DNA of 62,491 nt, counting the filler. It is 4 parts of 4 records of this genome, joined end to end, with 100 filler letters (N's around TTAATTAATTAA, not from the genome) between each part and the next. Parts side by side here need not be neighbours in the genome. Positions count along the whole stretch, not along the records: positions 21,659 to 48,611 come from SRR31156797_12392; 3 more parts are not named here. One strand, written 5' to 3'. A model generated the notes under the pieces. That model did no database searches and had not been told where the DNA came from. It worked only from the letters and a program-made list of their open reading frames with translations. The translations under genes were made by a program, and so were the position numbers. This document shows, in pieces, positions 1-62,491 of the stretch (the first letter of the stretch is position 1; the number at the start of each line of letters is the position of its first letter).

Positions 1-591
1 CAGAGCCGCAACAGTTGCGCTGTGTCAGATCCTTGCCTGGTGGTCCATGTGGACAACACCCAGGCCGCGCATTGCCTGATGGGCAAGTGCACATTCTTCG
101 TTACCCGCATGGGACGTACCCAGCAGGAACATGGATTCAAGGCGGTTGACGGTGTCACCCTTCTTGTTCTTTAAAATCAAATCCTTGTCGCGAGTGTCCT
201 TGATGCGGCGCGCAATGCGATCCAGCATCCAGTCCCAGCTCTTCTCTTCCCATTTGTCGCTGTATGGAGCGCGATACAGGGGCTTTTGCAAACGATGGTG
301 GCTGGTGGTCATGCTGAACATGGCCGCGCCCTTGGCACAGAGTGCGCCTTCGTTGATCGGATAATCCGGATCACCTTCCGCGTTGACGAGCTTGCCGTTT
401 TTGACATGCCCGATAACGTGACAACTCACCGAACAAAACGGACAAACGGTCACAACCTCTTTAGCACCCGAAATTTTTAACGTTCCGGCGTAGGCCTTGA
501 CCGGAGTGAGACTCACTCCGAGCTGCCCGAGGGTGAGACACGCCGCGCTGGTTCCTGCGAGCTTGATAAAGCTTCGGCGGTCGAGTTTCAT
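1..591 (-). CDS. fdhA: Formate dehydrogenase alpha subunit (Mo/W-bis-PGD, selenocysteine), 5' part; runs off the window start
   Basis: Tat signal (DRRSFIK), Fe-S motif CPFCSVSC...LCAKG. HMDHQARI is followed by TGA (25-27) and the frame continues in-frame as HSATVAAL, the classic ARI-U-HS Sec site. Confidence 0.93.
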
Positions 592-696
592 ACCTATGGC
601 CTCCTTGATAATTGCCGCGCCCTATGACGCTCGGCAGTGTTATTCTCGAACGGAGTGTTCAAGTGCAATTACCATAGCATAAAATTCAATTAAATC

Positions 697-718
697 AATA
701 TGTTATATTTAACATATT
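697..718. promoter_or_regulatory. Perfect 9-bp inverted repeat upstream of fdhA, candidate operator
   Basis: AATATGTTA-tatt-TAACATATT lies between the ModE-like gene and the fdhA start. Confidence 0.5.
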
Positions 719-737
719 AAAAGGCGCAGGACATTTT

Positions 738-1157
738 TTACTCATACTTTTCAAGGGAAAAAGGAAAACATTCCTGCCCCTTGGAGAGGGCGTAAGATTC
801 GACATCCTGGTACCATTTATCGAACTCCTTCGCGATACCACATCCGAACTGCGTAAGGTGGTATCCGGCCCGTCTGCTCGTGGCCCTCTCAATGAGTTTT
901 CGACCGATCAATTCCTCAGTGGTTTTGATCTTTCCCCAAGCTCCACGATAGGACATTCCCAAAGATTCGGCGGCGGCTTTGAGGGACCCACAACGCTCAA
1001 CCTGACGAAGCAATTGCAAGCGTCCAAGGCCGAACAAAACACCTTCTTTGGTTTCGACCCACAAATGCATCCGCATAGTTGGACCCAACGCGGAAGCGAG
1101 GGGCGTTCCAACGCCTGTCGCAGCACCAGCGGATTCGATCATTTCGGATTTCAGCAT
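738..1157 (-). CDS. ModE-family (N-terminal wHTH only) transcriptional regulator
   Basis: LFGLGRLQLLRQVERCGSLKAAAESLGMSYRGAWGKIK matches the ModE/LysR-type HTH; adjacent to fdh. Confidence 0.85.
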   Translation of the reverse strand: MLKSEMIESAGAATGVGTPLASALGPTMRMHLWVETKEGVLFGLGRLQLLRQVERCGSLKAAAESLGMSYRGAWGKIKTTEELIGRKLIERATSRRAGYHLTQFGCGIAKEFDKWYQDVESYALSKGQECFPFSLEKYE

Positions 1158-1160
1158 AGC

Positions 1161-2825
1161 TTACCTCCCAAAAGGACATTTGGGGAATGTGCATGCAGTA
1201 CACTCCATACACATTCCGCCGTTGCCCATCCTCGCGAAATCAGCACGAGCAATGGGCAAATCAGCCATAAGCCTGGGCAACAATATGTCCAGACTGGTTG
1301 TTTTGTGGAAAAGGGCGCAGGCCGGGACACCCAGAACACGGGCGTTCCCAATGCTTCCGACCAAAGTCATGGCACCGGGTAAAACCGGCATTCCGTGCAC
1401 CATCTCTGTCAGTCCGGCAGCCATCAATCCTTGTCGCGTGACATCATCCGGGTCCACGGACAGACCGGCGGTGGTGATAATCAAATCACATCCGAGCCTT
1501 TCCAAACCACGGACCGCGCCAGCAATTTCACTGGCGTCATCTGGTCGAATCAATGTCTCTATAATAGAACCACCAAGATTGACGACTTTGGCTTCCAGGA
1601 CCTCGGCGAACCGATCCTTGATCAATCCCTTAAAAACTTCGTTGCCAGTGATGAGTAAACCGACCTTGGTCTTCTTCAACGGGGCGAGGGAAAACAGCGG
1701 GGCATCATTTAGAATGGCGAGTGCCCGCCCGAAAATCGATTGTTCGAGAAAAAGAGGAATAGCTCTGGTGGCAGCGGCCCTTCTGCCCTTACGAACCAGA
1801 CTATAGTTATGGCGACTGGCAGCCATAACGCTACCCAATGAGTTGAAAGCCGTCAGCAATGGTTCGTTGACCACAAGCATACCGTCCTGCTTGGCCAGCA
1901 AATTCACACGCCCTTCACGCGGATCACCCTCAGCCACAACACCGTCACCACACATTGCTTTGGCGAAGGTTCTCGCGGCATCATCCTCATGAATGAAACC
2001 AGCCGGTGCTTCCTGATCCACATACAGATTAAAACGCCCCATCTGCTGCAACCGGCAGACATCCCCAGCAGTGACCACATGGCCACGGGAAAATTCAACG
2101 CCCTTTGATTCGCCGGGGACGATGCGCGTCATATCGTGCGCGATAGTCTTGCCAACGCTTTCTTCAAGCGGAGTGGAAGGGATGGCTGTTTCGATGTCTG
2201 TGGCAACCGGCAGACTTCTGTCACCAACATACGGAGAATCCCCGGCGCAGGAACGACAAATCGCACCATGAAATTCAGGATAAGCATCACCACAAATCGG
2301 ACAAAGGGCGATGGTACCCTTGCTCCGTTTGGCAACAACGTCCGGCTTGATCAACACGTTTTCGACTGACAACATCTCTAGACCATGATCACGAATTTCC
2401 CGCCGCAATTCCTTGGAATTCTGGTCCTGCTTGGGCTTAGTTTTCATCAACCAGCACAAGGTGTGTGGGAAACATGTCAGCTTGCTCGGGTCAAGTCGTA
2501 CCCTAACGCCTTCACCAGTGAATTTATCGAATAATGACACTGCATACACGCCGGTATTCCGAACCCGCAGCCAGCCGTTGCCGATGGTACAGGGTGTCAA
2601 CAACTGTACGGCATCAGGCAAGCACCAAGAGGTCTCGGAAATGGCATCAAACAACACGCCTTCAGGAATGTGCCGCTTGGCTTCTTCAACCATATACCCA
2701 CCCAGCAATAACCCGGGGGCAGGATAGTTATGAAACCAGGTGGCGAGGTCCACAAACCCGTCAAAGGTAAAAGCCTGCCCCTCTGACAGTATAGGAGTTG
2801 TTGTCTCGGTCATTTGAGTATGCAT
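1161..2825 (-). CDS. FmdE-family / Zn-finger / molybdopterin-binding (MoeA-like) fusion protein
   Basis: FHNYPAPGLLLG and CLPDAVQLLTPCTIGN (FmdE), CPIC...CRSC, GLSVDPDDVT and PVLPGAM (MoCF), C-terminal CMEC..C.FPKC. ATG 2825 has a GGAG SD. Confidence 0.85.
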   Translation of the reverse strand: MHTQMTETTTPILSEGQAFTFDGFVDLATWFHNYPAPGLLLGGYMVEEAKRHIPEGVLFDAISETSWCLPDAVQLLTPCTIGNGWLRVRNTGVYAVSLFDKFTGEGVRVRLDPSKLTCFPHTLCWLMKTKPKQDQNSKELRREIRDHGLEMLSVENVLIKPDVVAKRSKGTIALCPICGDAYPEFHGAICRSCAGDSPYVGDRSLPVATDIETAIPSTPLEESVGKTIAHDMTRIVPGESKGVEFSRGHVVTAGDVCRLQQMGRFNLYVDQEAPAGFIHEDDAARTFAKAMCGDGVVAEGDPREGRVNLLAKQDGMLVVNEPLLTAFNSLGSVMAASRHNYSLVRKGRRAAATRAIPLFLEQSIFGRALAILNDAPLFSLAPLKKTKVGLLITGNEVFKGLIKDRFAEVLEAKVVNLGGSIIETLIRPDDASEIAGAVRGLERLGCDLIITTAGLSVDPDDVTRQGLMAAGLTEMVHGMPVLPGAMTLVGSIGNARVLGVPACALFHKTTSLDILLPRLMADLPIARADFARMGNGGMCMECTACTFPKCPFGR

Positions 2826-3278
2826 TATTCTCCAATAGATATTATTGTGCTCACTTGAGCACAATTACCCCCTAGGGAGAATGCCAGGATAGACACAACA
2901 CCTATGAACTTACTCAAGGTTTGACACAACAATAAAAATTAATACAAATATTTCAAGTTTATGCATACATGGCAACAAATCTACCACCAACTCCAGACCC
3001 TAGAGGTCATAAAAAGAAACCAATTAATCTCAGATGGTTGCCTTGCCAAAAAGCAAAATCAAAAAAAAACAAAATACCGGTGTCAAACCGTTGTTAAGTT
3101 GTAAAGATCTTCTTTTTTACATTCCTACATTGAGATTTTGCACAAATTATCGCCCCAAAGGTACACACACGTTGCTCCTCAATATAAAATAGAATTGTCA
3201 ATTGTTCATTTTGAAATAATAATTGCGAACCTATTATTCTATGACATGCTGACAAGAATGACAGACAGGAGAAATAAA

Positions 3279-4388
3279 ATGAAACGGAGCATCATATTTG
3301 TATGCATACTTCTCTTTGTAGTATTCTTCGGCCCCAATTTTATGGGCTGTTCACAGCCCGACTCTTTACAGATTGGAGCCGTTTTAATCCTGACAGATCG
3401 AAATGGAAACCAACTTTCAGTTGAGAGGGAAATTCTCGACGGCATGCATATGGCGATAAAGGAAATCAATGAAGACGGGGGCATTGTTGGAACAAGAATC
3501 GAACTGATCTACAAAGACTGTCAAGGAGTCCCGGAACTGGCAAAAAAACAATTTCGAGAACTTGCAGCACAATCCCCTGCGGCTGTCATCACCATATATA
3601 CCCATATCACAGAAGCACTCGTTCCCGTGGCTACAGAGTTGGAAACCATTCAACTTGCGACCATGGCAACGGGTGAAGGAATTACAGACAACGGGCCATA
3701 CTCATTCAGATATTGGCCTCAAGCCTCGGATGAGGGCCGTGCCATATTGCCTTTGGTGGATAAACTCGGAGTTCGCAAACTCGGGCTGATCAATATTGAT
3801 AACACTTACGGAAATTCCGTTTCAAATGAACTCTCCAGACTACTGGCAACAAAAGATGTGACAACGCAGAAAATAGTCTACAGCGAGATTACCCCTTCGC
3901 TCAACAAAAGGCTTGAAGCGCTTACAGACTGTGACGCCATCAGCTTCACCTGTTTTCCCAAAGACATTGAGCCACTGGCTAAAATCATACGTCAAAAATA
4001 TCCAAAGATGCCTTTGATCGGCCCCAACAGCATTTCAAGCCCCCATTACCTTAAAAATCCAGTTTTTGACGGAATTTATGTTGCGGCTCCACTCGTGTAC
4101 AACCCGGCCTCCCCTTACCTCGGAAACGTCGGGACAAAATTTGAAAAAATATACGGGCTCCCTTTGAGTCAATACTCAGCAATCGGCTATGATATTATTA
4201 TTTTACTATCTCAAATCATTAGCAAAAACGGAGCTTCAGCAGAAGCCATTAAAAACACCTTTGAAGCGGGATTCATTTTCCCAGGGCTCTTCGGCGACGT
4301 AGTCAACAATAAAGGGTCACACCATATGACGTACCAACTCATCCCGGCCAAAATCAAAAATGAACAGCTGATATATCAAAGGCGCTAG
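3279..4388 (+). CDS. Periplasmic substrate-binding protein (LivJ/type I PBP family), probable sensor partner
   Basis: N-terminal hydrophobic leader, AIKEINEDGGIVG..IELIYKD, GYD motif. ATG 3279 follows AGGAG; the gene abuts the kinase gene. Confidence 0.8.
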   Translation: MKRSIIFVCILLFVVFFGPNFMGCSQPDSLQIGAVLILTDRNGNQLSVEREILDGMHMAIKEINEDGGIVGTRIELIYKDCQGVPELAKKQFRELAAQSPAAVITIYTHITEALVPVATELETIQLATMATGEGITDNGPYSFRYWPQASDEGRAILPLVDKLGVRKLGLINIDNTYGNSVSNELSRLLATKDVTTQKIVYSEITPSLNKRLEALTDCDAISFTCFPKDIEPLAKIIRQKYPKMPLIGPNSISSPHYLKNPVFDGIYVAAPLVYNPASPYLGNVGTKFEKIYGLPLSQYSAIGYDIIILLSQIISKNGASAEAIKNTFEAGFIFPGLFGDVVNNKGSHHMTYQLIPAKIKNEQLIYQRR

Positions 4389-4389
4389 T

Positions 4390-6540
4390 ATGTACCTGAC
4401 CACCCGATTTATCACAGGGATCGTCATTTTTGTCCTCATGCTGTTCAGTCTGACAGCCATGGTCTATCAGCAAAGCCACAAGGCCCTCCAAGACCGTGTC
4501 GAGCATGACGGGATGCTGGTGGCAAACTTCATATCAAACAACCTCCACAACAACTTCACATTCATTGAAGAAGACATGAAACTCTTTCTGATATCTTCGA
4601 TGAGTGACGTCCCTCCTCATGCCCAATCATTAAAGAATATCTTTACCAATAAACTACTCCAGCGTCGTTTCATCCGTTTTTTCGAAACTGAATATGGATA
4701 CCGTATTTACGAAAAAGTCATGGTTTTCGACAACAAAGGGAATATTATTTCATCCACAGATGAGGCGATCGACGAAACATCTCAAAAGTTCTGGTGGCAA
4801 AAGAGTCTCACTGACAAAAAAGGACTCACTCTTGTACAGGATTTACAAGGGCAACAAAAATTGAGCATTTCCATAAAAATCCACAATTCAAAAAAAGAAG
4901 TCGTCGGTGTCATGCAGGCCGTATGTTCTGTTGCATCCCTTGTTCGTGGCGGGGGCATGAACCTCAAAAACATGAACGCACGACAAATCGACCTCCTCAC
5001 CCAAGAAGGGACCATACTTTATTCAACGGCGTTGCATGCTCCATTCATGCAGTTCCCAGACCATCTGTTGCTCGAAAAGATACTCCAAGGTGAACGAACA
5101 TTTGTTCGAACAAATGCTAACGGAATCAAAGAGTTAATAATAGCTCTTCCTCATTCTCATTTGTCCTCAGAACACTTTACCAAAATTTTGCTCCTTTACC
5201 TTGATTACAACACCCTGTTTCAACCGGTCTTACAACTACGTCTCTGGATTTGGGCAGGGGCTTTTGCTCTGATATTGATCGCAGGCATCTTCTTCATTCT
5301 CGTCAGGAACATCACTATCCAAGAAGCAAACGCTTCCGCTCTCATCAAAAATGAAAAAATCCTCCAAAGTATCCTCACCGGCATTGAAGCGCTGGTCATA
5401 TTCGTTGACAAAGAAACACACACGATCACATGGGCAAACTCCATGAGCAATGAACTTCTCGGGATTCCTGCAGAGGAAATGATCGACGAGAAATGTTACA
5501 AATACATCTGCCATTGTGAACAAGGCAGACAAAAACATGAATGCCCTGCAGACAACAAAAAAACTCTACACACCGAATTTACGCTACAAAAAAGAGACAA
5601 GACTATCATTCCCATAATGAAAACCGTACTGAACGCGCAGATAGAAGATCGGCCTCATTATATTGCCATAATATTCGACATCACCCACAGAAAATCCGTT
5701 GAACGCCAACTCTTGCAGGCACAAAAACTTGAAAGTGTCGGCAATCTGGCTGCAGGGATAGCACATGAAATCAACACGCCTTCACAATACATCTCTGAAA
5801 ATCTCAGATTCATCGACACAGCCATGAAATCACTGGTACACTTTTACGATATATTCCAAACCATCCTGAAAGAAAAAGAACCGTCTCAATCGACTCTCAT
5901 CAAGCAACTTAAAGCGCATGGTAAGGACGCCGACATGGACTATTTGCTTGAAGAGGTCCCGCAGGCTTTGTCTCAATCTCTGGAAGGAATCCAAAACATC
6001 ACAGACATTGTCCAAGCTATGAAGCGCTTTGCTCATCCAGGCAACCGAAAAAAATTGATGGCAGACATCAACGACTCTTTAAAAAAAACCAGTGTCGTAT
6101 GCCGAAACGAGTGGAAATATCATGCGAAATTGGTCTATGATCTTGATGAGAATCTTCCCATGGTAGAATGTCGAATCAATGACATCAACCAGGTCTTTCT
6201 CAACCTTATCGTCAATGCAGCACACGCTGTTTCGGCGAAACACAAGGAGACTGAAGAAAAAGGGGCGATTATACTGACGACTTTTCAACAAAAGGATAAT
6301 GTCTTTATCGTGGTCAGTGATACAGGAATGGGAATACCTAGCTCGCTTCTGAATCGAATATTCGACCCTTTTTTCACCACCAAAGAGGTGGGCGCGGGCA
6401 CAGGACAAGGACTCGCAATCAGCTACTCAATAATTGTCGAAGGACACGACGGAACAATTACCGTTGAAAGCGACGAAGGCATAGGTACCCAATTCACCAT
6501 TCGATTGCCGATAAAGACTCAAGGAGACTCCGATGGATGA
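4390..6540 (+). CDS. Membrane PAS sensor histidine kinase (NtrB-like)
   Basis: Two TMs flanking a periplasmic domain, PAS, H-box AAGIAHEINTP, N-box QVFLNLIVNA, DTGMG, FDPFFTTK, GTGQGL. Confidence 0.93.
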   Translation: MYLTTRFITGIVIFVLMLFSLTAMVYQQSHKALQDRVEHDGMLVANFISNNLHNNFTFIEEDMKLFLISSMSDVPPHAQSLKNIFTNKLLQRRFIRFFETEYGYRIYEKVMVFDNKGNIISSTDEAIDETSQKFWWQKSLTDKKGLTLVQDLQGQQKLSISIKIHNSKKEVVGVMQAVCSVASLVRGGGMNLKNMNARQIDLLTQEGTILYSTALHAPFMQFPDHLLLEKILQGERTFVRTNANGIKELIIALPHSHLSSEHFTKILLLYLDYNTLFQPVLQLRLWIWAGAFALILIAGIFFILVRNITIQEANASALIKNEKILQSILTGIEALVIFVDKETHTITWANSMSNELLGIPAEEMIDEKCYKYICHCEQGRQKHECPADNKKTLHTEFTLQKRDKTIIPIMKTVLNAQIEDRPHYIAIIFDITHRKSVERQLLQAQKLESVGNLAAGIAHEINTPSQYISENLRFIDTAMKSLVHFYDIFQTILKEKEPSQSTLIKQLKAHGKDADMDYLLEEVPQALSQSLEGIQNITDIVQAMKRFAHPGNRKKLMADINDSLKKTSVVCRNEWKYHAKLVYDLDENLPMVECRINDINQVFLNLIVNAAHAVSAKHKETEEKGAIILTTFQQKDNVFIVVSDTGMGIPSSLLNRIFDPFFTTKEVGAGTGQGLAISYSIIVEGHDGTITVESDEGIGTQFTIRLPIKTQGDSDG

Positions 6541-7786
6541 CCTGATTCGCATACTCTTCGTGGATGATGAACCCAATGTGCTCGCTGCGCTTAAGCGCAT
6601 GCTCAGAAGCAAACACAAAGAATGGGACATGCTCTTTGTGGAAAACGGCGCAGATGCAATCTCCCTCATAAAACAAAACGAGTTCGACATTATTGTTTCC
6701 GACATTCGTATGCCAGGGATTGATGGAGGAGAACTGCTCAATCGCGTGAAGGACCTGTCTCCCAAAACAATCCGAATCGCGCTCTCTGGACAGGTAGACA
6801 TGACCGAGGTGATGCAAAGCATCAGAGCTGTACACCAATACATTTCAAAACCATGTGAAGCCGATTACCTCATCGACAGAATAGAAGGGGCACTTCACTC
6901 TCAGGCAGTATTGACCGACCAGCGAATGCTGGAAATGGTCACAGAAGTTGAAGCTTTACCGGTCATCCCTGAAGTCTTTCAAAACACGGAGGCCGAGCTA
7001 CGGAAAAAGGAACCTTCCATAGACATTATCGCAGGATACATCACACAGGATGTTGGACTTGTGACCAAGATTATTAAACTGATCAACTCTCCGTACTTCG
7101 GACTGCCCACGCAAGTTGATTCAGTAGAAAAAGCCATCACCATGCTTGGACTCGACACCATACGAGCTCTTATTCTATCAACACATCTTTTCACCATGTA
7201 TGGTGACAACACCTTGCCGGGCTTCTCGCTCTCCCTACTTTGGGAACACAGTTTCAGGGTCTCCAACATCGCTCGCCTCATCGCTAGTTATGAAAAAGAA
7301 CCACAAAAGGTCATCATCCAATGCCGAATGGCCGGACTTCTTCACGACGTGGGGAAATTAGTCATGGCCAACTCCTTCCCCCAAAAATACACGGAAGTAC
7401 TTACACAAGTTTCACTCCCTAACGACTTGTCTGTCCACTCAGCAGAAAAGAAAGTCTTCGGGACAACTCATGCTGAAATCGGCGCGTATCTGATGGGCCT
7501 ATGGGGCATGTCCAACAACGTGGTGCATGCCATAGGGCATCATCACGGTTTCAACAAACCCGATGGGAGTGTTGCCATGTACCTGTCAATTGCCAACACC
7601 ATTGACCACAACTTCGTCGTCTTCAACGACCAATATGAACGTATCAAGTTCGAAAAAGGCCTAGCCCCGATAATTCTGGATCAAAACAAATTGGCTCTTT
7701 GGGTGCCCCACATCAATGAGAATTGGCCTGAAGATTCTCCTCTCACTGATTTTAACCCTGAAATCATCAACGAACTGATCGCATAG
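6533..7786 (+). CDS. Response regulator with REC and HDOD domains
   Basis: ILFVDDE...SDIRMP...KP receiver; KLINSPYFG, LWEHS, AGLLHDVGK and THAEIGAYL HDOD motifs. Confidence 0.9.
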   Translation: MDDLIRILFVDDEPNVLAALKRMLRSKHKEWDMLFVENGADAISLIKQNEFDIIVSDIRMPGIDGGELLNRVKDLSPKTIRIALSGQVDMTEVMQSIRAVHQYISKPCEADYLIDRIEGALHSQAVLTDQRMLEMVTEVEALPVIPEVFQNTEAELRKKEPSIDIIAGYITQDVGLVTKIIKLINSPYFGLPTQVDSVEKAITMLGLDTIRALILSTHLFTMYGDNTLPGFSLSLLWEHSFRVSNIARLIASYEKEPQKVIIQCRMAGLLHDVGKLVMANSFPQKYTEVLTQVSLPNDLSVHSAEKKVFGTTHAEIGAYLMGLWGMSNNVVHAIGHHHGFNKPDGSVAMYLSIANTIDHNFVVFNDQYERIKFEKGLAPIILDQNKLALWVPHINENWPEDSPLTDFNPEIINELIA

Positions 7787-7795
7787 GAGTCAAGC

Positions 7796-8944
7796 ATGCC
7801 TACACGAATTCTTCTCGTGGATGACGAGCCCAATGTTCTTTCTGCCTTACGTCGTCAACTCCGCGACCTTTATGAAATTGAAGTACAGACCGACCCGACC
7901 ATGGCTCTTCTTGATATCGACAAAAGAAAACCGTTCGCAGCCGTTGTTTCCGACTTCAGAATGCCCAAAATGAATGGCATCGAATTCCTGAATGAATTCA
8001 AGCAAAAAAGCCCGGACACAACTCGCCTCATGCTGACAGGGTATGCAGATCTAGAAAACGCTATCAGAGCCGTTAACGACGGTAATGTGTTCAGATTCCT
8101 GACAAAACCATGCGACAATGAAACGTTCGTCAACAACGTCAAAGACGCTGTCAAACAATACGAACTGGTCACGGCAAAGAAAATCCTGCTTGAAAAGACC
8201 CTGAAAGGCAGCGTTGAACTACTGAGTGAAATAACCGCATTGGTTAACCCTGAAGCCGGCGAACGCATCAACAGGGTAAGACGATATGTCCGTTACATGA
8301 TAAAACAAAAGGGTGTTAAGGATTGTTGGAGATACGACATTGCAACCATGCTGTCTCAACTCGGAACGCTCATTCTGCCTCCTGGAACCATCGAAAACCT
8401 TTGCGAGGGGGAAGAACTCTCCCCTGAACAGGTCCAGTTGTTTGAAATGCACCCCGTTATCGCCCAAAACCTCATCACAAAACTACCACGGCTCAAATCC
8501 ATCGGCGATATGATTGCATACCAACTCAAAGGATTTGACGGATCAGGAACGCCGAGAGATCCCGTAAAGGGTGAGGACATTCCCCTTGGAGGACGCATAC
8601 TCCGGCTTGCGCTTGATTATGATTTAGCCTTGCAGTGTGAGGAAAATTCACAAAAAGCCTTTCTTCGGCTTGAAAAAGAAGCAGATGTATATGACCCGGA
8701 ACTCCTCTATTATCTGGAAGGAATGCTCGGTGTCGAAGCTCGATATGAAATTCAATCAGTGCTTTTCAACGAACTCAGACCAGGCATGATTCTGCATGAG
8801 GATATCATTTCAACTCAGGGTGCAATGTTGCTGCGAAAAAGCTTAGAGCTCGACAAAGGAAAAATCGATCGAATACATATGTTTGCCAATGAAGTAGGCA
8901 TCAACACAACCATTACAGTCCTTGTCCCGGAAGCAGGAGAATAG
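7796..8944 (+). CDS. Response regulator with REC and degenerate HD-GYP domains
   Basis: Receiver is intact; the HD motif is replaced by SQ (MLSQLG) and GYP by GTP (FDGSGTP). Confidence 0.8.
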   Translation: MPTRILLVDDEPNVLSALRRQLRDLYEIEVQTDPTMALLDIDKRKPFAAVVSDFRMPKMNGIEFLNEFKQKSPDTTRLMLTGYADLENAIRAVNDGNVFRFLTKPCDNETFVNNVKDAVKQYELVTAKKILLEKTLKGSVELLSEITALVNPEAGERINRVRRYVRYMIKQKGVKDCWRYDIATMLSQLGTLILPPGTIENLCEGEELSPEQVQLFEMHPVIAQNLITKLPRLKSIGDMIAYQLKGFDGSGTPRDPVKGEDIPLGGRILRLALDYDLALQCEENSQKAFLRLEKEADVYDPELLYYLEGMLGVEARYEIQSVLFNELRPGMILHEDIISTQGAMLLRKSLELDKGKIDRIHMFANEVGINTTITVLVPEAGE

Positions 8945-9952
8945 ATGCACACAGGAAAAGACTACAAGCATGTAAAAGTGTTGCTGGTGGATGACGAAGA
9001 AAAAATACTGCAAAGCCATCGCAGGACACTCAGAACACACTTTCAGGTTCACACGGCTTTGGGAGGAAAATCCGCCCTTGAAATTCTTGAGAATGACGGG
9101 CCATTTGCGGTTATCGTTTCCGACATCAAGATGCCATCCATGACTGGGGTCGAACTTCTGTCAATCGTACGAGAAAAATACCCGGATACCATCAGAATAG
9201 TACTGACAGGATACGCCGATCTGGAACTCGCTATTAATGCGGTCAATCGTGGAGACATCTTCCGATTCATGACCAAACCATGCGCCAAAGACGATCTCAT
9301 CGCCGCTATTACCGAAGGGATCAAACAATATCACATGACCAAAACGACCCAGGAATACGCTGTGGTCAAACGCCTTCAAAAAGGACTTGAAGGGACTTTG
9401 CGAGCTTTCACTCGACTTGTTGAATTCAGAGATCCCTACACCGCCGGGCACATGGACAGAGTCGCCGGGATTGCGACGAACATCGCCGAACGCATGGAGC
9501 TTGAACGAGATCGAATCGAAGCGATCAGGCTTGCTTCCCTCGTTCACGACATTGGCAAAATTGCCGTCCCAGCCGGGATACTAAACAAACCGGGAGAGCT
9601 CAATGATGCAGAATTCGCCTTGATAAAGGCACATCCTCTGGTTGGAGCAGAAATTTTTGAAACACTCGATACGGATTGGCCCATATCGAGGATCATACTT
9701 GAACACCACGAACGCATTGACGGTTCTGGCTATCCCAATGGGCTGCTCGGCAATCAAATGTTACTGGAGTCAATGATCTTGTCTGTGGCCGATGTTGTTG
9801 ATGCCATCACGACACACAGACCATACAGGCAAAGCCTTGGTCGTCAAAAGGCAATTGATTATCTCAAAAAAAACAGCGGAGTAGAGTTCGCGCCGGAAGT
9901 GGTCTCTATTGCTGTCGATATGCTTGAAAACGACTGGATTCTGGACAGTTAG
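8945..9952 (+). CDS. Response regulator with REC and HD-GYP c-di-GMP phosphodiesterase domains
   Basis: RDPYTAGH, HDIGK, HHERIDGSGYP, VADVVDA and HRPYR are all intact. Confidence 0.92.
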   Translation: MHTGKDYKHVKVLLVDDEEKILQSHRRTLRTHFQVHTALGGKSALEILENDGPFAVIVSDIKMPSMTGVELLSIVREKYPDTIRIVLTGYADLELAINAVNRGDIFRFMTKPCAKDDLIAAITEGIKQYHMTKTTQEYAVVKRLQKGLEGTLRAFTRLVEFRDPYTAGHMDRVAGIATNIAERMELERDRIEAIRLASLVHDIGKIAVPAGILNKPGELNDAEFALIKAHPLVGAEIFETLDTDWPISRIILEHHERIDGSGYPNGLLGNQMLLESMILSVADVVDAITTHRPYRQSLGRQKAIDYLKKNSGVEFAPEVVSIAVDMLENDWILDS

Positions 9953-12549
9953 TTTTCCTCCGGGCCAAACGGCAATCGAACGACAAAGGTCGTCCCCTCA
10001 CCAGGTTCCGTTAATACATCGATATTGCCGCCATGCATGTTGACCACAACATTATGCGCAATAGCCAATCCCTGTCCCGTCCCCTTGCCAACGTCCTTTG
10101 TGGTAAAAAACGGATCAAAAATCTTATCAATAACATCCTGTGGGATACCAGTTCCCGTATCTGACACTTCCAAGACAGCCATATCTCCAGACTGATATGT
10201 TTTGATAAAGATTACACCCTGTTCATCATTGGTCTCCTTCTTTTTCTCAATGGCATGTGCGCCATTAATAATAAGATTGAGGACGACTTGTCCCACTTCT
10301 CCCTTGAGACAATAAACAGCAGGGAGGTCCTCATCATATTCGGCTTTGACTTCAGCTACATACTTCCATTCATTGGCGGAAACCGTCACCGCATCCTTGG
10401 CGATCTCATTTAAACGATGATAGCTTTTATTCATCTCTCCCGGATGTGCCAACTGCTTCACGGATCGAACAATTTCCGCCACACGTTTAAGCCCGGATTC
10501 AGACTCGGTGAGGGCCTGTGGAATATCTTCTTTGAGATATTCCAACTCTTTTTCATCAAGAAGATTCTCCGCAAGCTCATGGAGGGAAGCACACGAAATT
10601 CCCTCCTCCATCGCCAACACCTTTTCAATAAGCTTTCGACATTGGTCGAGCATTTTTTCATAGGTGACAAAGGAATCCTTAAGGAATTGTATATTACTGG
10701 AGACATACTGTGTCGGCGTATTGATTTCATGGGCGATACCCGCAGCAAGCTCACCAATGGATTCCAGCTTTTGCGACTGTCTCAACTGCGCTTCTATAAT
10801 AAGTTGATCAGAAATATCTCTGGCAACACCGACGTAACCGATAATACTGCCCTGATCATCCCGAATAGGCCCAATGCTAAACTCCTGCGTATACCTTTGC
10901 CCATTCTTCTTAAGATTCAAAGAGCGCCCGCTCCAAACATTACCACTTGTCACAGTCTCCCATAAATCTTCATAGAAGGCGGCGTCCTGTTCTCCACTGT
11001 TCAAGATTCGGGGATTTTCACCGACGACCTCTTCGCGTTTGTACCCTGTCATTTCTTCAAAAGCTGGATTTACATACGTAATATTCGCTCTTAAATCAGT
11101 AATGATGACCATTTCGCCGGCCTGTTCAATAGCTGCGGACAAACGACTTTTGGCAAGCTCGGCCTCTTTGATCTGTGTTATGTCAGTAAAGGTGAGAACA
11201 TTACCGACGATATCGTTATTGGAGTTTTTCAATTCAACAATTTGACCAAGAACCCAAAACACTTCTCTCTTATTTGAAAGCATCCTCAATTCTCTTCGCC
11301 GTTTACTCACCCGCGACGAAGAGAACCAACTATCAAGAATAGATATACGCTCATCAGGATGAATACGTTGTATCCATCCCCGTCCAGACAGTTCAACAGA
11401 GCTTGCCCCCGTCAGCCGGTGCATTTGTTCATTGGCATAAAGCAAATGCCCTTCCATATTCGTAATGACAATACCAACCGGAGAGGCTTTGGCAATCCCC
11501 CTGAAACGCTCTTCCACTTCACGGCGGGCAGCATTGGCAAGATGTTCGGACGTGCTGTCATTACCTATACAAAGAATCTCAACGGGTTCACCCTCTTCAG
11601 AAATGATACGAGCACCCCAAGATATCCATTTCTGGGTTCCATTAAAAAGGCGCACTTCCGTTTCATATTGAAATTTTTTACTCTTCACCATTCCCATCAA
11701 AATGTCCTGTGCTCCCACAGAAACATCTTTAACTATATATTGTAAAAAATCATGACCGACGAGACTTTCATTATCTTGAAAAAACATCATATTCGCATAG
11801 TTGTTAGCAAAAAGAACAACTCCATCTTCCCGGACCCTAAGGATAAGATTGCGAGCACCCTCAACCACATCTCGATAGGACTTCTCGCTTTGCTCGATTT
11901 CCTTGATAATAGGTTCACTCAACCTAAAAAAAATAAAAAGAAAAAGAAGGGTTAAAACAAGACCAACACCAAAAACAATCAAATTGGCCCGTATAAACGG
12001 AGCACGAATCTCCTCAATATCAATTTTAGCAACTAAACCGATAACACCAAATTGCAATGAAATAGTTGTGTATGCAGCCAGAACGTCCACACCCGAATAG
12101 TCCAAACCGATAATCGTACCTGATTCTCCGCTAAGAGCTTTTTTCATTGGGGTTGCATATGGACTAATCCATGGAAGGGATTTTATGGCCGCCCCATCTT
12201 CCACAATCCTACCATTCACAACAAGAAATTCAATGGTATCCCCGGACCGTTTGGCGATCGTAAATTCCCTGGAGCTACTTTCACTCTGAACATTTCTGTG
12301 CGCACGGCTCAAATGTTCCAGCAAGACGTCTATCGGATTTATTACTTTTCCTTCGGCCTCAAGTTGCATGGTTACCCAACTCAACTCGGCGGCAAGGCTG
12401 GCTTCACTTTCAACTACTTCAAACAACCGAGCCCGTTGCTCTCTAAGCGAGGTCTCGTAAAGATGCCATGAACTAAAAACGGAAACCACTCCCACAAGTA
12501 GCACCATCAAAGCGGCAAGCAGCAAAAACCGTTTTTTCCTTCTCAGCAT
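9949..12549 (-). CDS. Membrane multi-PAS sensor histidine kinase
   Basis: Two TMs, three PAS domains, AAGIAHEINTP, FDPFFTTK, GTGQGL. Confidence 0.93.
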   Translation of the reverse strand: MLRRKKRFLLLAALMVLLVGVVSVFSSWHLYETSLREQRARLFEVVESEASLAAELSWVTMQLEAEGKVINPIDVLLEHLSRAHRNVQSESSSREFTIAKRSGDTIEFLVVNGRIVEDGAAIKSLPWISPYATPMKKALSGESGTIIGLDYSGVDVLAAYTTISLQFGVIGLVAKIDIEEIRAPFIRANLIVFGVGLVLTLLFLFIFFRLSEPIIKEIEQSEKSYRDVVEGARNLILRVREDGVVLFANNYANMMFFQDNESLVGHDFLQYIVKDVSVGAQDILMGMVKSKKFQYETEVRLFNGTQKWISWGARIISEEGEPVEILCIGNDSTSEHLANAARREVEERFRGIAKASPVGIVITNMEGHLLYANEQMHRLTGASSVELSGRGWIQRIHPDERISILDSWFSSSRVSKRRRELRMLSNKREVFWVLGQIVELKNSNNDIVGNVLTFTDITQIKEAELAKSRLSAAIEQAGEMVIITDLRANITYVNPAFEEMTGYKREEVVGENPRILNSGEQDAAFYEDLWETVTSGNVWSGRSLNLKKNGQRYTQEFSIGPIRDDQGSIIGYVGVARDISDQLIIEAQLRQSQKLESIGELAAGIAHEINTPTQYVSSNIQFLKDSFVTYEKMLDQCRKLIEKVLAMEEGISCASLHELAENLLDEKELEYLKEDIPQALTESESGLKRVAEIVRSVKQLAHPGEMNKSYHRLNEIAKDAVTVSANEWKYVAEVKAEYDEDLPAVYCLKGEVGQVVLNLIINGAHAIEKKKETNDEQGVIFIKTYQSGDMAVLEVSDTGTGIPQDVIDKIFDPFFTTKDVGKGTGQGLAIAHNVVVNMHGGNIDVLTEPGEGTTFVVRLPFGPEEN

Positions 12550-12566
12550 CCAACCCTCACCTTCGG

Positions 12567-13064
12567 TTATTCATCGTCAGATGAATCGGTAGCACTGTTG
12601 TCCTTCTCCTCTGCAACGTCAGACGCATCATTCTCTTTAGATTTCTCTGCTTCATCAAAAGCGACAATATACGTTGCAAAATCTCGATCAAAAGTAAGGA
12701 TATGACCCAGCAACCAATCTTTCATAAAGTCGAGAACTTCTTCAGCATTCACATTTTCATTTTTATACAATTGTCGCTGATAATTTTTCACCGAAAGCTT
12801 CAGTCGCAAATGTTCCGCCGCATGCTGCCCGCGTTCAGGAAACCGCATCTGTTCCATCATTGCTTCTTCATTCGAAAAATGAAAAACAGTATACTCCCGA
12901 AGCTTCTGCACGACGTTCTGAATCGTCCGCTTTCCACGCCCAATAGACACGGCATTGATCAACCCATTCGCGATTCTGATAAGCTCTTTGTGTTGCTCAT
13001 CAACATCCTTCTGCCCAAGACTCAACTCAGGACTCCACTTCAATCTACTCACTTGATTTTCCAT
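12567..13064 (-). CDS. Bacteriohemerythrin
   Basis: W..ELSLG..VDEQH, HFSNEE, HAAEH and WLLGHILTFD di-iron ligands. Confidence 0.92.
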   Translation of the reverse strand: MENQVSRLKWSPELSLGQKDVDEQHKELIRIANGLINAVSIGRGKRTIQNVVQKLREYTVFHFSNEEAMMEQMRFPERGQHAAEHLRLKLSVKNYQRQLYKNENVNAEEVLDFMKDWLLGHILTFDRDFATYIVAFDEAEKSKENDASDVAEEKDNSATDSSDDE

Positions 13065-13185
13065 GCCCTGTTGAAAATTATTCCACTATCCCAACAGTAC
13101 GTAAAACGACGCAAAAAGACAATTTTTTCGACAACGTCCTTCATATGCATACTGATCAAGATACCCTCAAGCGGCAAAATCCAAC

Positions 13186-13222
13186 AAAAAAAACCCTTAC
13201 AGTATAATGCAAGGGCTTTTTT
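13186..13222. terminator. Probable bidirectional intrinsic terminator
   Basis: A-run, CCCTTACA...TGCAAGGG stem, T-run, located downstream of the phnA-like gene. Confidence 0.6.
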
Positions 13223-13283
13223 GAGGGTGGCAAATTGCCAAATTCTTCAATTTTTTTCAGCGGCTCTATTCACCGCCTCAGAG

Positions 13284-13622
13284 TCATGAACTTTTTTTAA
13301 CGACCGATGTCTTGAGCATCATTGAGCCGAATCCCGGGATCTTACAGGAAATGTCATGAATACCATCTTCTGGCTCCACCAGCCTGATATTCTTGACCTT
13401 TGTACCCTTCTTGATGTCAGAGGATGCACCTTTAACCTTTAAGGTCTGAGTAACGACAACAGTGTCCCCATCGACCAGAACATTACCATTGGCATCTTTG
13501 TAGACTTTTTCTGCCACGTCTTCGGCTTGAAACTCAAAACTGCATTCCGGGCAAACAAGAATGCTGCCATCAAAATACACATACTCACACTGACACTTCG
13601 GACAATTCGGTATATTTTCCAT
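13284..13622 (-). CDS. phnA: PhnA/YjdM zinc-ribbon protein
   Basis: CPKCQCEYVYFDG...CPEC, KDANGNVLVDGDTV, LKVKG...KKGTKVKNIRL. Confidence 0.9.
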   Translation of the reverse strand: MENIPNCPKCQCEYVYFDGSILVCPECSFEFQAEDVAEKVYKDANGNVLVDGDTVVVTQTLKVKGASSDIKKGTKVKNIRLVEPEDGIHDISCKIPGFGSMMLKTSVVKKSS

Positions 13623-13758
13623 AATTTCCCAACTGGTTGTTGTTATCCATTTTTCTTAAAAGGGCGCAATACATTAAATGGGCATACTCATCAAATCATA
13701 AAAAACAGTCGACAACCGCGCTATACACAGTCTCACCCGTTTCTTCTAATTATGATTT

Positions 13759-15048
13759 TTAGAAATCGTACACCTGCAAAAGTAAATCTGTTTGCGTCAC
13801 AACTCCGACCAACTCGTCCCCGTCAACCACAGCGAGTAATCCTTCCTTTGCCTTGGTCATAAGAAGAACGGCCTCTCGGCAGCAAGTGCTTGGGGCAAGC
13901 TTCGAAATATTGCGTCTGGCGTAACCTTTGACCGGAACATTGGCCCGACCACTTTTTTCCGCTTTTGCGCAATCCATCACCGACAACCCACCAATCAAAG
14001 TCATCTTTTCGCAGATCATCAATCCTGAAATCTTTTTGAGGGAAAGCTTTTCGGAAGCTTGAGCCATGGTTGCGTCAGCTTCCACGATAAATTTGGCCGG
14101 ATCGGACATAACCGCACGGACCTCGGTCGCATCGTTACAAGCACGGTCTATAAGAGATTGAACCTGCATGGCAGCTTCTGCCGGACTGGCATCCTTGATG
14201 ATTGCAGAACCGGCACCCGGATGACCGCCGCCGCCCAATGTCCGCATTATTTGTCCGATGTCGATGAACTGAGGCTTACCCCGTCCAATAACCATGCACT
14301 TTTGCGAGTCAGACTGGAATATGCCAAAAGCAGCATCTACTCCTCTGAATTCTCTGAACTTATTAACAAGCGAGGAAAGAGATGTCATACCGTTGTTAAT
14401 TGTCAAAGCGCAAATTCCCACGCTCACGGTACCAACATTGATGATTTCCGACTCTTCAAGAATCCTCCCAAAAAGTTCGGTGTGAGCATCGTCCATAGCA
14501 TCATCCAAATACGCTGATACCACGTTGAGATCGGCACCATTTTCGATGAGATAACTCACCATGGCCGCATCCCTGCCCGTTACACAAGGATAGCGAAGAC
14601 ACCCTGTATCGGAGTAAATACCGAGAAGGAAAAGTGTTGCATGCATGGGGGACATCGGAGTGTCGCGTTCTTGCATCTTTTCCAGGAGCAGAGTCACTGC
14701 CGCACCAACTTCTTCACGATGGGTTTCACTGCTGTCAATGGTCACGCCTTCCATGTGATGATCCCAACAAATGACTTCAAGATCCTCTCTTTCCGCAAGA
14801 GAATCCATCTTGTCCAAACGCTTCCAGTTGTTGGCATCGACCACAATAAGAGAAGTCACTTCATCAAGATCAAACCCTTTTCTGGGGACAATTCTCAAAA
14901 TATTTTGATGGATTGCCAAAAACTGCTTCACTTCGGGATTGACCATGCTGGGGAGCACTCCAACGGCTCCCGGATAAAGAAACGTACAGGCAACAACTGA
15001 AGCCAAGGCATCAAAATCAGTCCGAGTATGTGTGGTAACAAATTGCAT
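13759..15048 (-). CDS. DHH/DHHA1 phosphoesterase with C-terminal CBS pair
   Basis: THTRTDFDA, VVD, WDHH, GIYSDTG, GGGGHPGAGSA, then CBS repeats. Start ATG 15048. Confidence 0.88.
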   Translation of the reverse strand: MQFVTTHTRTDFDALASVVACTFLYPGAVGVLPSMVNPEVKQFLAIHQNILRIVPRKGFDLDEVTSLIVVDANNWKRLDKMDSLAEREDLEVICWDHHMEGVTIDSSETHREEVGAAVTLLLEKMQERDTPMSPMHATLFLLGIYSDTGCLRYPCVTGRDAAMVSYLIENGADLNVVSAYLDDAMDDAHTELFGRILEESEIINVGTVSVGICALTINNGMTSLSSLVNKFREFRGVDAAFGIFQSDSQKCMVIGRGKPQFIDIGQIMRTLGGGGHPGAGSAIIKDASPAEAAMQVQSLIDRACNDATEVRAVMSDPAKFIVEADATMAQASEKLSLKKISGLMICEKMTLIGGLSVMDCAKAEKSGRANVPVKGYARRNISKLAPSTCCREAVLLMTKAKEGLLAVVDGDELVGVVTQTDLLLQVYDF

Positions 15049-15269
15049 CGTATTGACTCTCCAGAGGTACGCATCATGGACGTTATTGTATTTTGCCCCC
15101 ACCATGTAACACAGTTGCAGGACACTGCAATCCACCCCAAAGTAAGGAAATCCAAAACCGCAGATAAAACAACGGCACAAACATACTCATCATTTGCTTA
15201 AAAATTATAATCAATATATCGCTATGATGAATAACCGGCTTTTATTGATAACTTTAATTTTATACCTCT

Positions 15270-16538
15270 ATGCGCACAATTGTACTTCTGTTTATTGCTC
15301 TCTTAACATTTCCCGCAAACCTTTTGGCTGCGGACGGCGTTGCGTACCCTTATGACGACCCCTTTCAGGCCACCGTGTATGGTACTCCGCCGGAACTTAT
15401 CCACGCAATAAAAGACCCCGTTAAGCCAAAACTGCGTTCGCTCCGTATCAAGAATAGACAAGTGCCGAGCGTCTTCTCCTACAGCGATGAGATGTACTAC
15501 AGTACCGCTTTGCAAGATGACGAGGCTCCGCTTATTTTCATCATCGCGGGCACAGGGGCCGAACACAATTCCTCAAAAATGACATTTCTGACTCAGGCCT
15601 TTTATCAGGCCGGGTACCATGTCGTGGCCCTTTCTTCGCCAACGCATATGAATTTCATTGTCAGTATTTCTGAATTCGCCGCACCGGGTTATGTGCCTCA
15701 CGATGTGGACGATCTTTACAGGGTAATGCTCTGGATCAAGAAAGAGATTGAAGAGGAGAGGGAAGTAACCGACTATTTCATCACGGGGTACAGTCTCGGC
15801 GCAATGCATGCCGCCTTTCTTACCCACAAGGATTCAGAACTCGGCGACTTCAATTTCCGAAAAGCACTCATGATCAACCCGCCCGTCAGTCTCTATCACT
15901 CTGTTGGCCGACTGGATTCATGGCTCACCCCCGAAAATCTTGGAGACAGGACGGAACACGAAGAGATCGAACGGCTCGTCAATATTTTCTCCAACTACTA
16001 TGAACGTGCGGACGTTACTGACCTCGACGACGATTTCATGTATGAAATGATTACGCATGTTAACCTGAAAGACGAAGACTTGCGCGCGCTCATCGCCGTG
16101 GACTTCCGGGTCTCGTCATCATCCATGATATTTTCTTCCGATGTCTGTTTGCAGGCCGGATATATAGTTCCCCCCAATGCTTACCCTCTCACGGCAGGCA
16201 CATCTCTCATGCCGTATGCCGAAGAAGCCTTCGACATCAGCTTTGAAGAGTACATGACAGAATTTCTTCTGCCCTATTTGCAGTATTTATATCCAACGAT
16301 GGATCGCTACGACATGCTCAAGAAATGCAGCCTGTATGACATCCGTAGCTATCTCAAAGAAACGGACAAGATTGTCCTTATCGGCAATCGTGACGACGTT
16401 ATACTTAATGAGCAAGATCTCTCTTTCATCAAAAATGTCTTCGGCAACCGCGCAAAATTATTTTATAGTGGCGGACATTGCGGCAACATAATGTTTGGTC
16501 CGTTTGTCGAATCCATGCTTGAGATGGTGAAGTCATGA
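15270..16538 (+). CDS. Exported alpha/beta hydrolase
   Basis: Signal peptide, GYSLG nucleophile elbow, C-terminal GGHCG. Confidence 0.75.
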   Translation: MRTIVLLFIALLTFPANLLAADGVAYPYDDPFQATVYGTPPELIHAIKDPVKPKLRSLRIKNRQVPSVFSYSDEMYYSTALQDDEAPLIFIIAGTGAEHNSSKMTFLTQAFYQAGYHVVALSSPTHMNFIVSISEFAAPGYVPHDVDDLYRVMLWIKKEIEEEREVTDYFITGYSLGAMHAAFLTHKDSELGDFNFRKALMINPPVSLYHSVGRLDSWLTPENLGDRTEHEEIERLVNIFSNYYERADVTDLDDDFMYEMITHVNLKDEDLRALIAVDFRVSSSSMIFSSDVCLQAGYIVPPNAYPLTAGTSLMPYAEEAFDISFEEYMTEFLLPYLQYLYPTMDRYDMLKKCSLYDIRSYLKETDKIVLIGNRDDVILNEQDLSFIKNVFGNRAKLFYSGGHCGNIMFGPFVESMLEMVKS

Positions 16539-17338
16539 TGCGACCCACAGCAGTCCTTCAATGCATCCTCGTATTCGCCTTGCTGTCGTTTCTCGGCGCA
16601 TGTGGCGCGGCCACGACAACTCATATTGAACCAGCTCTTGATCTTCCCGTTTCAAAATTTCAAACCACTGCCAATCATTGGCCGGAAGCCCGCCAGCATG
16701 ATCTGAAATTCATGGAAGTGTACGATCCATGGGAACCCATGAACCGCCATCTCTACAATTTCAACGCGGGGTTCGATGAGCATTTCATGCTCCCTGTCAC
16801 CTCCGGGTACGAAGCCGTGTTGCCTTCCCCTGTCCGGTCAGGTGTTTCCAACTTCATACAAAACGTGAATGAGCTTCCAACGCTTGTAAACTGTATATTG
16901 CAAGGTAAAATCGAAAAAAGCGCCATCACCTCGTCACGATTCCTCATCAACTCGACACTCGGTATCGCCGGAATCATGGACCTGGCCTCTGACAACCCCA
17001 ATTACGCGCTGCAAAAAGAAGATTTCGGGCAAACACTCGGTGTATGGGGCTTCGGTGACGGACCATATTTCGTCATGCCTATATTCGGCCCATCAAACGT
17101 GCGTGACACAGTCGGTTTCGGCGGAGATTTCATGCTCGTACTGATACAAATGAAACATATGTATAGACTGCTCGGAGTGAACAACCCCCAAACCGTCGGA
17201 TATGCTGAACTCGCTATTCGCGCTTTGAACAGACGATCAAACACAGCTTTCCGCTACCACGAAACAGGCTCGCCCTTCGAATATGAAATGATCCGTTTTA
17301 TTTACACAAAGAAACGCGAGCTGGATATCCAGCACTGA
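16535..17338 (+). CDS. mlaA: MlaA/VacJ family lipoprotein
   Basis: Lipobox LGAC, DPWEPMNR..YNFN, RFLINSTLG, EDFGQTLGVWG..GPYFVMP..GPSNVRD. Confidence 0.88.
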   Translation: MMRPTAVLQCILVFALLSFLGACGAATTTHIEPALDLPVSKFQTTANHWPEARQHDLKFMEVYDPWEPMNRHLYNFNAGFDEHFMLPVTSGYEAVLPSPVRSGVSNFIQNVNELPTLVNCILQGKIEKSAITSSRFLINSTLGIAGIMDLASDNPNYALQKEDFGQTLGVWGFGDGPYFVMPIFGPSNVRDTVGFGGDFMLVLIQMKHMYRLLGVNNPQTVGYAELAIRALNRRSNTAFRYHETGSPFEYEMIRFIYTKKRELDIQH

Positions 17339-17467
17339 TAATCTCGGCTTTCATCACAAGAGTCCGAACATGACAGTTCACTACCTTCATGATCTCGGAC
17401 TCGATGAAACAAGGGAGGCTATCGAAGGGGCCTTATAAGCCAAAACTAAGCTAGGAAGTAGACCAAG

Positions 17468-17496
17468 GGTCGGGACGAGAGTTCCGACCATTTTTT
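17468..17496 (+). terminator. Intrinsic terminator
   Basis: GGTCGGGAC-GAGA-GTTCCGACC hairpin followed by ATTTTTT. Confidence 0.7.
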
Positions 17497-17599
17497 GTTT
17501 CACCAATGGACATAAGCAGTGTTTACATATAGAAGATTATAAAAACAAGTAACCACCTGAGCCTCTTACATTATTAGACCATCAAAGTAGGTATTCTCC

Positions 17600-19798
17600 A
17601 TGCTCAACAATATCCGAATCCGAAACGCAGCGAGCTATGAAGACAACGAGCAAACACTCTCAGACCTCAACATAGTCAACTTCGTCTATGGTGATAATGG
17701 CAGCGGGAAAAGTACTATTGCAAAGCTAGTTGATGATGACGAAGCCCCAATGTTTGAGGATTGCAACCTTGATTGGCAAGCACCTGGGTCAGTCAACGCT
17801 CTTGTGTATAATAGAGAGTTCATTGATGACACCCTTAGAGAAACGAAGGTGAAGGGAGTGTTCACTTTCGGTGAAGGTGCAGGCCCAAAACAAGATCAAC
17901 TTGAAAAACTTCTTGAGCAAAGAAAAGAATGTGACACAAAAATTGGAAGTCATACAAAGACATTAGTTGGAAAGTCAGAAACTCTTGAAAAAGAACAAAA
18001 CGATTTTCGAGAAAAGTGTTGGAATATACACAAACAACACAAACCGCATTTCGGTGTTGCCTTTAAAGGCTTCAGTGCATCGAAGGATAAGTTTAGGGAT
18101 AACTGCATCCAACATATTAATAAGACGACGAACCCAACGCTTGAAGACTTAAAAAAGCAGGCTTCAACTTTCTTTTCGGCCCAACCTGAAAAGTTAATCC
18201 AACTACCTGTGATAAGCGGCAAGATATTTTCAACGCTTGAAAATGCGGCAATATTCAAAGCCAAGATCGTTGGTAAAGAGGATGTTCCGATTGCAGAAGT
18301 AATTAAAGCCCTAGGGAATAGTGACTGGGTAAGACAAGGGTTGAATTACTATGACGGTCAAACATGTCCTTTCTGCCAACAAAAAGCACCCGACACACTT
18401 AAAGAAGACCTAGAAGCTTACTTTGACAAATCATACACTCAACAAGTGGAAGAGTTAAGTACGGCCATTGAACAATACAAAGCCCATTTTAAAGTAACCA
18501 TCGAAGTTATTGAGGGACTCCGGCAATATGATAGCAAGGAATTCGCCTTTTCCTCCATTGAACCAGTTCTCAAAACAATCATCGCCAAATTCGAGAAGAA
18601 CAGTGAATTGTTAGATAGAAAGCACCGTGAACCTAGCACACCACTCGACCTTGACTTAATATCCACGGACATAGAGTTACTAAATTCATCCCTCGATGAG
18701 ATTAGAAAACGAATCGCTGAATTCAATCGACGAATTGACAATTTCAAAGAAGAAAAGAAAAAGCTAGTTAGCGAAGTATGGGCCTTCATTGGTTCAGAAA
18801 CTAAACTTCATTATGATGAGCATACAAAACGCACAGCCCCACTGAATGCAGCAATCAAAGGGATAAAGGAAAGAATCGGTAATCAACAAAAGATTAAGGA
18901 AACAATAAACATAGAACTTGCAGAGGTTGAAAAAGACCTCACAAGTATTGCCCCCTCGAAGGAAGAGATTAACAGCATCCTTAATTCATTTGGTTTTGAC
19001 AACTTTAGCATCGAAGAAGAAAAGGACGAGGGGTATTATCAAATCAAAAGAGCTGACGGCTCTTTTGCTCAAGAAACCTTGAGTGAGGGAGAACGGACCT
19101 TTATAACCTTCCTCTATTTCTACCAGCTCATCCAGGGTAGCACTTCAAAGGATGGCATTTCCGAGCCTAGAATTGTCGTCTTTGATGATCCGGTCTCAAG
19201 TTTAGACAGTAAAATTCTCTTCATCGTAAGCACACTTATCCGAAGACTCTTTAATCATTCAACACTTGAGAAGCTAAACATCAAGCAGATCATCCTACTC
19301 ACTCACAACGTATACTTTCACAAGGAAGTTTCGTTCCCAAAGGGTTTGAAAAACCGCGAAAAAACTCACCTAAAAGAAAAAGATTTCAGCTATTGGATAG
19401 TTCGAAAAAACAATGGAGTTTCCGAAATCACCCCCTACGAAGAGAACCCTATCAAAACGAACTACCAACTACTGTGGCAAGAAGTAAAACGCTGCAAAGA
19501 AAAGCCTGCTGCAAACATCAATATCTGCAACACACTTCGTAGAATCTTAGAGAACTACTTCACTGTGTTGGGAGGGTATGACCTTAATTCGTTAGCAGAG
19601 GAATTCGAAGGACAAGAGATGTTTGTTTGCAGATCACTGACATCTTGGATTCAAGATGGATCACATTGTATGTCTGAGGGGATAGATATTGGATTTGGTC
19701 AAGACCTGTCAGACCACTACCTTCCTGTCTTTGAAGCCATCTTCGAAAAAACCAACCACAAGAGTCATTACGACATGATGATGGAGTCATGTGGTTAG
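17600..19798 (+). CDS. rloC: RloC-like (AAA_13) ABC-ATPase / zinc-hook / HEPN anticodon nuclease
   Basis: Walker A GDNGSGKS, coiled coil with CPFC zinc hook, signature LSEGE, Walker B/D-loop FDDPVSSLD, H-loop LTHN, C-terminal NTLRRILE...DGSH. Confidence 0.78.
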   Translation: MLNNIRIRNAASYEDNEQTLSDLNIVNFVYGDNGSGKSTIAKLVDDDEAPMFEDCNLDWQAPGSVNALVYNREFIDDTLRETKVKGVFTFGEGAGPKQDQLEKLLEQRKECDTKIGSHTKTLVGKSETLEKEQNDFREKCWNIHKQHKPHFGVAFKGFSASKDKFRDNCIQHINKTTNPTLEDLKKQASTFFSAQPEKLIQLPVISGKIFSTLENAAIFKAKIVGKEDVPIAEVIKALGNSDWVRQGLNYYDGQTCPFCQQKAPDTLKEDLEAYFDKSYTQQVEELSTAIEQYKAHFKVTIEVIEGLRQYDSKEFAFSSIEPVLKTIIAKFEKNSELLDRKHREPSTPLDLDLISTDIELLNSSLDEIRKRIAEFNRRIDNFKEEKKKLVSEVWAFIGSETKLHYDEHTKRTAPLNAAIKGIKERIGNQQKIKETINIELAEVEKDLTSIAPSKEEINSILNSFGFDNFSIEEEKDEGYYQIKRADGSFAQETLSEGERTFITFLYFYQLIQGSTSKDGISEPRIVVFDDPVSSLDSKILFIVSTLIRRLFNHSTLEKLNIKQIILLTHNVYFHKEVSFPKGLKNREKTHLKEKDFSYWIVRKNNGVSEITPYEENPIKTNYQLLWQEVKRCKEKPAANINICNTLRRILENYFTVLGGYDLNSLAEEFEGQEMFVCRSLTSWIQDGSHCMSEGIDIGFGQDLSDHYLPVFEAIFEKTNHKSHYDMMMESCG

Positions 19799-19811
19799 CA
19801 GGAGAAAACGA

Positions 19812-20312
19812 ATGGTATACTTAATTGGATGTTACCATCGGCACCAGTGGTTTGGAATCAAAGAAAGCAAACACCCTGTCGAGCTGATGAACTACATAGA
19901 AGGATTTTTAGAAGATCATGAGATTGATCTTATCGCAGAAGAGTTCAACGAGGATTGCATAGACTTCTCGGTCAAAAAGATTGTTTGTGTCGAAGTGGCT
20001 GCCAATCACGAGATCGATCACAAATATATTGAACCTACATACGATGAACGAGCAGAGAATGACATCTTGGGAGAAGATGGATTGCTCGAAAAACAAAAAG
20101 AAAACCATTGGTCAGATGAAGAGCTTCAAAAGTACATTGATGAAGACTTCGCTAAACGGGAACGGTTTTGGCTTAATACTATCGGAGAAGACTATAATAA
20201 TGAATCTGATATCTTAGTAGTATGCGGCAACAAACATGTCGATAGCTTTGGGAGCCTACTCAACGAAGAAGGATATGGAACTGAAAATATAGCAAACTTT
20301 GACCTAAGCTAA
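19812..20312 (+). CDS. Hypothetical acidic protein with TIKI/TraB/EreA-like catalytic motif pattern
   Basis: LIGxxH, IAEE, RExxW, LVVCGxxH. ATG 19812 follows GGAG. Confidence 0.5.
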   Translation: MVYLIGCYHRHQWFGIKESKHPVELMNYIEGFLEDHEIDLIAEEFNEDCIDFSVKKIVCVEVAANHEIDHKYIEPTYDERAENDILGEDGLLEKQKENHWSDEELQKYIDEDFAKRERFWLNTIGEDYNNESDILVVCGNKHVDSFGSLLNEEGYGTENIANFDLS

Positions 20313-20313
20313 C

Positions 20314-21429
20314 TTAACTAAACAACTTAGGAATGGTAGTGCCATTTTTTGAAACATAATACCTCTTCCTTATCTTTTCATTAACATGAACACTCAAAGA
20401 ATTAGCAACTTTTTCAATTGTTTCACAAAGCGCAAAAAACTCATTTTGATGAAGGTTAATCATTTTCCATTTATCTACTACAACACTATCACTTTCTGAT
20501 AACAACGAGACCTGCTCCACATCGTTACCCAGCACCTTGAGACTATCTCCACTCAGTTGACCAAAATGATGCTGAAAGCAATTCCTCACAACTACTGCTG
20601 TGCGTAAATGGAGAGTTAGCTCTTTATCCCATTTCAAGCCTACACTTTTCGGAATAGCAGACACTCGGGATTGAAAAGATTCAAACATAAAGGCTTTCCA
20701 TATTGATGATATAATCTGCTGCTTAATAAACCAATTCTGCATGTCTGCCCCCATCAAATGAGGATCATCAATACCATTTGTATCAATTGAGAACTTTGCC
20801 TTAGGAAATGAAAGTTTTATATTAAAATAATTACCATCCGTCATAGATTCTTGAAGAAGCACAAGGTAGCAGCTATCAAGAAAAGCTTGAAACTCTTGAA
20901 CTAGCAGACAATAAGAATGTTCAAGAACAATCTTACCAATCGCCTCTTCTTCTATATTATCCTCGATTGCCTCCAATTTTAACAACCTACTAGTTAGCTC
21001 CTCCCGCATTGTTTTAACAGCCTTGATAACCCCATCACAATCCTGCTCGAGTATATGAACTGGTCGACCTTCTGGCGTTTTCCGATTTTGCCATTCCAGT
21101 TCTTTGAAGTGAAGAGGGGTTGTTGAGGCTAACCAAGAGGTTCCATTATTAGATTGCTTTACATGCCAAACATATTGTCCATGCGTATTTGGAGAATCTA
21201 AAACAAATGGCGGCAACCATATTAGCCCTAAAGCCCCATCCCCTTCCCAACCACACTCTGTAAGTTTTTCCTTAACTAATCTTTCAACATTCTTAACAAT
21301 ATCTTCAGCAATATCTTCAAAAAACCTATCAGCGACATAATCCTTAGAATCTCTCACAAAGGACAAGTCATCCATATGTTCATAGCTATAGACAACAAAA
21401 TCATCTTTAGTATTTGCTCTGAAAGGCAT
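20314..21429 (-). CDS. Hypothetical protein with C-terminal HEPN-like RxxxxH motif
   Basis: 371-aa ORF with an AGGAG SD; VVVRNCFQHHFG sits in a helical C-terminal region. Confidence 0.55.
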   Translation of the reverse strand: MPFRANTKDDFVVYSYEHMDDLSFVRDSKDYVADRFFEDIAEDIVKNVERLVKEKLTECGWEGDGALGLIWLPPFVLDSPNTHGQYVWHVKQSNNGTSWLASTTPLHFKELEWQNRKTPEGRPVHILEQDCDGVIKAVKTMREELTSRLLKLEAIEDNIEEEAIGKIVLEHSYCLLVQEFQAFLDSCYLVLLQESMTDGNYFNIKLSFPKAKFSIDTNGIDDPHLMGADMQNWFIKQQIISSIWKAFMFESFQSRVSAIPKSVGLKWDKELTLHLRTAVVVRNCFQHHFGQLSGDSLKVLGNDVEQVSLLSESDSVVVDKWKMINLHQNEFFALCETIEKVANSLSVHVNEKIRKRYYVSKNGTTIPKLFS

Positions 21430-21491
21430 TAGAACTCCTTTAAATAAGACTAACCTTCATAAACAACGGGACCCTAAAAAAACAAAAGAAA

Positions 21492-21519
21492 AAGCCCTTA
21501 CAACTTAATGTAAGGGCTT
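21492..21519 (-). terminator. Hairpin downstream of tRNA
   Basis: AAGCCCTTACA-acttaa-TGTAAGGGCTT is a perfect 11-bp stem with a T-rich tail on the minus strand. Confidence 0.7.
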
Positions 21520-21530
21520 GATCTTTCTAG

Positions 21531-21558
21531 TGGCGGAGCCGACGAGACTCGAACTCGC
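21531..21558 (-). tRNA. tRNA 3' end (T-arm, acceptor, CCA), Asp-like; truncated by contig end
   Basis: Minus strand reads GCGAGTTCGAGTCTCGTCGGCTCCGCCA. The anticodon is not visible. Confidence 0.75.
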
Positions 21559-21658
21559 NNNNNNNNNNNNNNNNNNNNNNNNNNNNNNNNNNNNNNNNNN
21601 NNTTAATTAATTAANNNNNNNNNNNNNNNNNNNNNNNNNNNNNNNNNNNNNNNNNNNN
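21559..21658. other. Artificial contig linker
   Basis: N run with a central TTAATTAATTAA (stops in all frames), 100 nt. Confidence 0.97.
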
Positions 21659-22212
21659 TCCAGGAGATTGCGGAGCCGCTTTTCTTCTTTTGCATCACTG
21701 CCCAGGTCACCGAGAAAATCCTGAAGCCGTGGCAGCAATTCATCAATATACAAGCTGGCACCACCGGAACCGATACCCGAGTCTTCTTCGTGGGCGATAA
21801 AATGCTGCCTTAAAATGGCCACCAGAAGAGATTGCTCCAACGTGAATCGTTGTCTTCTGACAAGGGGGTGGGTCCATTGATCTTCATGGTCAAATAATTG
21901 GTCCGCCACTTTTAGTAAAACAATGCCCCTGATCTCATCCAATTTCAAACAAAGTTCAATCGGCTCCAATATTCCATTTATCTCTTTTTGATGGCGCTGG
22001 ACTGTTTTATAGATTGCGGGCTTGCGGCTCGCTTCTATGACACCGTATCTTAGAATCTCCTGAACAGCTGATTTAACAGCAGCTGGTGTATAAGATTCCG
22101 ATGTTTCCTGTCCCGGGTGCGGTTCATTGGGTTCTTCAGTGGGAATATCCGCCTGAACTGAAGCCGCAGGTGCCTCTTTGGCTGTTATCCGGTCAAATAT
22201 ACCAGTCATCAC
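21659..22212 (-). CDS. jetB: Wadjet JetB (DUF4194), 3' truncated
   Basis: Overlaps the jetA stop; LVRRQRFTLEQSLLVAILRQ is typical of DUF4194. Confidence 0.78.
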
Positions 22213-23714
22213 AGGTTCTCCGTATCAATTGATTTTAATTTATCTCCGGTTAATTCAATTTTAGGGACATTGAACCGGAACATCTGACCATCATTGGTTT
22301 TGTAATCTATAGATTCGCGTCCCTCAAGGTTAGGAAGGCCGGCTTCTCTTGCCATACTGATCCAAACAGCCAGGGTTTCAAGATCATGATCCGATAACAA
22401 TTCATCGGCCAAGTCTCCAATACTGAGTTTTTTGCCGGAAGCGTTCAGCAGGTTTATGGTATCCTGAATTAATTCATCGCGATCCAACTCATCAAATGCC
22501 TCCCAGAACTCGTCTTCGATTTCATCCAGATGAACCTGTTGTTTATCCAGACGCAGGTCTTCAGGATCATGCATGTTTATTGATTTAAACCGAAAGCGCT
22601 CCACAAGGGGGAGATTGGCCACGGCCACGGCTACAGGAGGAAGAGGGGAGGGCGATCTTCTGAATGCCGTCTTTTCCCAATCAAGATTTTCATTGGAGGC
22701 AATGTCAAAAATTTCATTGAGAAGTTCTCCCACACGGTGATTATCAGAGGCGATGCTGGTCTTTAGATAATTTTTTACATCCTTTTCACTGATTGCTCTG
22801 GCCCGGATGATATTTAAAGATTCCCCCACCAACCTGGTTACCAGCAATCGTAAATCGGCCCGTTGCTTAGGTGCGAGTGCTTTACCTGCAGCAGGGTTAT
22901 TAAGAATTGTTTTAAGCCGCTGTTTCATAAGATCCAGTTCTTCAGACTGGTTCAATTGCTCATAAAATCCGTGGAAGACTTTCCCTTCCGGCGTTTCCAG
23001 CAGGCTTTCATGGCCGTCCAGCAATTTATCTACAATTTCCCCCCGATTATTCCTTGCCTTGGAGATAGACTGCCGCAGTGTTTTATCAGCAATTCTATAG
23101 GAATCTTCCACCCGGCGGAAATCAGATCTAAGGCTCATTGCAAGGGAATATATTTCCTGAATCCCTTCAACCGCTTGGGAGCCTTCCAGTACTTCAAACT
23201 GGCCTGCCTCCACCTTTTTAAGTTCCTGTTGCAGGGAATGGATTCGGTTTTTTATGTGGGTTGCCCGACTCTGCCGGTCAGGATTTAGTCTGGCTTCAAG
23301 GTTTTCTATCTCTCTTTGGACTGTTGCCAGCCTTGAGGCCGTGGAAGTCATCATTCGATCATCAAGGCTGTCCATAAACAATAGTGCTTTTTCAAGGGCA
23401 TCGGTGGCTAAAAGTCGACCTTTGCGTTGGATCAGCAAGTCTCTGCTGATCCACTCCCGAAGTTCCTTGTCTGCAAATGCTGGGAGGTCATCGGTTTTAA
23501 TATCGAACTGGTCGTAATTGATATTAAGTTCGAGGATTTGGGCCAGCAACTGAACGGCATCCTCATAAATGATTCCGTCCTGCTGGGTTTCGAATAATTG
23601 TTTTAGACAGCTTAAGACCAATGGGGCTCGGCGTGCCGCCAGCAAGCGCCATGCAGGATTTCGACGGCGGGCCAAGATATAAGATTGGCAAAGCTCTTTG
23701 CTTTTTGAGTCCAT
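22209..23714 (-). CDS. jetA: Wadjet JetA (DUF3375)
   Basis: RRNPAWRLLAARRAPLVL, TSTASRL, DFRRVE and TPEGKVFHGF are typical of DUF3375. Confidence 0.82.
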   Translation of the reverse strand: MDSKSKELCQSYILARRRNPAWRLLAARRAPLVLSCLKQLFETQQDGIIYEDAVQLLAQILELNINYDQFDIKTDDLPAFADKELREWISRDLLIQRKGRLLATDALEKALLFMDSLDDRMMTSTASRLATVQREIENLEARLNPDRQSRATHIKNRIHSLQQELKKVEAGQFEVLEGSQAVEGIQEIYSLAMSLRSDFRRVEDSYRIADKTLRQSISKARNNRGEIVDKLLDGHESLLETPEGKVFHGFYEQLNQSEELDLMKQRLKTILNNPAAGKALAPKQRADLRLLVTRLVGESLNIIRARAISEKDVKNYLKTSIASDNHRVGELLNEIFDIASNENLDWEKTAFRRSPSPLPPVAVAVANLPLVERFRFKSINMHDPEDLRLDKQQVHLDEIEDEFWEAFDELDRDELIQDTINLLNASGKKLSIGDLADELLSDHDLETLAVWISMAREAGLPNLEGRESIDYKTNDGQMFRFNVPKIELTGDKLKSIDTENL

Positions 23715-23863
23715 CTATACTTTCCCATGAACGGTTTTAGAAAGAACGTCAGGGTGGTTGTATTGGATTTACCCTGATTAAAATATCAATATCATCGCAC
23801 GAGGCGTTAGGCCAGCAGAAAAAAAGTAAAAAATGCAAATTTGAAATCTATATGTAGGTAAAG

Positions 23864-23887
23864 CATAGCCGGGTATTCCCGGCCATG
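23864..23887 (-). terminator. Possible terminator hairpin
   Basis: CATAGCCGGG-tatt-CCCGGCCATG directly after the 23901 stop. Confidence 0.45.
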
Positions 23888-23900
23888 TTGTGTCACTGAA

Positions 23901-24299
23901 TTACTCCACTTTTTTTAAACACAAAAAAGGTTCCCTGTCTTCAGGTTCGGACCTATCCTCCGTTTCTTTATGACTCCACCCGTAGCACTCGATATCATCG
24001 GATGAATCAGCTAAATCTAAACGGATCTCACCCCAGAATTCTTTGTCGCATTGAGCAGATTTAAAGTTCATAATTATGGGCTTTTCCGATGCATTTTTCA
24101 TTTCTATGAGTGAATCGAAATAGATTCTGTTTAAGTTATTAAACATGCCGCCGTTGGCCCCATTCTCTGCATCTTGAAGAATTTTTTCTCTGAATTTTTC
24201 AACCGCCTCATCTGGCCCGGCTGCTGCGGCGACCATCGAAAAAGAACCATGTTCATTGTCTTTCTCGGTGTCGAAACTAAAGTGTGCAATATATTCCAT
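23901..24299 (-). CDS. Hypothetical protein (132 aa)
   Basis: AGGAGG SD before ATG 24299; acidic protein. Confidence 0.65.
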   Translation of the reverse strand: MEYIAHFSFDTEKDNEHGSFSMVAAAAGPDEAVEKFREKILQDAENGANGGMFNNLNRIYFDSLIEMKNASEKPIIMNFKSAQCDKEFWGEIRLDLADSSDDIECYGWSHKETEDRSEPEDREPFLCLKKVE

Positions 24300-24349
24300 T
24301 GGAGTCCTCCTGTTCATTATTTAAGGTTGTGGGGGCAATGTACGACCCG

Positions 24350-24622
24350 CTATTGGCATTCCCGGTCCACATAAGCCATCCAGCCATTGCAGCCCTGGTA
24401 TTCTTTGGCCATCCCGTCTAAAAGAATTTGTCTTTGTTTTTCACTTAGTTGCTGCGGCAGCATCATGAGAAACAACGCTTGTCTGTTATGGTCCGAATCC
24501 GACATGATCAGGTCAAAGATGTCAGCATATCCTTCTTGTCTGGCTGACCGGTTATCTCTTGATCTTGTTATGCATGCTAAGCCATATGCTTTCCCTTTGA
24601 GATTTGAATACAGGTTACTCAT
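24350..24622 (-). CDS. Hypothetical protein (90 aa)
   Basis: AGGAGG SD before ATG 24622. Confidence 0.6.
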   Translation of the reverse strand: MSNLYSNLKGKAYGLACITRSRDNRSARQEGYADIFDLIMSDSDHNRQALFLMMLPQQLSEKQRQILLDGMAKEYQGCNGWMAYVDRECQ

Positions 24623-24772
24623 TTTCCTCCTGAGTGAATGTGAGTTGTTTTTATACGAGTTCGATTGTAACTGAGAGTTGATGTTTTTTTGTAGAGACCG
24701 CCTCCGGGCTTTCGGAGAATGGGGAGAAAGGCATGATTTCCTCCCCTATTCTATGCAAGACACCGGTCCAGG

Positions 24773-24979
24773 TTATGAGGTGTGGCAAGCATAAGAACAA
24801 TAATAACAGCCATTGGCTCTGGCGTAGTGTAATCTGGCCTGCTGGACAGCAGGTTGACAGCAGACATGTTCGCCTACATAGATCCTGTTTTCAGGGGCAG
24901 GCATGTGTACGCAGCCCTGTTTGTGTACTTCATGGTCTCCATTGGGTTGTTGGTTTTTGTTTACATAGTAAGACGCCAT
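24773..24979 (-). CDS. Small His/Cys-rich putative metal-binding protein (68 aa)
   Basis: YYVNKN..NGDHEVH..GC...NGCYYC...CHT; AAGGAAGG SD; sigma54 promoter upstream; hairpin downstream (about 24716-24752). Confidence 0.75.
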   Translation of the reverse strand: MASYYVNKNQQPNGDHEVHKQGCVHMPAPENRIYVGEHVCCQPAVQQARLHYARANGCYYCSYACHTS

Positions 24980-25033
24980 TGTGTCGTTCCTTCCTTTTAG
25001 GTTTTGGGTTTGTTGAAACTCAGCAACCCATAG

Positions 25034-25050
25034 AGCATTAAGGGTGCCAA
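25034..25050 (-). promoter_or_regulatory. sigma54 -24/-12 promoter for the 68-aa gene
   Basis: Minus strand TTGGCACCCTTAATGCT gives exact GG-N10-GC spacing; an IHF-like site lies at 25091-25103. Confidence 0.75.
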
Positions 25051-25217
25051 ACCGTTATTGTAGAATAATATTTTTTTTGTGACCTTGGGGTAAGTTATTG
25101 AAATAATAGGAGTTTTATATTTTAACTTTTTTATGCCTTGAACAGAAGGGGGGCAATGAGTTAAGAGGGGGGAGTAAAATATTTTGTGTGCACATAAATT
25201 AATTTATATGGTCGGAT

Positions 25218-26723
25218 ATGAAGAATATTTTGACATGCTGGATCGGGTCTGCGGATCTTAAGGCCTGTAACAATGATAAAGACGCCGGGGCAGGGCCCAT
25301 TGGCCAGGCCGTTGCATCACGGAAATATGATGAACTCTGCTTGATCAGCGATTGGGAAGCAGGAAAGACGGAGGCCTATAAAAAATGGATTGAGGGAGCG
25401 GGAAATCTCCCGGTTCGGGTTTATCCTACAAAACTGTCCGGTCCTACGGCATTTTCTGAAATCTATGAATCCGCGGTAAAGGTGGTAACCGATGTCCTGA
25501 ATAGGCATGGTAGGGAGACGAACCTCACCTTTCATATAAGCCCCGGCACTTCCCAGATGGCTGCAGTATGGATAATTCTCTCTAAAACGCTTTTCACTAA
25601 TGCAGAACTGATTGAATCCTCTATTGAGCAAGGGGTCAAAACGGTTTTATTCCCTTTTGAAATATCTGCTGAATTCATCCCTGATTTGTTGAGACCGTCA
25701 GACAAACGTTTGGAGCTAATGAGTCGGGGGCTGCCACCGGAATCGCCTGAATTTTCACAAATTATTCATAAAAGCCGTATTATGCAGCGTGTGATAGCCA
25801 AGGCCCAGCATGTGGCAATACGCTCGGTTCCCGTTTTAATGGAAGGTGAATCCGGTACGGGTAAAGAATTATTTGCCCGGGCGATTCATCGTGCAAGCCC
25901 AAGAAAAGATAAACCCTTTATCACTGTAAATTGTGGTGCAATTCCGGCAGATCTTCTTGAATCTCAACTTTTTGGCCATGTTAAAGGGGCCTTTACCGGG
26001 GCGGATAAAACTCAAAAAGGGTATTTTGAGGAAGCCGACGGTGGCACATTGTTTCTTGATGAAATCGGAGAGCTCCCTTTATTAAGCCAGGTAAAATTGT
26101 TGCGGACACTCCAGGAAAGTGAAGTGGTTCGCGTCGGAACCGCCAAACCGATTAAAATTGATGTCAGGATTATCGCTGCAACCAACAGGAGCCTGATCGA
26201 AGAAATACAGGAGGGACGATTCAGGGCCGATCTTTTCTATCGGCTGGCAGTGGCAATTTTGAAGATTCCTCCTCTCAGGGAAAGAACAGGGGATTTAAGT
26301 TTTCTTGTTGATCATTTTATGGCCCAGGTCAATACAGAGAGTAAAAATGAACCCGGCTACAAAGATAAAAAAATTTCTCCTGATGCAAAAAATCTTATGC
26401 TCCAGCATTCGTGGCCGGGCAATGTCCGTGAATTGTTAAACACGATCCAGCGGGCTGCGATCTGGTCCTTTGATTCAACCATAAACCGCGAGGACATTGA
26501 GGATGCACTGATTCCTCTGGGCTCTTCAAATCCTTCGGATATTCTGAACAGGCCCGTAGGAGGGGATTTTAGAATTGAAGAAGTGTTGGACATTGTTACA
26601 AAACATTATATTGAAAAGGCACTAAAAGAAGCTAATGGGAAGAAAGGGAAAGCAGCTGAATTGATAGGGCTTTCTAATTATCAGACCCTTGGGAACTGGA
26701 TGAAAAAATACAATATCAATTAA
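25218..26723 (+). CDS. sigma54-dependent enhancer-binding activator with N-terminal CARF/RtcR-like domain
   Basis: GESGTGKE, intact GAFTGA, LFLDEIGE, FRADLFYRL, WPGNVREL, C-terminal HTH. The N-terminal LTFHISPGTSQM resembles the CARF ligand loop. Confidence 0.88.
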   Translation: MKNILTCWIGSADLKACNNDKDAGAGPIGQAVASRKYDELCLISDWEAGKTEAYKKWIEGAGNLPVRVYPTKLSGPTAFSEIYESAVKVVTDVLNRHGRETNLTFHISPGTSQMAAVWIILSKTLFTNAELIESSIEQGVKTVLFPFEISAEFIPDLLRPSDKRLELMSRGLPPESPEFSQIIHKSRIMQRVIAKAQHVAIRSVPVLMEGESGTGKELFARAIHRASPRKDKPFITVNCGAIPADLLESQLFGHVKGAFTGADKTQKGYFEEADGGTLFLDEIGELPLLSQVKLLRTLQESEVVRVGTAKPIKIDVRIIAATNRSLIEEIQEGRFRADLFYRLAVAILKIPPLRERTGDLSFLVDHFMAQVNTESKNEPGYKDKKISPDAKNLMLQHSWPGNVRELLNTIQRAAIWSFDSTINREDIEDALIPLGSSNPSDILNRPVGGDFRIEEVLDIVTKHYIEKALKEANGKKGKAAELIGLSNYQTLGNWMKKYNIN

Positions 26724-26725
26724 TG

Positions 26726-26742
26726 TTGGCACTAGTATTGCT
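26726..26742 (+). promoter_or_regulatory. sigma54 -24/-12 promoter upstream of hsdR
   Basis: TTGGCACTAGTATTGCT is a near-perfect YTGGCAC-N5-TTGCW, starting 2 nt after the activator stop. Confidence 0.85.
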
Positions 26743-26771
26743 CTTAAACTCTTGCAATGGATAATCTGATT

Positions 26772-29700
26772 ATGAAATCGATAAATTTTGAAATTCTTCG
26801 CGATAAATGGCCTGAGTTGGCAAGTCTTGGTGGTTTTGCCGAAAACTACTCCCACACGGATCCCTCAAGTGCTCTTGTTAAGCTGCGAACCTTTGTCGAG
26901 TCATTTGTTGATCAAATTTATCGGTTTTACGGATTACCAAAACCGTATTATTCATCGTTGAATGACCTGTTGAATAATCATGCATTCAAGGCGGCTGTGC
27001 CTTCCGTCATCGTAAACACGCTGCATATCATAAGAAAATCAGGAAATAAAGCTGCCCATGGTGCTGATATTACTCAATATGAAGCGCTGAAGTTAGTTAA
27101 AGATGCTTATAATCTTTCAAGGTGGTTTTATGTTTTTACCGGTGGTTCCCAAGAGGACTGTAAGGACTTTCAGGAACCTGGTAAGCCCGAAAAGGTATCA
27201 TTAAAAAACAAGAAACGGGATCTCGAAGAGCTTGCTGTAAAAGAAGCCCAACTTCAGGCTGCCCTTGAAGAGTTAAAAGCCTCAACAGCCAAAATTGAAG
27301 CTGCTGAGAAAAAAGCCCAAGAACTTGAGAATCTCATGGCGAAAGGGCAGAAAACCGCTGATGCCCTTGAATTTGATGAAGCGATGACCCGGCAGCGGCT
27401 CATTGATTACCAGCTGGTAGATGCGGGGTGGGATGTCGGCCCGGACGGAGACGACACTGATGAGGTCACCCAGGAAGAAGAGGTCAAGGGGCAGCCGACA
27501 AAAACGGGCGTCGGATATGCAGATTATGTCCTCTGGGATAATAATGGCAAGCCCCTTGCTGTAATTGAAGCCAAGAAGACCGCTGTAAGCGCAGAGATGG
27601 GGCGGAAGCAGGCTCAGCTATATGCCGACGGCCTGGAAGCGGCTTACGATCAGCGGCCCGTCATTTTTTATACCAACGGATTTGAAATATTTATCTGGGA
27701 TGACGCCCAGAATTACCCGCCGCGGAAACTTTACGGCTTCTATTCAAAGGACAGTCTGCAGTATCTGATTTTCCAGCGCAATTACAAAAAGAATCTGGAT
27801 ACCCTTGATTCCTCTGCTGACATTGCAGGCCGGCTGTATCAGCTTGAAGCCATCAAACGGGTTTGTGAAAGATTTTCTGAAAAGCACAGAAGAGCCTTGA
27901 TTGTCCAGGCCACAGGGACCGGTAAAACAAGGGTCGCCATAGCGTTGACTGATCTATTGATTCGCGCCGGGTGGGTGAAGCGGGTGCTTTTCCTTTGTGA
28001 CCGAAAAGAACTGAGACGCCAGGCCAAAAATGCATTTAATGATTTTATTTCAGAGCCCATGACCATCGTCTCCGCCCGGACAGCCAAGGACAGGAATAAA
28101 CGGATTTATCTGGGCACCTATCCCGCCGTCAGTAAGATTTTTCAGACCTTTGACCCGGGATTTTTCGACCTTATCATTGCCGATGAATCCCACCGAAGCA
28201 TTTATAACCGGTACAGGGACATATTCACCTACTTTGATGCTCTGCAGGTTGGGTTGACTGCGACGCCCGTTGATTACATCAGCCGCAACACATTCAAACT
28301 GTTCGGATGCAGTGAACAGAACCCCACGGCCTATTATTCCCTGGGCAAAGGGGTGGAAGAGGGCTATCTGTCCCCCTATGAAGTGTACACACATACCACA
28401 AAATTTCTCAGGGCCGGCATAAAGTATAAAGATTTAACCAAGGAACAGCGGGAGCAGCTGGAAGAGGACGGAGAGGATCCAAAGTCTTTTAATTTTGATG
28501 CCGTCCAGATCGATAAACAGGTCTTTAATAAAGAAACCAACCGGATGATACTGAGAAATCTCATGGAAAACGGGATCAAGGAAGATACCGGGCAGTTTCC
28601 CGGTAAAACCATTATTTTTGCCCGAAGCCATGACCATGCAGTCCTTCTCGCTGAGCTCTTCGACGAGGTCTATCCCCAATACGGTGGGAAATTTTGCCAG
28701 GTCATCGATAATTATGATCCCAGGGCAGAGCAGCTCATTGATGACTTTAAGGAGGGGACCTGTCAAAAAGATGATTTAACCATTGCCATATCCGTGGATA
28801 TGCTTGATACGGGAATCGATATCCCTGAAATCGTGAACCTTGTATTTGCAAAACCGGTAAAGTCCAAAGTTAAGTTTTGGCAGATGATCGGCCGGGGGAC
28901 CCGGTTGTCTCCCGACCTTTTCGGAGACGGAAAGGATAAAACCGTTTTTCGGATTTTTGACCATTGGGGCAATTTTGAGTATTTTGAAGAAAAATTTAAG
29001 GAGTCAGAACCAGGAGCCTCAAAATCCTTAATGCAACAGGTTTTCGAAATACGGGTCAACCTGGCAGACAAAGCGCTGCAGGAATCTGAGATTGCGTTTT
29101 TTGATACCATAATTCATCTAATCCGACAGAATATTTTATCTCTGCCTGAAAAAACGATTGCTGTCAGGGAGAGGTGGCGTGAGAAAAAAAAGCTGGAGAA
29201 TATCGATACACTTAAAGGGTTTTCCCCTGCCACATTGGCATCTTTAAAAAAGGACCTGGCCCCCCTGATGCAGTGGGTGGATATCCGGGGCCATGCCGAT
29301 GCCTGTCGATTTGACCTGCTGATTGCACAATTGCAGAAGGAAAAGCTTAAAAAAAGTGCCTTATTCGATAATCTGAAAGGAGAATTGTTAAATCGCATCG
29401 GCCAGCTTCGGATGAACCTTAACCAGGTCAAAGAGAAGGCCGAAGTTATCAAAAAGTTAAAAGATAAAAAGTTTTGGGATACCGTCACCCTTAAGGACTT
29501 GGAAGACGTCCGTATGGACCTCAGGGGTATCATGCAGTATCGCGATAAGGGGACTGTTCAACCCAAACCTGAACCCTATTTGATTGATATTGATGACAGT
29601 GATGAGATCAAGGAGGAGAAAGCACCCTATCTACCTGAAGTTGAAATGGTGGCCTATAAAAAACGGGTTGAGGAAGCACTCCTTGATATCTTCGATAAAA

Positions 29701-30155
29701 ATATCACCTTGCAGAAAATAAGATCCGGTCAATCCGTTAGTAAAGAGGACCTCGATTCCCTTGTGTCCCTGGTGCTTACCCAGAATCCGGATGTGAATTT
29801 TGATCTCCTTGCGGAGTTTTATCCGGAAAACGCAAGGTCTTTGGACTTTATAATTCGGTCAATTATTGGTATGGACGCCGGGGCTGTTAAACAGCGCTTT
29901 GAGGAGTTTGCCATGAAAAACTCCGGACTGAGCGCCCGGCAGGTGAGTTTTTTAAGGATGCTCCAGAATCATATTGCAAAATATGGATCCATAGAAATCG
30001 ATAATCTCTATGAAGCGCCGTTTACCACCTTGGCCAGTGACGGCATTGACGGTATTTTTGAAGATGACAGCCAGGTGGATGAAATCATAAGCATTCTGGA
30101 AACGTTTCAGCCCCAGGGGCAGGATGTTACGGGAGATGAAACCAGGCCCAATTAA
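26772..30155 (+). CDS. hsdR: Type I restriction enzyme R subunit (EcoAI/EcoEI-like, N-terminal DUF4145-like domain)
   Basis: ADYVL...VIEAKK nuclease, ATGTGKT, DESHRS, GLTATP, QMIGRGTR. ATG 26772 is preferred over 26757 given the promoter position. Confidence 0.93.
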   Translation: MKSINFEILRDKWPELASLGGFAENYSHTDPSSALVKLRTFVESFVDQIYRFYGLPKPYYSSLNDLLNNHAFKAAVPSVIVNTLHIIRKSGNKAAHGADITQYEALKLVKDAYNLSRWFYVFTGGSQEDCKDFQEPGKPEKVSLKNKKRDLEELAVKEAQLQAALEELKASTAKIEAAEKKAQELENLMAKGQKTADALEFDEAMTRQRLIDYQLVDAGWDVGPDGDDTDEVTQEEEVKGQPTKTGVGYADYVLWDNNGKPLAVIEAKKTAVSAEMGRKQAQLYADGLEAAYDQRPVIFYTNGFEIFIWDDAQNYPPRKLYGFYSKDSLQYLIFQRNYKKNLDTLDSSADIAGRLYQLEAIKRVCERFSEKHRRALIVQATGTGKTRVAIALTDLLIRAGWVKRVLFLCDRKELRRQAKNAFNDFISEPMTIVSARTAKDRNKRIYLGTYPAVSKIFQTFDPGFFDLIIADESHRSIYNRYRDIFTYFDALQVGLTATPVDYISRNTFKLFGCSEQNPTAYYSLGKGVEEGYLSPYEVYTHTTKFLRAGIKYKDLTKEQREQLEEDGEDPKSFNFDAVQIDKQVFNKETNRMILRNLMENGIKEDTGQFPGKTIIFARSHDHAVLLAELFDEVYPQYGGKFCQVIDNYDPRAEQLIDDFKEGTCQKDDLTIAISVDMLDTGIDIPEIVNLVFAKPVKSKVKFWQMIGRGTRLSPDLFGDGKDKTVFRIFDHWGNFEYFEEKFKESEPGASKSLMQQVFEIRVNLADKALQESEIAFFDTIIHLIRQNILSLPEKTIAVRERWREKKKLENIDTLKGFSPATLASLKKDLAPLMQWVDIRGHADACRFDLLIAQLQKEKLKKSALFDNLKGELLNRIGQLRMNLNQVKEKAEVIKKLKDKKFWDTVTLKDLEDVRMDLRGIMQYRDKGTVQPKPEPYLIDIDDSDEIKEEKAPYLPEVEMVAYKKRVEEALLDIFDKNITLQKIRSGQSVSKEDLDSLVSLVLTQNPDVNFDLLAEFYPENARSLDFIIRSIIGMDAGAVKQRFEEFAMKNSGLSARQVSFLRMLQNHIAKYGSIEIDNLYEAPFTTLASDGIDGIFEDDSQVDEIISILETFQPQGQDVTGDETRPN

Positions 30156-30258
30156 CATAAACAAAGAATGGTAGCAAACAGTGTCTAAGTGGAAAATTGA
30201 AAATTCTATCGAATATATCCTTGGGCACTATGTAAATGAATTAAAGAAATAAAGGTAA

Positions 30259-31779
30259 ATGAAAAATATGATAACCGGTGACATTAAGTGTAAAATAAAT
30301 AAACTGTGGGAAGAATTTTGGACTGGTGGGATTACCAACCCGCTCACAGTAATTGAGCAGATTTCTTTTCTGATGTTTTCACGTCTTCTTGATGAGACGG
30401 AAAGGAAAAACGAGAAGAGGGCCAAGCGGACAAAAAAAGAGTTTAACCCTGTGTTCAAAGCGGATGAGCAGGAACTTCGCTGGTCAAATTATATCCATCT
30501 TGGCGCAAAGGAAATGCTGCCCCTTGTCAGGGATCGCGTATTCCCTCATTTTAAAAGTGCAGCTATGGATAACACGGCATTTGGGGAGTATATGAAGGAT
30601 GCCCAGTTAATGATCCAGAAGCCTTCGCTATTGGTATCTGCCGTCACCCTTATTGATGAACTCCCCCTGGACAGGGGCGATACAAAAGGGGATCTGTATG
30701 AATACCTGCTCGGTAAATTGACCACCGCCGGAATAAACGGACAGTTTCGGACCCCCCGTCATATCATCCGAATGATGGTTGAAATCCTTGATCCCAAACC
30801 GGATGAAACCGTTGTCGATCCGGCTTGCGGCACAGCAGGTTTTCTTATATCCGTGATGGAGTATCTCCTTGAAAAATATAGTTCGGAAGAAGCGGTCATC
30901 ATACATGATACCGGTGAAAAAACTTTTACTGGTGATAAGCTTGAAGCACATCAGTGGAAGCATATCACCCACGGCATGTTCCATGGTTTTGATTTTGATA
31001 TCACCATGCTTCGGATTTCTGTCATGAACCTTTTGCTTCATGGTATTGATTCGCCGACCATCCATTACCAGGATACCTTGAGCAATAACTTCCCTGAAAA
31101 ATTTCCTGAATATGCTGAAGATGGGTTTGACGTTATCCTGGCCAATCCTCCGTTTAAGGGGAGTTTGGATTATGAGGATGTTCATCCCTCACTTCTTTCA
31201 AAGGTAAAAACCAAGAAGACAGAACTTTTGTTTGTTACCTTGATTTTGAAAATGTTGAAACTGGGTGGGCGATCAGCCACCATTGTACCTGACGGTGTTC
31301 TTTTTGGATCGTCCAAAGCTCATGTGGCTCTTAGAAACGCTCTGGTTGAAGAAAATCAGCTGGAAGGCATCATTTCTTTGCCATCAGGTGTTTTTAAGCC
31401 TTATGCAGGAGTTTCTACTGCTATTTTAGTTTTTACCAAAGGTGGTAAAACTGATGATGTTTTTTACTATGATGTTACGGCCGATGGATTTTCTTTGGAT
31501 GACAAAAGAGTGAAGGTTGAAGAAAATGATATCGATGATGTGATTAATCGATGGAAAAATAAAAATTCTGAAAAGGATGTAGATAGAACAAAGCAATTCT
31601 TTTTTGTAACAAAAGATGAAATTAAGGCCAATAAGTATGACCTCTCCATCAATCGGTATAAAGAAATCGTCTATGAAGAAACCGAATATGACCCACCAAA
31701 GGAGATCCTTATCAGGATGAAGGAACTTGAAAAAGAAGTACTTGTAGACATAGATGATCTGGAGAGGATGTTGGGATGA
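30259..31779 (+). CDS. hsdM: Type I RM N6-adenine methyltransferase
   Basis: [35 protein letters not shown]. Confidence 0.95.
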
Positions 31780-32948
31780 TTTACGAATCAATCGCCATAT
31801 CAGATTTTTGTAAAACGGGAAGCGGAGGAACGCCTTCTCGAAAAAATGTAGATTATTATAAGGGTACGATCCCATGGATAAAGTCGGGTGAATTGAAAGG
31901 TGACACTCTTTTTGATTCGGAAGAAAAAATTACAGAAGAAGCAATACAAAATTCCAGCGCCAAAATTATACCTAAAAATGCAATTTTAATGGCGATGTAT
32001 GGCGCTACAATTGGCCAAATGGCTATTTTAGGAATTGATGCTACCACTAACCAAGCCATATGTAATATCATCCCTGACAATAGGAAAGCCGATAATAGAT
32101 ATGTTTTTTATGCTCTTCAGAATGTAGTTCCTGAGTTACTGAATAGAAAAGTTGGTGGGGGGCAACCTAATATTAGTCAGGCAATCATAAAAGAGACAAA
32201 AATTCCACTGCCTCCAATAGAAACGCAGAAGCGTATTGTGCTAATTCTTGATAAAGCAAAGGAGATTCGACGCAAGCGAGCAAGAGCAATCGATATGATC
32301 GAGGAGTTTTTAAAGGCTGTTTTTTTAGATATGTTTGGAGATCCGGCTACTAATCCGAGAGGTTGGAAGGTTGGCACAATAAGGGATATCGTTTCTGAAG
32401 CAAAGTATGGAACTTCAAAAAAAGCAAGTGAGACTAAAAAGAAATTTTCAATACTCCGTATGAACAATATAACCTATCAAGGGCATTTGGATTTAAGATC
32501 GCTGAAATATATCGAATTGACTGAAAAAGAAGAAGACAAGTATCTTGCACGAAAAGGAGATCTTTTATTTAATCGAACCAATAGCAAAGAGTTAGTAGGG
32601 AAAACAGCAGTTTACAGTCGGTCTGAAGCTATGGCACTGGCCGGGTATCTTATTCGTGTCAGGCCGAATGAAAAAGGGAATTCATATTACCTTTCTGCAT
32701 ATCTGAATTCTAAACATGGGAAAGCTACACTATTAAATATGTGCAAAAGCATTGTTGGGATGGCGAACATTAATGCTCAGGAGCTTCAGGATATTAAAAT
32801 TTTGCTCCCCCCTGTTAAACTTCAGGAAAAATTTGCAAGGATTGTTCAAGATGTTGAATATAAAAAAAAGAGACTATCTTTAATGCTTGAGGAAAGTGAC
32901 TTTTTATTCCGGTCATTGACACAGAAGGCTTTCCGAGGAGAATTGTAA
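31776..32948 (+). CDS. hsdS: Type I RM specificity subunit
   Basis: Two TRDs, each followed by PLPPIETQ / LLPPVKLQ helical spacers; ends AFRGEL. Confidence 0.93.
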
Positions 32949-34607
32949 ATGAAGCTTACCGGTATGACTATAGAAAATTTTAAGGGAATTGGTCGCGCCG
33001 TTCATTTGGATCTAAAGCCCATCACATTATTGTTCGGCCCTAATAGCGCCGGGAAGAGTACTCTTGTACACGCCTTAAATTATGCATGCGAAATATTCGA
33101 GAGAGGGAATCTTGATCCAGGGCGAACTCTAAATGGGGGGAGTTCGTTGGATTTGGGTGGTTTTCGTAATCTCATTTATAACCATGATATACGTCAAGCA
33201 ATATCTTTTAAGTTCCACCTGGATTTAGACGGGGGGGATTTGCCGACATATGACATAAAAGATGAGGAAACAAATGAATTTATTGTGGGGCCAGACGAGT
33301 GGGAAGACTCTGAGTTTAAAAATATCCTTGAAAAGATTGAAACCGTTTGGGTTGCAGTAAAGATAAAATGGTCCGACTTTATAAAACGGCCTATACTGAG
33401 TTGTTATTCCGTCGGTATAAACGAAGAAGAATTCGCTATTATCAAAACTTCTGGAGATGGAAAGCAGGCTTTTTCAAAACTAAATGTTTTTCATTCCATT
33501 TTTTCAAATAAAGACGCTGCTGACGTTAAGGACGAACTTTTAAGTGGTTTAAATATAAATCAAGATCTACTTGATCAAGATGACGAAATATTTGGTCCTA
33601 TGTTTCAGTTGTTTATTAGGAACTTTGAAATTGAGGGCGCCAAGAGTGTAGGTAAATCCAAGGATATTGGTGTTGTTTGTCAATCTGAGTCTGCATTACC
33701 GGTTTGGGGGCAGGGGTTGAGTTTTAATCGTTCTCAGTTTGCAAGTGATGCTCATATTCTTGATCAAATGGCCTTCGCGGCAATAACCAGTGCATTAATT
33801 GTAGGGCCAGGGGAGATTCTACGAGATGTGCTGAGAAAATTTAAATATATAGGGCCGATCCGTGAAATTCCAAAACGGAATTTTCGACCTTCAATAACTA
33901 AGGATGAATCTCGTTGGGCAAATGGGCTAGCTGCATGGGATTTTTTGTATAAATCCGACCAGACATTTATTAATGAACTTAATAAATGGATAGCTAACGA
34001 TGATGGAATCAATATCGGGTATCGGGCTGAATTGAAGGAAACATATGAACTGGATGCAAATAGTCCTCTTATGAGGAGGCTTAAAAACGGTGAAATTATA
34101 GAAGAAGATTTAACTGAAAATGATTTCGATCGTTTATCTGTAAAAACTCAGTTTATATTGAAAGAGGAGGTTAGCCGTATTGAAGTTCATCCCCAGGACA
34201 TAGGCGTTGGGATCTCGCAGGTCCTTCCAGTAATCGTGGCCTCCCTTGCTTCTCGTGAGGGAATTATTGCAATGGAGCAACCGGAATTACATATCCATCC
34301 GGCGCTTCAAGTTGCTTTGGGGGATTTGTTCATTACACGGGCCAATGAAAATGATATCTGTTTCTTAATCGAAACCCATAGTGAGCATTTGATTTTGAGG
34401 TTATTGCGCCGCATACGCGAAACAACCGAGAATGAATTGCCTCCCGGTGCAGATGGGTTTACACCAGATCAATTATCTGTTTTGTACCTCGATAAAAAAG
34501 ATTCCGGCCTTGAAGTTTTAAAACTTGAAGTTGATGAGACTGGTGATTTTGAAACGGAGTGGCCCAAAGGTTTTTTTGAAGAAAGAGATGAGGAGCTGTT
34601 TTTTTAA
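32949..34607 (+). CDS. ABC/AAA_21-type ATPase with DUF3696-like C-terminus
   Basis: GPNSAGKS, DIGVGISQVLP, MEQPELHIHP, IETHSEH, WPKGFF. Confidence 0.85.
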   Translation: MKLTGMTIENFKGIGRAVHLDLKPITLLFGPNSAGKSTLVHALNYACEIFERGNLDPGRTLNGGSSLDLGGFRNLIYNHDIRQAISFKFHLDLDGGDLPTYDIKDEETNEFIVGPDEWEDSEFKNILEKIETVWVAVKIKWSDFIKRPILSCYSVGINEEEFAIIKTSGDGKQAFSKLNVFHSIFSNKDAADVKDELLSGLNINQDLLDQDDEIFGPMFQLFIRNFEIEGAKSVGKSKDIGVVCQSESALPVWGQGLSFNRSQFASDAHILDQMAFAAITSALIVGPGEILRDVLRKFKYIGPIREIPKRNFRPSITKDESRWANGLAAWDFLYKSDQTFINELNKWIANDDGINIGYRAELKETYELDANSPLMRRLKNGEIIEEDLTENDFDRLSVKTQFILKEEVSRIEVHPQDIGVGISQVLPVIVASLASREGIIAMEQPELHIHPALQVALGDLFITRANENDICFLIETHSEHLILRLLRRIRETTENELPPGADGFTPDQLSVLYLDKKDSGLEVLKLEVDETGDFETEWPKGFFEERDEELFF

Positions 34608-35488
34608 TGATCTATGAATATGCTGTTTCACCTGAGCTGTTTTCAAATGCATCTTTTATCCAAATACTCCAAAATACTTTCGGTCAGGAGGAAGGTCGAC
34701 TTTTTTCAGACATTCCTAAAAAGAAATGGCAGCAACAGGTATTTGAGGTTATCAGGAAATCTGAGAATAAACCTGTCATGCGAAAATCAATGTCCAATGC
34801 TGCAAAAAAGCTGTTTAAGAAGGCGATTTACAAACGTAACACCCATCCTGTCTATGATGACAGCATTGAATGGCTGCAATTTGTTATTGATGTTCATAAT
34901 GAAAGGCCTTTCAGAGCTATCATTGTAGATCAATATGACGGTGAGGAAGAGTATGTTCTGGTGAATGATCTGGGTTTGGCCGATCAGCCTTTATGGTCGG
35001 TGCCGAATGATGTCTCCGTGGATAGAAAGCATAAAGTAATGGTGCAGCAGATAAAGTGCATGCTGGATTGCGCCTCTGAAATTATTTTGGTTGACAGGAA
35101 TTTTAAACCGGACACACAGCGTTTTCAAAATGTGTTAGCAGAAATCATGTCGCTGCTTTCAGCAAGAGCTCACGGACCAAGAATTGGGAAGATTGTTTAT
35201 CATACAAGTGACATGGTAACTGTTGGCAAGTTAGAGGCTGATTGTTTAAGATGGATAAAAACAAGCATTCCACCTGGTATGAAGTTGGAGGTTGTCGTCT
35301 GGCCGAAAGAGAATCTGCATGATCGATTTGTTTTAACAAATATTGGTGGCGTTGTTTTTGGGCAAGGGCTTGATGAACAACTCGGATATGGCCCTGATAA
35401 AATTTTAATCACCCGTCTTTCTGATGACACCTATAAAGAATGGTGGTCTGCGTGTCGGAAAAAGACTGCTGATTTCACGATAAGTTGA
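34607..35488 (+). CDS. Hypothetical protein with PLD-like/MIT_C HDR motif, coupled to the ATPase
   Basis: TAATG overlap with the ATPase stop; IILVDRNF and LHDRFVLT...GQGLD. Confidence 0.55.
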   Translation: MIYEYAVSPELFSNASFIQILQNTFGQEEGRLFSDIPKKKWQQQVFEVIRKSENKPVMRKSMSNAAKKLFKKAIYKRNTHPVYDDSIEWLQFVIDVHNERPFRAIIVDQYDGEEEYVLVNDLGLADQPLWSVPNDVSVDRKHKVMVQQIKCMLDCASEIILVDRNFKPDTQRFQNVLAEIMSLLSARAHGPRIGKIVYHTSDMVTVGKLEADCLRWIKTSIPPGMKLEVVVWPKENLHDRFVLTNIGGVVFGQGLDEQLGYGPDKILITRLSDDTYKEWWSACRKKTADFTIS

Positions 35489-35659
35489 CCGTAGAAATTG
35501 GCATTGAATAAGAAAATTTATGTTTATATAAGAATCCTTATCTTTGTAACTGATACTCTTTAAAAAAATGAAAATTTTATAATTGGTGTTGTTCTTTATC
35601 TCTCTTATATTCAGCATGTTGTGGTTTTATATTCTCGTATCTTCTAAAATCTAAAAAAA

Positions 35660-35676
35660 TTGGCACACTCCTGGCA
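35660..35676 (+). promoter_or_regulatory. sigma54 -24/-12 promoter upstream of DUF2188 gene
   Basis: TTGGCACACTCCTGGCA gives GG-N10-GC; a weak IHF-like site lies at 35609-35621. Confidence 0.65.
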
Positions 35677-35720
35677 ATACTTCCTTTCAGTAAATAACTT
35701 ACGAAAGGAGGTGATTGGAA

Positions 35721-35942
35721 ATGGGCAAGAATCAGCACGTAGTTCCCCACGGAGATCAATGGGCCGTGACGGGTGAAGGAAACTCCAAGGCGACTTCTTT
35801 GCACGGCACCCAGCAGGAGGCCATTGATGCCGGAAGGCAGATTGCACAGAATCAGCAGAGCGAGCTTCTCATCCATGGCCAGAATGGTCAGATAAGAGAA
35901 AAAAACTCTTATGGCAACGACCCATTCCCGCCTAAAGGGTAG
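35721..35942 (+). CDS. DUF2188 family small protein
   Basis: QHVVPHGDQWAV..EG...TQQEAI...ELLIHG.NGQIRE.NSYGNDP; AAGGAGGTG SD. Confidence 0.88.
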   Translation: MGKNQHVVPHGDQWAVTGEGNSKATSLHGTQQEAIDAGRQIAQNQQSELLIHGQNGQIREKNSYGNDPFPPKG

Positions 35943-35948
35943 GAACGG

Positions 35949-35991
35949 AATACACCAAAGGGAGGCCTGAATTATCCCTTTGGTGTATTTT
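35949..35991 (+). terminator. Intrinsic terminator after DUF2188
   Basis: Perfect 15-bp stem AATACACCAAAGGGA / TCCCTTTGGTGTATT ending in a short T run. Confidence 0.75.
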
Positions 35992-36270
35992 CAACCGGTT
36001 GGCACAACAAGGCTGACTTGGAGGTTTTATAGCCTTTAATGCAGCGGTCAGATCACAGATGTAAATGTTCTGAGAAATGTTGACATAGGTGGTTTAACTT
36101 CATAGTATCCGCGGTGGTAAAAAGAAGGTTCGATGTCTGCATCCTCCCGCATTCTACAGCGGGTTCATGCCGAAGCCGTGGCATACGATCTAATGGTAAT
36201 TCTAATTTCTTTGAGGGTGTCTTTTTCAATCACATCAAATGAAATTTCATTCAAGTATAAAGGATTCAAA

Positions 36271-36939
36271 ATGAAAAAATTTGCTGCTAAAACAGCCCGG
36301 CCTATTCCTGTAATAATTCTTGCGGATACCAGCGGAAGCATGAGCGTTGATGGAAAGATTGACGCCATGAATCAGGCGCTCAGGGATCTCATTGACACCT
36401 TTTCAGGTGAAAGCCGGCTGAACGCAGAAATTCAATTGTCTGTCATTACATTCGGCGGAGATGGTGCAAAAGAGCACCTGTCCCTGACCAGTGCCCACTC
36501 TATTTCCGGGTTTTCAGATTTGCAGGCCCATGGAGCGACGCCCATGGGCAGTGCCTTTAGAATTGCCAAAGAGCTGATCGAAGATAAGGAAAAAATTCCT
36601 TCAAGGGCCTACCGCCCGGTGATTGTACTGGTGTCTGACGGTTATCCCAACGATGACTGGCAAAGTGCTTTTTCTGCACTCTGCGGCTCCGAGCGGGCAC
36701 AGAAAGCGACCCGGATGGCCATGGCCATCGGCAGTGATGCAGACGAGAACATGCTCAAAGATTTTATCAATGATCTTGAAACCCCTGTTTTCAGGGCCAA
36801 CGGAGCAAGGGATATCATTCGGTTTTTCCGGGCGGTGAGCATGAGTGTCACCAGCCGTTCGCGCAGCTCGGCTCCCAATGAGCCGATCCAGAGCGCATAT
36901 GAGGAAATTCCCGATGATGAATTGGATCTGGATTTCTAA
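36271..36939 (+). CDS. terY: TerY-like vWA domain protein (TerY-P triad)
   Basis: MIDAS motif DTSGSMS, GATPMG, LVSDGYPND. ATG 36271. Confidence 0.88.
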   Translation: MKKFAAKTARPIPVIILADTSGSMSVDGKIDAMNQALRDLIDTFSGESRLNAEIQLSVITFGGDGAKEHLSLTSAHSISGFSDLQAHGATPMGSAFRIAKELIEDKEKIPSRAYRPVIVLVSDGYPNDDWQSAFSALCGSERAQKATRMAMAIGSDADENMLKDFINDLETPVFRANGARDIIRFFRAVSMSVTSRSRSSAPNEPIQSAYEEIPDDELDLDF

Positions 36940-37632
36940 ATGGGAATACGGATTTTTTCTGCATCTGTAATGGGGGCAGGGCATATCGCTAACAATACCC
37001 CCAACCAGGATGCGGTGTTTACCCGGCAATGGGAACATGGCTGGCTGGCAGTGGTCAGTGACGGCATGGGGTCCCGGAAAAGATCGGATATCGGTTCTCA
37101 ATGCGTGTGCAGGGCTGCGTTTCATGTCTTGAAAAACGCTTCTTTCGATACGCCGGACCGGGATCTTGTCCTTGTGATTTATAAACGCTGGCTGGATGAG
37201 TTGGGCTCTGTCAAACCCAATGATGCCGTGGCCACCTGTTTGATTGCCTGGGGTCAGAATTCCGGGCAAACACGATTATTCCAGCTCGGTGACGGTGCCC
37301 TTATGTACCAGGCGCAGGAACATGTGCAACTGTCCTGCAGACAAGGTGCTGCTTTTTCCAATGAAACAACTGGGCTTGGGATCTCACGAAGATACAGTGA
37401 CTGGATCACCAAGGCTGTTTCCCTGGGGAAGAAAGGCCAGGGGCTGGCGCTGATGACGGATGGTATCAGTGAAGATCTGGTTCTGGCCGATCAATTTGTT
37501 CCTTATCTGATTCAGACAATGAAGAGAATGAGCCGCAGGCGAGCAAAAAAATGGCTCCGGACACAATTGGAAAATTGGCCGACGCCGGGACACACAGACG
37601 ATAAAACCTTAGCATTAATCTTTTGGAAATAA
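36940..37632 (+). CDS. PP2C-family phosphatase (TerY-P triad)
   Basis: GAGH...PNQDA, VVSDGMGS, LGDG, LMTDG, DDKT. Confidence 0.9.
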   Translation: MGIRIFSASVMGAGHIANNTPNQDAVFTRQWEHGWLAVVSDGMGSRKRSDIGSQCVCRAAFHVLKNASFDTPDRDLVLVIYKRWLDELGSVKPNDAVATCLIAWGQNSGQTRLFQLGDGALMYQAQEHVQLSCRQGAAFSNETTGLGISRRYSDWITKAVSLGKKGQGLALMTDGISEDLVLADQFVPYLIQTMKRMSRRRAKKWLRTQLENWPTPGHTDDKTLALIFWK

Positions 37633-37634
37633 AT

Positions 37635-39089
37635 ATGATACTTGCAACTGAAAACGCTGAAAATAAAGAGCCCCAAAAGAAAAAAACGGGAAACCGGAAG
37701 GTCCAGGATAGAAAAGGCACTGTCTATACTCTGACCGGCAAGGTAGGAGAAGGGGGACAGGGAATGGTTTGCTCCACAGATCTTCCCGGGGTGCTGATAA
37801 AAATTCAGACAGAGAAAAATCCATCAAAAAGGAAAGAATGGGAACGGCATATCAAATGGCTGATGCGCCAGGACTTTACCGGCTTGAAGATCGCCCGGCC
37901 TTTGGAGGTCGTTGCCCGGCCCCCAAGTGTAAACGGTTATATCATGGAACTGATGGACGGGCTTGAATCTTTGGAAAAATCCCTGGAGAGATCTTTCATT
38001 CAATTGTCAGAGAATGAAGATGAACCCCTCCAAGGCTATCAAAGTACCGGCGGCTTAAAACGAAGGCTTATGCTTTTGGCTGAGCTGGCCCGGACACTGG
38101 CAGGACTCCATGCTAAGGGGCTTGCCTATGGTGATCTGTCACCGGCAAATATTTTTGTTTCCCAGTCTGTAGAACATCACCAGCTCTGGCTCATCGACTG
38201 CGATAATATCTGCATCAGTGAGCGGGCAGGTCATGGAGATGTACATACCCTCGGATATGCTGCTCCGGAGATCGCCCGGGGGGAATCCGGAGTAAATATG
38301 TCTACGGACTGCTGGAGTTTTGCTGTGATTGCAATGAAGTTTCTTTCCCATACTCATCCTTTTGAATCCGGTATTGCTGTGGAGGATGGGGACCCTGATG
38401 TTGAGATGAAACGGGCTTTGGAAGGGGAATTGCCCTGGATATATGATGAAGATGATGAGAGTAATGAATGGGCCGGCTCCGGGCTGCCCCTTGATATTTT
38501 GACCACAAAACAGATCCGGGGATTGTTTAATCAGTGTTTTGGGCCTGGAAAAGATGATTTGTCAGCCCGTCCGTCAATGGCTGCATGGGCCGATGCCCTG
38601 GATGCCGCATGTGCCTTGATTCATGGATGCTGTAATCCTGACTGTGGGATATCCTTTATCTTTAATTCAGATCAAACATGCCCGTTTTGCGAGACCGTAC
38701 AACCCAAGCAGAATAGTGTGTTGCTGAAGCATTATCTTATTAATGATACTGGCAGCCCTGATGAGCCCCGCTGGATTAAGACCAATGAGGTTCAAGTAAT
38801 CAATGCCGGGCAACGCGTAGATTTTCATATCGGTGCTGTGGGCACAGCGCTTTACCGTGAATCCCCGAAGATTTGCACCCTTGAGCTGGGTCAAGACGGT
38901 CTGATTATAAAACCCACAAAGCATGGGCTTCTCTCTCTTCAAAAGACTGGGGATAAAAAACTTCTTCAAATTAAAAGACAGCATACTTTGAAATCGGATA
39001 CCCGTTCGGGTAATGCCTTTGGCCTCCATTTGCGCATGGAGGATCATTCCGGTTTTCTTTCTCACCCTGTCTGGACATTCATCTGGTAG
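37635..39089 (+). CDS. Ser/Thr kinase with Zn ribbon (TerY-P triad)
   Basis: GEGGQG, YGDLSPANIF, LIDCDN, GYAAPE, DCWSFAV; C.NPDC...CPFC. Confidence 0.9.
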   Translation: MILATENAENKEPQKKKTGNRKVQDRKGTVYTLTGKVGEGGQGMVCSTDLPGVLIKIQTEKNPSKRKEWERHIKWLMRQDFTGLKIARPLEVVARPPSVNGYIMELMDGLESLEKSLERSFIQLSENEDEPLQGYQSTGGLKRRLMLLAELARTLAGLHAKGLAYGDLSPANIFVSQSVEHHQLWLIDCDNICISERAGHGDVHTLGYAAPEIARGESGVNMSTDCWSFAVIAMKFLSHTHPFESGIAVEDGDPDVEMKRALEGELPWIYDEDDESNEWAGSGLPLDILTTKQIRGLFNQCFGPGKDDLSARPSMAAWADALDAACALIHGCCNPDCGISFIFNSDQTCPFCETVQPKQNSVLLKHYLINDTGSPDEPRWIKTNEVQVINAGQRVDFHIGAVGTALYRESPKICTLELGQDGLIIKPTKHGLLSLQKTGDKKLLQIKRQHTLKSDTRSGNAFGLHLRMEDHSGFLSHPVWTFIW

Positions 39090-39097
39090 GGGGGCTT

Positions 39098-42000
39098 ATG
39101 AAACTTGGAAAATTTATTGGCTTGTCGAAACAGACTGTCCGTCTGAAAGATTTGGGTGGGGAGCCCATTGAAAAAGATGTCTGGAATATTGGGGAAGAGG
39201 TAACTCTCATAGAGGATTCCGGTAATTTTTACCTCCAACAGGGCGATGTGATTGCATCGGTCACACCTGCCGAAGCCAGCCAGAATTTGTCTTTAAAACT
39301 GGGCCGGGATCAGGCGCTCTGGTCGCTTACCTCGATTCGGAAAGATCAGTTTTTTGTCCGGAGTGTGGATATCTCGGATTCGCCCATCATAATTAACCTT
39401 GATATTGGCGTCAGTGATGCAATTGCACGGCAGCTTTACGGATCATCTCAAATAAAAGAGGACTCCATAGATGCCGCCCGGCGCTGGCTTGAAGACGAGT
39501 TTATCCTGGAAGGCAGTGAACAGCCCCGTGTTTTTGTTTCTTCATATGCCGGCAATAGAACAGATGCCCTCGAGATCCGCGGCCGTGAATGGGTCGCTTC
39601 ATTAAGTGAAATTGACCATTATTGGCAGATGAGTGGATTGACTCGGCGTCGGCACAGCAATGCCGGCCTGCAGGTCTTTCAGGGTGACATACGGTTTGTT
39701 GACGTCTCGGTGGCCGGCCAGTTGACCAATCCTGTTCATCGCCATGCCTTGGATGAAGCGATCCGCAGTCATGGTGGGTACATGGATCTGTGGGAAAAAT
39801 ACAGCAACATGGAGTGGGAATTCAGCTTGAATGACGCCCGACAGCTTGGAGCATTGAGATTTAAACTGGTTGAAAAGGGACGTAACTCTGACGAATGGGA
39901 GTTCTTGGTGGAACCTGCTGCCGGAAAAGATTTTTCCACAAAGCTGCATGAATTAAAGAAACAGGGATCCGGCAACGCCGGCAGCGGGTTACTGGAAGTC
40001 ATGCCATACATTCCGGATTGGTTGGATGGCAGTAAAAGCATTGAAGACACCGGATTGGGGGGGGATAAAGGTAAACCCTGGCTATGCGAATGGGTAAAGA
40101 TAGATAATGATATTGTCACCCTTCGAATAGATGCTCAGCGGTATAAAAATCCGTGTAAAAAAGGCATTATCTGCATGTCCATGCATGGGAACAGGAAGAT
40201 AAGGGAAAGGCGGCATCAGGCGATTACGAGTATTCGACAGCGCAGTAATCCCATGCCACAGCTTCATTATCTGCTTGAAGGGGTGGCGACACCATTTGAA
40301 GGGCCAAAAAAGCTTCGAAGATTAAGTGCCGCGGCTCGTAAAACCTTTAAAGGCGAACCGACCCCCAAACAGTTTCGAGCCATAAAAATTGCTTTTGAGA
40401 CCCCGGATGTGGCTATTATTATTGGCCCGCCAGGCACGGGCAAAACCCAGGTGATCACTGCATTACAAAAGGAACAGGCCCTGGCCATGAAAGGGGTGGA
40501 CATACAGCACCAGGTCCTTCTTTCAAGTTTCCAGCATGATGCCGTGGACAATGTTACAGCCAGGACCCGGGTGTTTGGGCTACCGGCCATAAAAATCGGG
40601 GGCAAAAATCGAAAAAATGGAGAACAGGACACCGATCCCATCGAAGATTGGTGCAAAGAAAAATCTGATATTCTGTCCGTCAGCCTGCAGGAAAAAATAG
40701 ACCGGGAACCGGTTTTCGGCGTACTCAAAGAATTAAAAAAAGAGATGACTACTCTGCGGGTGACCCGGCCGGATTATTCTGAGAAAAATGAACTTTTGTC
40801 CCGGATAAAAAAGTGCCTTGAAGAATTGTCTGCGTTTCAAATCCGCCTGTCTCCGGAGGTGGATCAATCCTGGAATGATTTTCTACTTGAACACCATAGT
40901 GATTCAGACCGCGAACAGGCCGGCCAGGGAGAAGAAAGGCTGGTTAAACGGGTTCTGGCCTTGAGAACAACACGGGTTGCCTTTCTGGATGACGGACCGG
41001 AACAATGTCTGCGTCTGCTTGATTGGGCTCAACGCGGGAACGCAATAATTGAATCTTCTGAATTGGACCTTTTGAATCATTGTTCCCGGGAATCGTCTGT
41101 AAGTGATACCCAGCTTAAAAAGCTTGGTAAACTTAAAGCAGCAATGCTGGACCGTTTGACCCCTGATTATCGGCCCCGGCATATCCGGACGGTTCTACCA
41201 AAGGAAGCCTGTGAGATGTTGGATTCTATTCAGGAGGAGATTGAACAGCAGATTAAAAGTTCCCGTAACCTTGGTTACTTGCTTGTGCTTGACGATTATC
41301 TTAAGACCTTAAATACGTCTCCTAACGCAATTAAAAGAGCCGCTTTGGAATACACCAGCGTTTTAGGTGCGACCTGTCAGCAGGCAGCTTCCCGTAGGAT
41401 AACTGATTTAAAGGATGTTGAGCATCAGAGCTCTATCAGTTTTGACACTGTGATTGTGGATGAGGCGGCCAGGGCCAATCCTTTGGACCTGATGGTGCCC
41501 ATGGCCATGGCAAAACGCCGTATTGTCCTGGTTGGGGATCATCGCCAGTTGCCCCATTTGCTGGAGCCTAAAGTGGAAGATGAACTGGCAGAAAAATTTG
41601 AATTTGAAACGACACAGCTGAAAATGCTCAAGATCAGCCTGTTTCAAAGGATGATGGAAATTTTAAAGGAGATGGAAGCAAAGCCGAATCAGCCAAAACG
41701 TGTGGTGATGCTGGATAAACAATTTCGTATGCATTCTGTTTTGGGACGGTTTGTCAGCAGATTGTTTTATGAGCCTTATGGACTTTCGGAAGTACAGCCG
41801 GGGTTTGATGATGATTCAAGATTTGCTCATAAGGTGCCTGGATATGAAGGAAAGGTCTGCGGCTGGATTGATATACCCGGAAGGGAAGGCAAGCATCACC
41901 GGAGAAACGGCAGTTTGGTTCGGGATGTTGAAGCTTTCCGGATTGCAAAAGAAGCTCGGACAATCATGGACGCCTGTCCAGATTTGAGTGTGGGTGTCAT

Positions 42001-42421
42001 TACTTTTTACCGGGCCCAGGTGGATAGCATAATGGAGGCGATGGTTAAAGAAGAGCTCACTGAAAAGGGGCCGGACGGGGGCGGAATACGGATTAAGCTC
42101 AATGGTGAGGATAATACCCGGGAGCGCCTTAGGGTCGGGACCGTTGATGCGTTTCAGGGAAAGGAGTTTGATGTGGTCCTGCTTTCCCTGGTCCGAACCA
42201 GTAATGGGCTTGTGGATGAAACAGATGATGACGCACTCACAAAGGCTTATGGCTTTCTACGGTTGGACAACCGGCTGAATGTCGCCATGAGCCGCCAGCA
42301 GCGCTTGCTGATTATGGTTGGGGATGCTGAAATGGCGACAGTAACGGGGGCCGAGGCGGCAGTACCTGCATTGCCTGCATTCTACCAGTTGTGCGGAGGA
42401 CAAGATGGAACAATACGCTAA
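39098..42421 (+). CDS. SF1 Upf1/DNA2-like helicase (CoCoNuT CnuH-like)
   Basis: GPPGTGKT, VDEAAR, VGDHRQLP, QFRMH, VITFYRAQ, TVDAFQGKE, RLNVAMSR. Confidence 0.88.
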   Translation: MKLGKFIGLSKQTVRLKDLGGEPIEKDVWNIGEEVTLIEDSGNFYLQQGDVIASVTPAEASQNLSLKLGRDQALWSLTSIRKDQFFVRSVDISDSPIIINLDIGVSDAIARQLYGSSQIKEDSIDAARRWLEDEFILEGSEQPRVFVSSYAGNRTDALEIRGREWVASLSEIDHYWQMSGLTRRRHSNAGLQVFQGDIRFVDVSVAGQLTNPVHRHALDEAIRSHGGYMDLWEKYSNMEWEFSLNDARQLGALRFKLVEKGRNSDEWEFLVEPAAGKDFSTKLHELKKQGSGNAGSGLLEVMPYIPDWLDGSKSIEDTGLGGDKGKPWLCEWVKIDNDIVTLRIDAQRYKNPCKKGIICMSMHGNRKIRERRHQAITSIRQRSNPMPQLHYLLEGVATPFEGPKKLRRLSAAARKTFKGEPTPKQFRAIKIAFETPDVAIIIGPPGTGKTQVITALQKEQALAMKGVDIQHQVLLSSFQHDAVDNVTARTRVFGLPAIKIGGKNRKNGEQDTDPIEDWCKEKSDILSVSLQEKIDREPVFGVLKELKKEMTTLRVTRPDYSEKNELLSRIKKCLEELSAFQIRLSPEVDQSWNDFLLEHHSDSDREQAGQGEERLVKRVLALRTTRVAFLDDGPEQCLRLLDWAQRGNAIIESSELDLLNHCSRESSVSDTQLKKLGKLKAAMLDRLTPDYRPRHIRTVLPKEACEMLDSIQEEIEQQIKSSRNLGYLLVLDDYLKTLNTSPNAIKRAALEYTSVLGATCQQAASRRITDLKDVEHQSSISFDTVIVDEAARANPLDLMVPMAMAKRRIVLVGDHRQLPHLLEPKVEDELAEKFEFETTQLKMLKISLFQRMMEILKEMEAKPNQPKRVVMLDKQFRMHSVLGRFVSRLFYEPYGLSEVQPGFDDDSRFAHKVPGYEGKVCGWIDIPGREGKHHRRNGSLVRDVEAFRIAKEARTIMDACPDLSVGVITFYRAQVDSIMEAMVKEELTEKGPDGGGIRIKLNGEDNTRERLRVGTVDAFQGKEFDVVLLSLVRTSNGLVDETDDDALTKAYGFLRLDNRLNVAMSRQQRLLIMVGDAEMATVTGAEAAVPALPAFYQLCGGQDGTIR

Positions 42422-43886
42422 TCGTTATCTTAATTTTTTAGAAGGTAGGAAGTCCCCATATAAAAGCCAGTCTTTTCTCTGGCCAGTCCGGATATGGCAG
42501 GTTTTGGCACCTGGTGTGGATAGTTCTGTGTTAAATATTTTCCAGCGGACTATTCTCGGGTTGATCCAGGCACACCAGACAGATCCAGCAGATATGGCAG
42601 AGTGGTTGGGGGTTGATAAAGAGTTGGTTCAATACATCCTTGCCACCCAACTGATGGCTAATGACTGGGTTGATTCCCGGGGACGTCTAACTCGTCAAGG
42701 TGTGGAGAGATTGGAGCAAGATGTAGAGGCGAGACAGGATCTAAAACCGGGATATGTATTTCAAGATGCATTCAGCGGTAATCTATGGCCCCGTGTCGTA
42801 GATTATCTGCCATATGTTGAACCGTCTTCGACTTCAGGAAACGGGCGACTTAGGTTTAGGCAACGCCGGGATAGTGATTGGGAGGAAGAACCGTTTATCA
42901 TCAAAGGTGGCGGTTTTGATTCGAGGCGACCGGAAATTAATGCGCTGAGGGAATCCATTCAGTTGGGTAATAATGCCATCCACAATCAAACGGTTAGTGA
43001 TGAACTATGGATGGGTGAGCTTCGTGAATATCAAATAGATGAAATCGAACTCATAGATCCGGAACCAATACCAGCATATGTCTTTTGCTGGGCAATCTCA
43101 GACCCCGATCATTCCTGGACAATTTCAGATCCTTGCGCCATTACCCGTTCCGCTGATTGGATGCGAAAAGATGTATATTCCCTGGCGCGGAAGAATACTG
43201 GATTTGCCGGTTACTTAAGCGCGTATCTGGGCGAACCTGATGATAAGGAAACCTGGGAAGAGATGAATGCCAGGCTGGAAGCTGAAGTTGAATTTGATGT
43301 GTATGCACATTATCCCTCTGCTAAGAATGTTCCGAATCTTACAGCCTATTTGGGGGCGCTGTTACGCCGTAAATATAAGTTGGAAGAGCTCGAAGAGGGC
43401 CGTGAAAATTTTGAGGATTGTGATGATATAGTGACCCAAGCTCAAAAGGTTTTGGAGTGTTGTTGTCAATGGATGCTTACGGAATGGCCCTGCAATCCAG
43501 CTCGAATTAATAAAAAATGGGGAAATGAGGACCTGTTTACAGCCTTTGATTTGATTTTTAGGGGCAGTCTTTCAGTGGATGAAGTCAAAGCGTTCTCCAA
43601 TAAAATAAGGGCGTGGGAGCTAAAGAACGCTGCAAGAGATAAGCAAAAAGCACGTCAATCCTTACGTGCTCTTTTTGCTACAGTTATTCTTTCCATAGAA
43701 GAGCATCCGGATCATCCGGTTCTTAATTGTCCTTCAAGTTCGTTTTTTGCAGGTATCGCACAGTTGGCTGACAACCGCAATCCAATCGCACATGCTTCCG
43801 GCAAGTTTACTAAAAAACAGAATGCGCTTTATTGGGCTGATTTTTCAATACAATGGGTTGAGTTATTAACAAGGAGTCTGAAGTAA
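42405..43886 (+). CDS. wHTH plus C-terminal HEPN putative RNase effector (CnuE-like)
   Basis: N-terminal HTH (DPADMAEWLGVDKELVQYIL); C-terminal RxxxxH motif DNRNPIAHA; overlaps the helicase gene. Confidence 0.68.
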   Translation: MEQYANRYLNFLEGRKSPYKSQSFLWPVRIWQVLAPGVDSSVLNIFQRTILGLIQAHQTDPADMAEWLGVDKELVQYILATQLMANDWVDSRGRLTRQGVERLEQDVEARQDLKPGYVFQDAFSGNLWPRVVDYLPYVEPSSTSGNGRLRFRQRRDSDWEEEPFIIKGGGFDSRRPEINALRESIQLGNNAIHNQTVSDELWMGELREYQIDEIELIDPEPIPAYVFCWAISDPDHSWTISDPCAITRSADWMRKDVYSLARKNTGFAGYLSAYLGEPDDKETWEEMNARLEAEVEFDVYAHYPSAKNVPNLTAYLGALLRRKYKLEELEEGRENFEDCDDIVTQAQKVLECCCQWMLTEWPCNPARINKKWGNEDLFTAFDLIFRGSLSVDEVKAFSNKIRAWELKNAARDKQKARQSLRALFATVILSIEEHPDHPVLNCPSSSFFAGIAQLADNRNPIAHASGKFTKKQNALYWADFSIQWVELLTRSLK

Positions 43887-43888
43887 AA

Positions 43889-46456
43889 ATGGGAAAAAAT
43901 AAAAAAAACAAACAGAAAGTAAAAACAAAGAAAGAGTCGGTTAGCCTGCCTAAGAATGAATCTTTAAAAGAGAAAATTACCAAGGCCATGGGCGCGGGCA
44001 ATTTTTTGACTCCTGATTCTAATTTTAAGCCCGGTAGTATTGATATCAGCTCACTTCAAAAGGATGAAAGCCGGCTACCGAAAGCCGAAAAGTTATTGGA
44101 TGAAATTATTCAATTGCATGATGACCTGAAATTGAAGTCCGACGAGCTTGATAAGTCAAAGGAAGGCATAGAGGCCTTGAATAAGACCCTTAGCCAGGAG
44201 AAAGAAGAGCTTTCTATTCAGAAGAAGAAAATAGGAGAGATCAAAATTGAGTTGGCTGAGAAAAAGGAACAATTAGCTCAGACGGAATCACATCTTATAG
44301 AATGGGAGGATGACCTGGGTGAGCGGGAAGCCGAAGCAAAGGCCGGATTCTTGTCGGAAAAACAGAAGGCCTGTTTTGAAAAGAGAAATGCCCTGGATTC
44401 TCTTGATAAAGAACATAAAGAAAGGGCTGAAAAAAGATGGGCTGAAATTTTTGAAAGAGAAAAGCAGCTTGATGACCGGGATATGGAATTAGCCAGCCGG
44501 GAAGCCAGCGCCAATGCAGGGTTCATTGATGAAAAGAAAAAAGTTTTAGGAGAGTTCCAAAATCAGCTTGATGATAAGCACGAAGAATTAAAAGAACTCA
44601 GGCTGGCAATGGACACTGAAAAAGCCAAGCATGATGAGAAACTTGCCAAAGATAAGGGACTGCTCCTCCAAGAGATAAATAAGATTCGAGATGAGCATCA
44701 GGAAAAATTGGACAAGGAGAGGGCGTTGGTGGAAACCGAACGGTGCAGGCTTGAGGTTCGGCAAAAAGAGCTTGAACGGCACACACACCGCCTTGAAGTT
44801 CGAAAAAGTTCCCAGAGTGATTGGGAGCAAAGTGTAAAGGATGATCTCGAAGCAGAATTCAATTCTCAAATTATCAGCCTTGAAACTCAGCTGGAGCAGC
44901 TGAAAAACTATCGCAATAAAGACCTGGAGGATATTAAGGAACTTAATCAGGAATTGATCCAGTACGCCGATTTGAAAAAATCTCTGGACGGAGCCGGAAT
45001 AGAAGATGTTCAGGTTAAACTTGAGGAAGACCGCAAAGAGATAAAAAAATTAAAGGCTGAGCTTGCTGCCGCTCCCCGGGATGATTTGGAAGAAGAAAAC
45101 GACAGGCTTCTGGAGCAGATAGATGATCTGTCCGAGGAAAAGATTGAGCTTAAAACTGAGCTTTGGGAAGCAAAAAGCGAATTGGATAAAAACAGGTTAA
45201 GTGTGATGGCCAAACATAACCTGGTGAAAGAGAAAAAAGTGCTGGAACTCCATAATAAGACATTAGATTCAGCAATTGAAAATCTTCAAACGCAGGTGGA
45301 GGATCTTGTTGAAAAGCAGCAGAGCAGCAACGCATTTCCGGCATTGTGCAAGCTTGATAAAGATCATAGTCGAGATGGTGTGAATCTCCAGGTTGTTCCG
45401 AACCTCAAAGCGTTCGCCGAACAGATGCGAATGGGAATGGCCTGTATTTATCCCGAAACGCCGCTTTATTACCGCAGTGAAGATGTGCGCTTGTTCCTTG
45501 GCGGCTTGGCTATGAGCAATCTTCATATCCTTCATGGTATGTCTGGTACAGGTAAAACGAGCCTTGCCAAAGCGTTTACAAAGGTCGTGGGCGGAGAGTG
45601 TACTGACATTGCCGTTCAGGCCGGATGGCGGGATAAGGATGATCTTCTTGGCCATTTTAATGCGTTCGAGAAAAAATTCTATGAACGGGAGGCGCTTCAG
45701 GCTATTTACAAAGCACAACTGCCAGAGTTCAAAAACCGAATAAATGTGGTTTTATTGGACGAAATGAACCTTTCCCGGCCTGAGCAATACTTTGCGGAGT
45801 TTCTGTCTGCCATGGAAAAACAGCCCGATCAACGTGAGATTGTTCTGCTTGAAAGTGAACTTCAAAATGCGCCGAGGTTATTCAAGGACGGGCGTAAAAT
45901 AAAAATTCCTGAGAATGTATGGTTCATCGGGACAGCGAATCATGATGAAACAACCAATGAATTTGCAGATAAAACCTATGACCGTGCCCATGTAATGGAG
46001 CTGGGCCGTAGTGACGAAAAAATTGGCACGGATGATTATGAGCAGACAACATATCGTTTCTCATCCCTGAAAGACTTATTCAGGTCGGCCAGCCTAAAGC
46101 ATTGTAAAAAGGTTGGGTCAATTTTCAAAGAGTTTGAAGAAAGTATTTTGGCGGAGGTTCTGGAAGGAAATTTCACTGTTCGTTGGGGGAACAGGCTCCG
46201 GGAGCATGCAAAAAGATTTATCCCGGTTGTTATAGAAGCCGGAGGTTCTTTTGAGGAAGGGCTGGACCACTTGCTGGCATCAAAGGTGTTTAGAGATGGA
46301 AAGGTTACCGGACGGTTTGATACCGTTTTAAAAGATCTTGATGACGTCGAGGAGGCATTGCTCGAAACATGGGGGGGGATTGGATTAAAAAATGATCCAG
46401 CCAAAGCTTTGGCCTGTATAAAGCAAGACAAAAGGAGGATGGAGCGTGGCGCATGA
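43889..46456 (+). CDS. McrB-like AAA+ GTPase with about 400-aa N-terminal coiled coil (CnuB-like)
   Basis: GMSGTGKT, LLDEMNLSRPEQYFAEFLS, McrB-type GTANHDE; long K/E/L heptad region. Confidence 0.85.
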   Translation: MGKNKKNKQKVKTKKESVSLPKNESLKEKITKAMGAGNFLTPDSNFKPGSIDISSLQKDESRLPKAEKLLDEIIQLHDDLKLKSDELDKSKEGIEALNKTLSQEKEELSIQKKKIGEIKIELAEKKEQLAQTESHLIEWEDDLGEREAEAKAGFLSEKQKACFEKRNALDSLDKEHKERAEKRWAEIFEREKQLDDRDMELASREASANAGFIDEKKKVLGEFQNQLDDKHEELKELRLAMDTEKAKHDEKLAKDKGLLLQEINKIRDEHQEKLDKERALVETERCRLEVRQKELERHTHRLEVRKSSQSDWEQSVKDDLEAEFNSQIISLETQLEQLKNYRNKDLEDIKELNQELIQYADLKKSLDGAGIEDVQVKLEEDRKEIKKLKAELAAAPRDDLEEENDRLLEQIDDLSEEKIELKTELWEAKSELDKNRLSVMAKHNLVKEKKVLELHNKTLDSAIENLQTQVEDLVEKQQSSNAFPALCKLDKDHSRDGVNLQVVPNLKAFAEQMRMGMACIYPETPLYYRSEDVRLFLGGLAMSNLHILHGMSGTGKTSLAKAFTKVVGGECTDIAVQAGWRDKDDLLGHFNAFEKKFYEREALQAIYKAQLPEFKNRINVVLLDEMNLSRPEQYFAEFLSAMEKQPDQREIVLLESELQNAPRLFKDGRKIKIPENVWFIGTANHDETTNEFADKTYDRAHVMELGRSDEKIGTDDYEQTTYRFSSLKDLFRSASLKHCKKVGSIFKEFEESILAEVLEGNFTVRWGNRLREHAKRFIPVVIEAGGSFEEGLDHLLASKVFRDGKVTGRFDTVLKDLDDVEEALLETWGGIGLKNDPAKALACIKQDKRRMERGA

Positions 46457-48342
46457 TTTTGTATGATCGATTGACAGATACCAGGATTCCAGTTGATGAT
46501 TTACAGGATCATGTATTGCCCGAAAGATACCAATTGACCTGCGGGGCATTAATTAATGGGCATACCCATGCATCTGCCGGTGATGTCCTGGTGACCGATG
46601 GCACCTATAAACTATCATTTAATGGCCACAACCTTCCTTGCTGTGAAACGGTTGCGGGCAAGGAGGAACTGCCAGAATTTGAAATTGTTGTGAAAGCGCT
46701 TTTTCAAATAAATAAGGCTTTAATTGAAATTGATAAGGAGGGGGACGGTCAATTACCCTCTCCGCTTGTTCCCAGCCAGGTGTTTGATGATGATGGTGAT
46801 TTAAATCAACTGGAGGTCCTCCTTGGTAAGGTGCTGGCGAAGGGGCACCTTCATGAAATAAATCGCCGACCCCGTATTGATATGCGTTATGATGACATGG
46901 TGTTGCCTGTCAGTCGAGCTAAGCGTCTGGCTCCTTCTGCGCACCGGCATCTTGCTGCTCAATCCGAATGCTGGCAGAGAAGGACCTTGACCGGAATTCA
47001 GCCGAAAAAAATTATGGGCCAGATTAGTGAGGATGAATATGCACTCTATGAAAATAAGGTGTATGCACGGCTGTTGGATCGGCTTGATCGCCTATTAAAT
47101 AAAAGGTTGCAGGAGTTGAACGAGCTGCTTAGCAATTTGGATGATGTTCTCGAATTGGAGAGCGCAGACACTTTGAATTATCGATTTAGAAACAGTCTTT
47201 TTGGGTTGTGGGGAGAAACATTTACCTCCATGGAAGCCGTTTCTCTCACTCGGGATAAAATTGAAACAGTTCAAACCCGCCTTAAAGAATATTCAAAATC
47301 CATAAGGGGGTTAATCCAGAGCGATTTGTATAATCGGGTGCCTCGGAATGCCCAGATTGCAACCAAAATTCAGCTGACAAACATTCTTGCCCATGACCAG
47401 CATTACCGATTTATAGTCAAATTATGGAATTCGTCCCTTGAGGCCAATGATAAGAATTCATTACCGGAGGAAAAGTATAAAAAAAATGCGGCATTACAAC
47501 AGGCCTACATTAATTATTGCAAGTTATTGATCGTAAGATCTTTAGGCGAACTGGGGTATGATTCAAAACGCAAAGGGATAAATGGCTGTAAGTTCACATC
47601 TATGGGGCATGAATTAATTGTCACCTTAAAAAATACTAACTGGGAGATAGAGAATAAAAGAACTGGCCAGAAATTGGTTCTTGTCCCAATTGCCTCCTGG
47701 AATTCAACAGGGTTAGAAACAATACAAGAGGGGAATAAACTTATCATTCCGTGTTGTTTAAATAGCCAGGGTGACCCATTCGTGTCCCCGTCCGATTGGA
47801 TAGCCGGGAAATATACTGGCCCGCTTGTTCTTTCTCCCATGGATTTTTATGTCCAAGAGCGATTGGTTGTTATTCTTAAAAGTTGGATCCTGCTCAAGCC
47901 GTTTAGTGAATATGGTAAATTGATCACAAAAATACCAGGAGCGGTCATGCCTCAATTCAAGAAGCTAAAAGAGTGCAATGTGGAGGGAGAGTATTCAGTA
48001 CGCTTGCTGCAGCCAATATCTAAAAATGCATATGAACTTATATTGAATGATCTGAAGGCGGCTAATGCCAATATAAGCCATGAGCAGTTTGAAACAGCCA
48101 TGGCGTTTATGGATCAAATTTCAAGATGTCCTTTTTGTCAAGAAAAGGCAAGTTTGACACCATGGCAAGGTCGGCAGGCATTTAAAGCCATTTGCCCCCG
48201 CAGTGATTGTCAGCTTGAGTGGGGTATTTATTATGGCGACAGCGAGAAACCTGACGTGAGCTTTTCTACAAAGGATCAGAAGAAGGGCAGGTTCAAGACC
48301 AATGGCCGTTGGTTTGATCAATATGAGCTGATACGATCTTAG
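46453..48342 (+). CDS. McrC/DUF2357-like protein with C-terminal Zn finger (CnuCD-like)
   Basis: ATGA overlap with the McrB-like gene; LPVSRAKR and YENKVYARLL; C-terminal CPFC...CPRSDC. Confidence 0.7.
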   Translation: MILYDRLTDTRIPVDDLQDHVLPERYQLTCGALINGHTHASAGDVLVTDGTYKLSFNGHNLPCCETVAGKEELPEFEIVVKALFQINKALIEIDKEGDGQLPSPLVPSQVFDDDGDLNQLEVLLGKVLAKGHLHEINRRPRIDMRYDDMVLPVSRAKRLAPSAHRHLAAQSECWQRRTLTGIQPKKIMGQISEDEYALYENKVYARLLDRLDRLLNKRLQELNELLSNLDDVLELESADTLNYRFRNSLFGLWGETFTSMEAVSLTRDKIETVQTRLKEYSKSIRGLIQSDLYNRVPRNAQIATKIQLTNILAHDQHYRFIVKLWNSSLEANDKNSLPEEKYKKNAALQQAYINYCKLLIVRSLGELGYDSKRKGINGCKFTSMGHELIVTLKNTNWEIENKRTGQKLVLVPIASWNSTGLETIQEGNKLIIPCCLNSQGDPFVSPSDWIAGKYTGPLVLSPMDFYVQERLVVILKSWILLKPFSEYGKLITKIPGAVMPQFKKLKECNVEGEYSVRLLQPISKNAYELILNDLKAANANISHEQFETAMAFMDQISRCPFCQEKASLTPWQGRQAFKAICPRSDCQLEWGIYYGDSEKPDVSFSTKDQKKGRFKTNGRWFDQYELIRS

Positions 48343-48444
48343 GAAATTGAATGGGGCAACGAGTTCATTTTGAAAATTTAATATTGGGTTCGTTGTTTTT
48401 GGGAGGTTACTTTTCACAAACCATCAAATTGTGTAACCTATAGA

Positions 48445-48537
48445 ATGATGGACATATGATGGACAAAATCCTCAAAACACAAATAAAGCCTTTCAAGGAA
48501 AATTTCTGAAAGGCTTTGTTATCAGTGGCGGGCTGAC
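48445..48537. mobile_element. Possible island attachment end: direct repeats, hairpin, degenerate tRNA 3' remnant
   Basis: ATGATGGACA twice (48445-54, 48456-65); hairpin AAAGCCTTTCA/TGAAAGGCTTT (48485-48517); TGGCGGGCTGAC (48526-37), whose reverse complement ends CCGCCA. Confidence 0.35.
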
Positions 48538-48611
48538 TATAAATCGACCATAGATTGACGGAGTAATAGTCTGTTTTTTTAGGGAGTTTTCAAAATTCTG
48601 TGTCATAGGTT

Positions 48612-48711
48612 NNNNNNNNNNNNNNNNNNNNNNNNNNNNNNNNNNNNNNNNNNNNTTAATTAATTAANNNNNNNNNNNNNNNNNNNNNNNNNNNNNNNNN
48701 NNNNNNNNNNN
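48612..48711. other. Artificial contig linker
   Basis: N run with TTAATTAATTAA, 100 nt. Confidence 0.97.
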
Positions 48712-48775
48712 TTGCCGCATAAAACTTTAACGAAGTATTGTAAGTTTATATGAGGAAAATAATCAGTCGAATAGG

Positions 48776-49498
48776 ATGCTTTATAGCTATCATTATTTGC
48801 ATCAGATTGATAAAGCTAAAGGGAATTTTAGTAAAGCATATAAAGATTTAATAGAATATGTCAATTTAATTGATAAAACTTCATCTAATGAAAAGGTTCG
48901 TATGTCTAAGGTGTTGGAGATTAATAATAAGGTTGATTTAATGAAGAGCCAATTGGTACAGTTAAAAGCGGAGAAAAAAGCCAGTGAATTTATGTTAACG
49001 CTTGTTATTGTGATCACTATTGGAATTTTGGGTGGAATAGGGATTTATATCTATCTGTACCAAAAAGAAAAAAGGGCTAAAGTTGAAGAGCTAAATAAGG
49101 AATTTCATAATTTGTTAATTGGTATTGGAGAGAAGCAATTATTGGAACACCGTTTAAGTAAAAGCTCTAAGGATAAAGAAATACAATCGGAACAAGTGAA
49201 AGTATTTCCTGTAAATGTAGAAGAGAGTGACTTGGGAGATAGTTTTGACAGTTGCTATATGGAAACTATTAATTTATTTACAGATGCATTTCCTCAATTA
49301 ACAAAAACGGAGGTGAGGTATGCTGTAATGTTGTGTTTAAAGTTACCGATGGAAGTAATTTCAAAAGTGCAACATGTTCAAATAGCTTCAATTAGAAAAG
49401 CCAAACAAAGAATTCGAATTAAATTGGATGTCGAAGGCAGTTTGGAAGATTATTTACAAGAATTTAGAGAAAGATCTATCTCAAGTTTGGCTGTTTAG
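48776..49498 (+). CDS. C-terminal part of TPR-TM-HTH (LuxR-like) membrane regulator, 5' truncated
   Basis: TPR-like helix (YLHQIDKAKGNFSKAY), one TM, C-terminal FPQLTKTEVRYAVMLCL...IRKAKQRIRIKL typical of Bacteroidota regulators. A possible 1-nt frameshift lies near 48745-47. Confidence 0.75.
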   Translation: MLYSYHYLHQIDKAKGNFSKAYKDLIEYVNLIDKTSSNEKVRMSKVLEINNKVDLMKSQLVQLKAEKKASEFMLTLVIVITIGILGGIGIYIYLYQKEKRAKVEELNKEFHNLLIGIGEKQLLEHRLSKSSKDKEIQSEQVKVFPVNVEESDLGDSFDSCYMETINLFTDAFPQLTKTEVRYAVMLCLKLPMEVISKVQHVQIASIRKAKQRIRIKLDVEGSLEDYLQEFRERSISSLAV

Positions 49499-49638
49499 GC
49501 TAACACAATAAAGGTTATTTTTTTATTTGTATGTACGAAATCGATCATTTTTGTACATTGAAACTTTTAGAGTAAAAAAACATTGTTTTTTTTCTTTAAA
49601 AGATAGGTTTGTATTGATTTGAATATGAGGTAAAAGTG

Positions 49639-49705
49639 TTTTGTCACGCTTTTGTCACGCTTCAAATTCTTCTTTTTATTTGCACCCCTTCATATTTGTG
49701 ACAAA
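49639..49705. promoter_or_regulatory. Tandem 11-bp direct repeat plus inverted copy, candidate operator
   Basis: TTTTGTCACGC at 49639-49 and 49650-60; inverted GTGACAAA at 49698-705. Confidence 0.6.
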
Positions 49706-49725
49706 CAACTAAAACAACGTTTGTC

Positions 49726-49944
49726 ATGAAAAATTTATTAAGATTTTTATTCGTATTTGTAATTATATCTTTTTCTACAATAATTTCAGCTATAGAAAAG
49801 GAGGATCCAATTGTAATTGTTAGAGGGGAGGTCGCTAAAGAAGATCCAATTGTAATTGTGAGAAATAGTCTTTCAAAAGAGGATCCAATCGTTATTGTAA
49901 GATCAGGGGTGTCGAAAGAAGATCCAATTGTAATAGTTAGATAA
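49726..49944 (+). CDS. Secreted multi-core peptide precursor: signal peptide plus 4 x KEDPIVIVR
   Basis: 22-aa Sec signal ending ISA; cores at 49798, 49837, 49876 and 49915 (39-nt period) differ only at synonymous positions. Confidence 0.85.
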   Translation: MKNLLRFLFVFVIISFSTIISAIEKEDPIVIVRGEVAKEDPIVIVRNSLSKEDPIVIVRSGVSKEDPIVIVR

Positions 49945-49953
49945 ATATCAAAA

Positions 49954-50319
49954 ATGTCCTGCACATCAATACAGAGGGAGGTAATTGAAGTGGATATAAG
50001 TAGGTTTATAACCATTGATGATGTAGTGTCTAATGTACAGGAATTTTTAGAATTCAATCATAAATATGCTTCACAATACTTGTTGTTGGTAAATGCTACA
50101 AATTGTAGAACCAATATTGTTATAAAGGATTTGGATTACTTACAATCATTGAATACGGAGCTTGCCGAAAAATTTTCCTTGTTAAAGGTGGCGGTTATTG
50201 TAAATGATCCTGTGTATACAGCAATATGTATGGTTTACCAACAACTTATTAAAATGAAATACTATCATTTTAGAGTTTTTTCAACAAAGCTGGCTGCACG
50301 AAGGTGGTTGTTAAGTTAG
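49954..50319 (+). CDS. SpoIIAA-like / STAS-SEC14-like small protein
   Basis: LLLVNAT...KVAVIVNDP...FRVFSTKLAARRWL; starts 9 nt after the peptide gene. Confidence 0.6.
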   Translation: MSCTSIQREVIEVDISRFITIDDVVSNVQEFLEFNHKYASQYLLLVNATNCRTNIVIKDLDYLQSLNTELAEKFSLLKVAVIVNDPVYTAICMVYQQLIKMKYYHFRVFSTKLAARRWLLS

Positions 50320-50483
50320 GTTAATTATGGAGAATGTTATTTTAAATAAAAACAGACGTATGCCTTTTGGAGGAACAATACGTTGGTTTGAATATAGGTT
50401 GCTTAAGTGCTTGTAAAAAGTTTGAATAAGAATTCTTTTTTCCCAAATCTTAAATTCTTTAATGCCAAATTTTTAACAAGATT

Positions 50484-50523
50484 AAATCCGTTACATACTA
50501 AACGTAGTATGTAGCGGATTTTT
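50484..50523 (+). terminator. Intrinsic terminator
   Basis: AAATCCGTTACATACTA-aacg-TAGTATGTAGCGGATTT followed by TT. Confidence 0.7.
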
Positions 50524-50627
50524 ATATTAATTAAGTGAACATATCATTTTTCTAAACTTGTGTTTTTGTTATCTTTATTGTATAATTAAGTGGCTGTTTA
50601 ATCGTCATAAGGCTTCAATGTAAATGT

Positions 50628-51077
50628 ATGAGTACTTCATATAAAATTAAATATAAATTTCTTGAGGAATTTAATTTATTAGTAGAGCATCATAGTGGTA
50701 ATGTAAAACTGGAAACAGTTATAGAATCACGTGTGCGATTAAGTGAATTAAATAAGTTAAATACTGAGTCAAAATTTTTAATTGATCTAAGAGAGTCACA
50801 TTTCTCCAATGACATAGATAAAGTTAAGGAGTTTGTTGTGTACCTAAATGATAATTTTGCCTCTCTTTTAAAGAATCAAATTGTTTTTATTACCGAAGAA
50901 GCTAATCAATTAGCTATGGCAACTCTCTTTAAAATGTATCAAAAAGATAAAGCCAGAAATATTCATGTTTTTTCCAGCCTTGATTATGCACTTCTTTGGT
51001 TAAGAGTAGATGTGGATATTGCAGATATGGAAATAATGATCAAAGAAAAAATGGAAACATTACTTTCCTATTCTTAA
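50628..51077 (+). CDS. SpoIIAA-like / STAS-SEC14-like small protein
   Basis: FLIDLRES...IVFIT...IHVFSSLDYALLWL. Confidence 0.6.
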   Translation: MSTSYKIKYKFLEEFNLLVEHHSGNVKLETVIESRVRLSELNKLNTESKFLIDLRESHFSNDIDKVKEFVVYLNDNFASLLKNQIVFITEEANQLAMATLFKMYQKDKARNIHVFSSLDYALLWLRVDVDIADMEIMIKEKMETLLSYS

Positions 51078-51083
51078 AATTCT

Positions 51084-52997
51084 TTATTCGTTTAAATAAT
51101 AATCCAATAAGCCTTGTAGCTTTTCTGTTGATGATTCTATTCCTCCAGATCTGTTTCTGTACTTCCAAATTAATCTATGATTATAGATAAGCTCTTTTAA
51201 TTCTTCAGTAAGTTCTGTTTTTGTTATTTTATCAATGTTTTTTGTTGCTAATTCAGGTGCTTCAAGTCTGGCAATACCTAATTTAATCCCGTGCTTTGCT
51301 AATGTAGCTGCTTGAATCAACTCTTTAAGTATAATTGTTGAGTCTGAACTTTTAATATGTGCTTTTTTTAATAATTCGAGTGCTTGATTAATGGTGTTTT
51401 GTGCTTCTATTAATCCATTTTTATTAAGTTCCTTAGTCTGAAACTGTCCTTCCATTGTCCATTTATATCTTCGAAGCATTAAATGAAAGGCATTTGCATT
51501 TCCTTCCGGTATATTGCTTTTTAAATAAGCATCGCCCAATTGTAGAATTGCTTTGGCAGCATTTTTAGTTGTGTCCTTCAGAATGTATTGGCTAAGGATA
51601 GCTTCAAGTTGCACCGTTGGATTAAATGAACTATTCCAGGAGTATGCCGAACCAACAGCCATTGTCGGATAACAAACAGAAAGAGGTTGCCAGTGTCCCC
51701 AGTCTCCCCAATTGGTATTTAAATAACCTTTTGCCTTATGTTTTTTTCCTTCTTCTGCAGCTCTTTTAAGATTAATAAAAGCATGATAGTTTCTTCCAAT
51801 TTCAGATCGCCAGGTAGATGTTCCCGGGCAAACGTAATAATCAAGGCCAGCCTCTTGAAATTTGGGAAGCTTTTCTTCGAAAGGGTAGGTGCTTTCGTAG
51901 CCCCACACCAATGCAGTCATGTTTTTAGGAATGTCTGGAATTAATTCGGGATGGTTAAGAACAATATCACCCCAAAATTGAGCCTTTTTTTGGTGAAGGT
52001 TAACTTCATTGTTTAATTTTTTAATGAAGTTAAGATATACGGTACCTTTGCCTTCTTTCTCACAAACTTCTTTAGTAAGGCCGCTTCCTAATTCAACCGT
52101 TTCGTCACAACCAATATTAAAATATTGACTACTGAAATTTGGGAGTAATTCACAGTATAATTCTTGCAACAATATAAGCGAGCCAGGATTTACAGGATTA
52201 AGACTGGTTCTTTTTCGTTTTCCCCAAATGGTATTACAATCTGTTGGGCAATTAGCTAAATGAAGGTATTCATCGTGTTTGAGCCAATTTTCCATATGCC
52301 CAAATGAGTTTTGATTAGGCACTAAATCGATAAACTTTGCCTTGCAATAGGTATCTAGTTTCTTTATTTCATCAGGAGTCATTGGTGAGGAGTTTTCCCA
52401 AACTACCTTATGGTTTTTATAAGCAAAAGTATGTTCTGTGTAAAGTTGAAATTCATTTATTTTCCAACTAGCTAAGAGGTCAATAATGTGATATAAAGTT
52501 TCCATGGTAGGAACTTTATCTCGACTAATGTCTAACATATATCCTCTTCGTTCAAAGTCTGGCCAGTCCTTAATTATCATACATGGGACAGCAATTTTAT
52601 TATTGGAGCTGTATTCGAAAACTTGATTAAGTGTTTGTTTTGCATAGAAGAGTGCGGCTTCAGATTTGCCTTTGATGATAATCGAAGTTGAATCAATGGA
52701 TAAGTAATATTCATCGAGGTGTGTTAGTGTAGTGTCAATCGAAATGGATAAAGTGTTGGTTATTAATGGTGATGTGTATTGTTTTATATGGCCAGTGATA
52801 TTCAACGGTTCTATTCTTTCAATAAGTTTGGCTATTGAACCATTACCAATTTGAATACCATTTATTTGATTTAAGAACCCATTATTTAAGTCTACTTGTT
52901 TAGGGTAAGGAAATAAATAAGATTTTAGATCCTGACTATTTAAGTTGCTAATAATTAGTAGAAGTAGAATTGTAAGTTGAAATGCCTTTGATTTCAT
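51084..52997 (-). CDS. GH20 family beta-N-acetylhexosaminidase
   Basis: Signal peptide, DWPDFERRGYMLDISRDKVP, NSFGH, catalytic NIGCDET, FWGDI, TNWGDWGH. Confidence 0.9.
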   Translation of the reverse strand: MKSKAFQLTILLLLIISNLNSQDLKSYLFPYPKQVDLNNGFLNQINGIQIGNGSIAKLIERIEPLNITGHIKQYTSPLITNTLSISIDTTLTHLDEYYLSIDSTSIIIKGKSEAALFYAKQTLNQVFEYSSNNKIAVPCMIIKDWPDFERRGYMLDISRDKVPTMETLYHIIDLLASWKINEFQLYTEHTFAYKNHKVVWENSSPMTPDEIKKLDTYCKAKFIDLVPNQNSFGHMENWLKHDEYLHLANCPTDCNTIWGKRKRTSLNPVNPGSLILLQELYCELLPNFSSQYFNIGCDETVELGSGLTKEVCEKEGKGTVYLNFIKKLNNEVNLHQKKAQFWGDIVLNHPELIPDIPKNMTALVWGYESTYPFEEKLPKFQEAGLDYYVCPGTSTWRSEIGRNYHAFINLKRAAEEGKKHKAKGYLNTNWGDWGHWQPLSVCYPTMAVGSAYSWNSSFNPTVQLEAILSQYILKDTTKNAAKAILQLGDAYLKSNIPEGNANAFHLMLRRYKWTMEGQFQTKELNKNGLIEAQNTINQALELLKKAHIKSSDSTIILKELIQAATLAKHGIKLGIARLEAPELATKNIDKITKTELTEELKELIYNHRLIWKYRNRSGGIESSTEKLQGLLDYYLNE

Positions 52998-53054
52998 AGT
53001 TTAAAAATCGTTATTAGGTAAAATGTCTAAATGTAAAGTCTGCTTTCAATTCAT

Positions 53055-55253
53055 TTAAATAATTAGTAAACCTAGTTCTTTTAATTTTTGAAAGGTAAAA
53101 CTGTGTATAAATATAGGAAAATCACCTAAATCATGTTGATTGTAGCATTCTTCAAGTTGCGAAAAAGTAAAATCTTCAGTATTGCTAATATGACATTGCT
53201 TCAGTATTTCAAATATCCAATTGCCTGATTTTTCTTTGATTTGCAAAGATTCAGAATGACTCAATAAATGAAATGTTAATTCAGCCATAGAAGTTGATTT
53301 GCCTTTTTTGCGTTTAGTGTAATGTTTAATTTCAGGCATTGATTCAGGCCAAATTATTTTCGATGAAGGACTTTCTAAACTTTCATGTTCCTTAGATAAA
53401 CATTTTTGGATGTAATTTTTAGGTATCGTTGTTTTAGGAATTCGAAAATCAAACCAATCTTGAAGTGGAAAATCAATTCCAACATCATGCATGTAGTTAT
53501 AAATCGATTTTTTCAAACCTTCGCTAAATTGTGAGTGCAATGCACCATGTTGATCAATGTGGGTTAAATCATTATTGGCAAAAGGATTATTGGTGTTACA
53601 AGTGATTTGAATACCAAATTTGTCTGGATTTTTACCAACCGGACTATGCGCTGTTAGTGCAAACTGATGCCAAAATCCGGATAATATAACTTTTGCTTCA
53701 AATAACTGCCTTACAATTTCAAGTGCATCAATGGTTTCTTGTTCTGTTTGAGTTGGAAATCCATACATAAGATAGGCATGGGTCATGATTCCCGCTTGAG
53801 TCAGGTTATCACAGACTTGAGCAACTTTAGAAACACTTACTCCTTTGTTGATAAGAGAAAGAATTCGATCGGATGCTACCTCTAATCCGCCGGAAACAGC
53901 AATACAACCTGATCGTTTTAGCAATCGGCAAGCATCACTTGTGAAGCTTTGCTCAAACCTTATGTTGGTCCACCAGGTAACATTTAATTCACGTCGGATT
54001 ATTTCTTTTGCAAGCGATATCATTAAGGCTGGAGGAGCAGCTTCATCAACAAAGTGAAACCCGGAACAACCCGTTTGTTCCATTAGAGTTTCCATCTTGT
54101 CGCATAATGCATGTGCGGTGCCAGGCTCGAATCTTGCAATGTAATCCAGAGTTGTATCGCAGAAAGTACATCTTTTCCAATAGCAACCATGTGCCATGGT
54201 TAGCTTGTTCCAGAAGCCATCACTCCAAAGACGGTGCATGGGGTTGGTCATTTCAATTACAGACAAATATCTATCGGGAAATAATCCTGAATAATCAGGC
54301 GTAGGTGTGTTTCTAAATCTTAAGTCTTTACTAGTGGGAGAGTTCAGATAAACTAATTCTTTATCTTTTAAAGTAAATGTTCTAAGCAAAGAGTCTAAAG
54401 AACACTCCTTATTTGTGTATTTTATGATTTGATGCAAAGGAACTTCTCCGTCATCAAGGGTAATAAAATCGATGAATTCAAATATTCTTTTGTCCTGTAT
54501 CGATCTTAATTCCGTGTTAGGATATCCTCCTCCTAATACTATTTTTATGTCAGGATAATGCAATTTAATAAACTGTCCGCATTTTAAAGCGGCAAATAAA
54601 TTGCCAGGAAAAGGGACAGATAATCCAATAATGTGGGGCTTATGTTTTTGAATGGCTTTGGTTAAGATTTGTTCCTGAAAATGAATAATTAGAGAATTCT
54701 CTTGGGTTAATTCGTTGTAAATGTTGTCAAACGTAAAAGCAGAAGAACTAAGTCTTTCTGCATACCTGCTAAAGCCAAAGTGCTCATCTACATTTTCAAC
54801 AATAAAATCACTAATATCCTCTAAAAATAAAGTAGCCAGATGTCTTGCTTTATCCCGGATTCCCATATTTCCAAAACTCCAGTCCAAGTCATCAGTGTGT
54901 TCAAAGCGACTCGCTTGAGGTAAAAACGTAGTTTCACAAATGGTATGCGCTAGCATTTCGTTTTTACCTTGCAAAAACATAATTACATCATCAATACAGC
55001 TTTCATATCTCTTTCTTAAAAACATGATACGTTTGCTGTTATAGGATAATTCTATGTTGGTTGATTCAACAAAATCAAATATTTGAGTTAAACCTTGTTG
55101 AGAAAATATTTTTAAAAGCAGTTCGAGTCCTAAATCAAGCTGACCTCCATTGATACTTATTTCTTTTAAGTAGCCTAAAAGATACGAGGTAGAAGGATAC
55201 GGAGTATTTAGTTGGGTAAAAGGAGGAGTTATTAATAGAACCTGTGTATTCAA
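53055..55253 (-). CDS. B12-binding radical SAM protein
   Basis: PPFTQLNTPYP, LGGGYPNTELR, CYWKRCTFC (CxxxCxxC), HFVDEA. Confidence 0.9.
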   Translation of the reverse strand: MNTQVLLITPPFTQLNTPYPSTSYLLGYLKEISINGGQLDLGLELLLKIFSQQGLTQIFDFVESTNIELSYNSKRIMFLRKRYESCIDDVIMFLQGKNEMLAHTICETTFLPQASRFEHTDDLDWSFGNMGIRDKARHLATLFLEDISDFIVENVDEHFGFSRYAERLSSSAFTFDNIYNELTQENSLIIHFQEQILTKAIQKHKPHIIGLSVPFPGNLFAALKCGQFIKLHYPDIKIVLGGGYPNTELRSIQDKRIFEFIDFITLDDGEVPLHQIIKYTNKECSLDSLLRTFTLKDKELVYLNSPTSKDLRFRNTPTPDYSGLFPDRYLSVIEMTNPMHRLWSDGFWNKLTMAHGCYWKRCTFCDTTLDYIARFEPGTAHALCDKMETLMEQTGCSGFHFVDEAAPPALMISLAKEIIRRELNVTWWTNIRFEQSFTSDACRLLKRSGCIAVSGGLEVASDRILSLINKGVSVSKVAQVCDNLTQAGIMTHAYLMYGFPTQTEQETIDALEIVRQLFEAKVILSGFWHQFALTAHSPVGKNPDKFGIQITCNTNNPFANNDLTHIDQHGALHSQFSEGLKKSIYNYMHDVGIDFPLQDWFDFRIPKTTIPKNYIQKCLSKEHESLESPSSKIIWPESMPEIKHYTKRKKGKSTSMAELTFHLLSHSESLQIKEKSGNWIFEILKQCHISNTEDFTFSQLEECYNQHDLGDFPIFIHSFTFQKLKELGLLII

Positions 55254-55704
55254 TTTAATTTGTTTTAGAAAGCAAAATTATAAAAATACTTACGCCCAAT
55301 GCAAATACCTTCAATTCATTTTCGATTGGCTGAGTAAAGCTAAAGTAATTTGAATCTAAATTAAGAATCATCTTCTTATTAAAGTATTTTAATTGATATT
55401 TTTAATGTGCAGTATATCAGTGATTAAGGAGTGTGTTTTTGATTTTTTTGATTATTAGATGAACTTTTTAGCGAAACCTTTTAAGAATACTTTCGTTAAT
55501 GTTGACAAATGATTAGAAAAATATTACAAAAGGATGTTTTTTAATGATGAATGAATAGTGAAGGTGCCCGCGAGGTTGAAATAAGTTTTGGTTTTGGGGA
55601 AAATCAAAAAAATTAAAATTCAACAATCGTACTCTTTTAAATTACATAAAGATTTAATATTTTCGACGACACAACAACACAACACAACAACACAACTTAT
55701 TGAC

Positions 55705-57018
55705 ATGCTAAAATTTACTTTTTTATCGCTAATAGTGTGGGGACTAGCGATTCAGGTTACTTCAGCCCAAGGTGGCACATCTTGTGAAAACGCATTAGTT
55801 TCAGATCAAGGTTTTAACATTGCAAACAACTCAGAAGGAGATCAGTGGTATACTTATGTACCAGATCGCGACGGTAAAGTATTGGTTTCAACATGCGGAC
55901 AAACTGACGCAGATACTTATGTAGAAGTTTTTGACGGATGTGGTTACGAACCTATCGCAGTTAGTAATGATTATTGCGGAAAACAAGCAGAATTAACGTT
56001 TCAGGTTAAAGGAGGCGAAACCTACTGGATTTGTTGGAGAAGTTATTATACAAGTCAGGATTACGAATGGTTTATGAATGAATCAACTTCAAAAGCTGGT
56101 GAGTTTTGTAGTAACCCAATAACCGTATCTGAAGGAGCGAATGTAGGTACAATTCCAACTAAATTTTACAGATGGTACGAGTTTACAGCAACTCGTAATG
56201 GTAAAATTACTGTAGAAGCCATGAGTGAAGTAGTAGGCGACTGTAAAGTAGCTATATTTAACGATTGTTCTTATACTGGAAGTTTAAATACTGATGATAA
56301 CTGGAATCCATCAAAAACAGCCTTTGAAGGTGTAGCAGGAAATTCATACTTAATTGCTATTTATAATGAAGGTAGCAACGAAACAGTAAATTGGTCAGTT
56401 ACTGAAGGTGACTGGGAAGCTGGCGAGCGATGCGAAAATGCAATAAGCATCAGTAGTATTGAAGGAATGGCGATAGATCATACTTCAGGAACAGATAAGT
56501 GGTATGCTTACCTTGCACTTCAGGATGGCGATATTACTATATCTTCTGTAGGCGTAACAAGCGAAGATACTTACCTTGAGGTTTACGAAGGGTGTAATTC
56601 AGAGAAGGTTGCATTTAGTGATGACGCTAACGGTTTACAATCAGAGATAGTAATCAATGCTACAGCAGGTAATATTTACTATATTAAGTGGGATGATATT
56701 TTCCAACCACAACAATATGCAATGAGCCTTAAAGCTGGAAATCTAGCAACAGACGTATCGCAACTTGAAGAAAACAGTACAGTAGGTATTTATCCAAATC
56801 CATCAGTTGATGGACAGGTACAAGTTGATCTTACAAGTTTTGAATCGGACTTGGTAACTGTTAGTGTGGTGAGTTTAACCGGAGCTACAGTTCAGGTTGC
56901 TAAATTAGCTGGAGGACAAGTAGTACCACATGATTTATCTCAACTATCTCCAGGTATCTATAATATTGTATTGGAAGATGTACAAACAAGAAAAGTTGTT
57001 AAGTTTTTGAAGAAATAA
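55705..57018 (+). CDS. T9SS type-A CTD secreted protein with three Cys-rich repeats
   Basis: Signal peptide from ATG 55705; three repeats of G..C.N....WY....DG/NG.I; C-terminal IYPNP...LSPGIYNI...KFLKK. Confidence 0.82.
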   Translation: MLKFTFLSLIVWGLAIQVTSAQGGTSCENALVSDQGFNIANNSEGDQWYTYVPDRDGKVLVSTCGQTDADTYVEVFDGCGYEPIAVSNDYCGKQAELTFQVKGGETYWICWRSYYTSQDYEWFMNESTSKAGEFCSNPITVSEGANVGTIPTKFYRWYEFTATRNGKITVEAMSEVVGDCKVAIFNDCSYTGSLNTDDNWNPSKTAFEGVAGNSYLIAIYNEGSNETVNWSVTEGDWEAGERCENAISISSIEGMAIDHTSGTDKWYAYLALQDGDITISSVGVTSEDTYLEVYEGCNSEKVAFSDDANGLQSEIVINATAGNIYYIKWDDIFQPQQYAMSLKAGNLATDVSQLEENSTVGIYPNPSVDGQVQVDLTSFESDLVTVSVVSLTGATVQVAKLAGGQVVPHDLSQLSPGIYNIVLEDVQTRKVVKFLKK

Positions 57019-57042
57019 ACATATAACCGCACATTTTGAAGG

Positions 57043-57079
57043 ATGCACTCCGGAATTAATATTCCAGGGGTGCATTTTT
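57043..57079 (+). terminator. Intrinsic terminator
   Basis: ATGCACTCCGGAAT...ATTCCAGGGGTGCAT followed by TTTT. Confidence 0.65.
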
Positions 57080-57111
57080 CGTTTAACCCGCATTATGTAT
57101 TAGAACTTCGT

Positions 57112-57211
57112 NNNNNNNNNNNNNNNNNNNNNNNNNNNNNNNNNNNNNNNNNNNNTTAATTAATTAANNNNNNNNNNNNNNNNNNNNNNNNNNNNNNNNN
57201 NNNNNNNNNNN
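57112..57211. other. Artificial contig linker
   Basis: N run with TTAATTAATTAA, 100 nt. Confidence 0.97.
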
Positions 57212-57595
57212 AAGGGGAAGGCGAAGTTTGTGGTGAGGTAGGGTTGGTTGAATGAAGAAAATCCAGATATGTTGTCTCCCATTGATCGATGAAATTGAGA
57301 ATGTGAAGTTGATGGTCAGCTAGTAGGGTAAACATGTTAAAGTACTCATCATAGAGCACAATACATATGGGTATGAAAGAGGCTAAATTGCAAATAAAAA
57401 TCGGTTTCTTTAACGGGGTAAAATGAAGCCACGTTTGTTAGTTTGATACAATTCAGGAAATCACTTTTTATCAGTTGCTTTTAAAGCTATACTATTGATT
57501 AAACAGACTATATCTCAACATTAAGGCAAATGAATTTTAAATATTTAAAACATGAATAATATTTTTACCCAAGCTAAACTTCAAAAACAAAATTT

Positions 57596-58969
57596 ATGAA
57601 AACACATATAATTATTTTGACGGTTCTTTTTTTTATGATATTTTCTTACGGATTTCCACAATCCACTTTTAGAAAAACTATTGATATTGGTGAAAATGAT
57701 CGTGGCACGTGCATAAGCCAAACAACTGATGGAGGATACATAGTGGCAGGAAGCACCTATACAAGCCCTGACAATTCGGACATCGTGTTGGTGAAAACAG
57801 ATGCCTTTGGAGATACAGTCTGGACCAAAGTATATGGTGGTGAATATGCCGAAGAAATTCACTGTATAAGAGAGACTTTAGACAATGGATTTATTATAGC
57901 AGCCACGTCAAATAGTTTTGGCGGGATAAACGGAAAAGCCTGGATAATCAAAACCGATGCTGACGGAGATACGGTTTGGTCCAAGGTGATCGATGGGAGA
58001 ATAAACCATATTTTGCAGTCTGACGATGCATCATATTTCCTGGTTGGTCGTGATACCACTTATTCGAAAGCGTCAATGATAAAGCTGAACCCATCTGGAG
58101 AGCTGCTTTGGTCGAAGAGTTATGGTTTTAGTAAATGGTTTTATAAGGCAATCCCAGTTTCAGATGATAAAATTCTGATTGGCGGACTGTCGCGCTCATC
58201 TCAAACACCTCACCCTACTACTATTGATCTCTTTATGACGAATCATAGTGGTGATTCGCTTTGGTTTTCACAATATGGCGGCACCCACATTTATAGCTAT
58301 TTGTCATTGCTAAATACCTTCGATGGTGGCTATCTGATTTGTTCGAATCAGACAATATTTCAGGAATATAGTGATATGTACCTTCACAAAGTAGATTCGT
58401 CCGGTAATACAGATTGGGTGAAAATATTTGAAAATGAGAATACATGGGAATATGCCCACTCTGTGGTTCAAATTAATGATTCAGGTTATGTGATTACCGG
58501 GGATACACAAGAACTGGGATTGGCATTGATTAAAACAAATCCTGATGGAGACATTGAATGGGAGATAAGCTACGATACTGATTCACTCCGTACCTCAGGA
58601 TATTGCCTGCGAAACACAACTGATAGTCATTTAGTGGTTAGTGGAGAGGCTTTGAATATTTACACCGGAAAATCGGATATTATACTATTGAAGACAGATC
58701 AGGAGGGTATGATAACCAAGATCTCTGAAGTAAAAAAAGAAAAGGAAATAACAATTTTCCCCAACCCAAATCGGGGCGACTTTCATATTCAACTGCTCGA
58801 GGGTGATCAGGAGGTCATGATTTATGACTTGAGTGGCAGGCTGATTTTTGACCAAAGGATTAGCCGTAATGCAACAATTCTAAAGATTGACGGGCTAAAA
58901 TCAGGAAGTTACGTCATCCACATTAAATCTGAACAATATTACAGAACAGCCAGGGTACTGGTATTATGA
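57596..58969 (+). CDS. T9SS type-A CTD secreted beta-propeller-like protein
   Basis: Signal peptide, repeated QT.DGGYI / K.D..GD..W.K blades, IFPNP...LKSGSYVI CTD. Confidence 0.85.
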   Translation: MKTHIIILTVLFFMIFSYGFPQSTFRKTIDIGENDRGTCISQTTDGGYIVAGSTYTSPDNSDIVLVKTDAFGDTVWTKVYGGEYAEEIHCIRETLDNGFIIAATSNSFGGINGKAWIIKTDADGDTVWSKVIDGRINHILQSDDASYFLVGRDTTYSKASMIKLNPSGELLWSKSYGFSKWFYKAIPVSDDKILIGGLSRSSQTPHPTTIDLFMTNHSGDSLWFSQYGGTHIYSYLSLLNTFDGGYLICSNQTIFQEYSDMYLHKVDSSGNTDWVKIFENENTWEYAHSVVQINDSGYVITGDTQELGLALIKTNPDGDIEWEISYDTDSLRTSGYCLRNTTDSHLVVSGEALNIYTGKSDIILLKTDQEGMITKISEVKKEKEITIFPNPNRGDFHIQLLEGDQEVMIYDLSGRLIFDQRISRNATILKIDGLKSGSYVIHIKSEQYYRTARVLVL

Positions 58970-59471
58970 AGCTGGACAGCCATAAAGAAATTGAAAAATC
59001 CAAATGCTAAATACGAGCAGGACAACTCAAGTAGCATCTTTGTTACCATAAACTGGTAATTACCTTCGAATACCTTCTAAATTTCATCTTCAACGCAGTA
59101 GGAGCTTCATACGGGTGAAAACTGCTATTGCTAAAGCGCAATACAAATCATCAGTTCTTGTTGCGCATTGACTATTCCATTCAATGCCTTATTTATACTC
59201 TCTATAAATTGATCTTCCAACAAGCTGATAATCTACACGTAATACTAATATCGAATAATTAAATGTTAAAATTTGATGACAAAGTCACTTTGAGTGGATC
59301 ATCATATACAGAATGGCCAGGTGAAAGGGAATGCAGAAACTGACCGACGTTTAAAAACAGGCAAAAAGGAAATACACGGTGTTAAGAAAAATTGAAAATA
59401 CAATTCCGGACCCAAAGCAACGCATTGCATGGCTCATAACCATTGTAACCGTTTTTGGGACAATTGCTCTA

Positions 59472-60680
59472 GTGTCATGTCAAGTTTGAATTGACGGATA
59501 TAATCGTTTTAGTTTTATTCTTGAGTCCTTTGTTGTAAACTGCCAGTTGATCACAGCATGTTTGTTATTCCTGTGTTTTTGCCAAGCTTTTACTTGTTTG
59601 GCAACCTCATCAATATTATCAATCCGCCTGCTTAAGCACTGACTATTCAATACCTGTAACTCAATTTCTGCCATATTTAGCCAGCTTCCGTGTTTTGGTG
59701 TATAGACAAAATCAAACCTATCCCATATTCTTTTCGCTTCTTTTGGCGAAAACTTTTCATACAAGGCTCCTGGTTTATGTGTGTTCAGGTTGTCCATCAC
59801 CAATGTGATCTTTTTTGCAATTGGATAATACTCATCTGCTATTTCTTTTATCAATTCCGCCCAATCAAGTTTTGTCTTTCTTTCCGTTATTTTAACATAC
59901 CTCTTTCCTGCAAGTGGTTCGTTTACCATAAAGATATTGCAGGTTCCTTTTCGGACATATTCATAATCAACCCTGCGTTCTTTACCTATTCCCACTGGTG
60001 TACCGATCCTCGTTTCTCCTATTAATTGTTTTGGCGATTCATCCATACAGACAACCGGATTTTTATCATCATATGGTCGCTTGTATACATCTAAAACGTT
60101 TTCCATGTTAGCAACAAATTCGCTGTCAGAGTTTGGCGGAATCACCCATCCTTTAACTTTCCAGGGTTTGATTTCGTTTTTTTAAAACGGTACGTACCGT
60201 TTCATGGGATATTGAGCCAACTACTTCAAGCTCTACCAACTTATCTGCTAATAGCCGTAACGACCAACTGGAAAAGCCTTCAGGCGGCTCGCTACAACTC
60301 AAAGCAATCAAACGAGCTTCAAAATCACCATCAGCCTTCCTTTCATACTGTCGGGTGGTTGGCTTTCTTTCCAACACAGCATCGAACCCATCTTCAACAA
60401 ATCGTTTCTTTACCCTGTCTATCGTTCTCATACCAATCTTTAAAACGTTGCATATTTCAGCATTGGTTACTTTGTCAGAAAACTCACCCTGGTCACAATT
60501 TAAAAGAACGTATGCAGCCCTAAATTTCTGAGATGTGTGCTTTCCTTTAGCTACAATACTCATCAATACATCTCGCTCATCTTTAGATAATGTTACTTTA
60601 TACCTTGCCATGATTATTATTTTTGAATTACCATGGCAAAGATAATCAATATTTACGTCATATTATAATTGACATGACAC
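59472..60680 (-). mobile_element. Complete IS630-family insertion sequence
   Basis: Terminal IR GTGTCATGTCAA / TTGACATGACAC with an aligned internal TGACG; TA duplicated at 59470-71 and 60681-82 within a CTAG target. Confidence 0.92.
59480..60611 (-). CDS. IS630 transposase, OrfA/OrfB joined by -1 frameshift
   Basis: OrfA HTH (WSLRLLA); slippery TTA AAA AAA C at 60176-60185 giving LKKNEIKPW; DDE residues in VCMDE, VMDNLNTH and WLNMAEIE. Confidence 0.9.
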
Positions 60681-61369
60681 TAGGGATCACCGGAATTTGG
60701 GTGGCATTGGGAAGCGACAATAAAACCGAAAACCTGCAATACATCTTTGGTGCCCTGTTGCCCTTGTGGGGAACATGGATCGGCACCATCCTGGCATATT
60801 ATTTTTCAAAGGAAAACTTTGAATCTGCAAGTAGAAACACCAAAGAAGTTCTGGACAAGGTGATTACCTCCTCACAGAAGCTAAAATCGGTGCGGGTAAC
60901 CGAGGTAATGATACCTTTTAACAGTATGGTTGTGCATAATCTGGGCGATAAACCGATGGACGAAACCATGCTTAAAACGCTTCGTGATACTATGAAAACT
61001 GAAAACCGGTTGCGCTTGCCGATCATCAATATGCACCGGCATGTTAAGGCGGTTGTGCACAAAAGTACGTTGGACCACTACTTTGCGGATATCTTGTGTA
61101 ATAAAGACAATTCAAACCCACGTGATCCTGATCTTGGCCAGGCCAGAAAGCACGATGAATATCTGAACATGGTGCTTGCCTACGGACGAGGTTACATTAG
61201 TGTTGGTGCCACTCTACTGGATGCACAGCGACTCATGGAAAAAACGCCGGTATGTAACGACATTTTCATCACCGAAACAGGCAAACCCAATGAGCCAGTG
61301 ATGGGATGGATAACAAATATGATTATTGCTGAGAAAGCACAACTCGAATAATTAATATCCTTGGACTTC

Positions 61370-62422
61370 ATGAATAAAAAAATTACATATCTGCTTGGAG
61401 CAGGGGCAAGCTACCCGGAATTACCACTTGCTGTTGACATTCCGGATAAAGATATTTTAGGGCTTCCAGGTTCTTTAGGGCAAATGACCGCATGTTTTGA
61501 TTCGGCTCTTAGAGATCGGAAATTTAACAATGTAACCGGCAAAATTCTAAAAGAACTGATTGCTGATTTTCGGAAACTGAGTGAAGAATCCAGGAAATTT
61601 CATAATGTGGATACTCTGGCTAAATACTATTACCATAGCGACAAGAAAAAACTCGTATGGCTTAAACAAACCCTGGCCAGGTATTTTATGCTGGAACAGT
61701 TCGGGATAGATCTTATGTCAGGAAAAGCTGACAGAAAAACGGTATTCAGGCTAAACAAGCGCTACCTGGTCTTTCTCACCACCATTCTACAAAAAAGAGG
61801 CGCCCTTCCGGAAAATATCAGGATGCTTACTTGGAATTATGATTTCCAGATGGAACTGGCCGGGTATGTTTTTCAAAAAGAATCATTGCAGTGGAATGGG
61901 GTAGTTGAGATTCAGGATCAACCACTATTTGGGTATCATCCGGGATCTGCACTCAATTCGCGACAGGACGCCGGCGAAATAAGTCTGGTTCACCTTAATG
62001 GTGTTGCAGGTATGATTTCCAATAGTGACAACGAATACCTGAATATCTTTTTGGCAAAGGATGAATATGAAAAGGAGGAAGAAATCGTGAAACAGGTTTA
62101 TATTTTCACAAAGCAAGCTGACCTGTTATTGAATTTTGCATGGGAAGAAAGCGAATTTGCCGGCAAAACACTGGAAATAGCCAAAAGCATCATCGAAGGT
62201 ACGGACATCCTGGTGGTGATCGGGTACTCATTTCCGTTTTTCAACCGAAACATCGATAAGGCCTTATTCGAAACCTTGCGAAAAAGGGAAAGGCTGAAAA
62301 TCTATTTCCAGGACCCTGTGTTGGACGGGAGCAGTCTTCGAAACCAGTTCAACCTCGACGACACCGTAACCATCAAACACATCCCGGATGTAAACCAGTT
62401 TTACATCCCTTACGAGTTGTAA
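61370..62422 (+). CDS. SIR2-like (SIR2_2) putative NADase
   Basis: YLLGAGAS, LTWNYD, VHLNG, LVVIGYSF. ATG 61370 is 18 nt after the 2TM-CBS stop. Confidence 0.8.
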   Translation: MNKKITYLLGAGASYPELPLAVDIPDKDILGLPGSLGQMTACFDSALRDRKFNNVTGKILKELIADFRKLSEESRKFHNVDTLAKYYYHSDKKKLVWLKQTLARYFMLEQFGIDLMSGKADRKTVFRLNKRYLVFLTTILQKRGALPENIRMLTWNYDFQMELAGYVFQKESLQWNGVVEIQDQPLFGYHPGSALNSRQDAGEISLVHLNGVAGMISNSDNEYLNIFLAKDEYEKEEEIVKQVYIFTKQADLLLNFAWEESEFAGKTLEIAKSIIEGTDILVVIGYSFPFFNRNIDKALFETLRKRERLKIYFQDPVLDGSSLRNQFNLDDTVTIKHIPDVNQFYIPYEL

Positions 62423-62491
62423 AACAGGTGATTGATGCAAGTGAAAAAATGATATTCAAATAAATTTAAATGAAGGATAACTAAATATTAT

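Follow-up and report, generated by a model that had tools for sequence, protein, structure and literature searches.

Does a type I restriction-modification operon in a bacterial defence island answer to a sigma-54 activator encoded directly in front of it? A sequence-only reading of the window (the whole 62.5 kb stretch of DNA analysed here) had proposed an inducible regulon of three -24/-12 promoters around a CARF-type activator. We scored the sigma-54 consensus TGGCAC-N5-TTGCW, with GG and GC spaced 10 nt apart, and compared 80-83 orthologous loci from many phyla, the denominator varying by test; because these loci are phylogenetically related and share ancestry, their counts are not numbers of independent events. 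The promoters, their conservation, a shared upstream motif, its pairing with promoters, the activator domains and the CARF fold are described from sequence and comparison, and together they make it probable that the region is a self-contained cassette for sigma-54 regulation, centred on a CARF-AAA+-HTH enhancer-binding protein.

A CARF-AAA+-HTH activator amid three candidate promoters

The genes and predicted promoters of the region are as follows.

24773..24979, minus strand: orf68, open reading frame for a 68-aa Cys-rich small protein, predicted target of P(orf68)
25050-25034, minus strand: P(orf68), predicted sigma-54 promoter TTGGCACCCTTAATGCT, TTGGCAC-N5-ATGCT, 55 nt before the orf68 ATG
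25218..26723, plus strand: activator, CARF-AAA+(sigma-54 interaction)-HTH_8 enhancer-binding protein of the RtcR_PspF2 type (Pfam, PADLOC, structure model)
26726..26742, plus strand: P(hsdR), predicted sigma-54 promoter TTGGCACTAGTATTGCT, exact TGGCAC-N5-TTGCT, 3 nt past the activator TAA
26757..30155, plus strand: hsdR, type I restriction subunit (Pfam ResIII, HSDR_N, EcoEI_R_C; PADLOC REase_I 3.4e-301)
30259..31779, plus strand: hsdM, type I methyltransferase (N6_Mtase 1.2e-62, HsdM_N; PADLOC MTase_I 1.5e-183)
31776..32948, plus strand: hsdS, specificity subunit (Methylase_S 7.5e-44; PADLOC Specificity_I 2.1e-118)
32949..34607, plus strand: AAA_15/DUF3696 ATPase of a defence-candidate family (NsnB 2.4e-45, PDC-M55A, HEC-03B)
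34607..35488, plus strand: orf293, 293-aa partner of the ATPase, co-occurring with it in many loci
35660..35676, plus strand: P(DUF2188), predicted sigma-54 promoter TTGGCACACTCCTGGCA, TTGGCAC-N5-TGGCA, 47 nt before the DUF2188 ATG
35724..35942, plus strand: DUF2188 small protein (PF09954 2.4e-28; PADLOC PDC-S16 2.2e-39)
35953..35991, plus strand: hairpin and U-tract closing the DUF2188 unit, likely a terminator (fold -26.5 kcal/mol, z -3.9)

The activator gene is flanked by orf68 and hsdR. Its product matches Sigma54_activat in Pfam (PF00158, 6.9e-71, residues 182-347), followed by an AAA lid and HTH_8 (1.1e-5), and nearly its whole length is covered by the PADLOC family RtcR_PspF2--CARF_AAA_HTH (2.5e-196, residues 3-500). 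The GAFTGA loop, described earlier as intact, can be read directly in the translation, and the C-terminal HTH residues are invariant in 17 aligned sequences. Its designation as CARF-type was borne out by a structure model of residues 1-182 (pLDDT 84.4), which we searched against PDB using Foldseek (best E 3.4e-6, TM 0.5-0.6): every match listed is a CARF or CRISPR-associated protein, Csm6 and Card1 ranking first and Can2, ring nucleases and Csa3 also appearing. PADLOC models CARF4 and CARF1 gave weak matches, and the loops of the predicted CARF domain carry the conserved residues WIGxTD and HxSPGT. By this model, the N-terminus is predicted to adopt a Rossmann-like CARF fold. An assignment to RtcR proper was rejected (NCBIfam NF038308, 346.9 bits against an equivalog cut-off of 650), and no RtcA or RtcB domain occurs in the ORFs scanned, which elsewhere in the window were those of at least 120 aa. 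We read the protein as a putative enhancer-binding protein of the NtrC/PspF class with a candidate cognate UAS motif.

All three GG-N10-GC sites of the earlier reading were found again on their strands, each beginning with TTGGCAC, and they differ from the consensus by 0 (26727), 1 (25049, minus strand) and 1 (35661) mismatches. Window-wide motif counts are near chance and by themselves carry little weight: 27 matches at up to two mismatches against 31.4 expected, six at up to one mismatch against 2.2 expected (3 of 100 shuffles reach six), and nine copies of TTGGCAC against 8.4 expected. What lifts the three sites above chance is that they are conserved and that, among the six window sites with at most one mismatch, only they carry an enhancer-like motif upstream. 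On these grounds we judge them to be genuine sigma-54 promoters, with predicted starts at about 25023, 26753 and 35687; rpoN was found in 5/5 genomes of relatives bearing the cassette.

The post-stop promoter and expression of the restriction operon

Lack of conservation in orthologous islands had been set beforehand as grounds for refuting the proposal; P(hsdR) and the divergent promoter both withstand this check. In 62/82 orthologous loci the stretch from -25 to +45 nt of the activator stop contains a site with no more than one mismatch (0.29% of random 70-nt windows), and in 67/82 one with no more than two (1.2% of random windows), 62 of these 67 having it 0-4 nt after the stop. The remaining 15/82 loci have no post-stop site at the two-mismatch threshold, and in 17 loci the -12 element reads TTGA instead of the canonical TTGC. 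When hsdR lies less than 1 kb downstream of the activator, as in 43/80 genome loci, the post-stop promoter is present in 41 of the 43.

In the window, HsdR, HsdM and HsdS are all present by Pfam and PADLOC. The real start of hsdR is likely the second ATG, at 26772, as MKSxNFE, shared among relatives, comes after a second in-frame ATG. The ATPase is the first long ORF past the post-stop promoter of the activator in L029, L071 and L083, and in L045 and L055 it comes after a secondary site further downstream; its partner orf293 has no family match in Pfam, PADLOC or NCBIfam.

Whether this promoter switches the operon on or only raises its output is the point on which a serious alternative bears. 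Basal, constitutive restriction-modification expression could come by read-through from the activator's own promoter, since there is no terminator-like site in the 33 nt between the activator stop and the first hsdR ATG, and sigma-54 would then only boost a system that is tunable and not silent until induced. Methylase supply appears tied to the same transcripts because the hsdR-hsdM gap holds no promoter-like site (three such sites in 29900-30400 fall just within the hsdM start), and restriction-modification hosts need continuous methylation by their own methylase to tolerate their own restriction enzyme. Against this, a sigma-54 closed complex 3 nt past the stop could itself hinder such read-through, and the strictly conserved position of P(hsdR) argues that this promoter is the main driver. 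We give read-through a substantial chance, somewhat short of even. In our preferred reading the operon would be induced and not just boosted.

A tandem dyad motif paired with the promoters

A position weight matrix built without the window describes two units of approximately AYAARAnnTCTTGT, 21 nt apart, forming a 38-nt tandem dyad. Across the whole 62.5 kb its three best loci, at 25174 (32.5), 35508 (26.6) and 26361-26402 (26.5), are followed by a next score of 12.6, and each lies 138-347 nt upstream of one of the three promoters:

25174..25211, no strand assigned: UAS1, enhancer-like tandem dyad, PWM 32.5 (window best), its end 6 nt short of the activator ATG
26361..26402, no strand assigned: UAS2, intragenic enhancer-like motif in the activator ORF, PWM 26.5, centre 347 nt upstream of P(hsdR)
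35504..35545, no strand assigned: UAS3, enhancer-like motif, PWM 26.6 (plus) and 24.6 (minus), second-best locus, centre 138 nt upstream of P(DUF2188)

UAS1, whose centre is 140 nt upstream of P(orf68), has counterparts scoring at least 15 in the 80 nt that precede the activator start in 68/83 loci. In most loci this copy sits at a near-fixed 44-48 nt from the ATG; it may therefore be, or double as, the activator's own promoter or operator, and UAS1 probably overlaps the activator's own promoter.

A counterpart of UAS2 occurs in 58/83 loci, positioned 328-346 nt ahead of the end of the ORF. In activator genes of at least 60% GC (n = 41) this intragenic copy is spelled out with rare A/T-ending codons: at motif positions CTT is used in 25/35 and 29/33 cases against 10.5% in the rest of the same genes, TCT in 27/37 against 4.5%, AGA in 21/37 against 3.2% and GCA in 31/38 against 8.7%. 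The intragenic motif is present in 51/67 loci with a post-stop promoter against 6/15 without one (Fisher p 0.011). Enhancers usually lie 80-150 nt from their promoters, and the interval of about 350 nt from UAS2 to P(hsdR) is beyond this range. The IHF-like sites claimed upstream of two promoters were not established: none of the seven exact WATCAANNNNTTR matches in the window is close to any of the three promoters, and versions with one mismatch occur once per enhancer-promoter interval, against 0.25-0.52 expected from shuffles.

Pairing of motif and promoter extends beyond the window. Of the 123 sigma-54-like sites in the 83 loci and the window (1.49 Mb), 72 are preceded by the motif at a distance of 60-450 nt, where 4.3 would be expected. 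Other loci also contain five secondary matches: those in L006, L045 and L055 are followed by a sigma-54 site at 108-166 nt and that in L084 by one at 385 nt. Pairing on this scale speaks against the reading in which the dyad either binds a different factor or is itself a housekeeping-sigma promoter producing a near-leaderless activator mRNA, the sigma-54 promoters being activated from solution or by some other activator. The upstream copy, at -44 to -48, stops some 8-10 nt short of the ATG, as a promoter for a short-leader mRNA would; its position would suit such a reading, as would the many loci with no obvious ribosome-binding site there. The dyad also occurs where no activator gene starts, however: inside the ORF in 58/83 loci, before P(DUF2188), and before the secondary sites of L006, L045 and L055. 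Its symmetry and 21-nt period fit a dimeric HTH protein, and the invariance of the activator's HTH residues matches a motif kept across phyla. We therefore consider this alternative unlikely and retain the activator as the predicted binder of the dyad.

The two small-gene promoters are less uniformly kept than P(hsdR). Searching the 400 nt ahead of the activator on the minus strand gives a divergent site with at most one mismatch in 18/81 loci and one with at most two in 37/81, against 1/81 and 9/81 on the plus strand as a control; 44/81 loci have none at two mismatches. In the 91%-identical relative L081, P(orf68) reads TGGCATCCTTCATGCT, and a 68-aa homologue of orf68 occupies the same position, homology with the window starting at 24737, right past orf68. 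By tblastn, L005 contains a match of 67% identity; in the Atlas, proteins of 68-69 aa form clusters of 382, 103 and 60 members, and orf68 has no Pfam, NCBIfam or PADLOC family. The DUF2188 gene has an AGGAGG ribosome-binding site, and conservation of its promoter is indirect. It comes from L039 and L074, where a DUF2188 gene stands behind the divergent sigma-54 site near the activator (1 and 2 mismatches), and from the corresponding slot in L006, where that locus's own orf293 is followed by the motif and, 160 nt downstream, a sigma-54 site. In a Myxococcus genome (L092), a DUF2188 gene at another location lacks both the motif and a sigma-54 site.

That at least one of the three sites is an inactive chance match, P(DUF2188) being the weakest and P(orf68) next, is suggested by the window-wide counts, by the non-consensus -12 of P(DUF2188) (TGGCA, not TTGCA) and by L081, whose locus ends ahead of the P(DUF2188) region, but we think this very improbable, as all three are intergenic and correctly oriented with a motif 138-347 nt upstream, start codons follow P(orf68) and P(DUF2188) at 55 and 47 nt, the other three sites with at most one mismatch are intragenic and unpaired, L081 retains the GG and GC of P(orf68), and in both L039 and L074 a sigma-54 site again precedes DUF2188.

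Known relatives and a possible portable cassette

Conservation and a cognate motif at each promoter support, at the level of sequence, the single-regulon part of the earlier proposal: the three promoters would form one regulon of the adjoining activator. Its inducible part would follow from the mechanism we propose. The activator HTH would bind the tandem dyad, with its two units 21 nt apart, at copies ahead of the activator gene, within the activator coding sequence and 9 kb downstream. On receipt of a signal by the CARF domain, with 2',3'-cyclic-phosphate RNA or a nucleotide as the candidates of the earlier proposal, the AAA+ ring would open sigma-54 RNA polymerase complexes at the three promoters, so that transcription would depend on RpoN and the activator. 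Targets would be the divergent 68-aa gene, the stop-abutting hsdR-hsdM-hsdS-ATPase-orf293 operon and DUF2188. Both the restriction operon and the two small genes thus look switchable on demand, and this layout recurs across many bacterial phyla.

In the psp system, the activator gene is divergent to a sigma-54 promoter, with the enhancers lying between them and overlapping the activator's own promoter. The window resembles this arrangement, and the AAA+ domain of the activator matches solved PspF structures (E ~1e-59). PspF, however, lacks a sensor domain and answers to the PspA protein, whereas the window activator has a fused CARF domain and a second, tandem promoter. RtcR of the rtcBA RNA-repair system (Escherichia coli, Salmonella) shares the architecture of CARF-like sensor, sigma-54 AAA+ domain and HTH, is the best NCBIfam match of the activator with the CARF region inside the match, and drives adjacent genes via a sigma-54 promoter, as proposed for the window activator. 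The cargo here is a type I restriction-modification operon and small proteins instead of rtcBA, the main promoter is in tandem after the activator instead of divergent, and one enhancer copy is intragenic.

The window activator belongs to the RtcR-like CARF-NtrC-HTH family 'often associated with R-M systems' of Makarova et al. (2014, PMC4012209), to which the PADLOC model RtcR_PspF2 corresponds. Passages of that paper predict that RtcR-like CARF activators drive adjacent restriction-modification genes through sigma-54, and they name no promoters, enhancers or lists of targets. The sequence-only reading had credited the idea of CARF-RtcR control to work on CoCoNuT superoperons, where it has been proposed, but by those passages it is older. 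The conserved post-stop promoter, divergent promoter, tandem-dyad motif and small-protein targets appear to be new here; the searched literature does not describe this cis-architecture, and the supplement of PMC4012209 and the 2020 NAR CARF census may hold more.

CoCoNuT superoperons are described (Bell et al. 2024, PMC11090510) with the gene order RtcR homologue, type I restriction-modification, vWA-PP2C-kinase (TerY-P), SF1 helicase and AAA ATPase, an order that the window shares; the likeness of the window's TerY-P/helicase block is one of domain content. The block has an AAA_11/AAA_12 helicase (best PADLOC match MkoA, 5.9e-89), an AAA_5 ATPase, and proteins of 493 and 629 aa with no family. 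In the window this CoCoNuT-like part looks to be outside the direct regulon and seems to have its own promoter: no sigma-54 site or enhancer motif lies ahead of it, the DUF2188 gene is closed off by a strong hairpin, and a TTGACA-17-TAGTAT site stands before the vWA gene.

Behind the activator, the cargo is type I restriction-modification in 43/80 loci, and in the rest hsdM-first systems, the ATPase pair or other genes. We consider it an evenly balanced possibility that the activator gene is a portable inducibility cassette, consisting of a 5' divergent promoter with enhancer, a second enhancer written into the coding sequence and a promoter joined directly to the stop codon, so that any defence operon landing downstream would become ligand-inducible. 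If so, the cassette would account for the diversity of cargo and the spread across many phyla, and extra enhancer-promoter pairs, as at DUF2188, would draw further small genes under the same signal.

The defence cassette, its activator and three candidate promoters

Annotation with Pfam and PADLOC revealed densely arrayed defence genes in the window, among them a type I restriction operon that directly follows an activator gene.

Genes of the window (coordinates, strand, product)
17600-19798, plus, full-length AAA_13 protein (PADLOC PDC-S06, 7e-247)
21607-22212, minus, JetB (DUF4194)
22209-23714, minus, JetA (PADLOC, 2.4e-210)
23901-24979, minus, three small ORFs
25218-26723, plus, activator, 501 aa
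26757-30155, plus, hsdR
30259-31779, plus, hsdM
31776-32948, plus, hsdS
32949-34607, plus, AAA_15/DUF3696 ATPase
34607-35488, plus, 293-aa partner of the ATPase
35724-35942, plus, DUF2188 (PADLOC PDC-S16)
36133-48342, plus, vWA, PP2C, Ser/Thr kinase, SF1 helicase, 493-aa protein, AAA_5 ATPase, 629-aa protein

The C-terminal part of the AAA_13 protein is weakly PrrC-like (2e-11); speculatively, if this protein is an anticodon nuclease, it could yield cleaved tRNA within the same island. After JetA and JetB comes only a 371-aa ORF without a family; this stretch (20314-23714, minus strand) has no JetC- or JetD-sized gene, and the set may be a Wadjet remnant. Two further proteins (55588-57018 and 57596-58969) carry Por_Secre_tail, the C-terminal sorting domain of type IX secretion, which contrasts with the Desulfobacteraceae annotation of the activator's closest relatives.

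The activator combines a sigma-54 interaction domain, an AAA lid and HTH_8 (Pfam), and as a whole falls in the PADLOC family RtcR_PspF2--CARF_AAA_HTH (2.5e-196). Residues 1-182 were modelled from 27 aligned sequences (pLDDT 84.4), and the Foldseek matches listed against PDB were CARF or CRISPR-associated proteins, headed by Csm6, Card1, Can2, ring nucleases and Csa3. The GAFTGA loop is intact in translation, as the sequence-only reading had stated. We rejected an assignment to RtcR proper, as the NCBIfam RtcR equivalog scored 346.9 bits against a cut-off of 650 and neither rtcA nor rtcB lies beside the activator. The activator belongs to a large, strongly conserved family: the best 120 database matches are 58-91% identical, nearly all over the full length.

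That reading had also placed three sigma-54 promoters around the activator, and its coordinates, spacing and sequence were all confirmed: the sites at 25034-25050 (minus), 26726-26742 (plus) and 35660-35676 (plus) have GG-N10-GC spacing and open with TTGGCAC. All three are intergenic, 47-55 nt from their target gene except for hsdR, which is 15 or 30 nt away depending on the ATG chosen. Motif counts alone prove little: the window holds 27 matches with at most two mismatches against 31.4 expected, six with at most one against 2.2, and nine TTGGCAC occurrences against 8.4. The proposed IHF-like sites were not substantiated, with no exact consensus near the promoters and one-mismatch sites not clearly above chance. 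A fourth TTGGCAC, between the DUF2188 hairpin and vWA (35999-36015), was left out of the promoter count for its GG-N9-GC spacing and lack of an enhancer motif. The start of hsdR offers two in-frame ATGs 15 nt apart (26757-26774); the second (MKSxNFE) and a short stretch before it are kept in relatives, and the real start is probably 26772, which would leave a leader of some 19 nt if transcription starts as predicted.

Promoter conservation and a paired enhancer-like motif in orthologous loci

Of 600 candidate stretches from an alignment-based scan restricted to one genome per species, at least 542 contained activator relatives; the best 80 serve as loci L001-L080. Their record titles span Desulfobacterota, Myxococcota, Planctomycetota, Gemmatimonadota, Latescibacterota, Acidobacteriota, Gammaproteobacteria, Nitrospirota, Spirochaetia, Chloroflexota and others. 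Culturable carriers of the cassette include strains of Myxococcus, Corallococcus and Geomonas. Scanning metagenomes brought in L081 (91% identical), L082 (the same as L081 over the compared region), L083 and L084. Among these best 80 loci, hsdR begins no more than 1 kb past the activator in 43, hsdM in 8 and the ATPase in 1; the remaining 28 have another gene or too short a contig. All five relatives' genomes examined for rpoN contain it.

Conservation in orthologous islands was the test named by the sequence-only reading, and the hsdR promoter passes it. We took the best match to TGGCAC-N5-TTGCW from -25 to +45 nt of the activator stop codon in the 82 loci whose sequence extends far enough downstream. 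A site with at most one mismatch was present in 62 of the 82, and with at most two in 67, compared with 0.29% and 1.2% of 70-nt windows drawn at random from these loci. TGGCAC begins 0-4 nt past the stop codon in 62 of these 67 loci, abutting TGA or TAA in several. Where hsdR lies downstream, 41 of 43 loci have the promoter. At -12, TTGA replaces the canonical TTGC (TGGCAC-N5-TTGA), a conserved deviation, in 17 mostly GC-rich loci (L008, L010, L012, L014, L017, L018, L021, L024, L026, L027, L032, L034, L043, L044, L047, L048, L061); this variant sits immediately after a TGA stop in 16 of them and overlaps the ORF end in L061.

Of 81 loci, 18 have a divergent minus-strand site with at most one mismatch in the 400 nt preceding the activator start, and 37 have one with at most two; the plus strand of these stretches yields 1 and 9. 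The divergent sites tend to lie about 100-125 or 150-185 nt from the activator start, and different loci have different genes behind them: the 68-aa Cys-rich protein in the window and L081, where the GG and GC of the window's site are retained; DUF2188 in L039 and L074; a 57-aa protein followed by an orf68 homologue (the 68-aa protein gene) in L005; and a conserved protein of some 560 aa in many GC-rich loci (L008, L010-L014, L017, L018, L021, L027, L032, L034, L043, L047). Since homology between the window and L081 begins just past orf68, we place orf68 inside the cassette and the genes beyond it outside.

Searching the window alone for repeats shared among the three promoter regions gave nothing convincing, and the palindrome TGTGCACA was not enriched. 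Aligning the 200 nt before the activator start exposed a conserved block, and the motif emerged only from this cross-locus comparison. It is 38 nt long, built of two units of approximately AYAARAnnTCTTGT set 21 nt apart, each with internal dyad symmetry, and in most loci starts 44-48 nt before the activator ATG. A PWM derived by iterative search excluding the window was then scored over the whole window on both strands, and its top loci were 25174 (32.5), 35508 (26.6) and 26361-26402 (26.5); the next score was 12.6 and the 99.99th percentile 6.2. These copies, which span 25174-25211, 35504-35545 and 26361-26402, lie 140, 138 and 347 nt, respectively, upstream of their promoters, those of orf68, DUF2188 and hsdR. 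The window's other sigma-54-like sites with at most one mismatch (20344, 27545, 54123) have no paired motif. Across the 83 loci and the window (1.49 Mb), the motif was found 60-450 nt upstream of 72 of 123 sigma-54-like sites, against 4.3 expected. That the three sites form one regulon around the activator is well supported by comparative sequence analysis.

The motif copy inside the activator ORF

The intragenic motif occupies a fixed place in 58 of 83 loci, its centre 328-346 nt before the ORF end, and overlaps the codons of K-K-[IL]-S-x-x-A-[KR]-N-L, where the protein too is conserved. To see if the DNA here is under more constraint than the protein alone imposes, we compared codons at motif positions with the rest of the same genes in 41 activator genes of at least 60% GC, and rare A/T-ending codons were far commoner at the motif.

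Codon use at motif positions and elsewhere in the same genes
CTT (Leu): 25/35 and 29/33 at two motif positions; 10.5% elsewhere
TCT (Ser): 27/37; 4.5% elsewhere
GCA (Ala): 31/38; 8.7% elsewhere
AGA (Arg): 21/37; 3.2% elsewhere
AAT (Asn): 20/38; 16.3% elsewhere

A cluster of rare codons could also be read as a translational pause signal, which we rejected as the main reading because the same PWM fits the non-coding upstream motif. The three most GC-rich loci (L036, L041, L066) have lost the rare motif codons and also have no post-stop promoter. An intragenic score of at least 15 was reached in 51 of 67 loci with a post-stop promoter and 6 of 15 without (Fisher p 0.011, on phylogenetically non-independent counts).

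Extent and meaning of the proposed regulon

Only five motif matches in the 83 loci fall outside the two standard places. The extra motifs of L006, L045 and L055 have a sigma-54 site with at most one mismatch 108-166 nt downstream, that of L084 has one at 385 nt, and that of L016 has only a two-mismatch site. In L006, the motif-promoter pair occupies the same slot as in the window, right after the homologue of the 293-aa partner gene. In loci L029, L071, L083, L045 and L055, no type I R-M system separates the activator from the AAA_15/DUF3696 ATPase and its roughly 290-aa partner. The first long ORF past the activator's post-stop sigma-54 site in L029, L071 and L083 encodes the ATPase, which in L045 and L055 stands behind a sigma-54 site further downstream. 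ATPase and partner look like a two-gene module in their own right that shares this control. In a Myxococcus genome (L092), a DUF2188 gene located elsewhere lacks both motif and sigma-54 site, so we consider DUF2188 a target only within the cassette.

DUF2188 is followed by a strong hairpin with a U-tract (-26.5 kcal/mol, z -3.9), and a TTGACA-17-TAGTAT site precedes vWA at 36080-36108. The TerY-P/helicase block is preceded by neither an enhancer motif nor a sigma-54 site of proper spacing, and in this window appears to lie outside the direct regulon. This agrees with the remark of Bell et al. (2024, PMC11090510) that internal RtcR-independent promoters probably exist. The 36133-48342 block shares its layout with the RtcR-associated CoCoNuT superoperons described in that paper.

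We found no terminator between the activator gene and hsdR and no promoter-like site in the hsdR-hsdM gap, which suggests that basal read-through from the activator gene may keep methylation going.

The concept itself is already known. Makarova et al. (2014, PMC4012209) describe RtcR-like CARF-NtrC-HTH proteins as "often associated with R-M systems" and predicted sigma-54-dependent activation of downstream genes, regulating DNA restriction, a prediction that Bell et al. extended to CoCoNuT superoperons. The cis-regulatory architecture is in no paper that our search found: in the main texts searched, two sigma-54 regulon papers included, we found no promoter or enhancer sequences for this activator family, no intragenic enhancer, and no mention of DUF2188 or the 68-aa protein among the targets. 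Both the nature of the signal and how strictly the operon would be induced are inference.

Type I restriction systems are usually regarded as constitutively transcribed, with control exerted post-translationally. If the present reading is true, a restriction operon under the control of a CARF sensor and a sigma-54 promoter would constitute transcriptionally inducible innate immunity, and would tie ligand sensing of the CRISPR-ancillary type to classical restriction, a link predicted in 2014 for which our searches found no concrete cis-elements. Those now supplied are three promoters with starts predicted near 25023 (minus strand), 26753 and 35687 and a conserved three-copy enhancer motif, one copy of it coding and kept by rare codons, and some 80 orthologous loci reveal which parts are conserved. 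They make the hypothesis directly testable, and motif plus promoter provide a search rule for further regulon members in other genomes.

Follow-up and report, generated by a model that had tools for sequence, protein, structure and literature searches.

Seven co-oriented genes occupy positions 36271-48342 of the 62,491-nt stretch of DNA analysed here (the window), and the question raised by this locus is whether they form one defence system, which known class such a system belongs to and how its expression is controlled. The window consists of four contigs joined by N spacers and the drop in GC downstream of the genes is therefore a contig junction. Type II CoCoNuT systems with a TerY-P triad were catalogued computationally in 2024 (Bell et al., eLife, PMC11090510), and a literature search for experimental studies of any CoCoNuT returned only that computational paper and works citing it. 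We consider it probable that the seven genes constitute a system of this type, that is a McrBC-family variant predicted to counter phages via RNA, including the working model and the regulation described below.

Gene order and relatives of the cassette

ORF calling and translation were utilized in order to define the genes, all of which run in one direction. The cassette and the hairpin that follows it comprise:

36271..36939, + strand: TerY-like VWA protein, 222 aa (Pfam VWA_2, 8.7e-13)
36940..37632, + strand: PP2C phosphatase, 230 aa (Pfam PP2C_2, 4e-47)
37635..39089, + strand: Ser/Thr kinase with zinc ribbon, 484 aa from ATG (Pfam Pkinase, 5.8e-13)
39098..42421, + strand: CnuH, UPF1-like SF1 helicase, 1107 aa (Pfam AAA_11/AAA_12, 1.4e-29/9.9e-37)
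42405..43886, + strand: CnuE, 493 aa, with wHTH, middle domain and a single HEPN with RxxxxH (structure model and motif)
43889..46456, + strand: CnuB, 855 aa, a long charged helical N-terminal region and a McrB-like GTPase with NxD motif
46453..48342, + strand: CnuC (McrC homologue), 629 aa, with beta domain, DUF2357 helical bundle, nuclease-like domain and zinc ribbon (model, Foldseek)
48482..48520, + strand: terminator-like hairpin 3' of cnuC (MFE -21 kcal/mol, z -4.2)

The near-contiguous run described in the initial annotation was confirmed. Spacing between the genes is, in order, 0, +2 (-10 if the kinase is read from TTG), +8, -17, +2 and -4 nt, a range that suggests translational coupling. 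The hairpin downstream of cnuC is kept in the related metagenome locus L005 with both arms altered.

The same seven-gene order and sizes were found in all four genome loci (L001-L004). Order and sizes recur likewise in three of the five metagenome loci (L005, L006 and L008; L007 and L009 are contigs of ~3 kb) and on a Rhodoferax plasmid (L010). The arrangement, recurring across relatives that range down to 28% CnuE identity, is therefore not due to chance. These relatives lie next to McrBC (L001) or IS elements (L004, L005) or on mobilisable plasmids; an IS has shortened the L004 VWA gene to 162 aa. CnuH, CnuE and CnuC are 79, 76 and 75% identical to HRM2_14770, HRM2_14780 and HRM2_14800 of Desulforapulum autotrophicum, all of which Supplementary file 3 of PMC11090510 carries in its 'Type II CoCoNuT' sheet, as it does L001 (Pontibacterium). 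The D. autotrophicum system (HRM2_14740-14800) holds the same seven genes in identical order.

Domain composition of the seven proteins

In the triad, the MIDAS of the VWA protein is intact (DTSGS at residue 19) and its N-terminus, MKKFAAK, is common to relatives. The kinase carries GEGGQG, LIKI, GDLSPAN, DCD and APE followed by CNPDC...CPFC, and its C-terminal stretch of ~130 aa matched no family in the Pfam search. An alternative TTG start at 37623 gives a kinase of 488 aa. The triad thus consists of a VWA protein with MIDAS, a PP2C phosphatase and a kinase with zinc ribbon, as described for TerY-P. In the PADLOC search called for in the initial annotation, the TerY model matched the triad weakly (E 9.5e-4), and CnuH (5.9e-89) and the kinase (3.6e-10) matched MkoA of Mokosh. 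Catalytic motifs, which had been read as intact, were recovered in the translations of kinase, helicase and GTPase and as RNPIAH in the 493-aa protein, the phosphatase being identified through its PP2C_2 match.

CnuH contains GPPGTGKT (443), DEAA (788) and GDHRQL (813). A total of 345 residues separate Walker A (443) from Walker B (788). The protein is a UPF1-like SF1 helicase in which a large insertion follows Walker A. Its top matches among solved structures in the PDB were a 5'-3' RNA helicase-like protein, Nam7/UPF1, DNA2 (3.1e-13), SEN1 and SMUBP-2. UPF1-family helicases act on single-stranded DNA too, and RNA is therefore a predicted target. The N-terminus of CnuH in Type II systems is described as having SmpB-like OB and RNase-toxin-like domains. 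Here, residues 1-421 matched no family in the Pfam search; residues 1-420 align along their entire length (100%) with HRM2_14770 at 79% identity, a protein entered as SPB-RTL-OB-CoCo-helicase (PMC11090510).

CnuE was modelled with a wHTH fold and a HEPN-like helical fold, in agreement with the wHTH-HEPN assignment made from the sequence at the outset. The wHTH is elongated and N-terminal, and the single HEPN domain holds a conserved RxxxxH, namely RNPIAH at residues 458-463, which is the only conserved nuclease-type motif among the seven proteins. Residues 43-153, within the N-terminal wHTH region, matched PADLOC MkoB weakly (2e-4), and Pfam and family searches of CnuE gave no PLD match. Mokosh type I, a kinase-helicase fusion with a nuclease, resembles the locus in its Ser/Thr kinase, its UPF1-like helicase and the nuclease gene downstream. 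In the locus studied here, however, the kinase is a separate gene accompanied by VWA and PP2C genes, and a McrBC-like pair follows. Mokosh type I was ruled out on the account of kinase and helicase being separate genes 8 nt apart and of CnuE being HEPN-like, not PLD.

The MkoA matches bear on whether the genes act together at all. They could be independent neighbours in a defence island, namely a stand-alone TerY-P, a Mokosh-like CnuH/CnuE pair and a McrBC-like CnuB/CnuC pair. Stand-alone TerY-P-like defence triads have been reported (section 9, PMC11090510), and Millman et al. 2022 (preprint 10.1101/2022.05.11.491447) describe Mokosh type I as protecting E. coli without McrBC, with both the helicase ATP site and the nuclease site needed. 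We regard such independence as very unlikely, since the spacing suggests translational coupling and the seven genes stay together in one order in every genome locus, all three long metagenome loci and one plasmid, down to the lowest CnuE identity observed. Moreover, CnuC is without a nuclease motif of its own, which fits dependence on CnuE.

CnuB gave a Pfam match to AAA/AAA_5 (5e-5) and contains GMSGTGKT (550), LDEMN (623) and NHDE (684). A profile was built from five CnuB GTPase domains and searched against the PDB; E. coli McrB was the sole match below E 0.01 (E 0.0014), with an alignment spanning Walker A, Walker B and the signature motif, in which GTANHDET lies opposite MNTAD of McrB. The GTPase is thus McrB-like with a shortened NxD signature. 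Between residues 61 and 480, the combined share of E, K, Q, R, D and L lies at 58-72% in every 60-residue block, and two prolines are present. Of 19 windows, just two show a clear periodicity of 3.5 residues (z 3.4 and 2.2), and the match to an SMC coiled-coil region is weak (E 0.0056). The putative coiled coil fused to the GTPase, pointed out at the outset, corresponds to the trait by which CnuB is defined in all CoCoNuTs and is not peculiar to this locus.

The AF2 model of CnuC (pLDDT 90.1) shows seven strands in residues 2-63 (pLDDT ~90) and an alpha/beta domain in residues 370-520. Its best Foldseek match was E. coli McrC (6hz4_M, E 7e-3, prob 0.84), and the McrC N-terminal domain is represented by Pfam DUF2357, matched by 40 of 74 family members. 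In the 74-sequence alignment, residues 360-530 contain no conserved (D/E)xK and no column with Lys/Arg at 70% or more, E400 occurring in 12 and K402 in 11 sequences. Model and alignment taken together, the PD-(D/E)xK domain is kept but inactivated. The translation further holds CPFC (559) and CPRSDC (581), and the zinc-ribbon cysteines are conserved (C559 in 70, C562 in 73, C581 in 71 and C586 in 73 of 74). The McrC-ZnF label of the last gene is thereby upheld, McrC being the best fold match and the four cysteines being conserved.

E. coli McrBC (PDB 6hz4, 6ut6) shares with CnuB/CnuC an AAA+ GTPase, a DUF2357 partner and the order B then C, and was the best or only PDB match by fold (CnuC) and by profile (CnuB). 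It differs in having NxxD where CnuB has NxD, and in a DNA-reading domain that is replaced here by a coiled-coil-like region of ~420 residues, while CnuC adds a zinc ribbon and an N-terminal beta domain. Canonical McrBC was ruled out, as NHD stands in place of NxxD and CnuC has no conserved (D/E)xK. These observations also bear on a DNA-directed Type IV restriction system, in which CnuB/CnuC would translocate on DNA, CnuH would unwind DNA and the HEPN-like domain would be structural or regulatory. The resemblance of CnuB to McrB at all three GTPase motifs, of CnuC to McrC and of CnuH to DNA2, along with the Type I RM system that precedes the cassette, would be compatible with it. This reading is nevertheless improbable given that the nuclease-like domain of CnuC has no conserved (D/E)xK and no conserved Lys/Arg, that the sole conserved nuclease-type motif sits in the HEPN-like helical domain and that CnuB has the charged helical region in place of the McrB N-terminal DNA-reading domain.

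Type III-A CoCoNuTs share with the present locus the TerY-P triad, the build of CnuH, a CnuE of the wHTH-HEPN kind and an NxD CnuB with a coiled coil, which is putative here. They encode a pair of HEPN domains, with RxH in the second one; their CnuC no longer has a nuclease-like domain or zinc ribbon and has acquired Hsp70-like and HEAT-like parts (section 9, PMC11090510). Type III-A was ruled out by the single RxxxxH, by the zinc ribbon and nuclease-like domain retained in CnuC and by the lack of any Hsp70 match for CnuC in Pfam and family searches. One RxxxxH HEPN, an NxD GTPase with long helical N-terminus, a kinase zinc ribbon and a CnuC with zinc ribbon and without active nuclease motif are all shared with Type II. 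As judged from sequences and models, each of the seven proteins has the domain composition of a Type II CoCoNuT and is orthologous to catalogued members; nearly every feature tested agreed with the TerY-P plus CoCoNuT-type classification first given. The locus adds no new architecture and is a further example of an already catalogued type.

Upstream genes and candidate promoter elements

The region between the start of the activator gene and the VWA gene comprises:

25218..26723, + strand: RtcR-like sigma-54 activator, CARF-AAA+-HTH (PADLOC RtcR_PspF2--CARF_AAA_HTH, E 2.5e-196, residues 3-500)
26727..26741, + strand: perfect sigma-54 -24/-12 consensus, TGGCAC-N5-TTGC, between activator stop (26723) and hsdR start (26757)
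26757-30155, + strand: hsdR, Type I RM (Pfam ResIII/HSDR_N/EcoEI_R_C)
30259-31779, + strand: hsdM, Type I RM (Pfam N6_Mtase/HsdM_N)
31776-32948, + strand: hsdS, Type I RM (Pfam Methylase_S)
32949-34607, + strand: AAA_15/DUF3696 ATPase (Pfam AAA_15/AAA_21/DUF3696; PADLOC NsnB, 2.4e-45)
34607-35488, + strand: 293-aa partner following the ATPase, no family assigned
35661..35675, + strand: sigma-54-type element TGGCACactccTGGC, one mismatch, 45 nt 5' of the small gene; left edge of the cassette
35721..35942, + strand: small leader gene, 73 aa, DUF2188 (Pfam, 2.5e-28; PADLOC candidate PDC-S16, 5.2e-40)
35947..35991, + strand: 17-bp hairpin, 3' arm ending in four U, terminator- or attenuator-like (MFE -26.5 kcal/mol)
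36080..36108, + strand: sigma-70-like promoter TTGACA-17-TAGTAT, a consensus match only (10/12, promoter scan)

The upstream CARF activator mentioned in the initial annotation is RtcR-like over its full length and lies ~10 kb before the CoCoNuT on the same contig; the HRM2 row of the catalogue has no RtcR entry. It matched Pfam Sigma54_activat (6.9e-71) and HTH_8, and NCBIfam RtcR at E 2.2e-103 with 346.9 bits, which is below the 650-bit cut-off. The gene occupying the corresponding position in L005 shares 24% identity (E 2e-20) with the 293-aa partner. The layout of RtcR-like activator, Type I RM, ATPase pair and CoCoNuT is already described in PMC11090510, where the 'superoperons' of section 11 have Type I RM genes behind an upstream RtcR-like activator.

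The consensus at 26727 begins 4 nt after the activator gene and is the sole exact match to TGGCAC-N5-TTGC in the 62.5-kb window, 0.16 being expected by chance. Homology to L005, which is 94% identical, starts exactly at the second element. Matching elements were observed in L001, L002, L003, L005/L006 and L008, within ~60 nt 5' of the small gene in L001, L002, L003 and L008, and on the Rhodoferax plasmid the activator gene has a like element at its 3' end. Allowing at most two mismatches with GG and GC fixed, 57 elements occur in 173,829 bp on both strands, a background that by simple arithmetic amounts to about 0.01 per 60-nt target. Comparison of the two elements revealed no upstream activator site common to both. 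The hairpin after the leader gene (z -5.1; 0 of 200 shuffles equally stable) is retained in L005, as is the sigma-70-like promoter 162 nt before the VWA start.

Expression is likely two-tiered, with the activator and a putative sigma-54 promoter before the RM genes and the second sigma-54-type element and leader gene before the CoCoNuT. With the hairpin and sigma-70-like promoter lying between leader and VWA gene, basal expression would also be possible, and control of the seven genes may be separated from the sigma-54 element. What is new here is the candidate sigma-54 site after the activator, together with a conserved sigma-54-type element and leader gene that mark the 5' edge of the CoCoNuT in relatives also. 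The main text of PMC11090510 holds 0 mentions of sigma-54 promoter sites or DUF2188/DUF4258 leader genes, and its supplementary table has no column for the leader gene.

The activator also raises the question of whether the locus is primarily antiviral. It could be an RNA-damage or stress module under the RtcR-like activator, comparable to the Rtc RNA-repair regulon, or a TerY-type metal/tellurite response. The full-length likeness to RtcR, the sigma-54 elements heading both modules and the fact that TerY-P triads were first tied to tellurite resistance (section 9, PMC11090510) would fit. The RtcR/RtcBA regulon indeed shares a CARF-AAA+-HTH activator and a sigma-54 promoter with this locus, but here co-oriented restriction and CoCoNuT genes directly follow an activator scoring below the RtcR cut-off. 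Annotation with Pfam and NCBIfam gave no RtcA or RtcB gene on the contig, the neighbours on which (JetA/JetB, Type I RM, the NsnB-like ATPase and PDC-S16) are defence genes, and the McrBC, IS and plasmid surroundings of the relatives are typical of mobile defence cargo. Only a slim chance is thus left to a stress module.

Working model and biological meaning

The working model of the Type II CoCoNuT is drawn from the protein families involved and PMC11090510, its mechanism being inferred. CnuH and its partner CnuE would load on RNA, which the HEPN RxxxxH site would cut. CnuB and the nuclease-dead CnuC would come together as a GTP-driven complex of the McrBC kind, in which coiled coils serve to scaffold or position CnuH and CnuE, while the VWA/PP2C/kinase triad would set the activity state by phosphorylation. 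The idea put forward at the outset, that 2',3'-cyclic-phosphate ends made by the HEPN domain could feed the CARF activator, is not new, such a feedback loop being stated in PMC11090510.

More tentatively, and with somewhat less than even chances in our estimate, the cassette may be an eight-gene, sigma-54-wired mobile unit with the -24/-12 promoter and leader as its conserved left edge, in which the leader protein or the hairpin attenuator adds control between infection signal and HEPN machine. The leader is of the DUF2188/PDC-S16 type in the present lineage and DUF4258 in gammaproteobacterial cassettes. On the eight-gene reading, the conserved left edge means that the cassette would bring with it a need for a CARF-type enhancer-binding protein at every site of insertion.

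CoCoNuTs are a widespread defence family for which RNA targeting is predicted. The locus offers a compact, well-bounded cassette of ~13 kb (35661-48520) suited to cloning. Its presumed activator is encoded on the same contig, and the promoter positions are explicit and testable. If functional, the sigma-54 elements would give direct support to the published proposal of an RtcR-like CARF sensor as the switch that turns on both DNA restriction and the CoCoNuT, and would mean that the CoCoNuT is wired to the signal separately, beyond read-through of a long operon.

The seven-gene operon and its classification

The seven reading frames described in the initial annotation were all present. With start codons picked to agree with relatives, they are arranged as follows.

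36271-36939, plus strand, VWA protein (Pfam VWA_2)
36940-37632, plus strand, PP2C phosphatase (Pfam PP2C_2)
37635-39089, plus strand, Ser/Thr kinase (Pfam Pkinase)
39098-42421, plus strand, UPF1-like helicase, CnuH (Pfam AAA_11/AAA_12)
42405-43886, plus strand, 493-aa wHTH-HEPN protein, CnuE (without a Pfam match)
43889-46456, plus strand, 855-aa McrB-like GTPase, CnuB (Pfam AAA/AAA_5)
46453-48342, plus strand, 629-aa McrC homologue, CnuC (without a Pfam match)

The intergenic gaps in operon order are 0, +2, +8, -17, +2 and -4 nt, and the MIDAS, the kinase loops, the Walker A and B motifs of both helicase and GTPase and the RxxxxH motif were each found in the translations. DTSGS stands at residue 19 of the VWA protein, GDLSPAN at 166 of the kinase, GPPGTGKT at 443 of CnuH and GMSGTGKT at 550 of CnuB. 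Domain identities, conserved catalytic motifs and conserved gene order are direct observations; a rival explanation takes the genes as independent neighbours. A 268-aa VWA frame starting at ATG 36133 was dropped in favour of 36271 because relatives begin at MKKFAAK. Approximately 130 residues of the kinase (residues ~355-484, window 38700-39089) follow its zinc ribbon without a Pfam family. Judged by length, this tail is also found in the Pontibacterium and Desulforapulum orthologues, and the kinase is labelled just STK-ZnR by Bell et al. 2024 (PMC11090510).

Type II CoCoNuTs, as defined by Bell et al. 2024 (eLife, PMC11090510), comprise a TerY-P triad of VWA, PP2C and a kinase with zinc ribbon, a UPF1-like CnuH with a large helical insertion, a CnuE of wHTH and one HEPN bearing RxxxxH, an NxD McrB-like GTPase with fused coiled coil (CnuB), and a CnuC made up of a beta-sandwich, DUF2357, an inactivated PD-(D/E)xK domain and a zinc ribbon. 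All features tested in the window locus matched this definition or were at least consistent with it; the features of Type III-A were not those of the locus. The closest named relatives are from D. autotrophicum (HRM2_14770, 79% identical to CnuH; HRM2_14780, 76% to CnuE; HRM2_14800, 75% to CnuC), and these are entered in the CnuH, CnuE and CnuC columns of the 'Type II CoCoNuT' sheet in Supplementary file 3 of PMC11090510, as is the Pontibacterium locus (L001) in the same sheet. The assignment to TerY-P plus CoCoNuT made in the initial annotation was right. In the 'superoperons' of the same article, an RtcR-like CARF gene comes first, Type I RM and other systems come after it, and the CoCoNuT closes the row; the article also proposes that the CARF protein could receive feedback from HEPN products ending in cyclic phosphate. 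Since classification, superoperons and feedback are all contained there, the interpretation in the initial annotation correctly restates a computational classification, and its hypotheses, that were already in print. A full-text search within a limited literature collection returned no experimental study of any CoCoNuT, and the mechanism is a published hypothesis.

The helicase-HEPN and McrBC-like pairs

Helicases of the UPF1 type move 5'-3' along RNA or single-stranded DNA, and HEPN RxxxxH sites cut RNA, leaving cyclic-phosphate ends. The best solved-structure matches of CnuH were a 5'-3' RNA helicase-like protein, Nam7/UPF1, DNA2, SEN1 and SMUBP-2, and 345 residues separate its Walker A from its Walker B. 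A DNA-directed machine is a rival, less probable explanation. Fourteen relatives of CnuE were detectable, with R458, N459 and H463 retained in 14/14 sequences reaching that point. The AlphaFold2 model of CnuE built from the alignment of relatives was moderate (mean pLDDT 63.7; 70-89 over residues 300-490) and gave weak Csm6 rows in Foldseek (prob 0.47-0.66). Neither this model nor that of CnuC had a Foldseek match at E <= 0.001, their own sequences were without a significant family match in Pfam and NCBIfam, and no CnuE relative was found in the phage collection searched. On the RNA-directed reading, CnuH and CnuE would together constitute an RNA-directed nuclease. Within CnuE, residues N189, N190, I192, H193 and N194 (in GNNAIHNQ; window 42969-42986) were invariant in 15/15 sequences down to 38% identity; conservation of this block exceeds that around the HEPN motif, and it sits in the poorly predicted middle region of the model (pLDDT ~30-55).

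McrC activates McrB hexamers. Full-length CnuB returned nothing from the PDB at E 0.01 using phmmer. With a profile built from the last 356 residues of CnuB and from four orthologues (five sequences), E. coli McrB was the sole PDB match below E 0.01 (E 0.0014), in an alignment covering Walker A, Walker B and the signature motif, which reads NTAD in McrB and NHD in CnuB. Residues 61-480, the candidate coiled coil, contain two prolines and 58-72% E/K/Q/R/D/L per 60-residue block. The CnuC model was excellent (pLDDT 90.1), its best Foldseek match being E. coli McrC (6hz4_M, E 7e-3, prob 0.84) along with two more McrC entries. Pfam DUF2357, the McrC N-terminal domain, was matched by 40 of the 74 aligned CnuC relatives and not by the CnuC of the window. 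Across the 74 sequences, no column of the nuclease-like domain was conserved as Lys/Arg, and the E400-x-K402 of CnuC itself is poorly kept (E400 in 12/74, K402 in 11/74); the McrC nuclease motif has been lost. The four cysteines of the C-terminal zinc ribbon were retained in 70-73 of 74. A nuclease-dead, GTP-driven CnuB-CnuC assembly is proposed to organise the CnuH-CnuE nuclease. In Pontibacterium, a canonical McrB (AAA_5) and McrC (Pfam McrBC, 1.6e-100) immediately precede the Type II CoCoNuT (L001 96-3070), so that classical and CoCoNuT-type McrBC stand side by side there.

Sigma-54-type elements and the leader gene

Two promoter-like elements of the sigma-54 type were observed. The sole exact TGGCAC-N5-TTGC in the window (26727-26741, plus strand; 0.16 expected) occupies the 33-nt gap between the stop of the RtcR-like activator gene and the start of hsdR, and a one-mismatch element, TGGCACactccTGGC, lies at 35661-35675, 45 nt 5' of the DUF2188 gene start. 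Compared with the metagenome relative L005 (CnuE 94% identical), the window carries unrelated DNA up to this second element, is ~90% identical from there through the leader gene to the VWA start, and remains similar past the end of cnuC until ~230 nt after its stop. As similarity starts at the element, 35661-35675 marks the left edge of a shared cassette. Elements in four further loci, scored by GG and GC in register with at most two mismatches, are listed below.

Sigma-54-type elements within ~60 nt upstream of the small gene preceding VWA
L001, TGGCACGCTATCTGC; small gene 3323-3709, DUF4258 (Pfam)
L002, TGGCATGCTATCTGC; small gene 3475-3810, DUF4258 (Pfam)
L003, TGGTACATGTCGTGC; small gene 3149-3490, DUF4258 (Pfam)
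L008, TGGCACGCTCTCTGC; small gene ~3340-3690, HAxxRMSQR...VYRN motifs as in DUF4258 leaders, by eye

The element was present in 7/8 loci with DNA upstream of VWA (window, L001, L002, L003, L005, L006 and L008), of which L006 equals L005 in ORF layout and element positions and adds no independent variation. No sigma-54 element was found in L004, where an IS transposase has displaced this stretch and cut the VWA gene short; two DDE_3 transposase genes lie upstream of the cassette at 1316-4492 and the remaining VWA protein is 162 aa long. Counting both strands of 173,829 bp gave a background of 57 such elements, ~0.01 per 60-nt target. In a five-way alignment, in which L003 was misplaced by MAFFT, the element formed the one conserved block amid otherwise AT-rich, divergent spacers. 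The Rhodoferax plasmid has a one-mismatch element 194 nt 5' of VWA, overlapping the final codons of a sigma-54 activator gene; no small gene precedes VWA there. The generality of edge element and leader was checked in just five independent lineages and this plasmid. No convincing shared activator site emerged when the 250 nt on the 5' side of either sigma-54 element were compared with each other: the two stretches have one exact 10-mer in common (shuffle mean 0.2, maximum 3) and a single 12-mer if one mismatch is allowed (mean 0.5), and nothing at 14 nt with two mismatches. A further TGGCAC at ~36001 was rejected because its GC is off register by one base and its GG is lost in L005.

The leader gene encodes DUF2188 in the window, L005 and L006, and DUF4258 in three gammaproteobacterial loci (Pfam E 4e-6 to 6.5e-9, 3/3 scanned); two unrelated small proteins hence occupy one slot between sigma-54 element and VWA. 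A 17-bp hairpin (-26.5 kcal/mol, z -5.1), its 3' arm ending in a four-U run, directly follows the DUF2188 stop, and a sigma-70-like TTGACA-17-TAGTAT lies at 36080-36108, both being conserved in L005. As these intervene, the sigma-54 element may drive mainly the leader gene, with regulated or partial read-through into the seven genes. In L002 just 14 nt separate the leader gene end from VWA, a spacing that favours a single transcript there. Nothing in Rfam matched 35400-36400 at E <= 1, and the 5' leader 36110-36275 folded no better than shuffles (z 0.53).

Neighbourhood and proposed mechanism

Three spacers, each 44 N + TTAATTAATTAA + 44 N (21559-21658, 48612-48711 and 57112-57211), show that four contigs are strung together (1-21558, 21659-48611, 48712-57111 and 57212-62491), and adjacency across them is not real evidence. 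The operon lies wholly within the second contig. The third contig has a G+C of 0.32-0.35, against 0.40-0.49 for the second; the fall to 0.32 past 48.6 kb was rejected as an island border as it coincides with a contig junction, and the T9SS-tail proteins beyond need be neither neighbours nor of the same organism. The second contig runs JetB, JetA, RtcR-like activator (PADLOC E 2.5e-196 across its full length), hsdR, hsdM, hsdS, NsnB-like ATPase, 293-aa partner, the 73-aa DUF2188 gene (PADLOC candidate PDC-S16) and the seven genes. Its first two genes are as follows.

within 21659-23714, minus strand, JetA (DUF3375, PADLOC 2.4e-210)
within 21659-23714, minus strand, JetB, cut by the contig end (DUF4194, PADLOC 1.9e-66)

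A decayed Wadjet lacking JetC and JetD was rejected as a contig-end effect; JetB runs into the contig end, placing JetC and JetD off the contig.

Several other features were observed around these genes. An AAA_15/DUF3696 (NsnB-like) ATPase and a ~300-aa partner of unassigned family lie directly upstream of the cassette in both the window (32949-35488) and L005 (1244-3099), where the partners are just 24% identical (E 2e-20), the flanking DNA is unrelated and the L005 ATPase is interrupted by an IS integrase. L005 has a minus-strand tRNA-Gln(CTG) gene (16127-16200) 180 nt past cnuC; a degenerate stretch at 48514-48575 of the window resembles it, without a tRNA call by ARAGORN. The first contig carries, within 17600-20312, a 732-aa AAA_13 ATPase (PADLOC candidate PDC-S06, 7e-247), overlapped and trailed by a 173-aa gene without known family, and ends in an apparent 3' part of a tRNA (21530-21558, minus strand, by eye). 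The fourth contig carries an IS-type DDE_3 transposase and an HTH_32/HTH_29 protein (59480-60611, minus strand).

RtcR activates sigma-54 promoters upon a signal received through its CARF domain. A basal promoter would express the system, and the CARF activator, sensing damaged RNA, would supply a sigma-54 boost; the locus might alternatively be a stress module. Mokosh type I, a kinase-helicase with a nuclease, protects E. coli in a manner requiring both the ATP site and the nuclease site (10.1101/2022.05.11.491447). For the present locus, the VWA/PP2C/kinase triad would gate the CnuH-CnuE nuclease. The new content is modest and consists of the putative sigma-54 elements and leader gene mapped at the cassette edge. 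Taken as a whole, we regard as reasonably probable a system in which CnuH-CnuE acts as RNA nuclease, CnuB-CnuC as its organiser and the triad as its gate, with expression that is basal and boosted through sigma-54.

Follow-up and report, generated by a model that had tools for sequence, protein, structure and literature searches.

The locus considered here raises the question of whether a membrane regulator of the Bacteroidota and the very small secreted repeat protein encoded immediately downstream of it constitute a peptide-signalling cassette, as had been suggested in an initial annotation. The window (i.e., the whole stretch of DNA that was analysed, 62,491 nucleotides in length) is made up of contigs joined by N44-TTAATTAATTAA-N44 linkers, and the contig bearing the peptide gene corresponds to positions 48712-57111. 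The interpretation as a peptide-signalling cassette is partly supported by the analysis of the following features:

48712..48741, no strand: contig start, a 30-mer that recurs in two more contigs of the run from which the DNA probably derives
48776..49498, plus strand: regulator ORF, C-terminal 240 aa (periplasmic stub, TM helix, conserved cytoplasmic domain)
48992..49060, plus strand: predicted TM helix of the regulator, read from LTLVIVITIGILGGIGIYIYLY QKEKRAK, no topology predictor
49639..49662, plus strand: tandem 11-bp operator, TTTTGTCACGC x2 (2.2 copies according to TRF), from TRF and conservation
49691..49698, plus strand: candidate -7 promoter element, (G/C)ATATTTG box, from its conserved spacing in 10 aligned promoters
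49726..49944, plus strand: pre-pro-peptide gene, 72 aa, from the ORF and its homologues
49726-49791, plus strand: signal sequence of the pre-pro-peptide
49798-49824, 49837-49863, 49876-49902 and 49915-49941, plus strand: KEDPIVIVR cores 1-4
49954..50319, plus strand: SpoIIAA/STAS-like protein, 121 aa, from weak Pfam matches, AF2 and Foldseek
50484..50521, plus strand: terminator-like hairpin with a 17-bp stem, closing the putative peptide-STAS operon
50628..51077, plus strand: second, distant STAS-like paralogue, 149 aa, aligning with the first (STAS1) and lying behind the terminator
53055-55253, minus strand: B12-binding radical-SAM gene, 3 kb from the peptide gene

The 72-aa ORF with a signal and four KEDPIVIVR units was found as described, on the plus strand at 49726..49944, and its product consists of a signal-like N-terminus followed by IE-KEDPIVIVR-GEVA-KEDPIVIVR-NSLS-KEDPIVIVR-SGVS-KEDPIVIVR-stop. 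The four 27-nt cores vary at third codon positions only (AAG/AAA, GAG/GAA, ATT/ATC/ATA, GTT/GTG/GTA), and the 21 synonymous vs. 0 nonsynonymous differences counted according to Nei-Gojobori, against a pN of 0.625 in the spacers, bear out the earlier statement that the cores differ synonymously only. Taken with the pN/pS values, this third-position pattern supports selection on each copy of the core; an artefact of DNA slippage was considered and rejected. Among nine genes compared, the first seven core residues show a pN of 0 in six (0/100 sites here, 0/350 in L035 and 0/255 in L038), with a pS of 0.43-0.85 in five of these and of 0.25 in the two-unit L033; in the other three genes, pN is 0.013-0.064. 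The linkers are nearly free to vary in 5/9 genes (pN 0.24-0.63) and are conserved as well in L001, L002, and L037 (pN 0.03-0.08), so that the notion of fully diverged spacers holds here and in some relatives and fails in these three genes, to which a whole-unit structural repeat fits equally well as released cores. As an example of the former situation, G481 and G482 share six identical cores and differ in all five linkers.

Within the genus, the core follows the consensus [KRED]EDPI[IV][IV]xx (9 aa, in 2-9 copies, joined by 2-4-aa linkers). A Lys or Arg is present in nearly every unit of the repeat protein; KEDPIVIVR itself is net-neutral, and most of the cores in the genus are devoid of Cys, Ser, and Thr. 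In L035 and L038, the predicted signal cleavage site coincides with the beginning of the first core and the stop codon comes right after the last one, and the copy number can differ at the same core (three units in P0009, seven in L035). Linkers of 2 or 4 aa make trimming by dipeptidyl peptidases compatible with every allele seen; even linker lengths are, however, the automatic outcome of unit periods of 11, 13, or 15, and this idea weighs little. The AF2 model of a 9-unit homologue gave no confident fold (mean pLDDT 51.6, mature part 44-50), with the Ile/Val-rich strands predicted as short beta segments. Other readings of the ORF were considered and rejected, i.e., leader-peptide attenuation, a lipoprotein (no Cys), and a T9SS substrate (no C-terminal sorting domain).

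A word-indexed protein search with the peptide retrieved just one relative among 627 candidates (5.8 billion proteins); most homologues are absent from that collection as called genes. A profile search of 1.84 billion representatives yielded 39 proteins with E <= 0.001, 12 of which were inspected together with P0001; these 12 comprised five true homologues and seven unrelated repeat proteins without a signal peptide. The exact back-translated double-core pattern occurred in 1/401 order-level genomes, i.e., the reference itself, in a sample with few genomes of the genus, and the ESM Atlas search gave only hypothetical clusters with a score of 0.77, which carry no information. A metagenome scan using the peptide found no relative; the one carried out with the regulator fragment disclosed a single 1-kb contig, bearing a 5x REDPIIIQR allele. 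Among the public runs listed as carriers, none is recorded as RNA.

The regulator is present in 22/23 genomes of a marine Bacteroidota genus. Nineteen of the 22 loci contain the operator and an intact multi-core peptide gene, two the operator and cores in a broken frame, and one neither. The conserved linkage between regulator and peptide, which had been indicated as a check on the proposal, is kept in 21/22 orthologous loci and in 4/9 distant paralogous ones. The paralogous regulators are ~30% identical and are not embedded in the same surrounding synteny; in four of the nine loci, the same tandem box is located 87-93 nt before a small signal-peptide ORF, and the small ORFs at paralogous regulators carry acidic-Pro motifs (DEEDP, DEDDP, IDP).

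The tandem repeat reported in front of the peptide gene was recovered by TRF, which places the operator TTTTGTCACGC at 49639-49662 (period 11, 2.2 copies, 100% match), and the tandem TTTTGTCACGY box is invariant in 10/10 aligned loci. The window contains one match to the box vs. 0.04 expected. In 21/22 loci of the genus the operator lies 83-89 nt upstream of the peptide ATG, and the comparison with G458, a ~97% identical relative, revealed an identity of 92% in the box-to-ATG segment vs. 79% in the flanking intergenic DNA. About 38 nt after the operator, at a fixed distance, a (G/C)ATATTTG box is found in 10/10 aligned promoters; the copy at 49691..49698 resembles TAnnTTTG, which we take to be the Bacteroidota -7 consensus. 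The tandem box is not private to the peptide promoter: 3-8 sites exist per genome, also before unrelated genes (encoding HGD-D-like, Endonuclease_NS-domain, small membrane, HTH, and TonB_C proteins), so that the peptide could be just one output.

The contig start cuts the regulator of this window, a protein of ~550 aa when complete, so that no more than its C-terminal ~240 aa are encoded; this part comprises a periplasmic stub of ~70 aa, a TM helix, and the cytoplasmic domain, and it is 94% identical to the corresponding part of the G458 orthologue. In-frame homology reaches back to ~48742, and a stop codon occurs at 48728, 17 nt from the contig start. The 30-mer at 48712..48741 has a single occurrence within the window, shows no alignment to G458, and forms the end of a 4858-nt contig as well as of a 1019-nt contig at about double the depth, as expected of a two-copy repeat abutting the regulator gene. 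The receptor of this window is truncated at the contig start, lacks its TPR domain, and may be interrupted, so that this organism possibly has no intact cassette.

As for the TPR-TM-HTH architecture originally assigned to the regulator, the TM helix is predicted from the sequence, the TPR part is seen only in full-length orthologues, and the HTH found no match in Pfam or PDB. The nine aligned full-length orthologues possess a signal peptide, a TPR region, a TM helix, and a conserved C-terminal domain; they match the Pfam families TPR_12, TPR_2, TPR_1, and TPR_8, and the PDB profile matches of the regulator are TPR proteins only. The signal-like segment at the N-terminus, together with a TM helix and a Lys/Arg-rich stretch that separate the TPR region from the C-terminal domain, predicts a periplasmic TPR region, in support of the earlier proposal (a reading of the sequence, without a topology program). 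The C-terminal domain remains without a Pfam match at a threshold as loose as E 10, has no PDB sequence match and no match to a known DNA-binding family, and is considered here as a putative DNA-binding (HTH) domain. The regulator matches DUF6377 with 13.2 bits (cutoff 36.7), a family absent for the full-length orthologues at E 0.1, and BT3442_fam with 39 bits (cutoff 940); no Pfam or NCBIfam match points to homology with Rap, Rgg, NprR, PlcR, or PrgX.

The comparison with G458 also disclosed that the flanks of the peptide gene are 94-98% identical and the gene itself only 53-57%; in a contig of run X2, both flanks are kept and 216 nt are replaced by 234 other letters. The cytoplasmic part of the regulator is 92.8% identical to that of G458, the periplasmic part 84.1%. 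Over 18 of the 21 core-bearing loci of the genus (L084, with a stop in the regulator, L092, and L093 were left out), the comparison of sensor and core gives a rho of 0.47 for the periplasmic part and of 0.40 for the cytoplasmic one, values that are inseparable from phylogeny, and L088 retains the same core at a sensor distance of 22%.

The reading that we place first, tentatively and somewhat short of an even chance, starts from what is established (the gene, its repeat anatomy, the linkage, the operator, the selective constraint on every core, and the replacement of alleles) and regards the locus as a self-activating regulator/pro-peptide cassette with a Rap-Phr-like logic and sensing outside the cytoplasm. 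The intact regulator would be a single-pass membrane protein whose TPR domain faces the periplasm and whose conserved C-terminal domain would, on the cytoplasmic side, bind the tandem TTTTGTCACGY boxes. The gene immediately downstream of the regulator would be driven by one such set and would give a Sec-exported product that consists of nothing but 2-9 copies of the 9-aa core and their linkers. Envelope proteases might then cut this product into single core peptides, and either these or the uncut repeat protein would bind the TPR domain and in this way determine how active the regulator is, both at its own peptide promoter and at a handful of further promoters that carry the box. Since sensing would take place outside the cytoplasm, no re-import would be needed; for any passage from cell to cell, a peptide of ~1 kDa must still cross the outer membrane. 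The complex predicted for the periplasmic domain of G458 (residues 28-377) and the mature peptide had a score of 0.02, which speaks neither for nor against binding. It is possible, even though rather doubtful, that the locus represents the first peptide-pheromone system of the Bacteroidota and a new receptor class, in which a SusR-type one-component membrane regulator reads, through a periplasmic TPR domain, a 9-aa peptide derived from a prohormone-like precursor (2-9 copies), with pherotypes kept within species and paralogous pairs forming a family of channels.

Unlikely, but not strikingly so, is the alternative that the repeat protein acts uncut in the periplasm as a multivalent, disordered ligand or feedback modulator of the TPR domain, in an autocrine way and not from cell to cell. 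A likeness for such a behaviour is the Cpx-induced periplasmic protein CpxP, which feeds back on its sensor. Linkage, operator, and selection serve this alternative equally as the signalling cassette, and it is further favoured by the conservation of the whole 13-aa unit, linker included, in L001, L002, and L037, by the several identical units, which lend themselves to multivalent contacts with a receptor that dimerises or clusters, by the lack of any protease or exporter gene linked to the cassette, and by the lack of an obvious route across the outer membrane. Against it stand the linkers that are nearly free in 5/9 genes and the number of copies, between 2 and 9 for one and the same core, which speaks for the individual core as the functional unit; the strain-specific allele replacement, moreover, is a usual, though not exclusive, mark of signals between cells.

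We consider quite unlikely that the regulon merely produces the peptide, as an antimicrobial, adhesive, amyloid-like, or surface-active substance, and that the TPR sensor reads something else, e.g., a glycan, as SusR does. The box located before many unrelated genes would be in line with this idea, and so would the sensing of sugars by SusR-like regulators of the same architecture, as described in the available portion of the source (PMC3878776). The locus is, in addition, flanked by genes for a GH20 protein and a homologue of a sodium:alanine symporter, the Ile/Val-rich strands are predicted as short beta segments, and hypervariability is also typical of bacteriocin and surface-antigen genes. 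However, of all targets only the peptide gene remains beside the regulator, both in orthologues and in unrelated paralogous contexts, whereas the synteny of GH20 and symporter genes is confined to the genus; no susC/susD-sized genes, hence no adjacent susC/susD pair, were detected beside the regulator, whose neighbours are the symporter, peptide, STAS-like, and GH20 genes. The net-neutral core of just 9 aa, the lack of an immunity-like membrane gene linked to the peptide, and the lack of a confident AF2 fold also weigh against a mere output.

The earlier remark that no modifying enzyme is adjacent withstood the analysis, the sole candidate being the radical-SAM gene at 53055-55253, which lies 3 kb off, on the other strand and behind the GH20 gene. 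It is very improbable that this B12 enzyme modifies a multi-core RiPP precursor, possibly through C-methylation of Ile/Val, even though its best NCBIfam match is TIGR03975 ('RiPP maturation radical SAM C-methyltransferase'), it is syntenic in 9/9 family-sample orthologous loci, and Ile and Val abound in the cores. The match (94 bits) is far under the cutoff of 282, the block as a whole is simply syntenic throughout the genus, and the paralogous cassettes are without a radical-SAM homologue; recognition-element, transporter, and protease genes are not linked either, and the precursor carries a Sec-type signal in place of a RiPP leader, so that it would leave the cytoplasm unfolded. Lastly, the idea that there is no gene, i.e., that a DNA tandem repeat is open by chance or that the 131-aa antisense ORF 49662-50057 overlapping the peptide ORF is the real one, was rejected as having a negligible probability in spite of the homologues mostly missed by gene callers (the one match in 5.8 billion proteins), since the repeats differ from one another only at third codon positions in the plus frame, and 19 species retain the signal peptide, the fixed spacing between the conserved promoter box and the start, and a stop codon directly behind the last core, despite DNA divergence to saturation at synonymous sites.

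To our knowledge, peptide signalling via TPR receptors is regarded as a feature of Gram-positive bacteria, and a literature search found no peptide/TPR-receptor system for the Bacteroidota. The proposed signalling cassette resembles the Rap-Phr/RRNPP systems in the order of a TPR-type receptor gene and a small Sec-signal pre-pro-peptide gene, in the multi-copy precursors, in the strain-specific alleles, and in the self-regulation of the pro-peptide gene postulated here; according to the accessible part of the source (PMC5199041), in some Phr precursors, found beside TPR receptors, the mature peptide is repeated several times in identical or nearly identical form. It differs from the RRNPP systems of Firmicutes in its diderm host, in the 9-aa core present in up to 9 copies, and in the TPR region, which is predicted to be outside the membrane and TM-tethered to a putative DNA-binding domain, whereas the RRNPP receptors are cytoplasmic and rely on re-import through Opp; unlike Rap, NprR, PlcR, and Rgg, the regulator matches generic TPR Pfam families only. 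The RRNPP_Detector survey was limited to Firmicutes, as stated in the available part of that paper (PMC10075063).

A second term of comparison is represented by the SusR-like/DUF6377/BT3442-type regulators, with which the regulator shares architecture and direct-repeat motif. In the portion of the source at hand (PMC3878776), SusR-like proteins are described as having an N-terminal signal/TM, a periplasmic TPR sensor, a TM helix, and a cytoplasmic DNA-binding domain unlike standard families, and their predicted DNA motifs are direct repeats lying 67-77 bp apart, whereas those found here are adjacent (11 bp centre to centre). The matches to these family models are sub-threshold, and the conserved neighbour is a peptide gene and not glycan-use genes, with no susC/susD.

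Yeast alpha-factor and FMRFamide-type precursors have a signal peptide and tandem identical units separated by short spacers. As in these eukaryotic multi-copy prohormones, the copies are held identical by selection and the spacers drift; this is an analogy only, since kingdom, processing enzymes, and receptors are different and the spacers found here do not contain dibasic Kex2-type sites. Several core peptides per precursor are also known in RiPPs such as cyanobactins and graspetides, from which the repeat protein differs in the Sec signal that replaces the leader, in the lack of an adjacent modifying enzyme, protease, or transporter, and in cores mostly without Cys/Ser/Thr.

If the signalling reading is true, peptide communication would reach a major diderm phylum, a one-component DNA-binding receptor could sense through TPRs on the outer side of the cytoplasmic membrane, a ligand other than a glycan would be known for the poorly understood SusR-like/DUF6377 regulators, and a bacterial parallel to the eukaryotic multi-copy prohormones would exist. 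Even without any exchange of signals, up to 7 identical 9-aa units at synonymous saturation are unusual and need explaining. Cultured carriers of the cassette exist (Labilibacter sediminis CG51 and Saccharicrinis species), which makes it directly testable.

The range 48776-50319 considered in the initial annotation also takes in a SpoIIAA-like gene (49954-50319) that was not described there. This STAS-like ORF begins 9 nt after the peptide stop and is probably co-transcribed with the peptide gene; no partner kinase or anti-sigma gene was seen in the locus. Its Pfam matches (DUF7793, SpoIIAA-like) are weak and below threshold, its AF2 model has a pLDDT of 83.5, and its top Foldseek matches are 2q3l_A (DUF3478, SpoIIAA-like fold; E 1.4e-4, TM 0.63) and SpoIIAA 1thn_B (TM 0.65). 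As modelled, the predicted structure is a STAS/SpoIIAA-like fold, with a four-stranded beta-sheet and flanking helices superposable on SpoIIAA. The STAS-like paralogue at 50628..51077 shares the VFS..A..WL motif with STAS1 and is present in 5/9 family-sample loci.

The cassette described in the initial annotation of this DNA, i.e., a secreted peptide with repeated cores encoded next to a membrane regulator, is confirmed, with corrections. The 62,491 bases of the window are four concatenated contigs; neighbourhood across the linkers is, therefore, meaningless. The features considered are the following:

21559-21658, 48612-48711, 57112-57211: linkers, N44-TTAATTAATTAA-N44, with stops in six frames
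43889-48342 (+): genes for an 855-aa AAA/AAA_5 protein and a 629-aa protein, on the preceding contig
48712-48741: contig start, first 30 nt common to other contigs
48776-49498: C-terminal fragment of the regulator, 240 aa (ORF and alignment to orthologues)
49639-49662: 11-bp tandem operator, TTTTGTCACGC x2.2, perfect
49726-49944 (+): peptide gene, signal-like N-terminus and four cores
49954-50319: 121-aa ORF, SpoIIAA/STAS-like, starting nine bases past the peptide stop
50484-50521: terminator-like hairpin, 17-bp stem
53055-55253 (-): B12-binding radical-SAM protein, 732 aa
55588-57018 and 57596-58969 (+): two secreted proteins with Por_Secre_tail
59480-60611 (-): split insertion-sequence transposase

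The regulator ORF begins 64 nt inside the contig start, and homology to relatives continues upstream of it in frame, as far as a stop codon 17 nt from the contig start. In an alignment with nine full-length orthologues (546-564 aa), the fragment covers their last ~240 residues and shares 94% identity with the closest of them. From the N- to the C-terminus, these orthologues begin with a signal-like segment, continue with ~350 residues in which TPR_12, TPR_2 and TPR_1 are matched, and then show a coiled stretch, a single TM helix followed by YQKxKKAK, the near-invariant juxtamembrane segment ELNKEFHNLLIGIGEKQLLEHRL, and a highly conserved C-terminal domain; on the basis of the positive-inside rule, the TPR part is predicted to be periplasmic and the C-terminus cytoplasmic. 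Of the TPR and HTH parts originally attributed to the regulator, the former is found in the full-length orthologues only, the window copy being a C-terminal fragment. The C-terminal domain matched no Pfam family even at E 10 and no PDB sequence, so that the HTH, and with it a DNA-binding role, is inferred by analogy to SusR, in which the DNA-binding domain at the C-terminus resembles no known one either (PMC3878776). The architecture, too, matches that of SusR-like regulators as presented in the same paper; however, the family models are not reached, and no glycan-use locus is attached. The DUF6377 (13 bits vs. a cutoff of 36.7) and BT3442_fam (39 bits vs. 940) matches are weak, and homologues (Saccharicrinis, Labilibacter, Plebeiibacterium) bear no annotation beyond "tetratricopeptide repeat protein", "hypothetical" or "transcriptional regulator". 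In one relative (G482, locus L084), the regulator carries one in-frame TAG, and the 6-unit peptide gene there is intact. The first 30 nt of the peptide contig (48712-57111) recur in two further contigs from the probable source run, of which one, 1019 nt long, has about twice the depth; this is what a two-copy repeat abutting the regulator gene, possibly an insertion sequence, would give. The regulator may be interrupted in this organism or merely unassembled, and its N-terminal half was not found elsewhere within the window.

Orthologous regulators were retrieved from nine genomes of a family-level sample (n = 81) and from 22 of the 23 genomes of the genus of the nearest relative. In 19 of the 22 genus loci, a tandem box follows and, 83-89 nt on, an intact signal-peptide ORF of 2-9 units. 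Two others (G464, loci L036/L079, and G489, locus L095) possess box and cores, but a frame break interrupts the part coding for the signal peptide, located in G464 at a run of 8 T; sequencing error, decay and on/off switching are all conceivable causes. The linkage between regulator and peptide is thus conserved, box and cores lying behind the regulator in 21/22 loci, two of them frame-broken. The remaining locus (G483) has neither, and the query used recovered no such peptide from the rest of this 4.4-Mb assembly.

A set of nine paralogous regulators, ~30% identical, lies in different genomic contexts, and none of the nine contexts contains symporter, GH20, radical-SAM or STAS homologues. In four of them (L040, L041, L044 and L045), a small signal-peptide ORF with an acidic-Pro motif (GEIDPDVKP, DEEDPVEIDPTEDP, DDPPPKDEDD and DEDDPTLSP) is preceded, at a distance of 87-93 nt, by a tandem box (TTTGTCACAC x2, or variants). 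Three more are accompanied by candidate secreted peptides with no recognisable box, one of which harbors 3x DEDDPIILPTDI; of the remaining two, the first has its boxes ahead of other genes and the second shows none of these elements. A crude signal-peptide rule selected these small ORFs, which are no more than candidates; that they recur is nevertheless the best evidence, and evidence independent of synteny, for an association of regulator, box and secreted peptide. Another kind of small secreted peptide, in which an acidic (D/E)EDDP stretch is followed by W(I/L)(L/M)x(I/L)(L/I)G at the C-terminus, also occurs beside paralogous regulators (L041, 11422-11637; L045, near 9761, minus strand; L046, 2499-2702).

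The peptide ORF was found as annotated, with a signal and four KEDPIVIVR cores, and its product reads MKNLLRFLFVFVIISFSTIISA / IE-KEDPIVIVR-GEVA-KEDPIVIVR-NSLS-KEDPIVIVR-SGVS-KEDPIVIVR-stop. As read from the sequence, the N-terminus has the usual parts of a predicted Sec signal, with basic residues, a hydrophobic stretch of 14 residues, and I-S-A ahead of the cut. Among called proteins, a single relative was detected (Labilibacter sediminis, 4x KEDPIVIGR), and a genome scan yielded the L. sediminis locus and a Saccharicrinis MAG locus with nine units; the gene is present in one copy per genome. Further alleles were disclosed in a metagenome contig (5x REDPIIIQR) and in the representative library (4x REDPIIIMD and a 3-unit form of a 7-unit gene). 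The units share the consensus [KRED]-E-D-P-I-[IV]-[IV]-x-x, in which E-D-P is invariant, and are joined by linkers of 2-4 aa, the repeat period being 11, 13 or 15. The predicted signal cleavage site coincides with the start of the first core in two species, and nearly all species have the stop codon directly behind the last core; hence, the mature product would be nothing but cores.

The four 27-nt cores of the window gene differ solely at third codon positions, i.e., synonymously, as originally noted. Comparison of the units within each gene gave no nonsynonymous difference over the first seven core residues in six of nine genes (0/100 sites in the window, 0/350 in L035, 0/255 in L038), with pS reaching 0.43-0.85 in five of the six, where synonymous sites are far diverged, and 0.25 in L033, which has two units only; in the other three genes, core pN is 0.013-0.064. 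Free variation of the linkers is seen in the window gene (pN 0.63), L034 (0.49), L035 (0.52), L032 (0.29) and L038 (0.24), and in two sister species the six KEDPIIIGR cores are identical, all five linkers being different. In L001 (0.07), L002 (0.03) and L037 (0.08), linkers are conserved; therefore, the statement that spacers are fully diverged holds for the window and is not general. Every core copy is held individually to one sequence; such a constraint fits the expectation for a released peptide, and a repeat of purely architectural function would rarely show it. For a 9-unit homologue, AF2 gave no confident fold (mean pLDDT 51.6), which is weak evidence in the same direction.

Over STAS1, STAS2, the GH20, the radical-SAM and the T9SS-tail genes, the genome of a relative (G458) shares 94-98% identity with the window; the peptide gene is only 57% identical in its signal part and 53% in its mature part, with cores KEDPIVIVR in the window vs. 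EEDPIIVVR in G458. The identity of the regulator falls from 92.8% (cytoplasmic part) to 90.7% (TM) and 84.1% (periplasmic stub, where the contig ends). A contig of sequencing run X2 keeps both flanks and has 216 nt replaced by 234 other letters; since X2 is maybe the source of G458, the two are not independent. The allele replacement has its centre in the peptide gene and extends to the part that encodes the sensor, a pattern shared with pherotype loci. Between species (18/21 loci), core distance correlates hardly better with sensor distance (rho 0.47) than with cytoplasmic distance (rho 0.40), and one pair has the same core despite a 22% sensor distance.

A TPR receptor gene followed by a Sec-signal pro-peptide gene, with strain-specific alleles, matches the logic of Rap-Phr/RRNPP systems, in which multi-copy Phr precursors are also known (PMC5199041). 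However, the receptor is membrane-anchored here, its TPR region is predicted to be extracytoplasmic and there is no family homology, so the cassette is not an RRNPP member. Literature searches disclosed no such system in Bacteroidota. Linkage, operator, selection on each core copy and allele replacement are established. We tentatively regard the locus as a processed-peptide signalling cassette, the likeliest of the readings though short of an even chance; the regulator would bind DNA, the peptide would be cleaved and sensed, and it might pass from cell to cell. It is less likely that the peptide acts uncut, as a periplasmic feedback ligand.

The tandem repeat reported ahead of the peptide gene is indeed present, with one match in the window vs. 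0.04 expected. The operator TTTTGTCACG(C/T)TTTTGTCACGC is invariant in 10/10 aligned promoters, the surrounding intergenic DNA being unconserved, and a conserved (G/C)ATATTTG box lies ~38 nt after it. With at most one mismatch, five genomes contain 8, 3, 6, 4 and 4 sites, vs. 0, 0, 0, 0 and 1 for the reversed pattern, and, within the probable source run, operator words recur on other contigs; the operator is not private to the peptide promoter. Other sites lie ~85-130 nt ahead of genes for an HGD-D-like protein, a ~475-aa Endonuclease_NS-domain protein, 77-80-aa membrane proteins, a STAS-like protein, a TonB_C protein and small HTH proteins. In five relatives' genomes (L049-L072), a tandem TTGTCACG-N3-TTGTCACG box marks 3-8 promoters per genome, a candidate regulon whose targets recurring across species (n = 3) are the HGD-D-like (465-473 aa), Endonuclease_NS-domain and 77-80-aa membrane proteins. 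G458 has six sites and a single protein with the regulator's C-terminal domain at E <= 0.01, counts that fit one regulator controlling a small regulon; another factor could use the box. That the peptide is mere regulon output we consider rather improbable.

The nine-base gap and the hairpin make the peptide gene and the 121-aa ORF look like one operon. The latter has a confident SpoIIAA/STAS-like predicted fold (pLDDT 83.5; TM 0.63-0.65 to 2q3l and SpoIIAA), and a distant paralogue of it lies behind the terminator. STAS-like genes are absent from 2/9 family-sample loci and one STAS paralogue elsewhere has its own box; therefore, they are regulon members, not core parts. The radical-SAM protein contains a C-x4-C-x2-C motif and best matches RiPP C-methyltransferases, below threshold (94 bits vs. 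282); its gene (60-68% identity across the genus) is tied to the locus by genus-wide synteny only, and we hold it very doubtful that the peptide is a RiPP. That the peptide ORF is not a gene is highly improbable.

Both secreted proteins bear type-IX secretion C-terminal sorting domains. The 855-aa protein has a long coiled-coil N-terminus ahead of its ATPase domain, and its gene overlaps by 4 nt that of the 629-aa partner, which has Cys-rich motifs at its end and no Pfam match; the two are possibly a McrBC-like or other defence pair. The transposase is split into a 152-aa HTH_32/HTH_29 ORF and a 221-aa DDE_3 ORF, 7 nt apart, a layout that we take to be that of an IS630-type element with a frameshift.

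Follow-up and report, generated by a model that had tools for sequence, protein, structure and literature searches.

The window, by which we mean the whole 62,491-nt stretch of DNA analysed here, carries a gene for a membrane protein with two N-terminal helices and a predicted CBS pair (2TM-CBS or TM-CBS), split by an insertion sequence of the IS630 family and followed by an intact gene for a SIR2-like protein. Among its relatives, the TM-CBS gene is linked with NADase genes at the level of domain class, not of gene family. The reading that we tentatively favour, at slightly less than an even chance, is a Thoeris-like pair in which a NAD-derived ligand would gate the 2TM-CBS protein as a membrane effector, here recently knocked out.

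An IS630-family element interrupts the 2TM-CBS gene

The 2TM-CBS gene lies on the plus strand in two fragments. The 5' fragment (59379..59471), 31 codons from a putative GTG start, encodes most of hydrophobic helix 1 and aligns with the N-termini of four homologues (P0001-P0004); the 3' fragment (60683..61351, 222 codons and a stop) encodes the end of helix 1, helix 2 and the CBS pair. Between them, on the minus strand, is an insertion sequence of 1209 bp (59472..60680) with duplicated TA flanks (59470-71 and 60681-82) and terminal inverted repeats of 34 nt that are 79% complementary (59469-59502 and 60650-60683). Its transposase is encoded by two minus-strand frames: orfA (60153..60611, 152 aa), the DNA-binding HTH part (HTH_32, E 6.2e-15; HTH_29, E 2.2e-9), and orfB (59480..60145, 221 aa), the DDE_3 catalytic part (E 5.2e-28), whose frame, as read from the sequence, is +1 to that of orfA, with the junction in a run of seven A (A7; T run 60177-60183 on the plus strand). 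The DDE_3 transposase with its N-terminal HTH, the inverted repeats and the TA duplication place the element in the IS630 family; it shares these features and its length of ~1.2 kb with IS630 / Tc1-mariner elements, and differs from them in having its transposase frame split at the A7 run. A blastn comparison of the element with the window returned the self-match only, thus no second copy.

The insertion point is a TA in codons 31/32 of the 2TM-CBS gene, and the SIR2-like gene is undamaged. An earlier note on this DNA had dismissed the ORF-track start at 60623 as an artefact, and this start is indeed a TTG within the right end of the element. Scripted excision restores, as the same note had proposed, 253 codons with zero internal stops, running from GTG 59379, resuming at 60683 and ending with TAA 61349-61351. 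The intact homologues P0001-P0004 (245-254 aa, 50-77% identity) are continuous over the break, where the window reads KQRIAWLITIVTVFGTIAL followed beyond the element by GITGIW, and P0001 reads KQRIAVLITIVTVSGTVILGGLGIW. In addition, contigs from two other public runs of a different study (X2 and X3, 95-99% alike) join 59468 to 60680, skipping 1211 nt that correspond to the IS element and one TA, i.e. an empty site; the element is present at this TA only in the window's strain. Inverted repeats, TA duplication and empty site together bear out that the membrane gene was knocked out by IS630.

The 2TM-CBS protein is predicted to carry a CBS pair in a Bateman fold

We found 106 homologues of the 2TM-CBS protein. 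The part encoded by the 3' fragment, with the conserved helix 2 (LLPLWGTWIGTILAYYFSKENFE) and the CBS pair, has invariant and near-invariant columns in the family alignment. The model of P0001, which is 77% identical to the window protein, has a pLDDT of 90.2 and places helices at residues 2-33 and 37-83, then a CBS pair. Its top Foldseek matches are structures of CBS pairs, including 2p9m (E 2e-8, target TM-score 0.75) and, also among the best, the CorC CBS domain (7cfh, E 1.7e-7). Tandem CBS motifs in a Bateman fold are thus predicted for the protein from the model of P0001, not of the window copy. Hydropathy clearly supports helix 1 and puts helix 2 just below the threshold of 1.5 (~1.46, hand sum). 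The architecture first suggested for this protein, two TM helices and a CBS-like C-terminus, agrees with the long N-terminal helices and CBS pair of the model, with helix 2 borderline in hydropathy. The window 3' fragment does not reach the Pfam CBS gathering score (13.4 bits; cut-off 24), and at E<=0.01 Pfam CBS matches 18/58 family members. No PADLOC model matches TM-CBS, and no fusion to other domains was seen among the longer proteins, which is weak evidence.

CBS pairs bind adenosine-containing ligands; in CorC/CNNM and MgtE, a transporter is gated by such pairs, whose ligands are ATP or Mg. TM-CBS resembles these proteins in its predicted CBS fold, as the CorC match indicates, and differs from them in a membrane part of two helices only, whose conserved motif is its own; DUF21 and MgtE domains were not found in it, apart from three weak MgtE matches among 58 members. 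The family spans many phyla (~260 loci in GTDB, one genome per species) and is nearly absent from viral contigs, which gave a single weak partial match (E 2e-4).

The downstream gene apparently encodes an active SIR2-fold enzyme

The downstream gene (61370..62422, plus strand) encodes 350 aa from ATG 61370, 18 nt after the 2TM-CBS stop; the ORF track begins it at TTG 61361. The model of its product (pLDDT 90.4) has a Rossmann-type SIR2 fold, for which Foldseek returned 8sub_D (E 7.8e-8). VIA comparison of residues 3-351 gave Z scores of 15.7 (8yhx_H; rmsd 3.7, 249 residues aligned), 15.3 (8w9l_A) and 15.2 with defence SIR2s, 13-14 with sirtuins and 12.6 with ThsA. The best structural matches (8sub_D, 8yhx_H, 8w9l_A) are the SIR2 subunit of SIR2-HerA (Nezha) and PsSIR2, from which the window protein differs in an identity of only 12-16%, with no match at the sequence level. 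No HerA gene lies upstream in the window, and no HerA-named PADLOC match occurs among 136 proteins flanking SIR2-like genes.

The motifs GAGAS, WNYD and GYS are invariant across 55 SIR2-like sequences (G13-A14-G15-A16-S17, W158, N159 and D161 in the window protein), and the His of HLNG, H211, is found in at least 90% of them. After sirtuin and ThsA work, we take the GAGxS loop to bind NAD, and the Asn of xNYD and the HG-type His to be catalytic. In hhalign comparisons with NADase-type genes that adjoin TM-CBS elsewhere (below), WNYD falls on the TNYD of the SIR2_2 partners at loci L058 and L037, the alignment with the L058 partner also covering HLNG and KLHG; comparison with the L001 partner gave nothing. 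Pfam SIR2 and SIR2_2 do not match the window protein, SIR2_2 matching 1/55 family members (E 0.053); PADLOC SIR2 models match it weakly (E 2e-4 and 1.7e-3), an NCBIfam search returned nothing, and a PDB profile search returned noise at E>1 only. Membership of the SIR2 superfamily thus rests on fold and motifs, with no Pfam match above the curated cut-off. Taken together, model and motifs are consistent with the intact SIR2-like gene expected at this position, its product being apparently an active SIR2-fold NAD-cleaving enzyme.

The family is large, with 946 homologues (no Pfam domain among the 120 matches listed) and an Atlas cluster of 3940 members, whose look-alike clusters carry SIR2_2. 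Its distribution is sporadic, in 10/401 Bacteroidota genomes and at 12 viral-contig loci. Seventeen type I, IIG or III restriction matches lie beside SIR2-like genes, in 16 loci, and integrases, IS genes and AbiH are further neighbours; a link between the SIR2-like protein and the AbiH protein next to it at one locus (L093) was rejected at an hhalign probability of 0.6%. PADLOC matches at E<=1e-10 were obtained for 32/136 flanking proteins, vs 9/127 for TM-CBS (the scans covered 136/137 and 127/140 neighbours, respectively, excluding L109:2-370, a fragment of the SIR2-like gene itself, and 13 proteins from L074-L080). No gene is common to the SIR2-like neighbourhoods, the largest neighbour cluster covering 6/101 loci, and the hydrophobic segments present in 7/74 close same-strand neighbours are mutually unrelated, thus no membrane partner recurs.

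TM-CBS genes adjoin TIR and SIR2_2 genes mainly in one branch of the family

Co-occurrence of the two families, set beforehand as the test by which the proposed pair could be refuted, was nil: an HMM of the SIR2-like family found no window-type relative at 80 TM-CBS loci, none of 101 SIR2-like loci has a TM-CBS relative, and none of five TM-CBS-carrying Bacteroidota genomes has a SIR2-like relative anywhere. A first reading as chance pairing, drawn from this HMM result and from blast clustering of TM-CBS neighbours (largest cluster 8/80, all Roseibium synteny), was overturned by Pfam neighbour scans; it was mistaken because neither test can detect TIR and SIR2 families other than the window's own. 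Contigs shared by both families, suggested by equal sizes (1301, 2148, 2535), turned out to be of different sources or too short for both.

By Pfam or PADLOC, 12/80 loci have a TIR or SIR2_2 gene at most two genes away from TM-CBS (L001, L008, L010, L014, L017, L037, L040, L042, L044, L050, L055 and L058), the partner being of SIR2 type at L037, L040 and L058 and TIR at the other nine. Local TIR and SIR2_2 HMMs raise this to 14/80 loci, vs 1/101 control loci (Fisher p 5e-5, on loci that are not independent). In 8/12 loci the partner is the next downstream gene on the same strand, at gaps of 20-197 nt and in the same order as in the window; at L044 it lies directly upstream and overlaps TM-CBS. 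The window copy falls within a 17-row subclade of the tree (SH-aLRT 92), in which 8/12 rows of known context have such a partner, vs 4/68 elsewhere. Searching with the SIR2_2+TIR_2 partner of L001 brought up an extra genome in which TM-CBS lies directly upstream of the partner (L193), and TM-CBS adjoins this partner family at 1/6 loci. The sensor-type extras nSTAND1 or TPR-S occur at L001, L008 and L014, and FRG neighbours are also found at TM-CBS loci. A TIR/SIR2 gene is absent from 66/80 TM-CBS loci, and the Roseibium, Actinomycetota and Bacteroidales branches have ordinary or different gene contexts. Peptidoglycan hydrolases devoid of a hydrophobic N-terminus (five GH46-like, GH25, VanY and Amidase_2) flank TM-CBS at 8/80 loci; the window has none of this holin-endolysin type.

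The spacing of the two genes varies between strains

A defence-island context is not seen in the immediate surroundings: upstream of the 2TM-CBS gene are GH20, radical SAM and T9SS cargo genes, and there is no TIR gene within 55588-62422. Downstream, the window stops 69 nt past the SIR2-like gene (62422 vs 62491). The block 59186-62491 is common to the window and X2, with differing left flanks. In the nearest relatives (X2, X3 and X6), 900 nt separate the TM-CBS and SIR2-like genes, vs 18 nt in the window; the X2 form diverges from the window at 61335, and homology resumes exactly at 61370 in all three. This 900-nt block looks derived, because the C-terminus of the window's TM-CBS, AEKAQLE, agrees with P0001-P0004, unlike that of X2. 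Its two 30-letter ends are absent elsewhere in the window with <=3 mismatches allowed. Contigs of the RNA run X6, which say nothing on expression, cover 61370-61666 and 62065-62399 of the SIR2-like gene and none of TM-CBS.

Discussion

In the scheme that we tentatively favour, infection would lead the partner with the NADase fold (a TIR protein in most relatives, SIR2 here) to make an ADP-ribose-type product or to drain NAD. The CBS pair of the 253-aa 2TM-CBS protein, presumably cytoplasmic below its two N-terminal membrane helices, would sense the ligand or the change in NAD, and the 2TM part would oligomerise and breach or open the membrane in a holin-like manner; in some relatives, the opened membrane may pass a signal-peptide-less peptidoglycan hydrolase to the wall. 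Cells would then stop growing or die ahead of the completed phage cycle. The overall scheme would be that of type II Thoeris, with CBS replacing Macro. By this analogy, a SIR2 product gating a CBS-controlled membrane effector is plausible, and so is the window pair as an anti-phage module. To our knowledge, SIR2 enzymes are NAD-depleting effectors and not signal makers, which counts against this reading, as do the lack of family co-occurrence (0/80, 0/101, 0/5), the lack of a recurrent membrane partner of SIR2-like genes, the 66/80 TM-CBS loci with neither TIR nor SIR2, the lack of a matching PADLOC model and the 900-nt gap in relatives.

In type II Thoeris, the effector ThsA (now called ThsC) has N-terminal transmembrane helices and a Macro domain and works with the TIR protein ThsB (as described in bioRxiv 10.64898/2026.01.22.701046). 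TM-CBS is similar in its two N-terminal membrane helices on a cytoplasmic domain of the kind that binds adenine-nucleotide derivatives, binding by TM-CBS being presumed by analogy, and in adjoining the gene of an NAD-processing enzyme, TIR in nine loci; it differs in that its putative ligand domain is a CBS pair, not Macro, and the partner in the window has a SIR2 fold, unlike the TIR protein ThsB. An expanded Thoeris set is described as comprising 29 putative effector types, 11 of them validated and several being membrane proteins, in which the effector beside TIR is interchangeable, SLATT, DUF2270 and an ion channel being among those used (bioRxiv 10.64898/2025.12.03.692087); a NADase gene with a swappable membrane effector is also what the TM-CBS loci resemble. 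We found no CBS effector in the literature searched, and the word is absent from the text and legends of that preprint, though its Figure 1C or Table S1 may list one. The eight hydrolase loci recall holin-endolysin cassettes, with a small membrane protein beside a signal-peptide-less peptidoglycan hydrolase, and are unlike them in being without prophage context. We know of no holin with a CBS domain.

The earlier description of an undescribed defence pair thus stands in part: the association with TIR/SIR2_2 holds by domain class (14/80 vs 1/101), and the two families as such never co-occur. This latter result suits the main rival view, in which the two genes work independently: a self-sufficient NADase-type defence gene (SIR2-like) and a TM-CBS gene acting alone or with another partner would have been brought together by accessory-gene clustering in a variable patch. 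The sporadic distribution of SIR2-like genes, their lack of a common neighbour, their frequent position by restriction enzymes (with the higher share of PADLOC matches), the integrases, IS genes and AbiH around them and the 900 nt that part the two genes in X2, X3 and X6 also fit. However, the same-strand downstream order at 18 nt matches that of other NADase families in the window's TM-CBS branch (8/12), partner families are promiscuous, as the 1/6 loci of the L001 partner family indicate, and the 900-nt block looks derived. We regard independence as a serious possibility, if one less likely than the pair. We consider it improbable that TM-CBS lacks an immune role and serves as an ordinary membrane protein, for instance as a nucleotide-gated channel or cell-wall turnover regulator, whose TIR/SIR2 neighbours are lineage-specific accidents. 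Its occurrence in many phyla and ~260 GTDB loci, the lack of a neighbour common to the whole family, many housekeeping contexts (acetyl-CoA synthetase, MTHFR and glutamate synthase synteny), the near absence from viral contigs and the PADLOC matches to only 9/127 flanking proteins would agree with such a role; against it are the enrichment of TIR/SIR2_2 genes, which belong to different TIR and SIR2 families and mostly keep a single order and strand, the nSTAND1, TPR-S and FRG neighbours at some loci, and the scattered, not universal, presence among species.

Very unlikely, in our view, is a deacylase or ADP-ribosyltransferase of metabolism or regulation in place of an immune NADase. Sirt5, CobB and Sir2Af do score near the defence SIR2s (Z 13-14 vs 15-15.7), but the best matches are SIR2 subunits of SIR2-HerA systems, a helical insert (residues 35-113) in the model appears to replace the sirtuin zinc module, the genes are sporadic and often have restriction-enzyme neighbours, and the Atlas look-alike clusters carry SIR2_2, a defence-type family. 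The SIR2-like family is of interest by itself, being large, devoid of a Pfam model and often inside restriction-modification operons.

Beyond the Thoeris-like pair proposed for the window, 2TM-CBS proteins could form an unrecognised class of holin-like suicide effectors, gated by ligands and responsive to NAD-derived signals. With TIR they would make a further Thoeris-like type; at loci such as the window's, L037, L040 and L058, they would be the first example of a signal supplied by SIR2 in place of TIR; and in some lineages their gate would let out signal-peptide-less peptidoglycan hydrolases. We hold this wider proposal to be unlikely, yet worth stating. Both a knocked-out and an intact allele of the locus occur naturally, and nine operon-like TM-CBS/NADase pairs are known from named genomes. 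Should the pairing prove real, two membrane helices with a CBS pair would be a new effector architecture for NAD-signal immunity and would make it possible to test whether a CBS domain reads an immune nucleotide. The pairing would also raise the question of whether SIR2 enzymes may work ahead of an effector and not solely as the killing step.

Results

The split TM-CBS gene encodes a two-helix CBS protein

The predicted open reading frame start, TTG 60623, falls within the right end of an IS630-family element (59472-60680, 1209 bp) and is, as the earlier note had held, an artefact. The element carries 34-nt terminal inverted repeats (79% complementary), a TA duplication (59470-71 and 60681-82) and transposase domains, encoded on its minus strand as an HTH ORF and a DDE_3 ORF, and is present once in the window. 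The frame opening at GTG 59379 runs 31 codons up to the left TA and picks up again at 60683; excising the element by script gives 253 codons without internal stops. Two independent lines confirm this rejoined reading: four intact homologues (P0001-P0004; 245-254 aa, 50-77% identical) cross the junction residue for residue, and contigs from two public runs of a separate study, X2 and X3 (95-99% alike), display the empty site, joining 59468 to 60680 and skipping 1211 nt. In run X1, the likely source of the window, only the interrupted form was seen.

The transposase is broken into its HTH and DDE ORFs at TTTTAAAAAAAC, a minus-strand A7 run (60177-60183); the DDE ORF is shifted by +1 from the HTH ORF, and loss of one A would join them. 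The element is either slippage-dependent or a defective copy. A second X1 contig (record 2; depth 41 vs 353) carries the same end sequences (59468-59486, 60669-60689) spaced only ~650 nt apart, and may hold a shortened, MITE-like form of the element on a different replicon or in a different organism. The joins of the stretch hold three pairs of 44-nt N runs, 264 N in total (21559-21658, 48612-48711, 57112-57211).

The P0001 model, built from a 58-sequence alignment (pLDDT 90.2), has two helices (residues 2-33, 37-83) and then a CBS pair, which bears out the predicted two membrane helices and CBS-like C-terminus. Its top Foldseek matches are CBS pairs (MJ0922, 2p9m, E 2e-8; the CorC CBS domain), and Pfam CBS is weak (13.4 bits in the window; E≤0.01 in 18/58 relatives). 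Conservation across the family peaks at LLPLWGTWIGTILAYYFSKENFE in the second helix, which argues for the membrane part being more than an anchor.

An intact SIR2-like gene follows

The SIR2-like gene (61370-62422, plus strand, 350 aa) most likely starts at ATG 61370, 18 nt past the TAA of TM-CBS. Its family numbers 946 relatives, with a Pfam domain in 0/120 of the matches listed. The modelled protein adopts a SIR2 fold (pLDDT 90.4), closest to the SIR2 subunits of SIR2-HerA systems and PsSIR2 (Z 15.7, 15.3 and 15.2; rmsd 3.7 over 249 aligned residues for the first), ahead of sirtuins (Z 13-14) and ThsA (Z 12.6). GAGAS, WNYD and GYS are invariant across 55 sequences and the His of HLNG is kept in at least 90%, and hhalign pairs WNYD with TNYD in genuine SIR2_2 proteins and, for the SIR2_2 partner from L058, HLNG with KLHG. 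These motifs make the protein a putatively active enzyme, and fold and motifs together substantiate the intact SIR2-like gene of the earlier note.

At the strain level the two genes travel as a block, since X1-X2 homology begins at 59186 with unlike left flanks. In X2, 34 nt (61336-61369) are replaced by 900 unknown letters, altering the last five codons of TM-CBS; by their loose ends, X3 and the RNA run X6 share this replacement, and an RNA-library contig crosses the junction into the SIR2-like gene. The C-terminus AEKAQLE of the window agrees with P0001-P0004 and the X2 form diverges at 61335, so the 900-nt block is probably derived; if so, two lineages bear different insertions within this 3-kb locus.

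The association holds for a domain class, not for the two families

We compared the best 80 of 260 TM-CBS loci (GTDB, one genome per species; 6 kb flanks) with 101 SIR2-like loci (9 genomic, 80 metagenomic, 12 viral-contig). Co-occurrence of the two families, as a defence pair would imply, was not seen: the SIR2-like HMM matched 0/80 TM-CBS loci, the TM-CBS HMM 0/101 SIR2-like loci, and SIR2-like relatives were found in 0/5 TM-CBS-bearing Bacteroidota genomes.

TIR or SIR2_2 proteins of other families nevertheless lie within two genes of TM-CBS in at least 12/80 loci (Pfam on 182 flanking proteins, plus PADLOC), a lower bound with 39 neighbours scanned at +2 and 0 at -2. In eight, the partner directly follows TM-CBS on the same strand (gaps 20-197 nt): SIR2_2 plus TIR_2, then nSTAND1 (L001); TIR (L010, L055); TIR, then a TPR-S protein (L014); SIR2_2 (L037, L058); TIR plus SLOG (L042); and a CAP12-type TIR (L050). 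In L044 a 1013-aa TIR protein lies directly upstream, overlapping TM-CBS, in L040 a SIR2_2 gene is convergent at 13 nt, and in L008 and L017 a TIR gene is two genes away. HMMs built from these partners hit 14/80 TM-CBS loci vs 1/101 control loci (Fisher p 5e-5, the loci not being independent). In a quick IQ-TREE search (85 rows), a 17-row subclade (SH-aLRT 92) contains the window's copy together with P0001-P0004 and has such a partner in 8/12 rows of known context vs 4/68 elsewhere. The L001 partner has 6 loci in 5 of 401 Bacteroidota genomes, the best match (L193) again having TM-CBS directly upstream; as these partner families mostly occur without TM-CBS, the 0/101 null carries less force. 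FRG-domain proteins flank TM-CBS in L032, L065 and L077 (two being PADLOC candidate PDC-S15), and in L013 a nucleoside 2-deoxyribosyltransferase-like protein adjoins it.

The SIR2-like family occurs sporadically (10/401 Bacteroidota genomes), and no recurrent partner was found, the biggest neighbour cluster covering 6/101 loci. PADLOC (E≤1e-10) matches 32/136 of its flanking proteins vs 9/127 for TM-CBS; 17 of the 32, in 16 loci, are restriction enzymes. Some members directly follow a type IIG gene (gaps ≤18 nt) and others precede type III res by 5 nt; RhuM, integrase and IS genes and an AbiH gene also occur, and one neighbourhood is a DndB/TIR/AAA_13 island. Taken by itself, the family looks like a candidate stand-alone NADase of defence-island type. 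Distant members (identity 28-33%) sit tightly inside restriction operons (L119-L121, L138, L151, L162; L159, L165, L171, L174, L176, L178), some right behind a type IIG gene (gap ≤18 nt) and ahead of a RhuM/PDC-S05 gene, others 5 nt 5' of type III res. The AbiH-family gene directly 3' of one member (L093:9074-10132) encodes a protein without kinship to its SIR2-like neighbour by hhalign.

Peptidoglycan hydrolases without hydrophobic N-termini also adjoin TM-CBS: in five Bacteroidales loci TM-CBS is followed directly by a GH46-like protein of 224 aa, and further loci have flanking GH25 (L001), VanY (L014) and Amidase_2 (L071); PG_binding_1 (L003) and SLT (L051) look weak or housekeeping. This layout is reminiscent of holin-endolysin cassettes and suggests a membrane-opening role for the 2TM part. 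The Bacteroidales cassette, whose GH46-like protein is signal-peptide-less, is conserved (L029, L030, L038, L047, L049; also L021, L039), several loci having a 107-aa helical protein 5' of TM-CBS.

Discussion

An IS-split TM-CBS gene beside a SIR2-like gene is confirmed. Its interpretation as a two-gene defence pair is partly supported: the TM-CBS link to NADase-fold genes stands for the domain class, but not for the window's own two families.

Among known systems, no PADLOC model matches TM-CBS, and the TIR gene that defines Thoeris is absent from the window. Our literature search found no paper tying a CBS domain to Thoeris, TIR or SIR2 defence, and a word search of the eLife 2021 nSTAND1 paper did not return CBS. 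The portion considered of 10.64898/2025.12.03.692087 counts 29 putative Thoeris effector types, 11 validated, and its text and legends leave CBS unmentioned; a TM-CBS effector may already be listed in Figure 1C or Table S1, which lie outside that portion. Elsewhere in the stretch (record SRR31156797_12392), ~11 kb away along the join, a co-directional run (36133-48342) encodes a vWA protein, a PP2C phosphatase, a Ser/Thr kinase, a 1107-aa SF1 helicase (AAA_11/AAA_12), a 493-aa unknown, an 855-aa AAA protein and a 629-aa unknown, and looks like a conflict-system cluster.

Portions of two reports describe a type II Thoeris effector whose membrane helices are joined to a Macro domain binding His-ADPR (10.64898/2026.01.22.701046; 10.64898/2025.12.03.692087). 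By analogy, the NADase-fold partner would yield an ADPR-type ligand or shift the levels of NAD and adenylates, the CBS pair would bind the ligand, and the 2TM part would oligomerise and breach the membrane. The knock-out beside an intact enzyme, a single observation, rules out that the SIR2-like enzyme depends on TM-CBS as a restraining antitoxin. That same observation, the membrane gene lost and the enzyme kept, fits the costly toxin of the earlier note and is consistent with loss of a costly effector.
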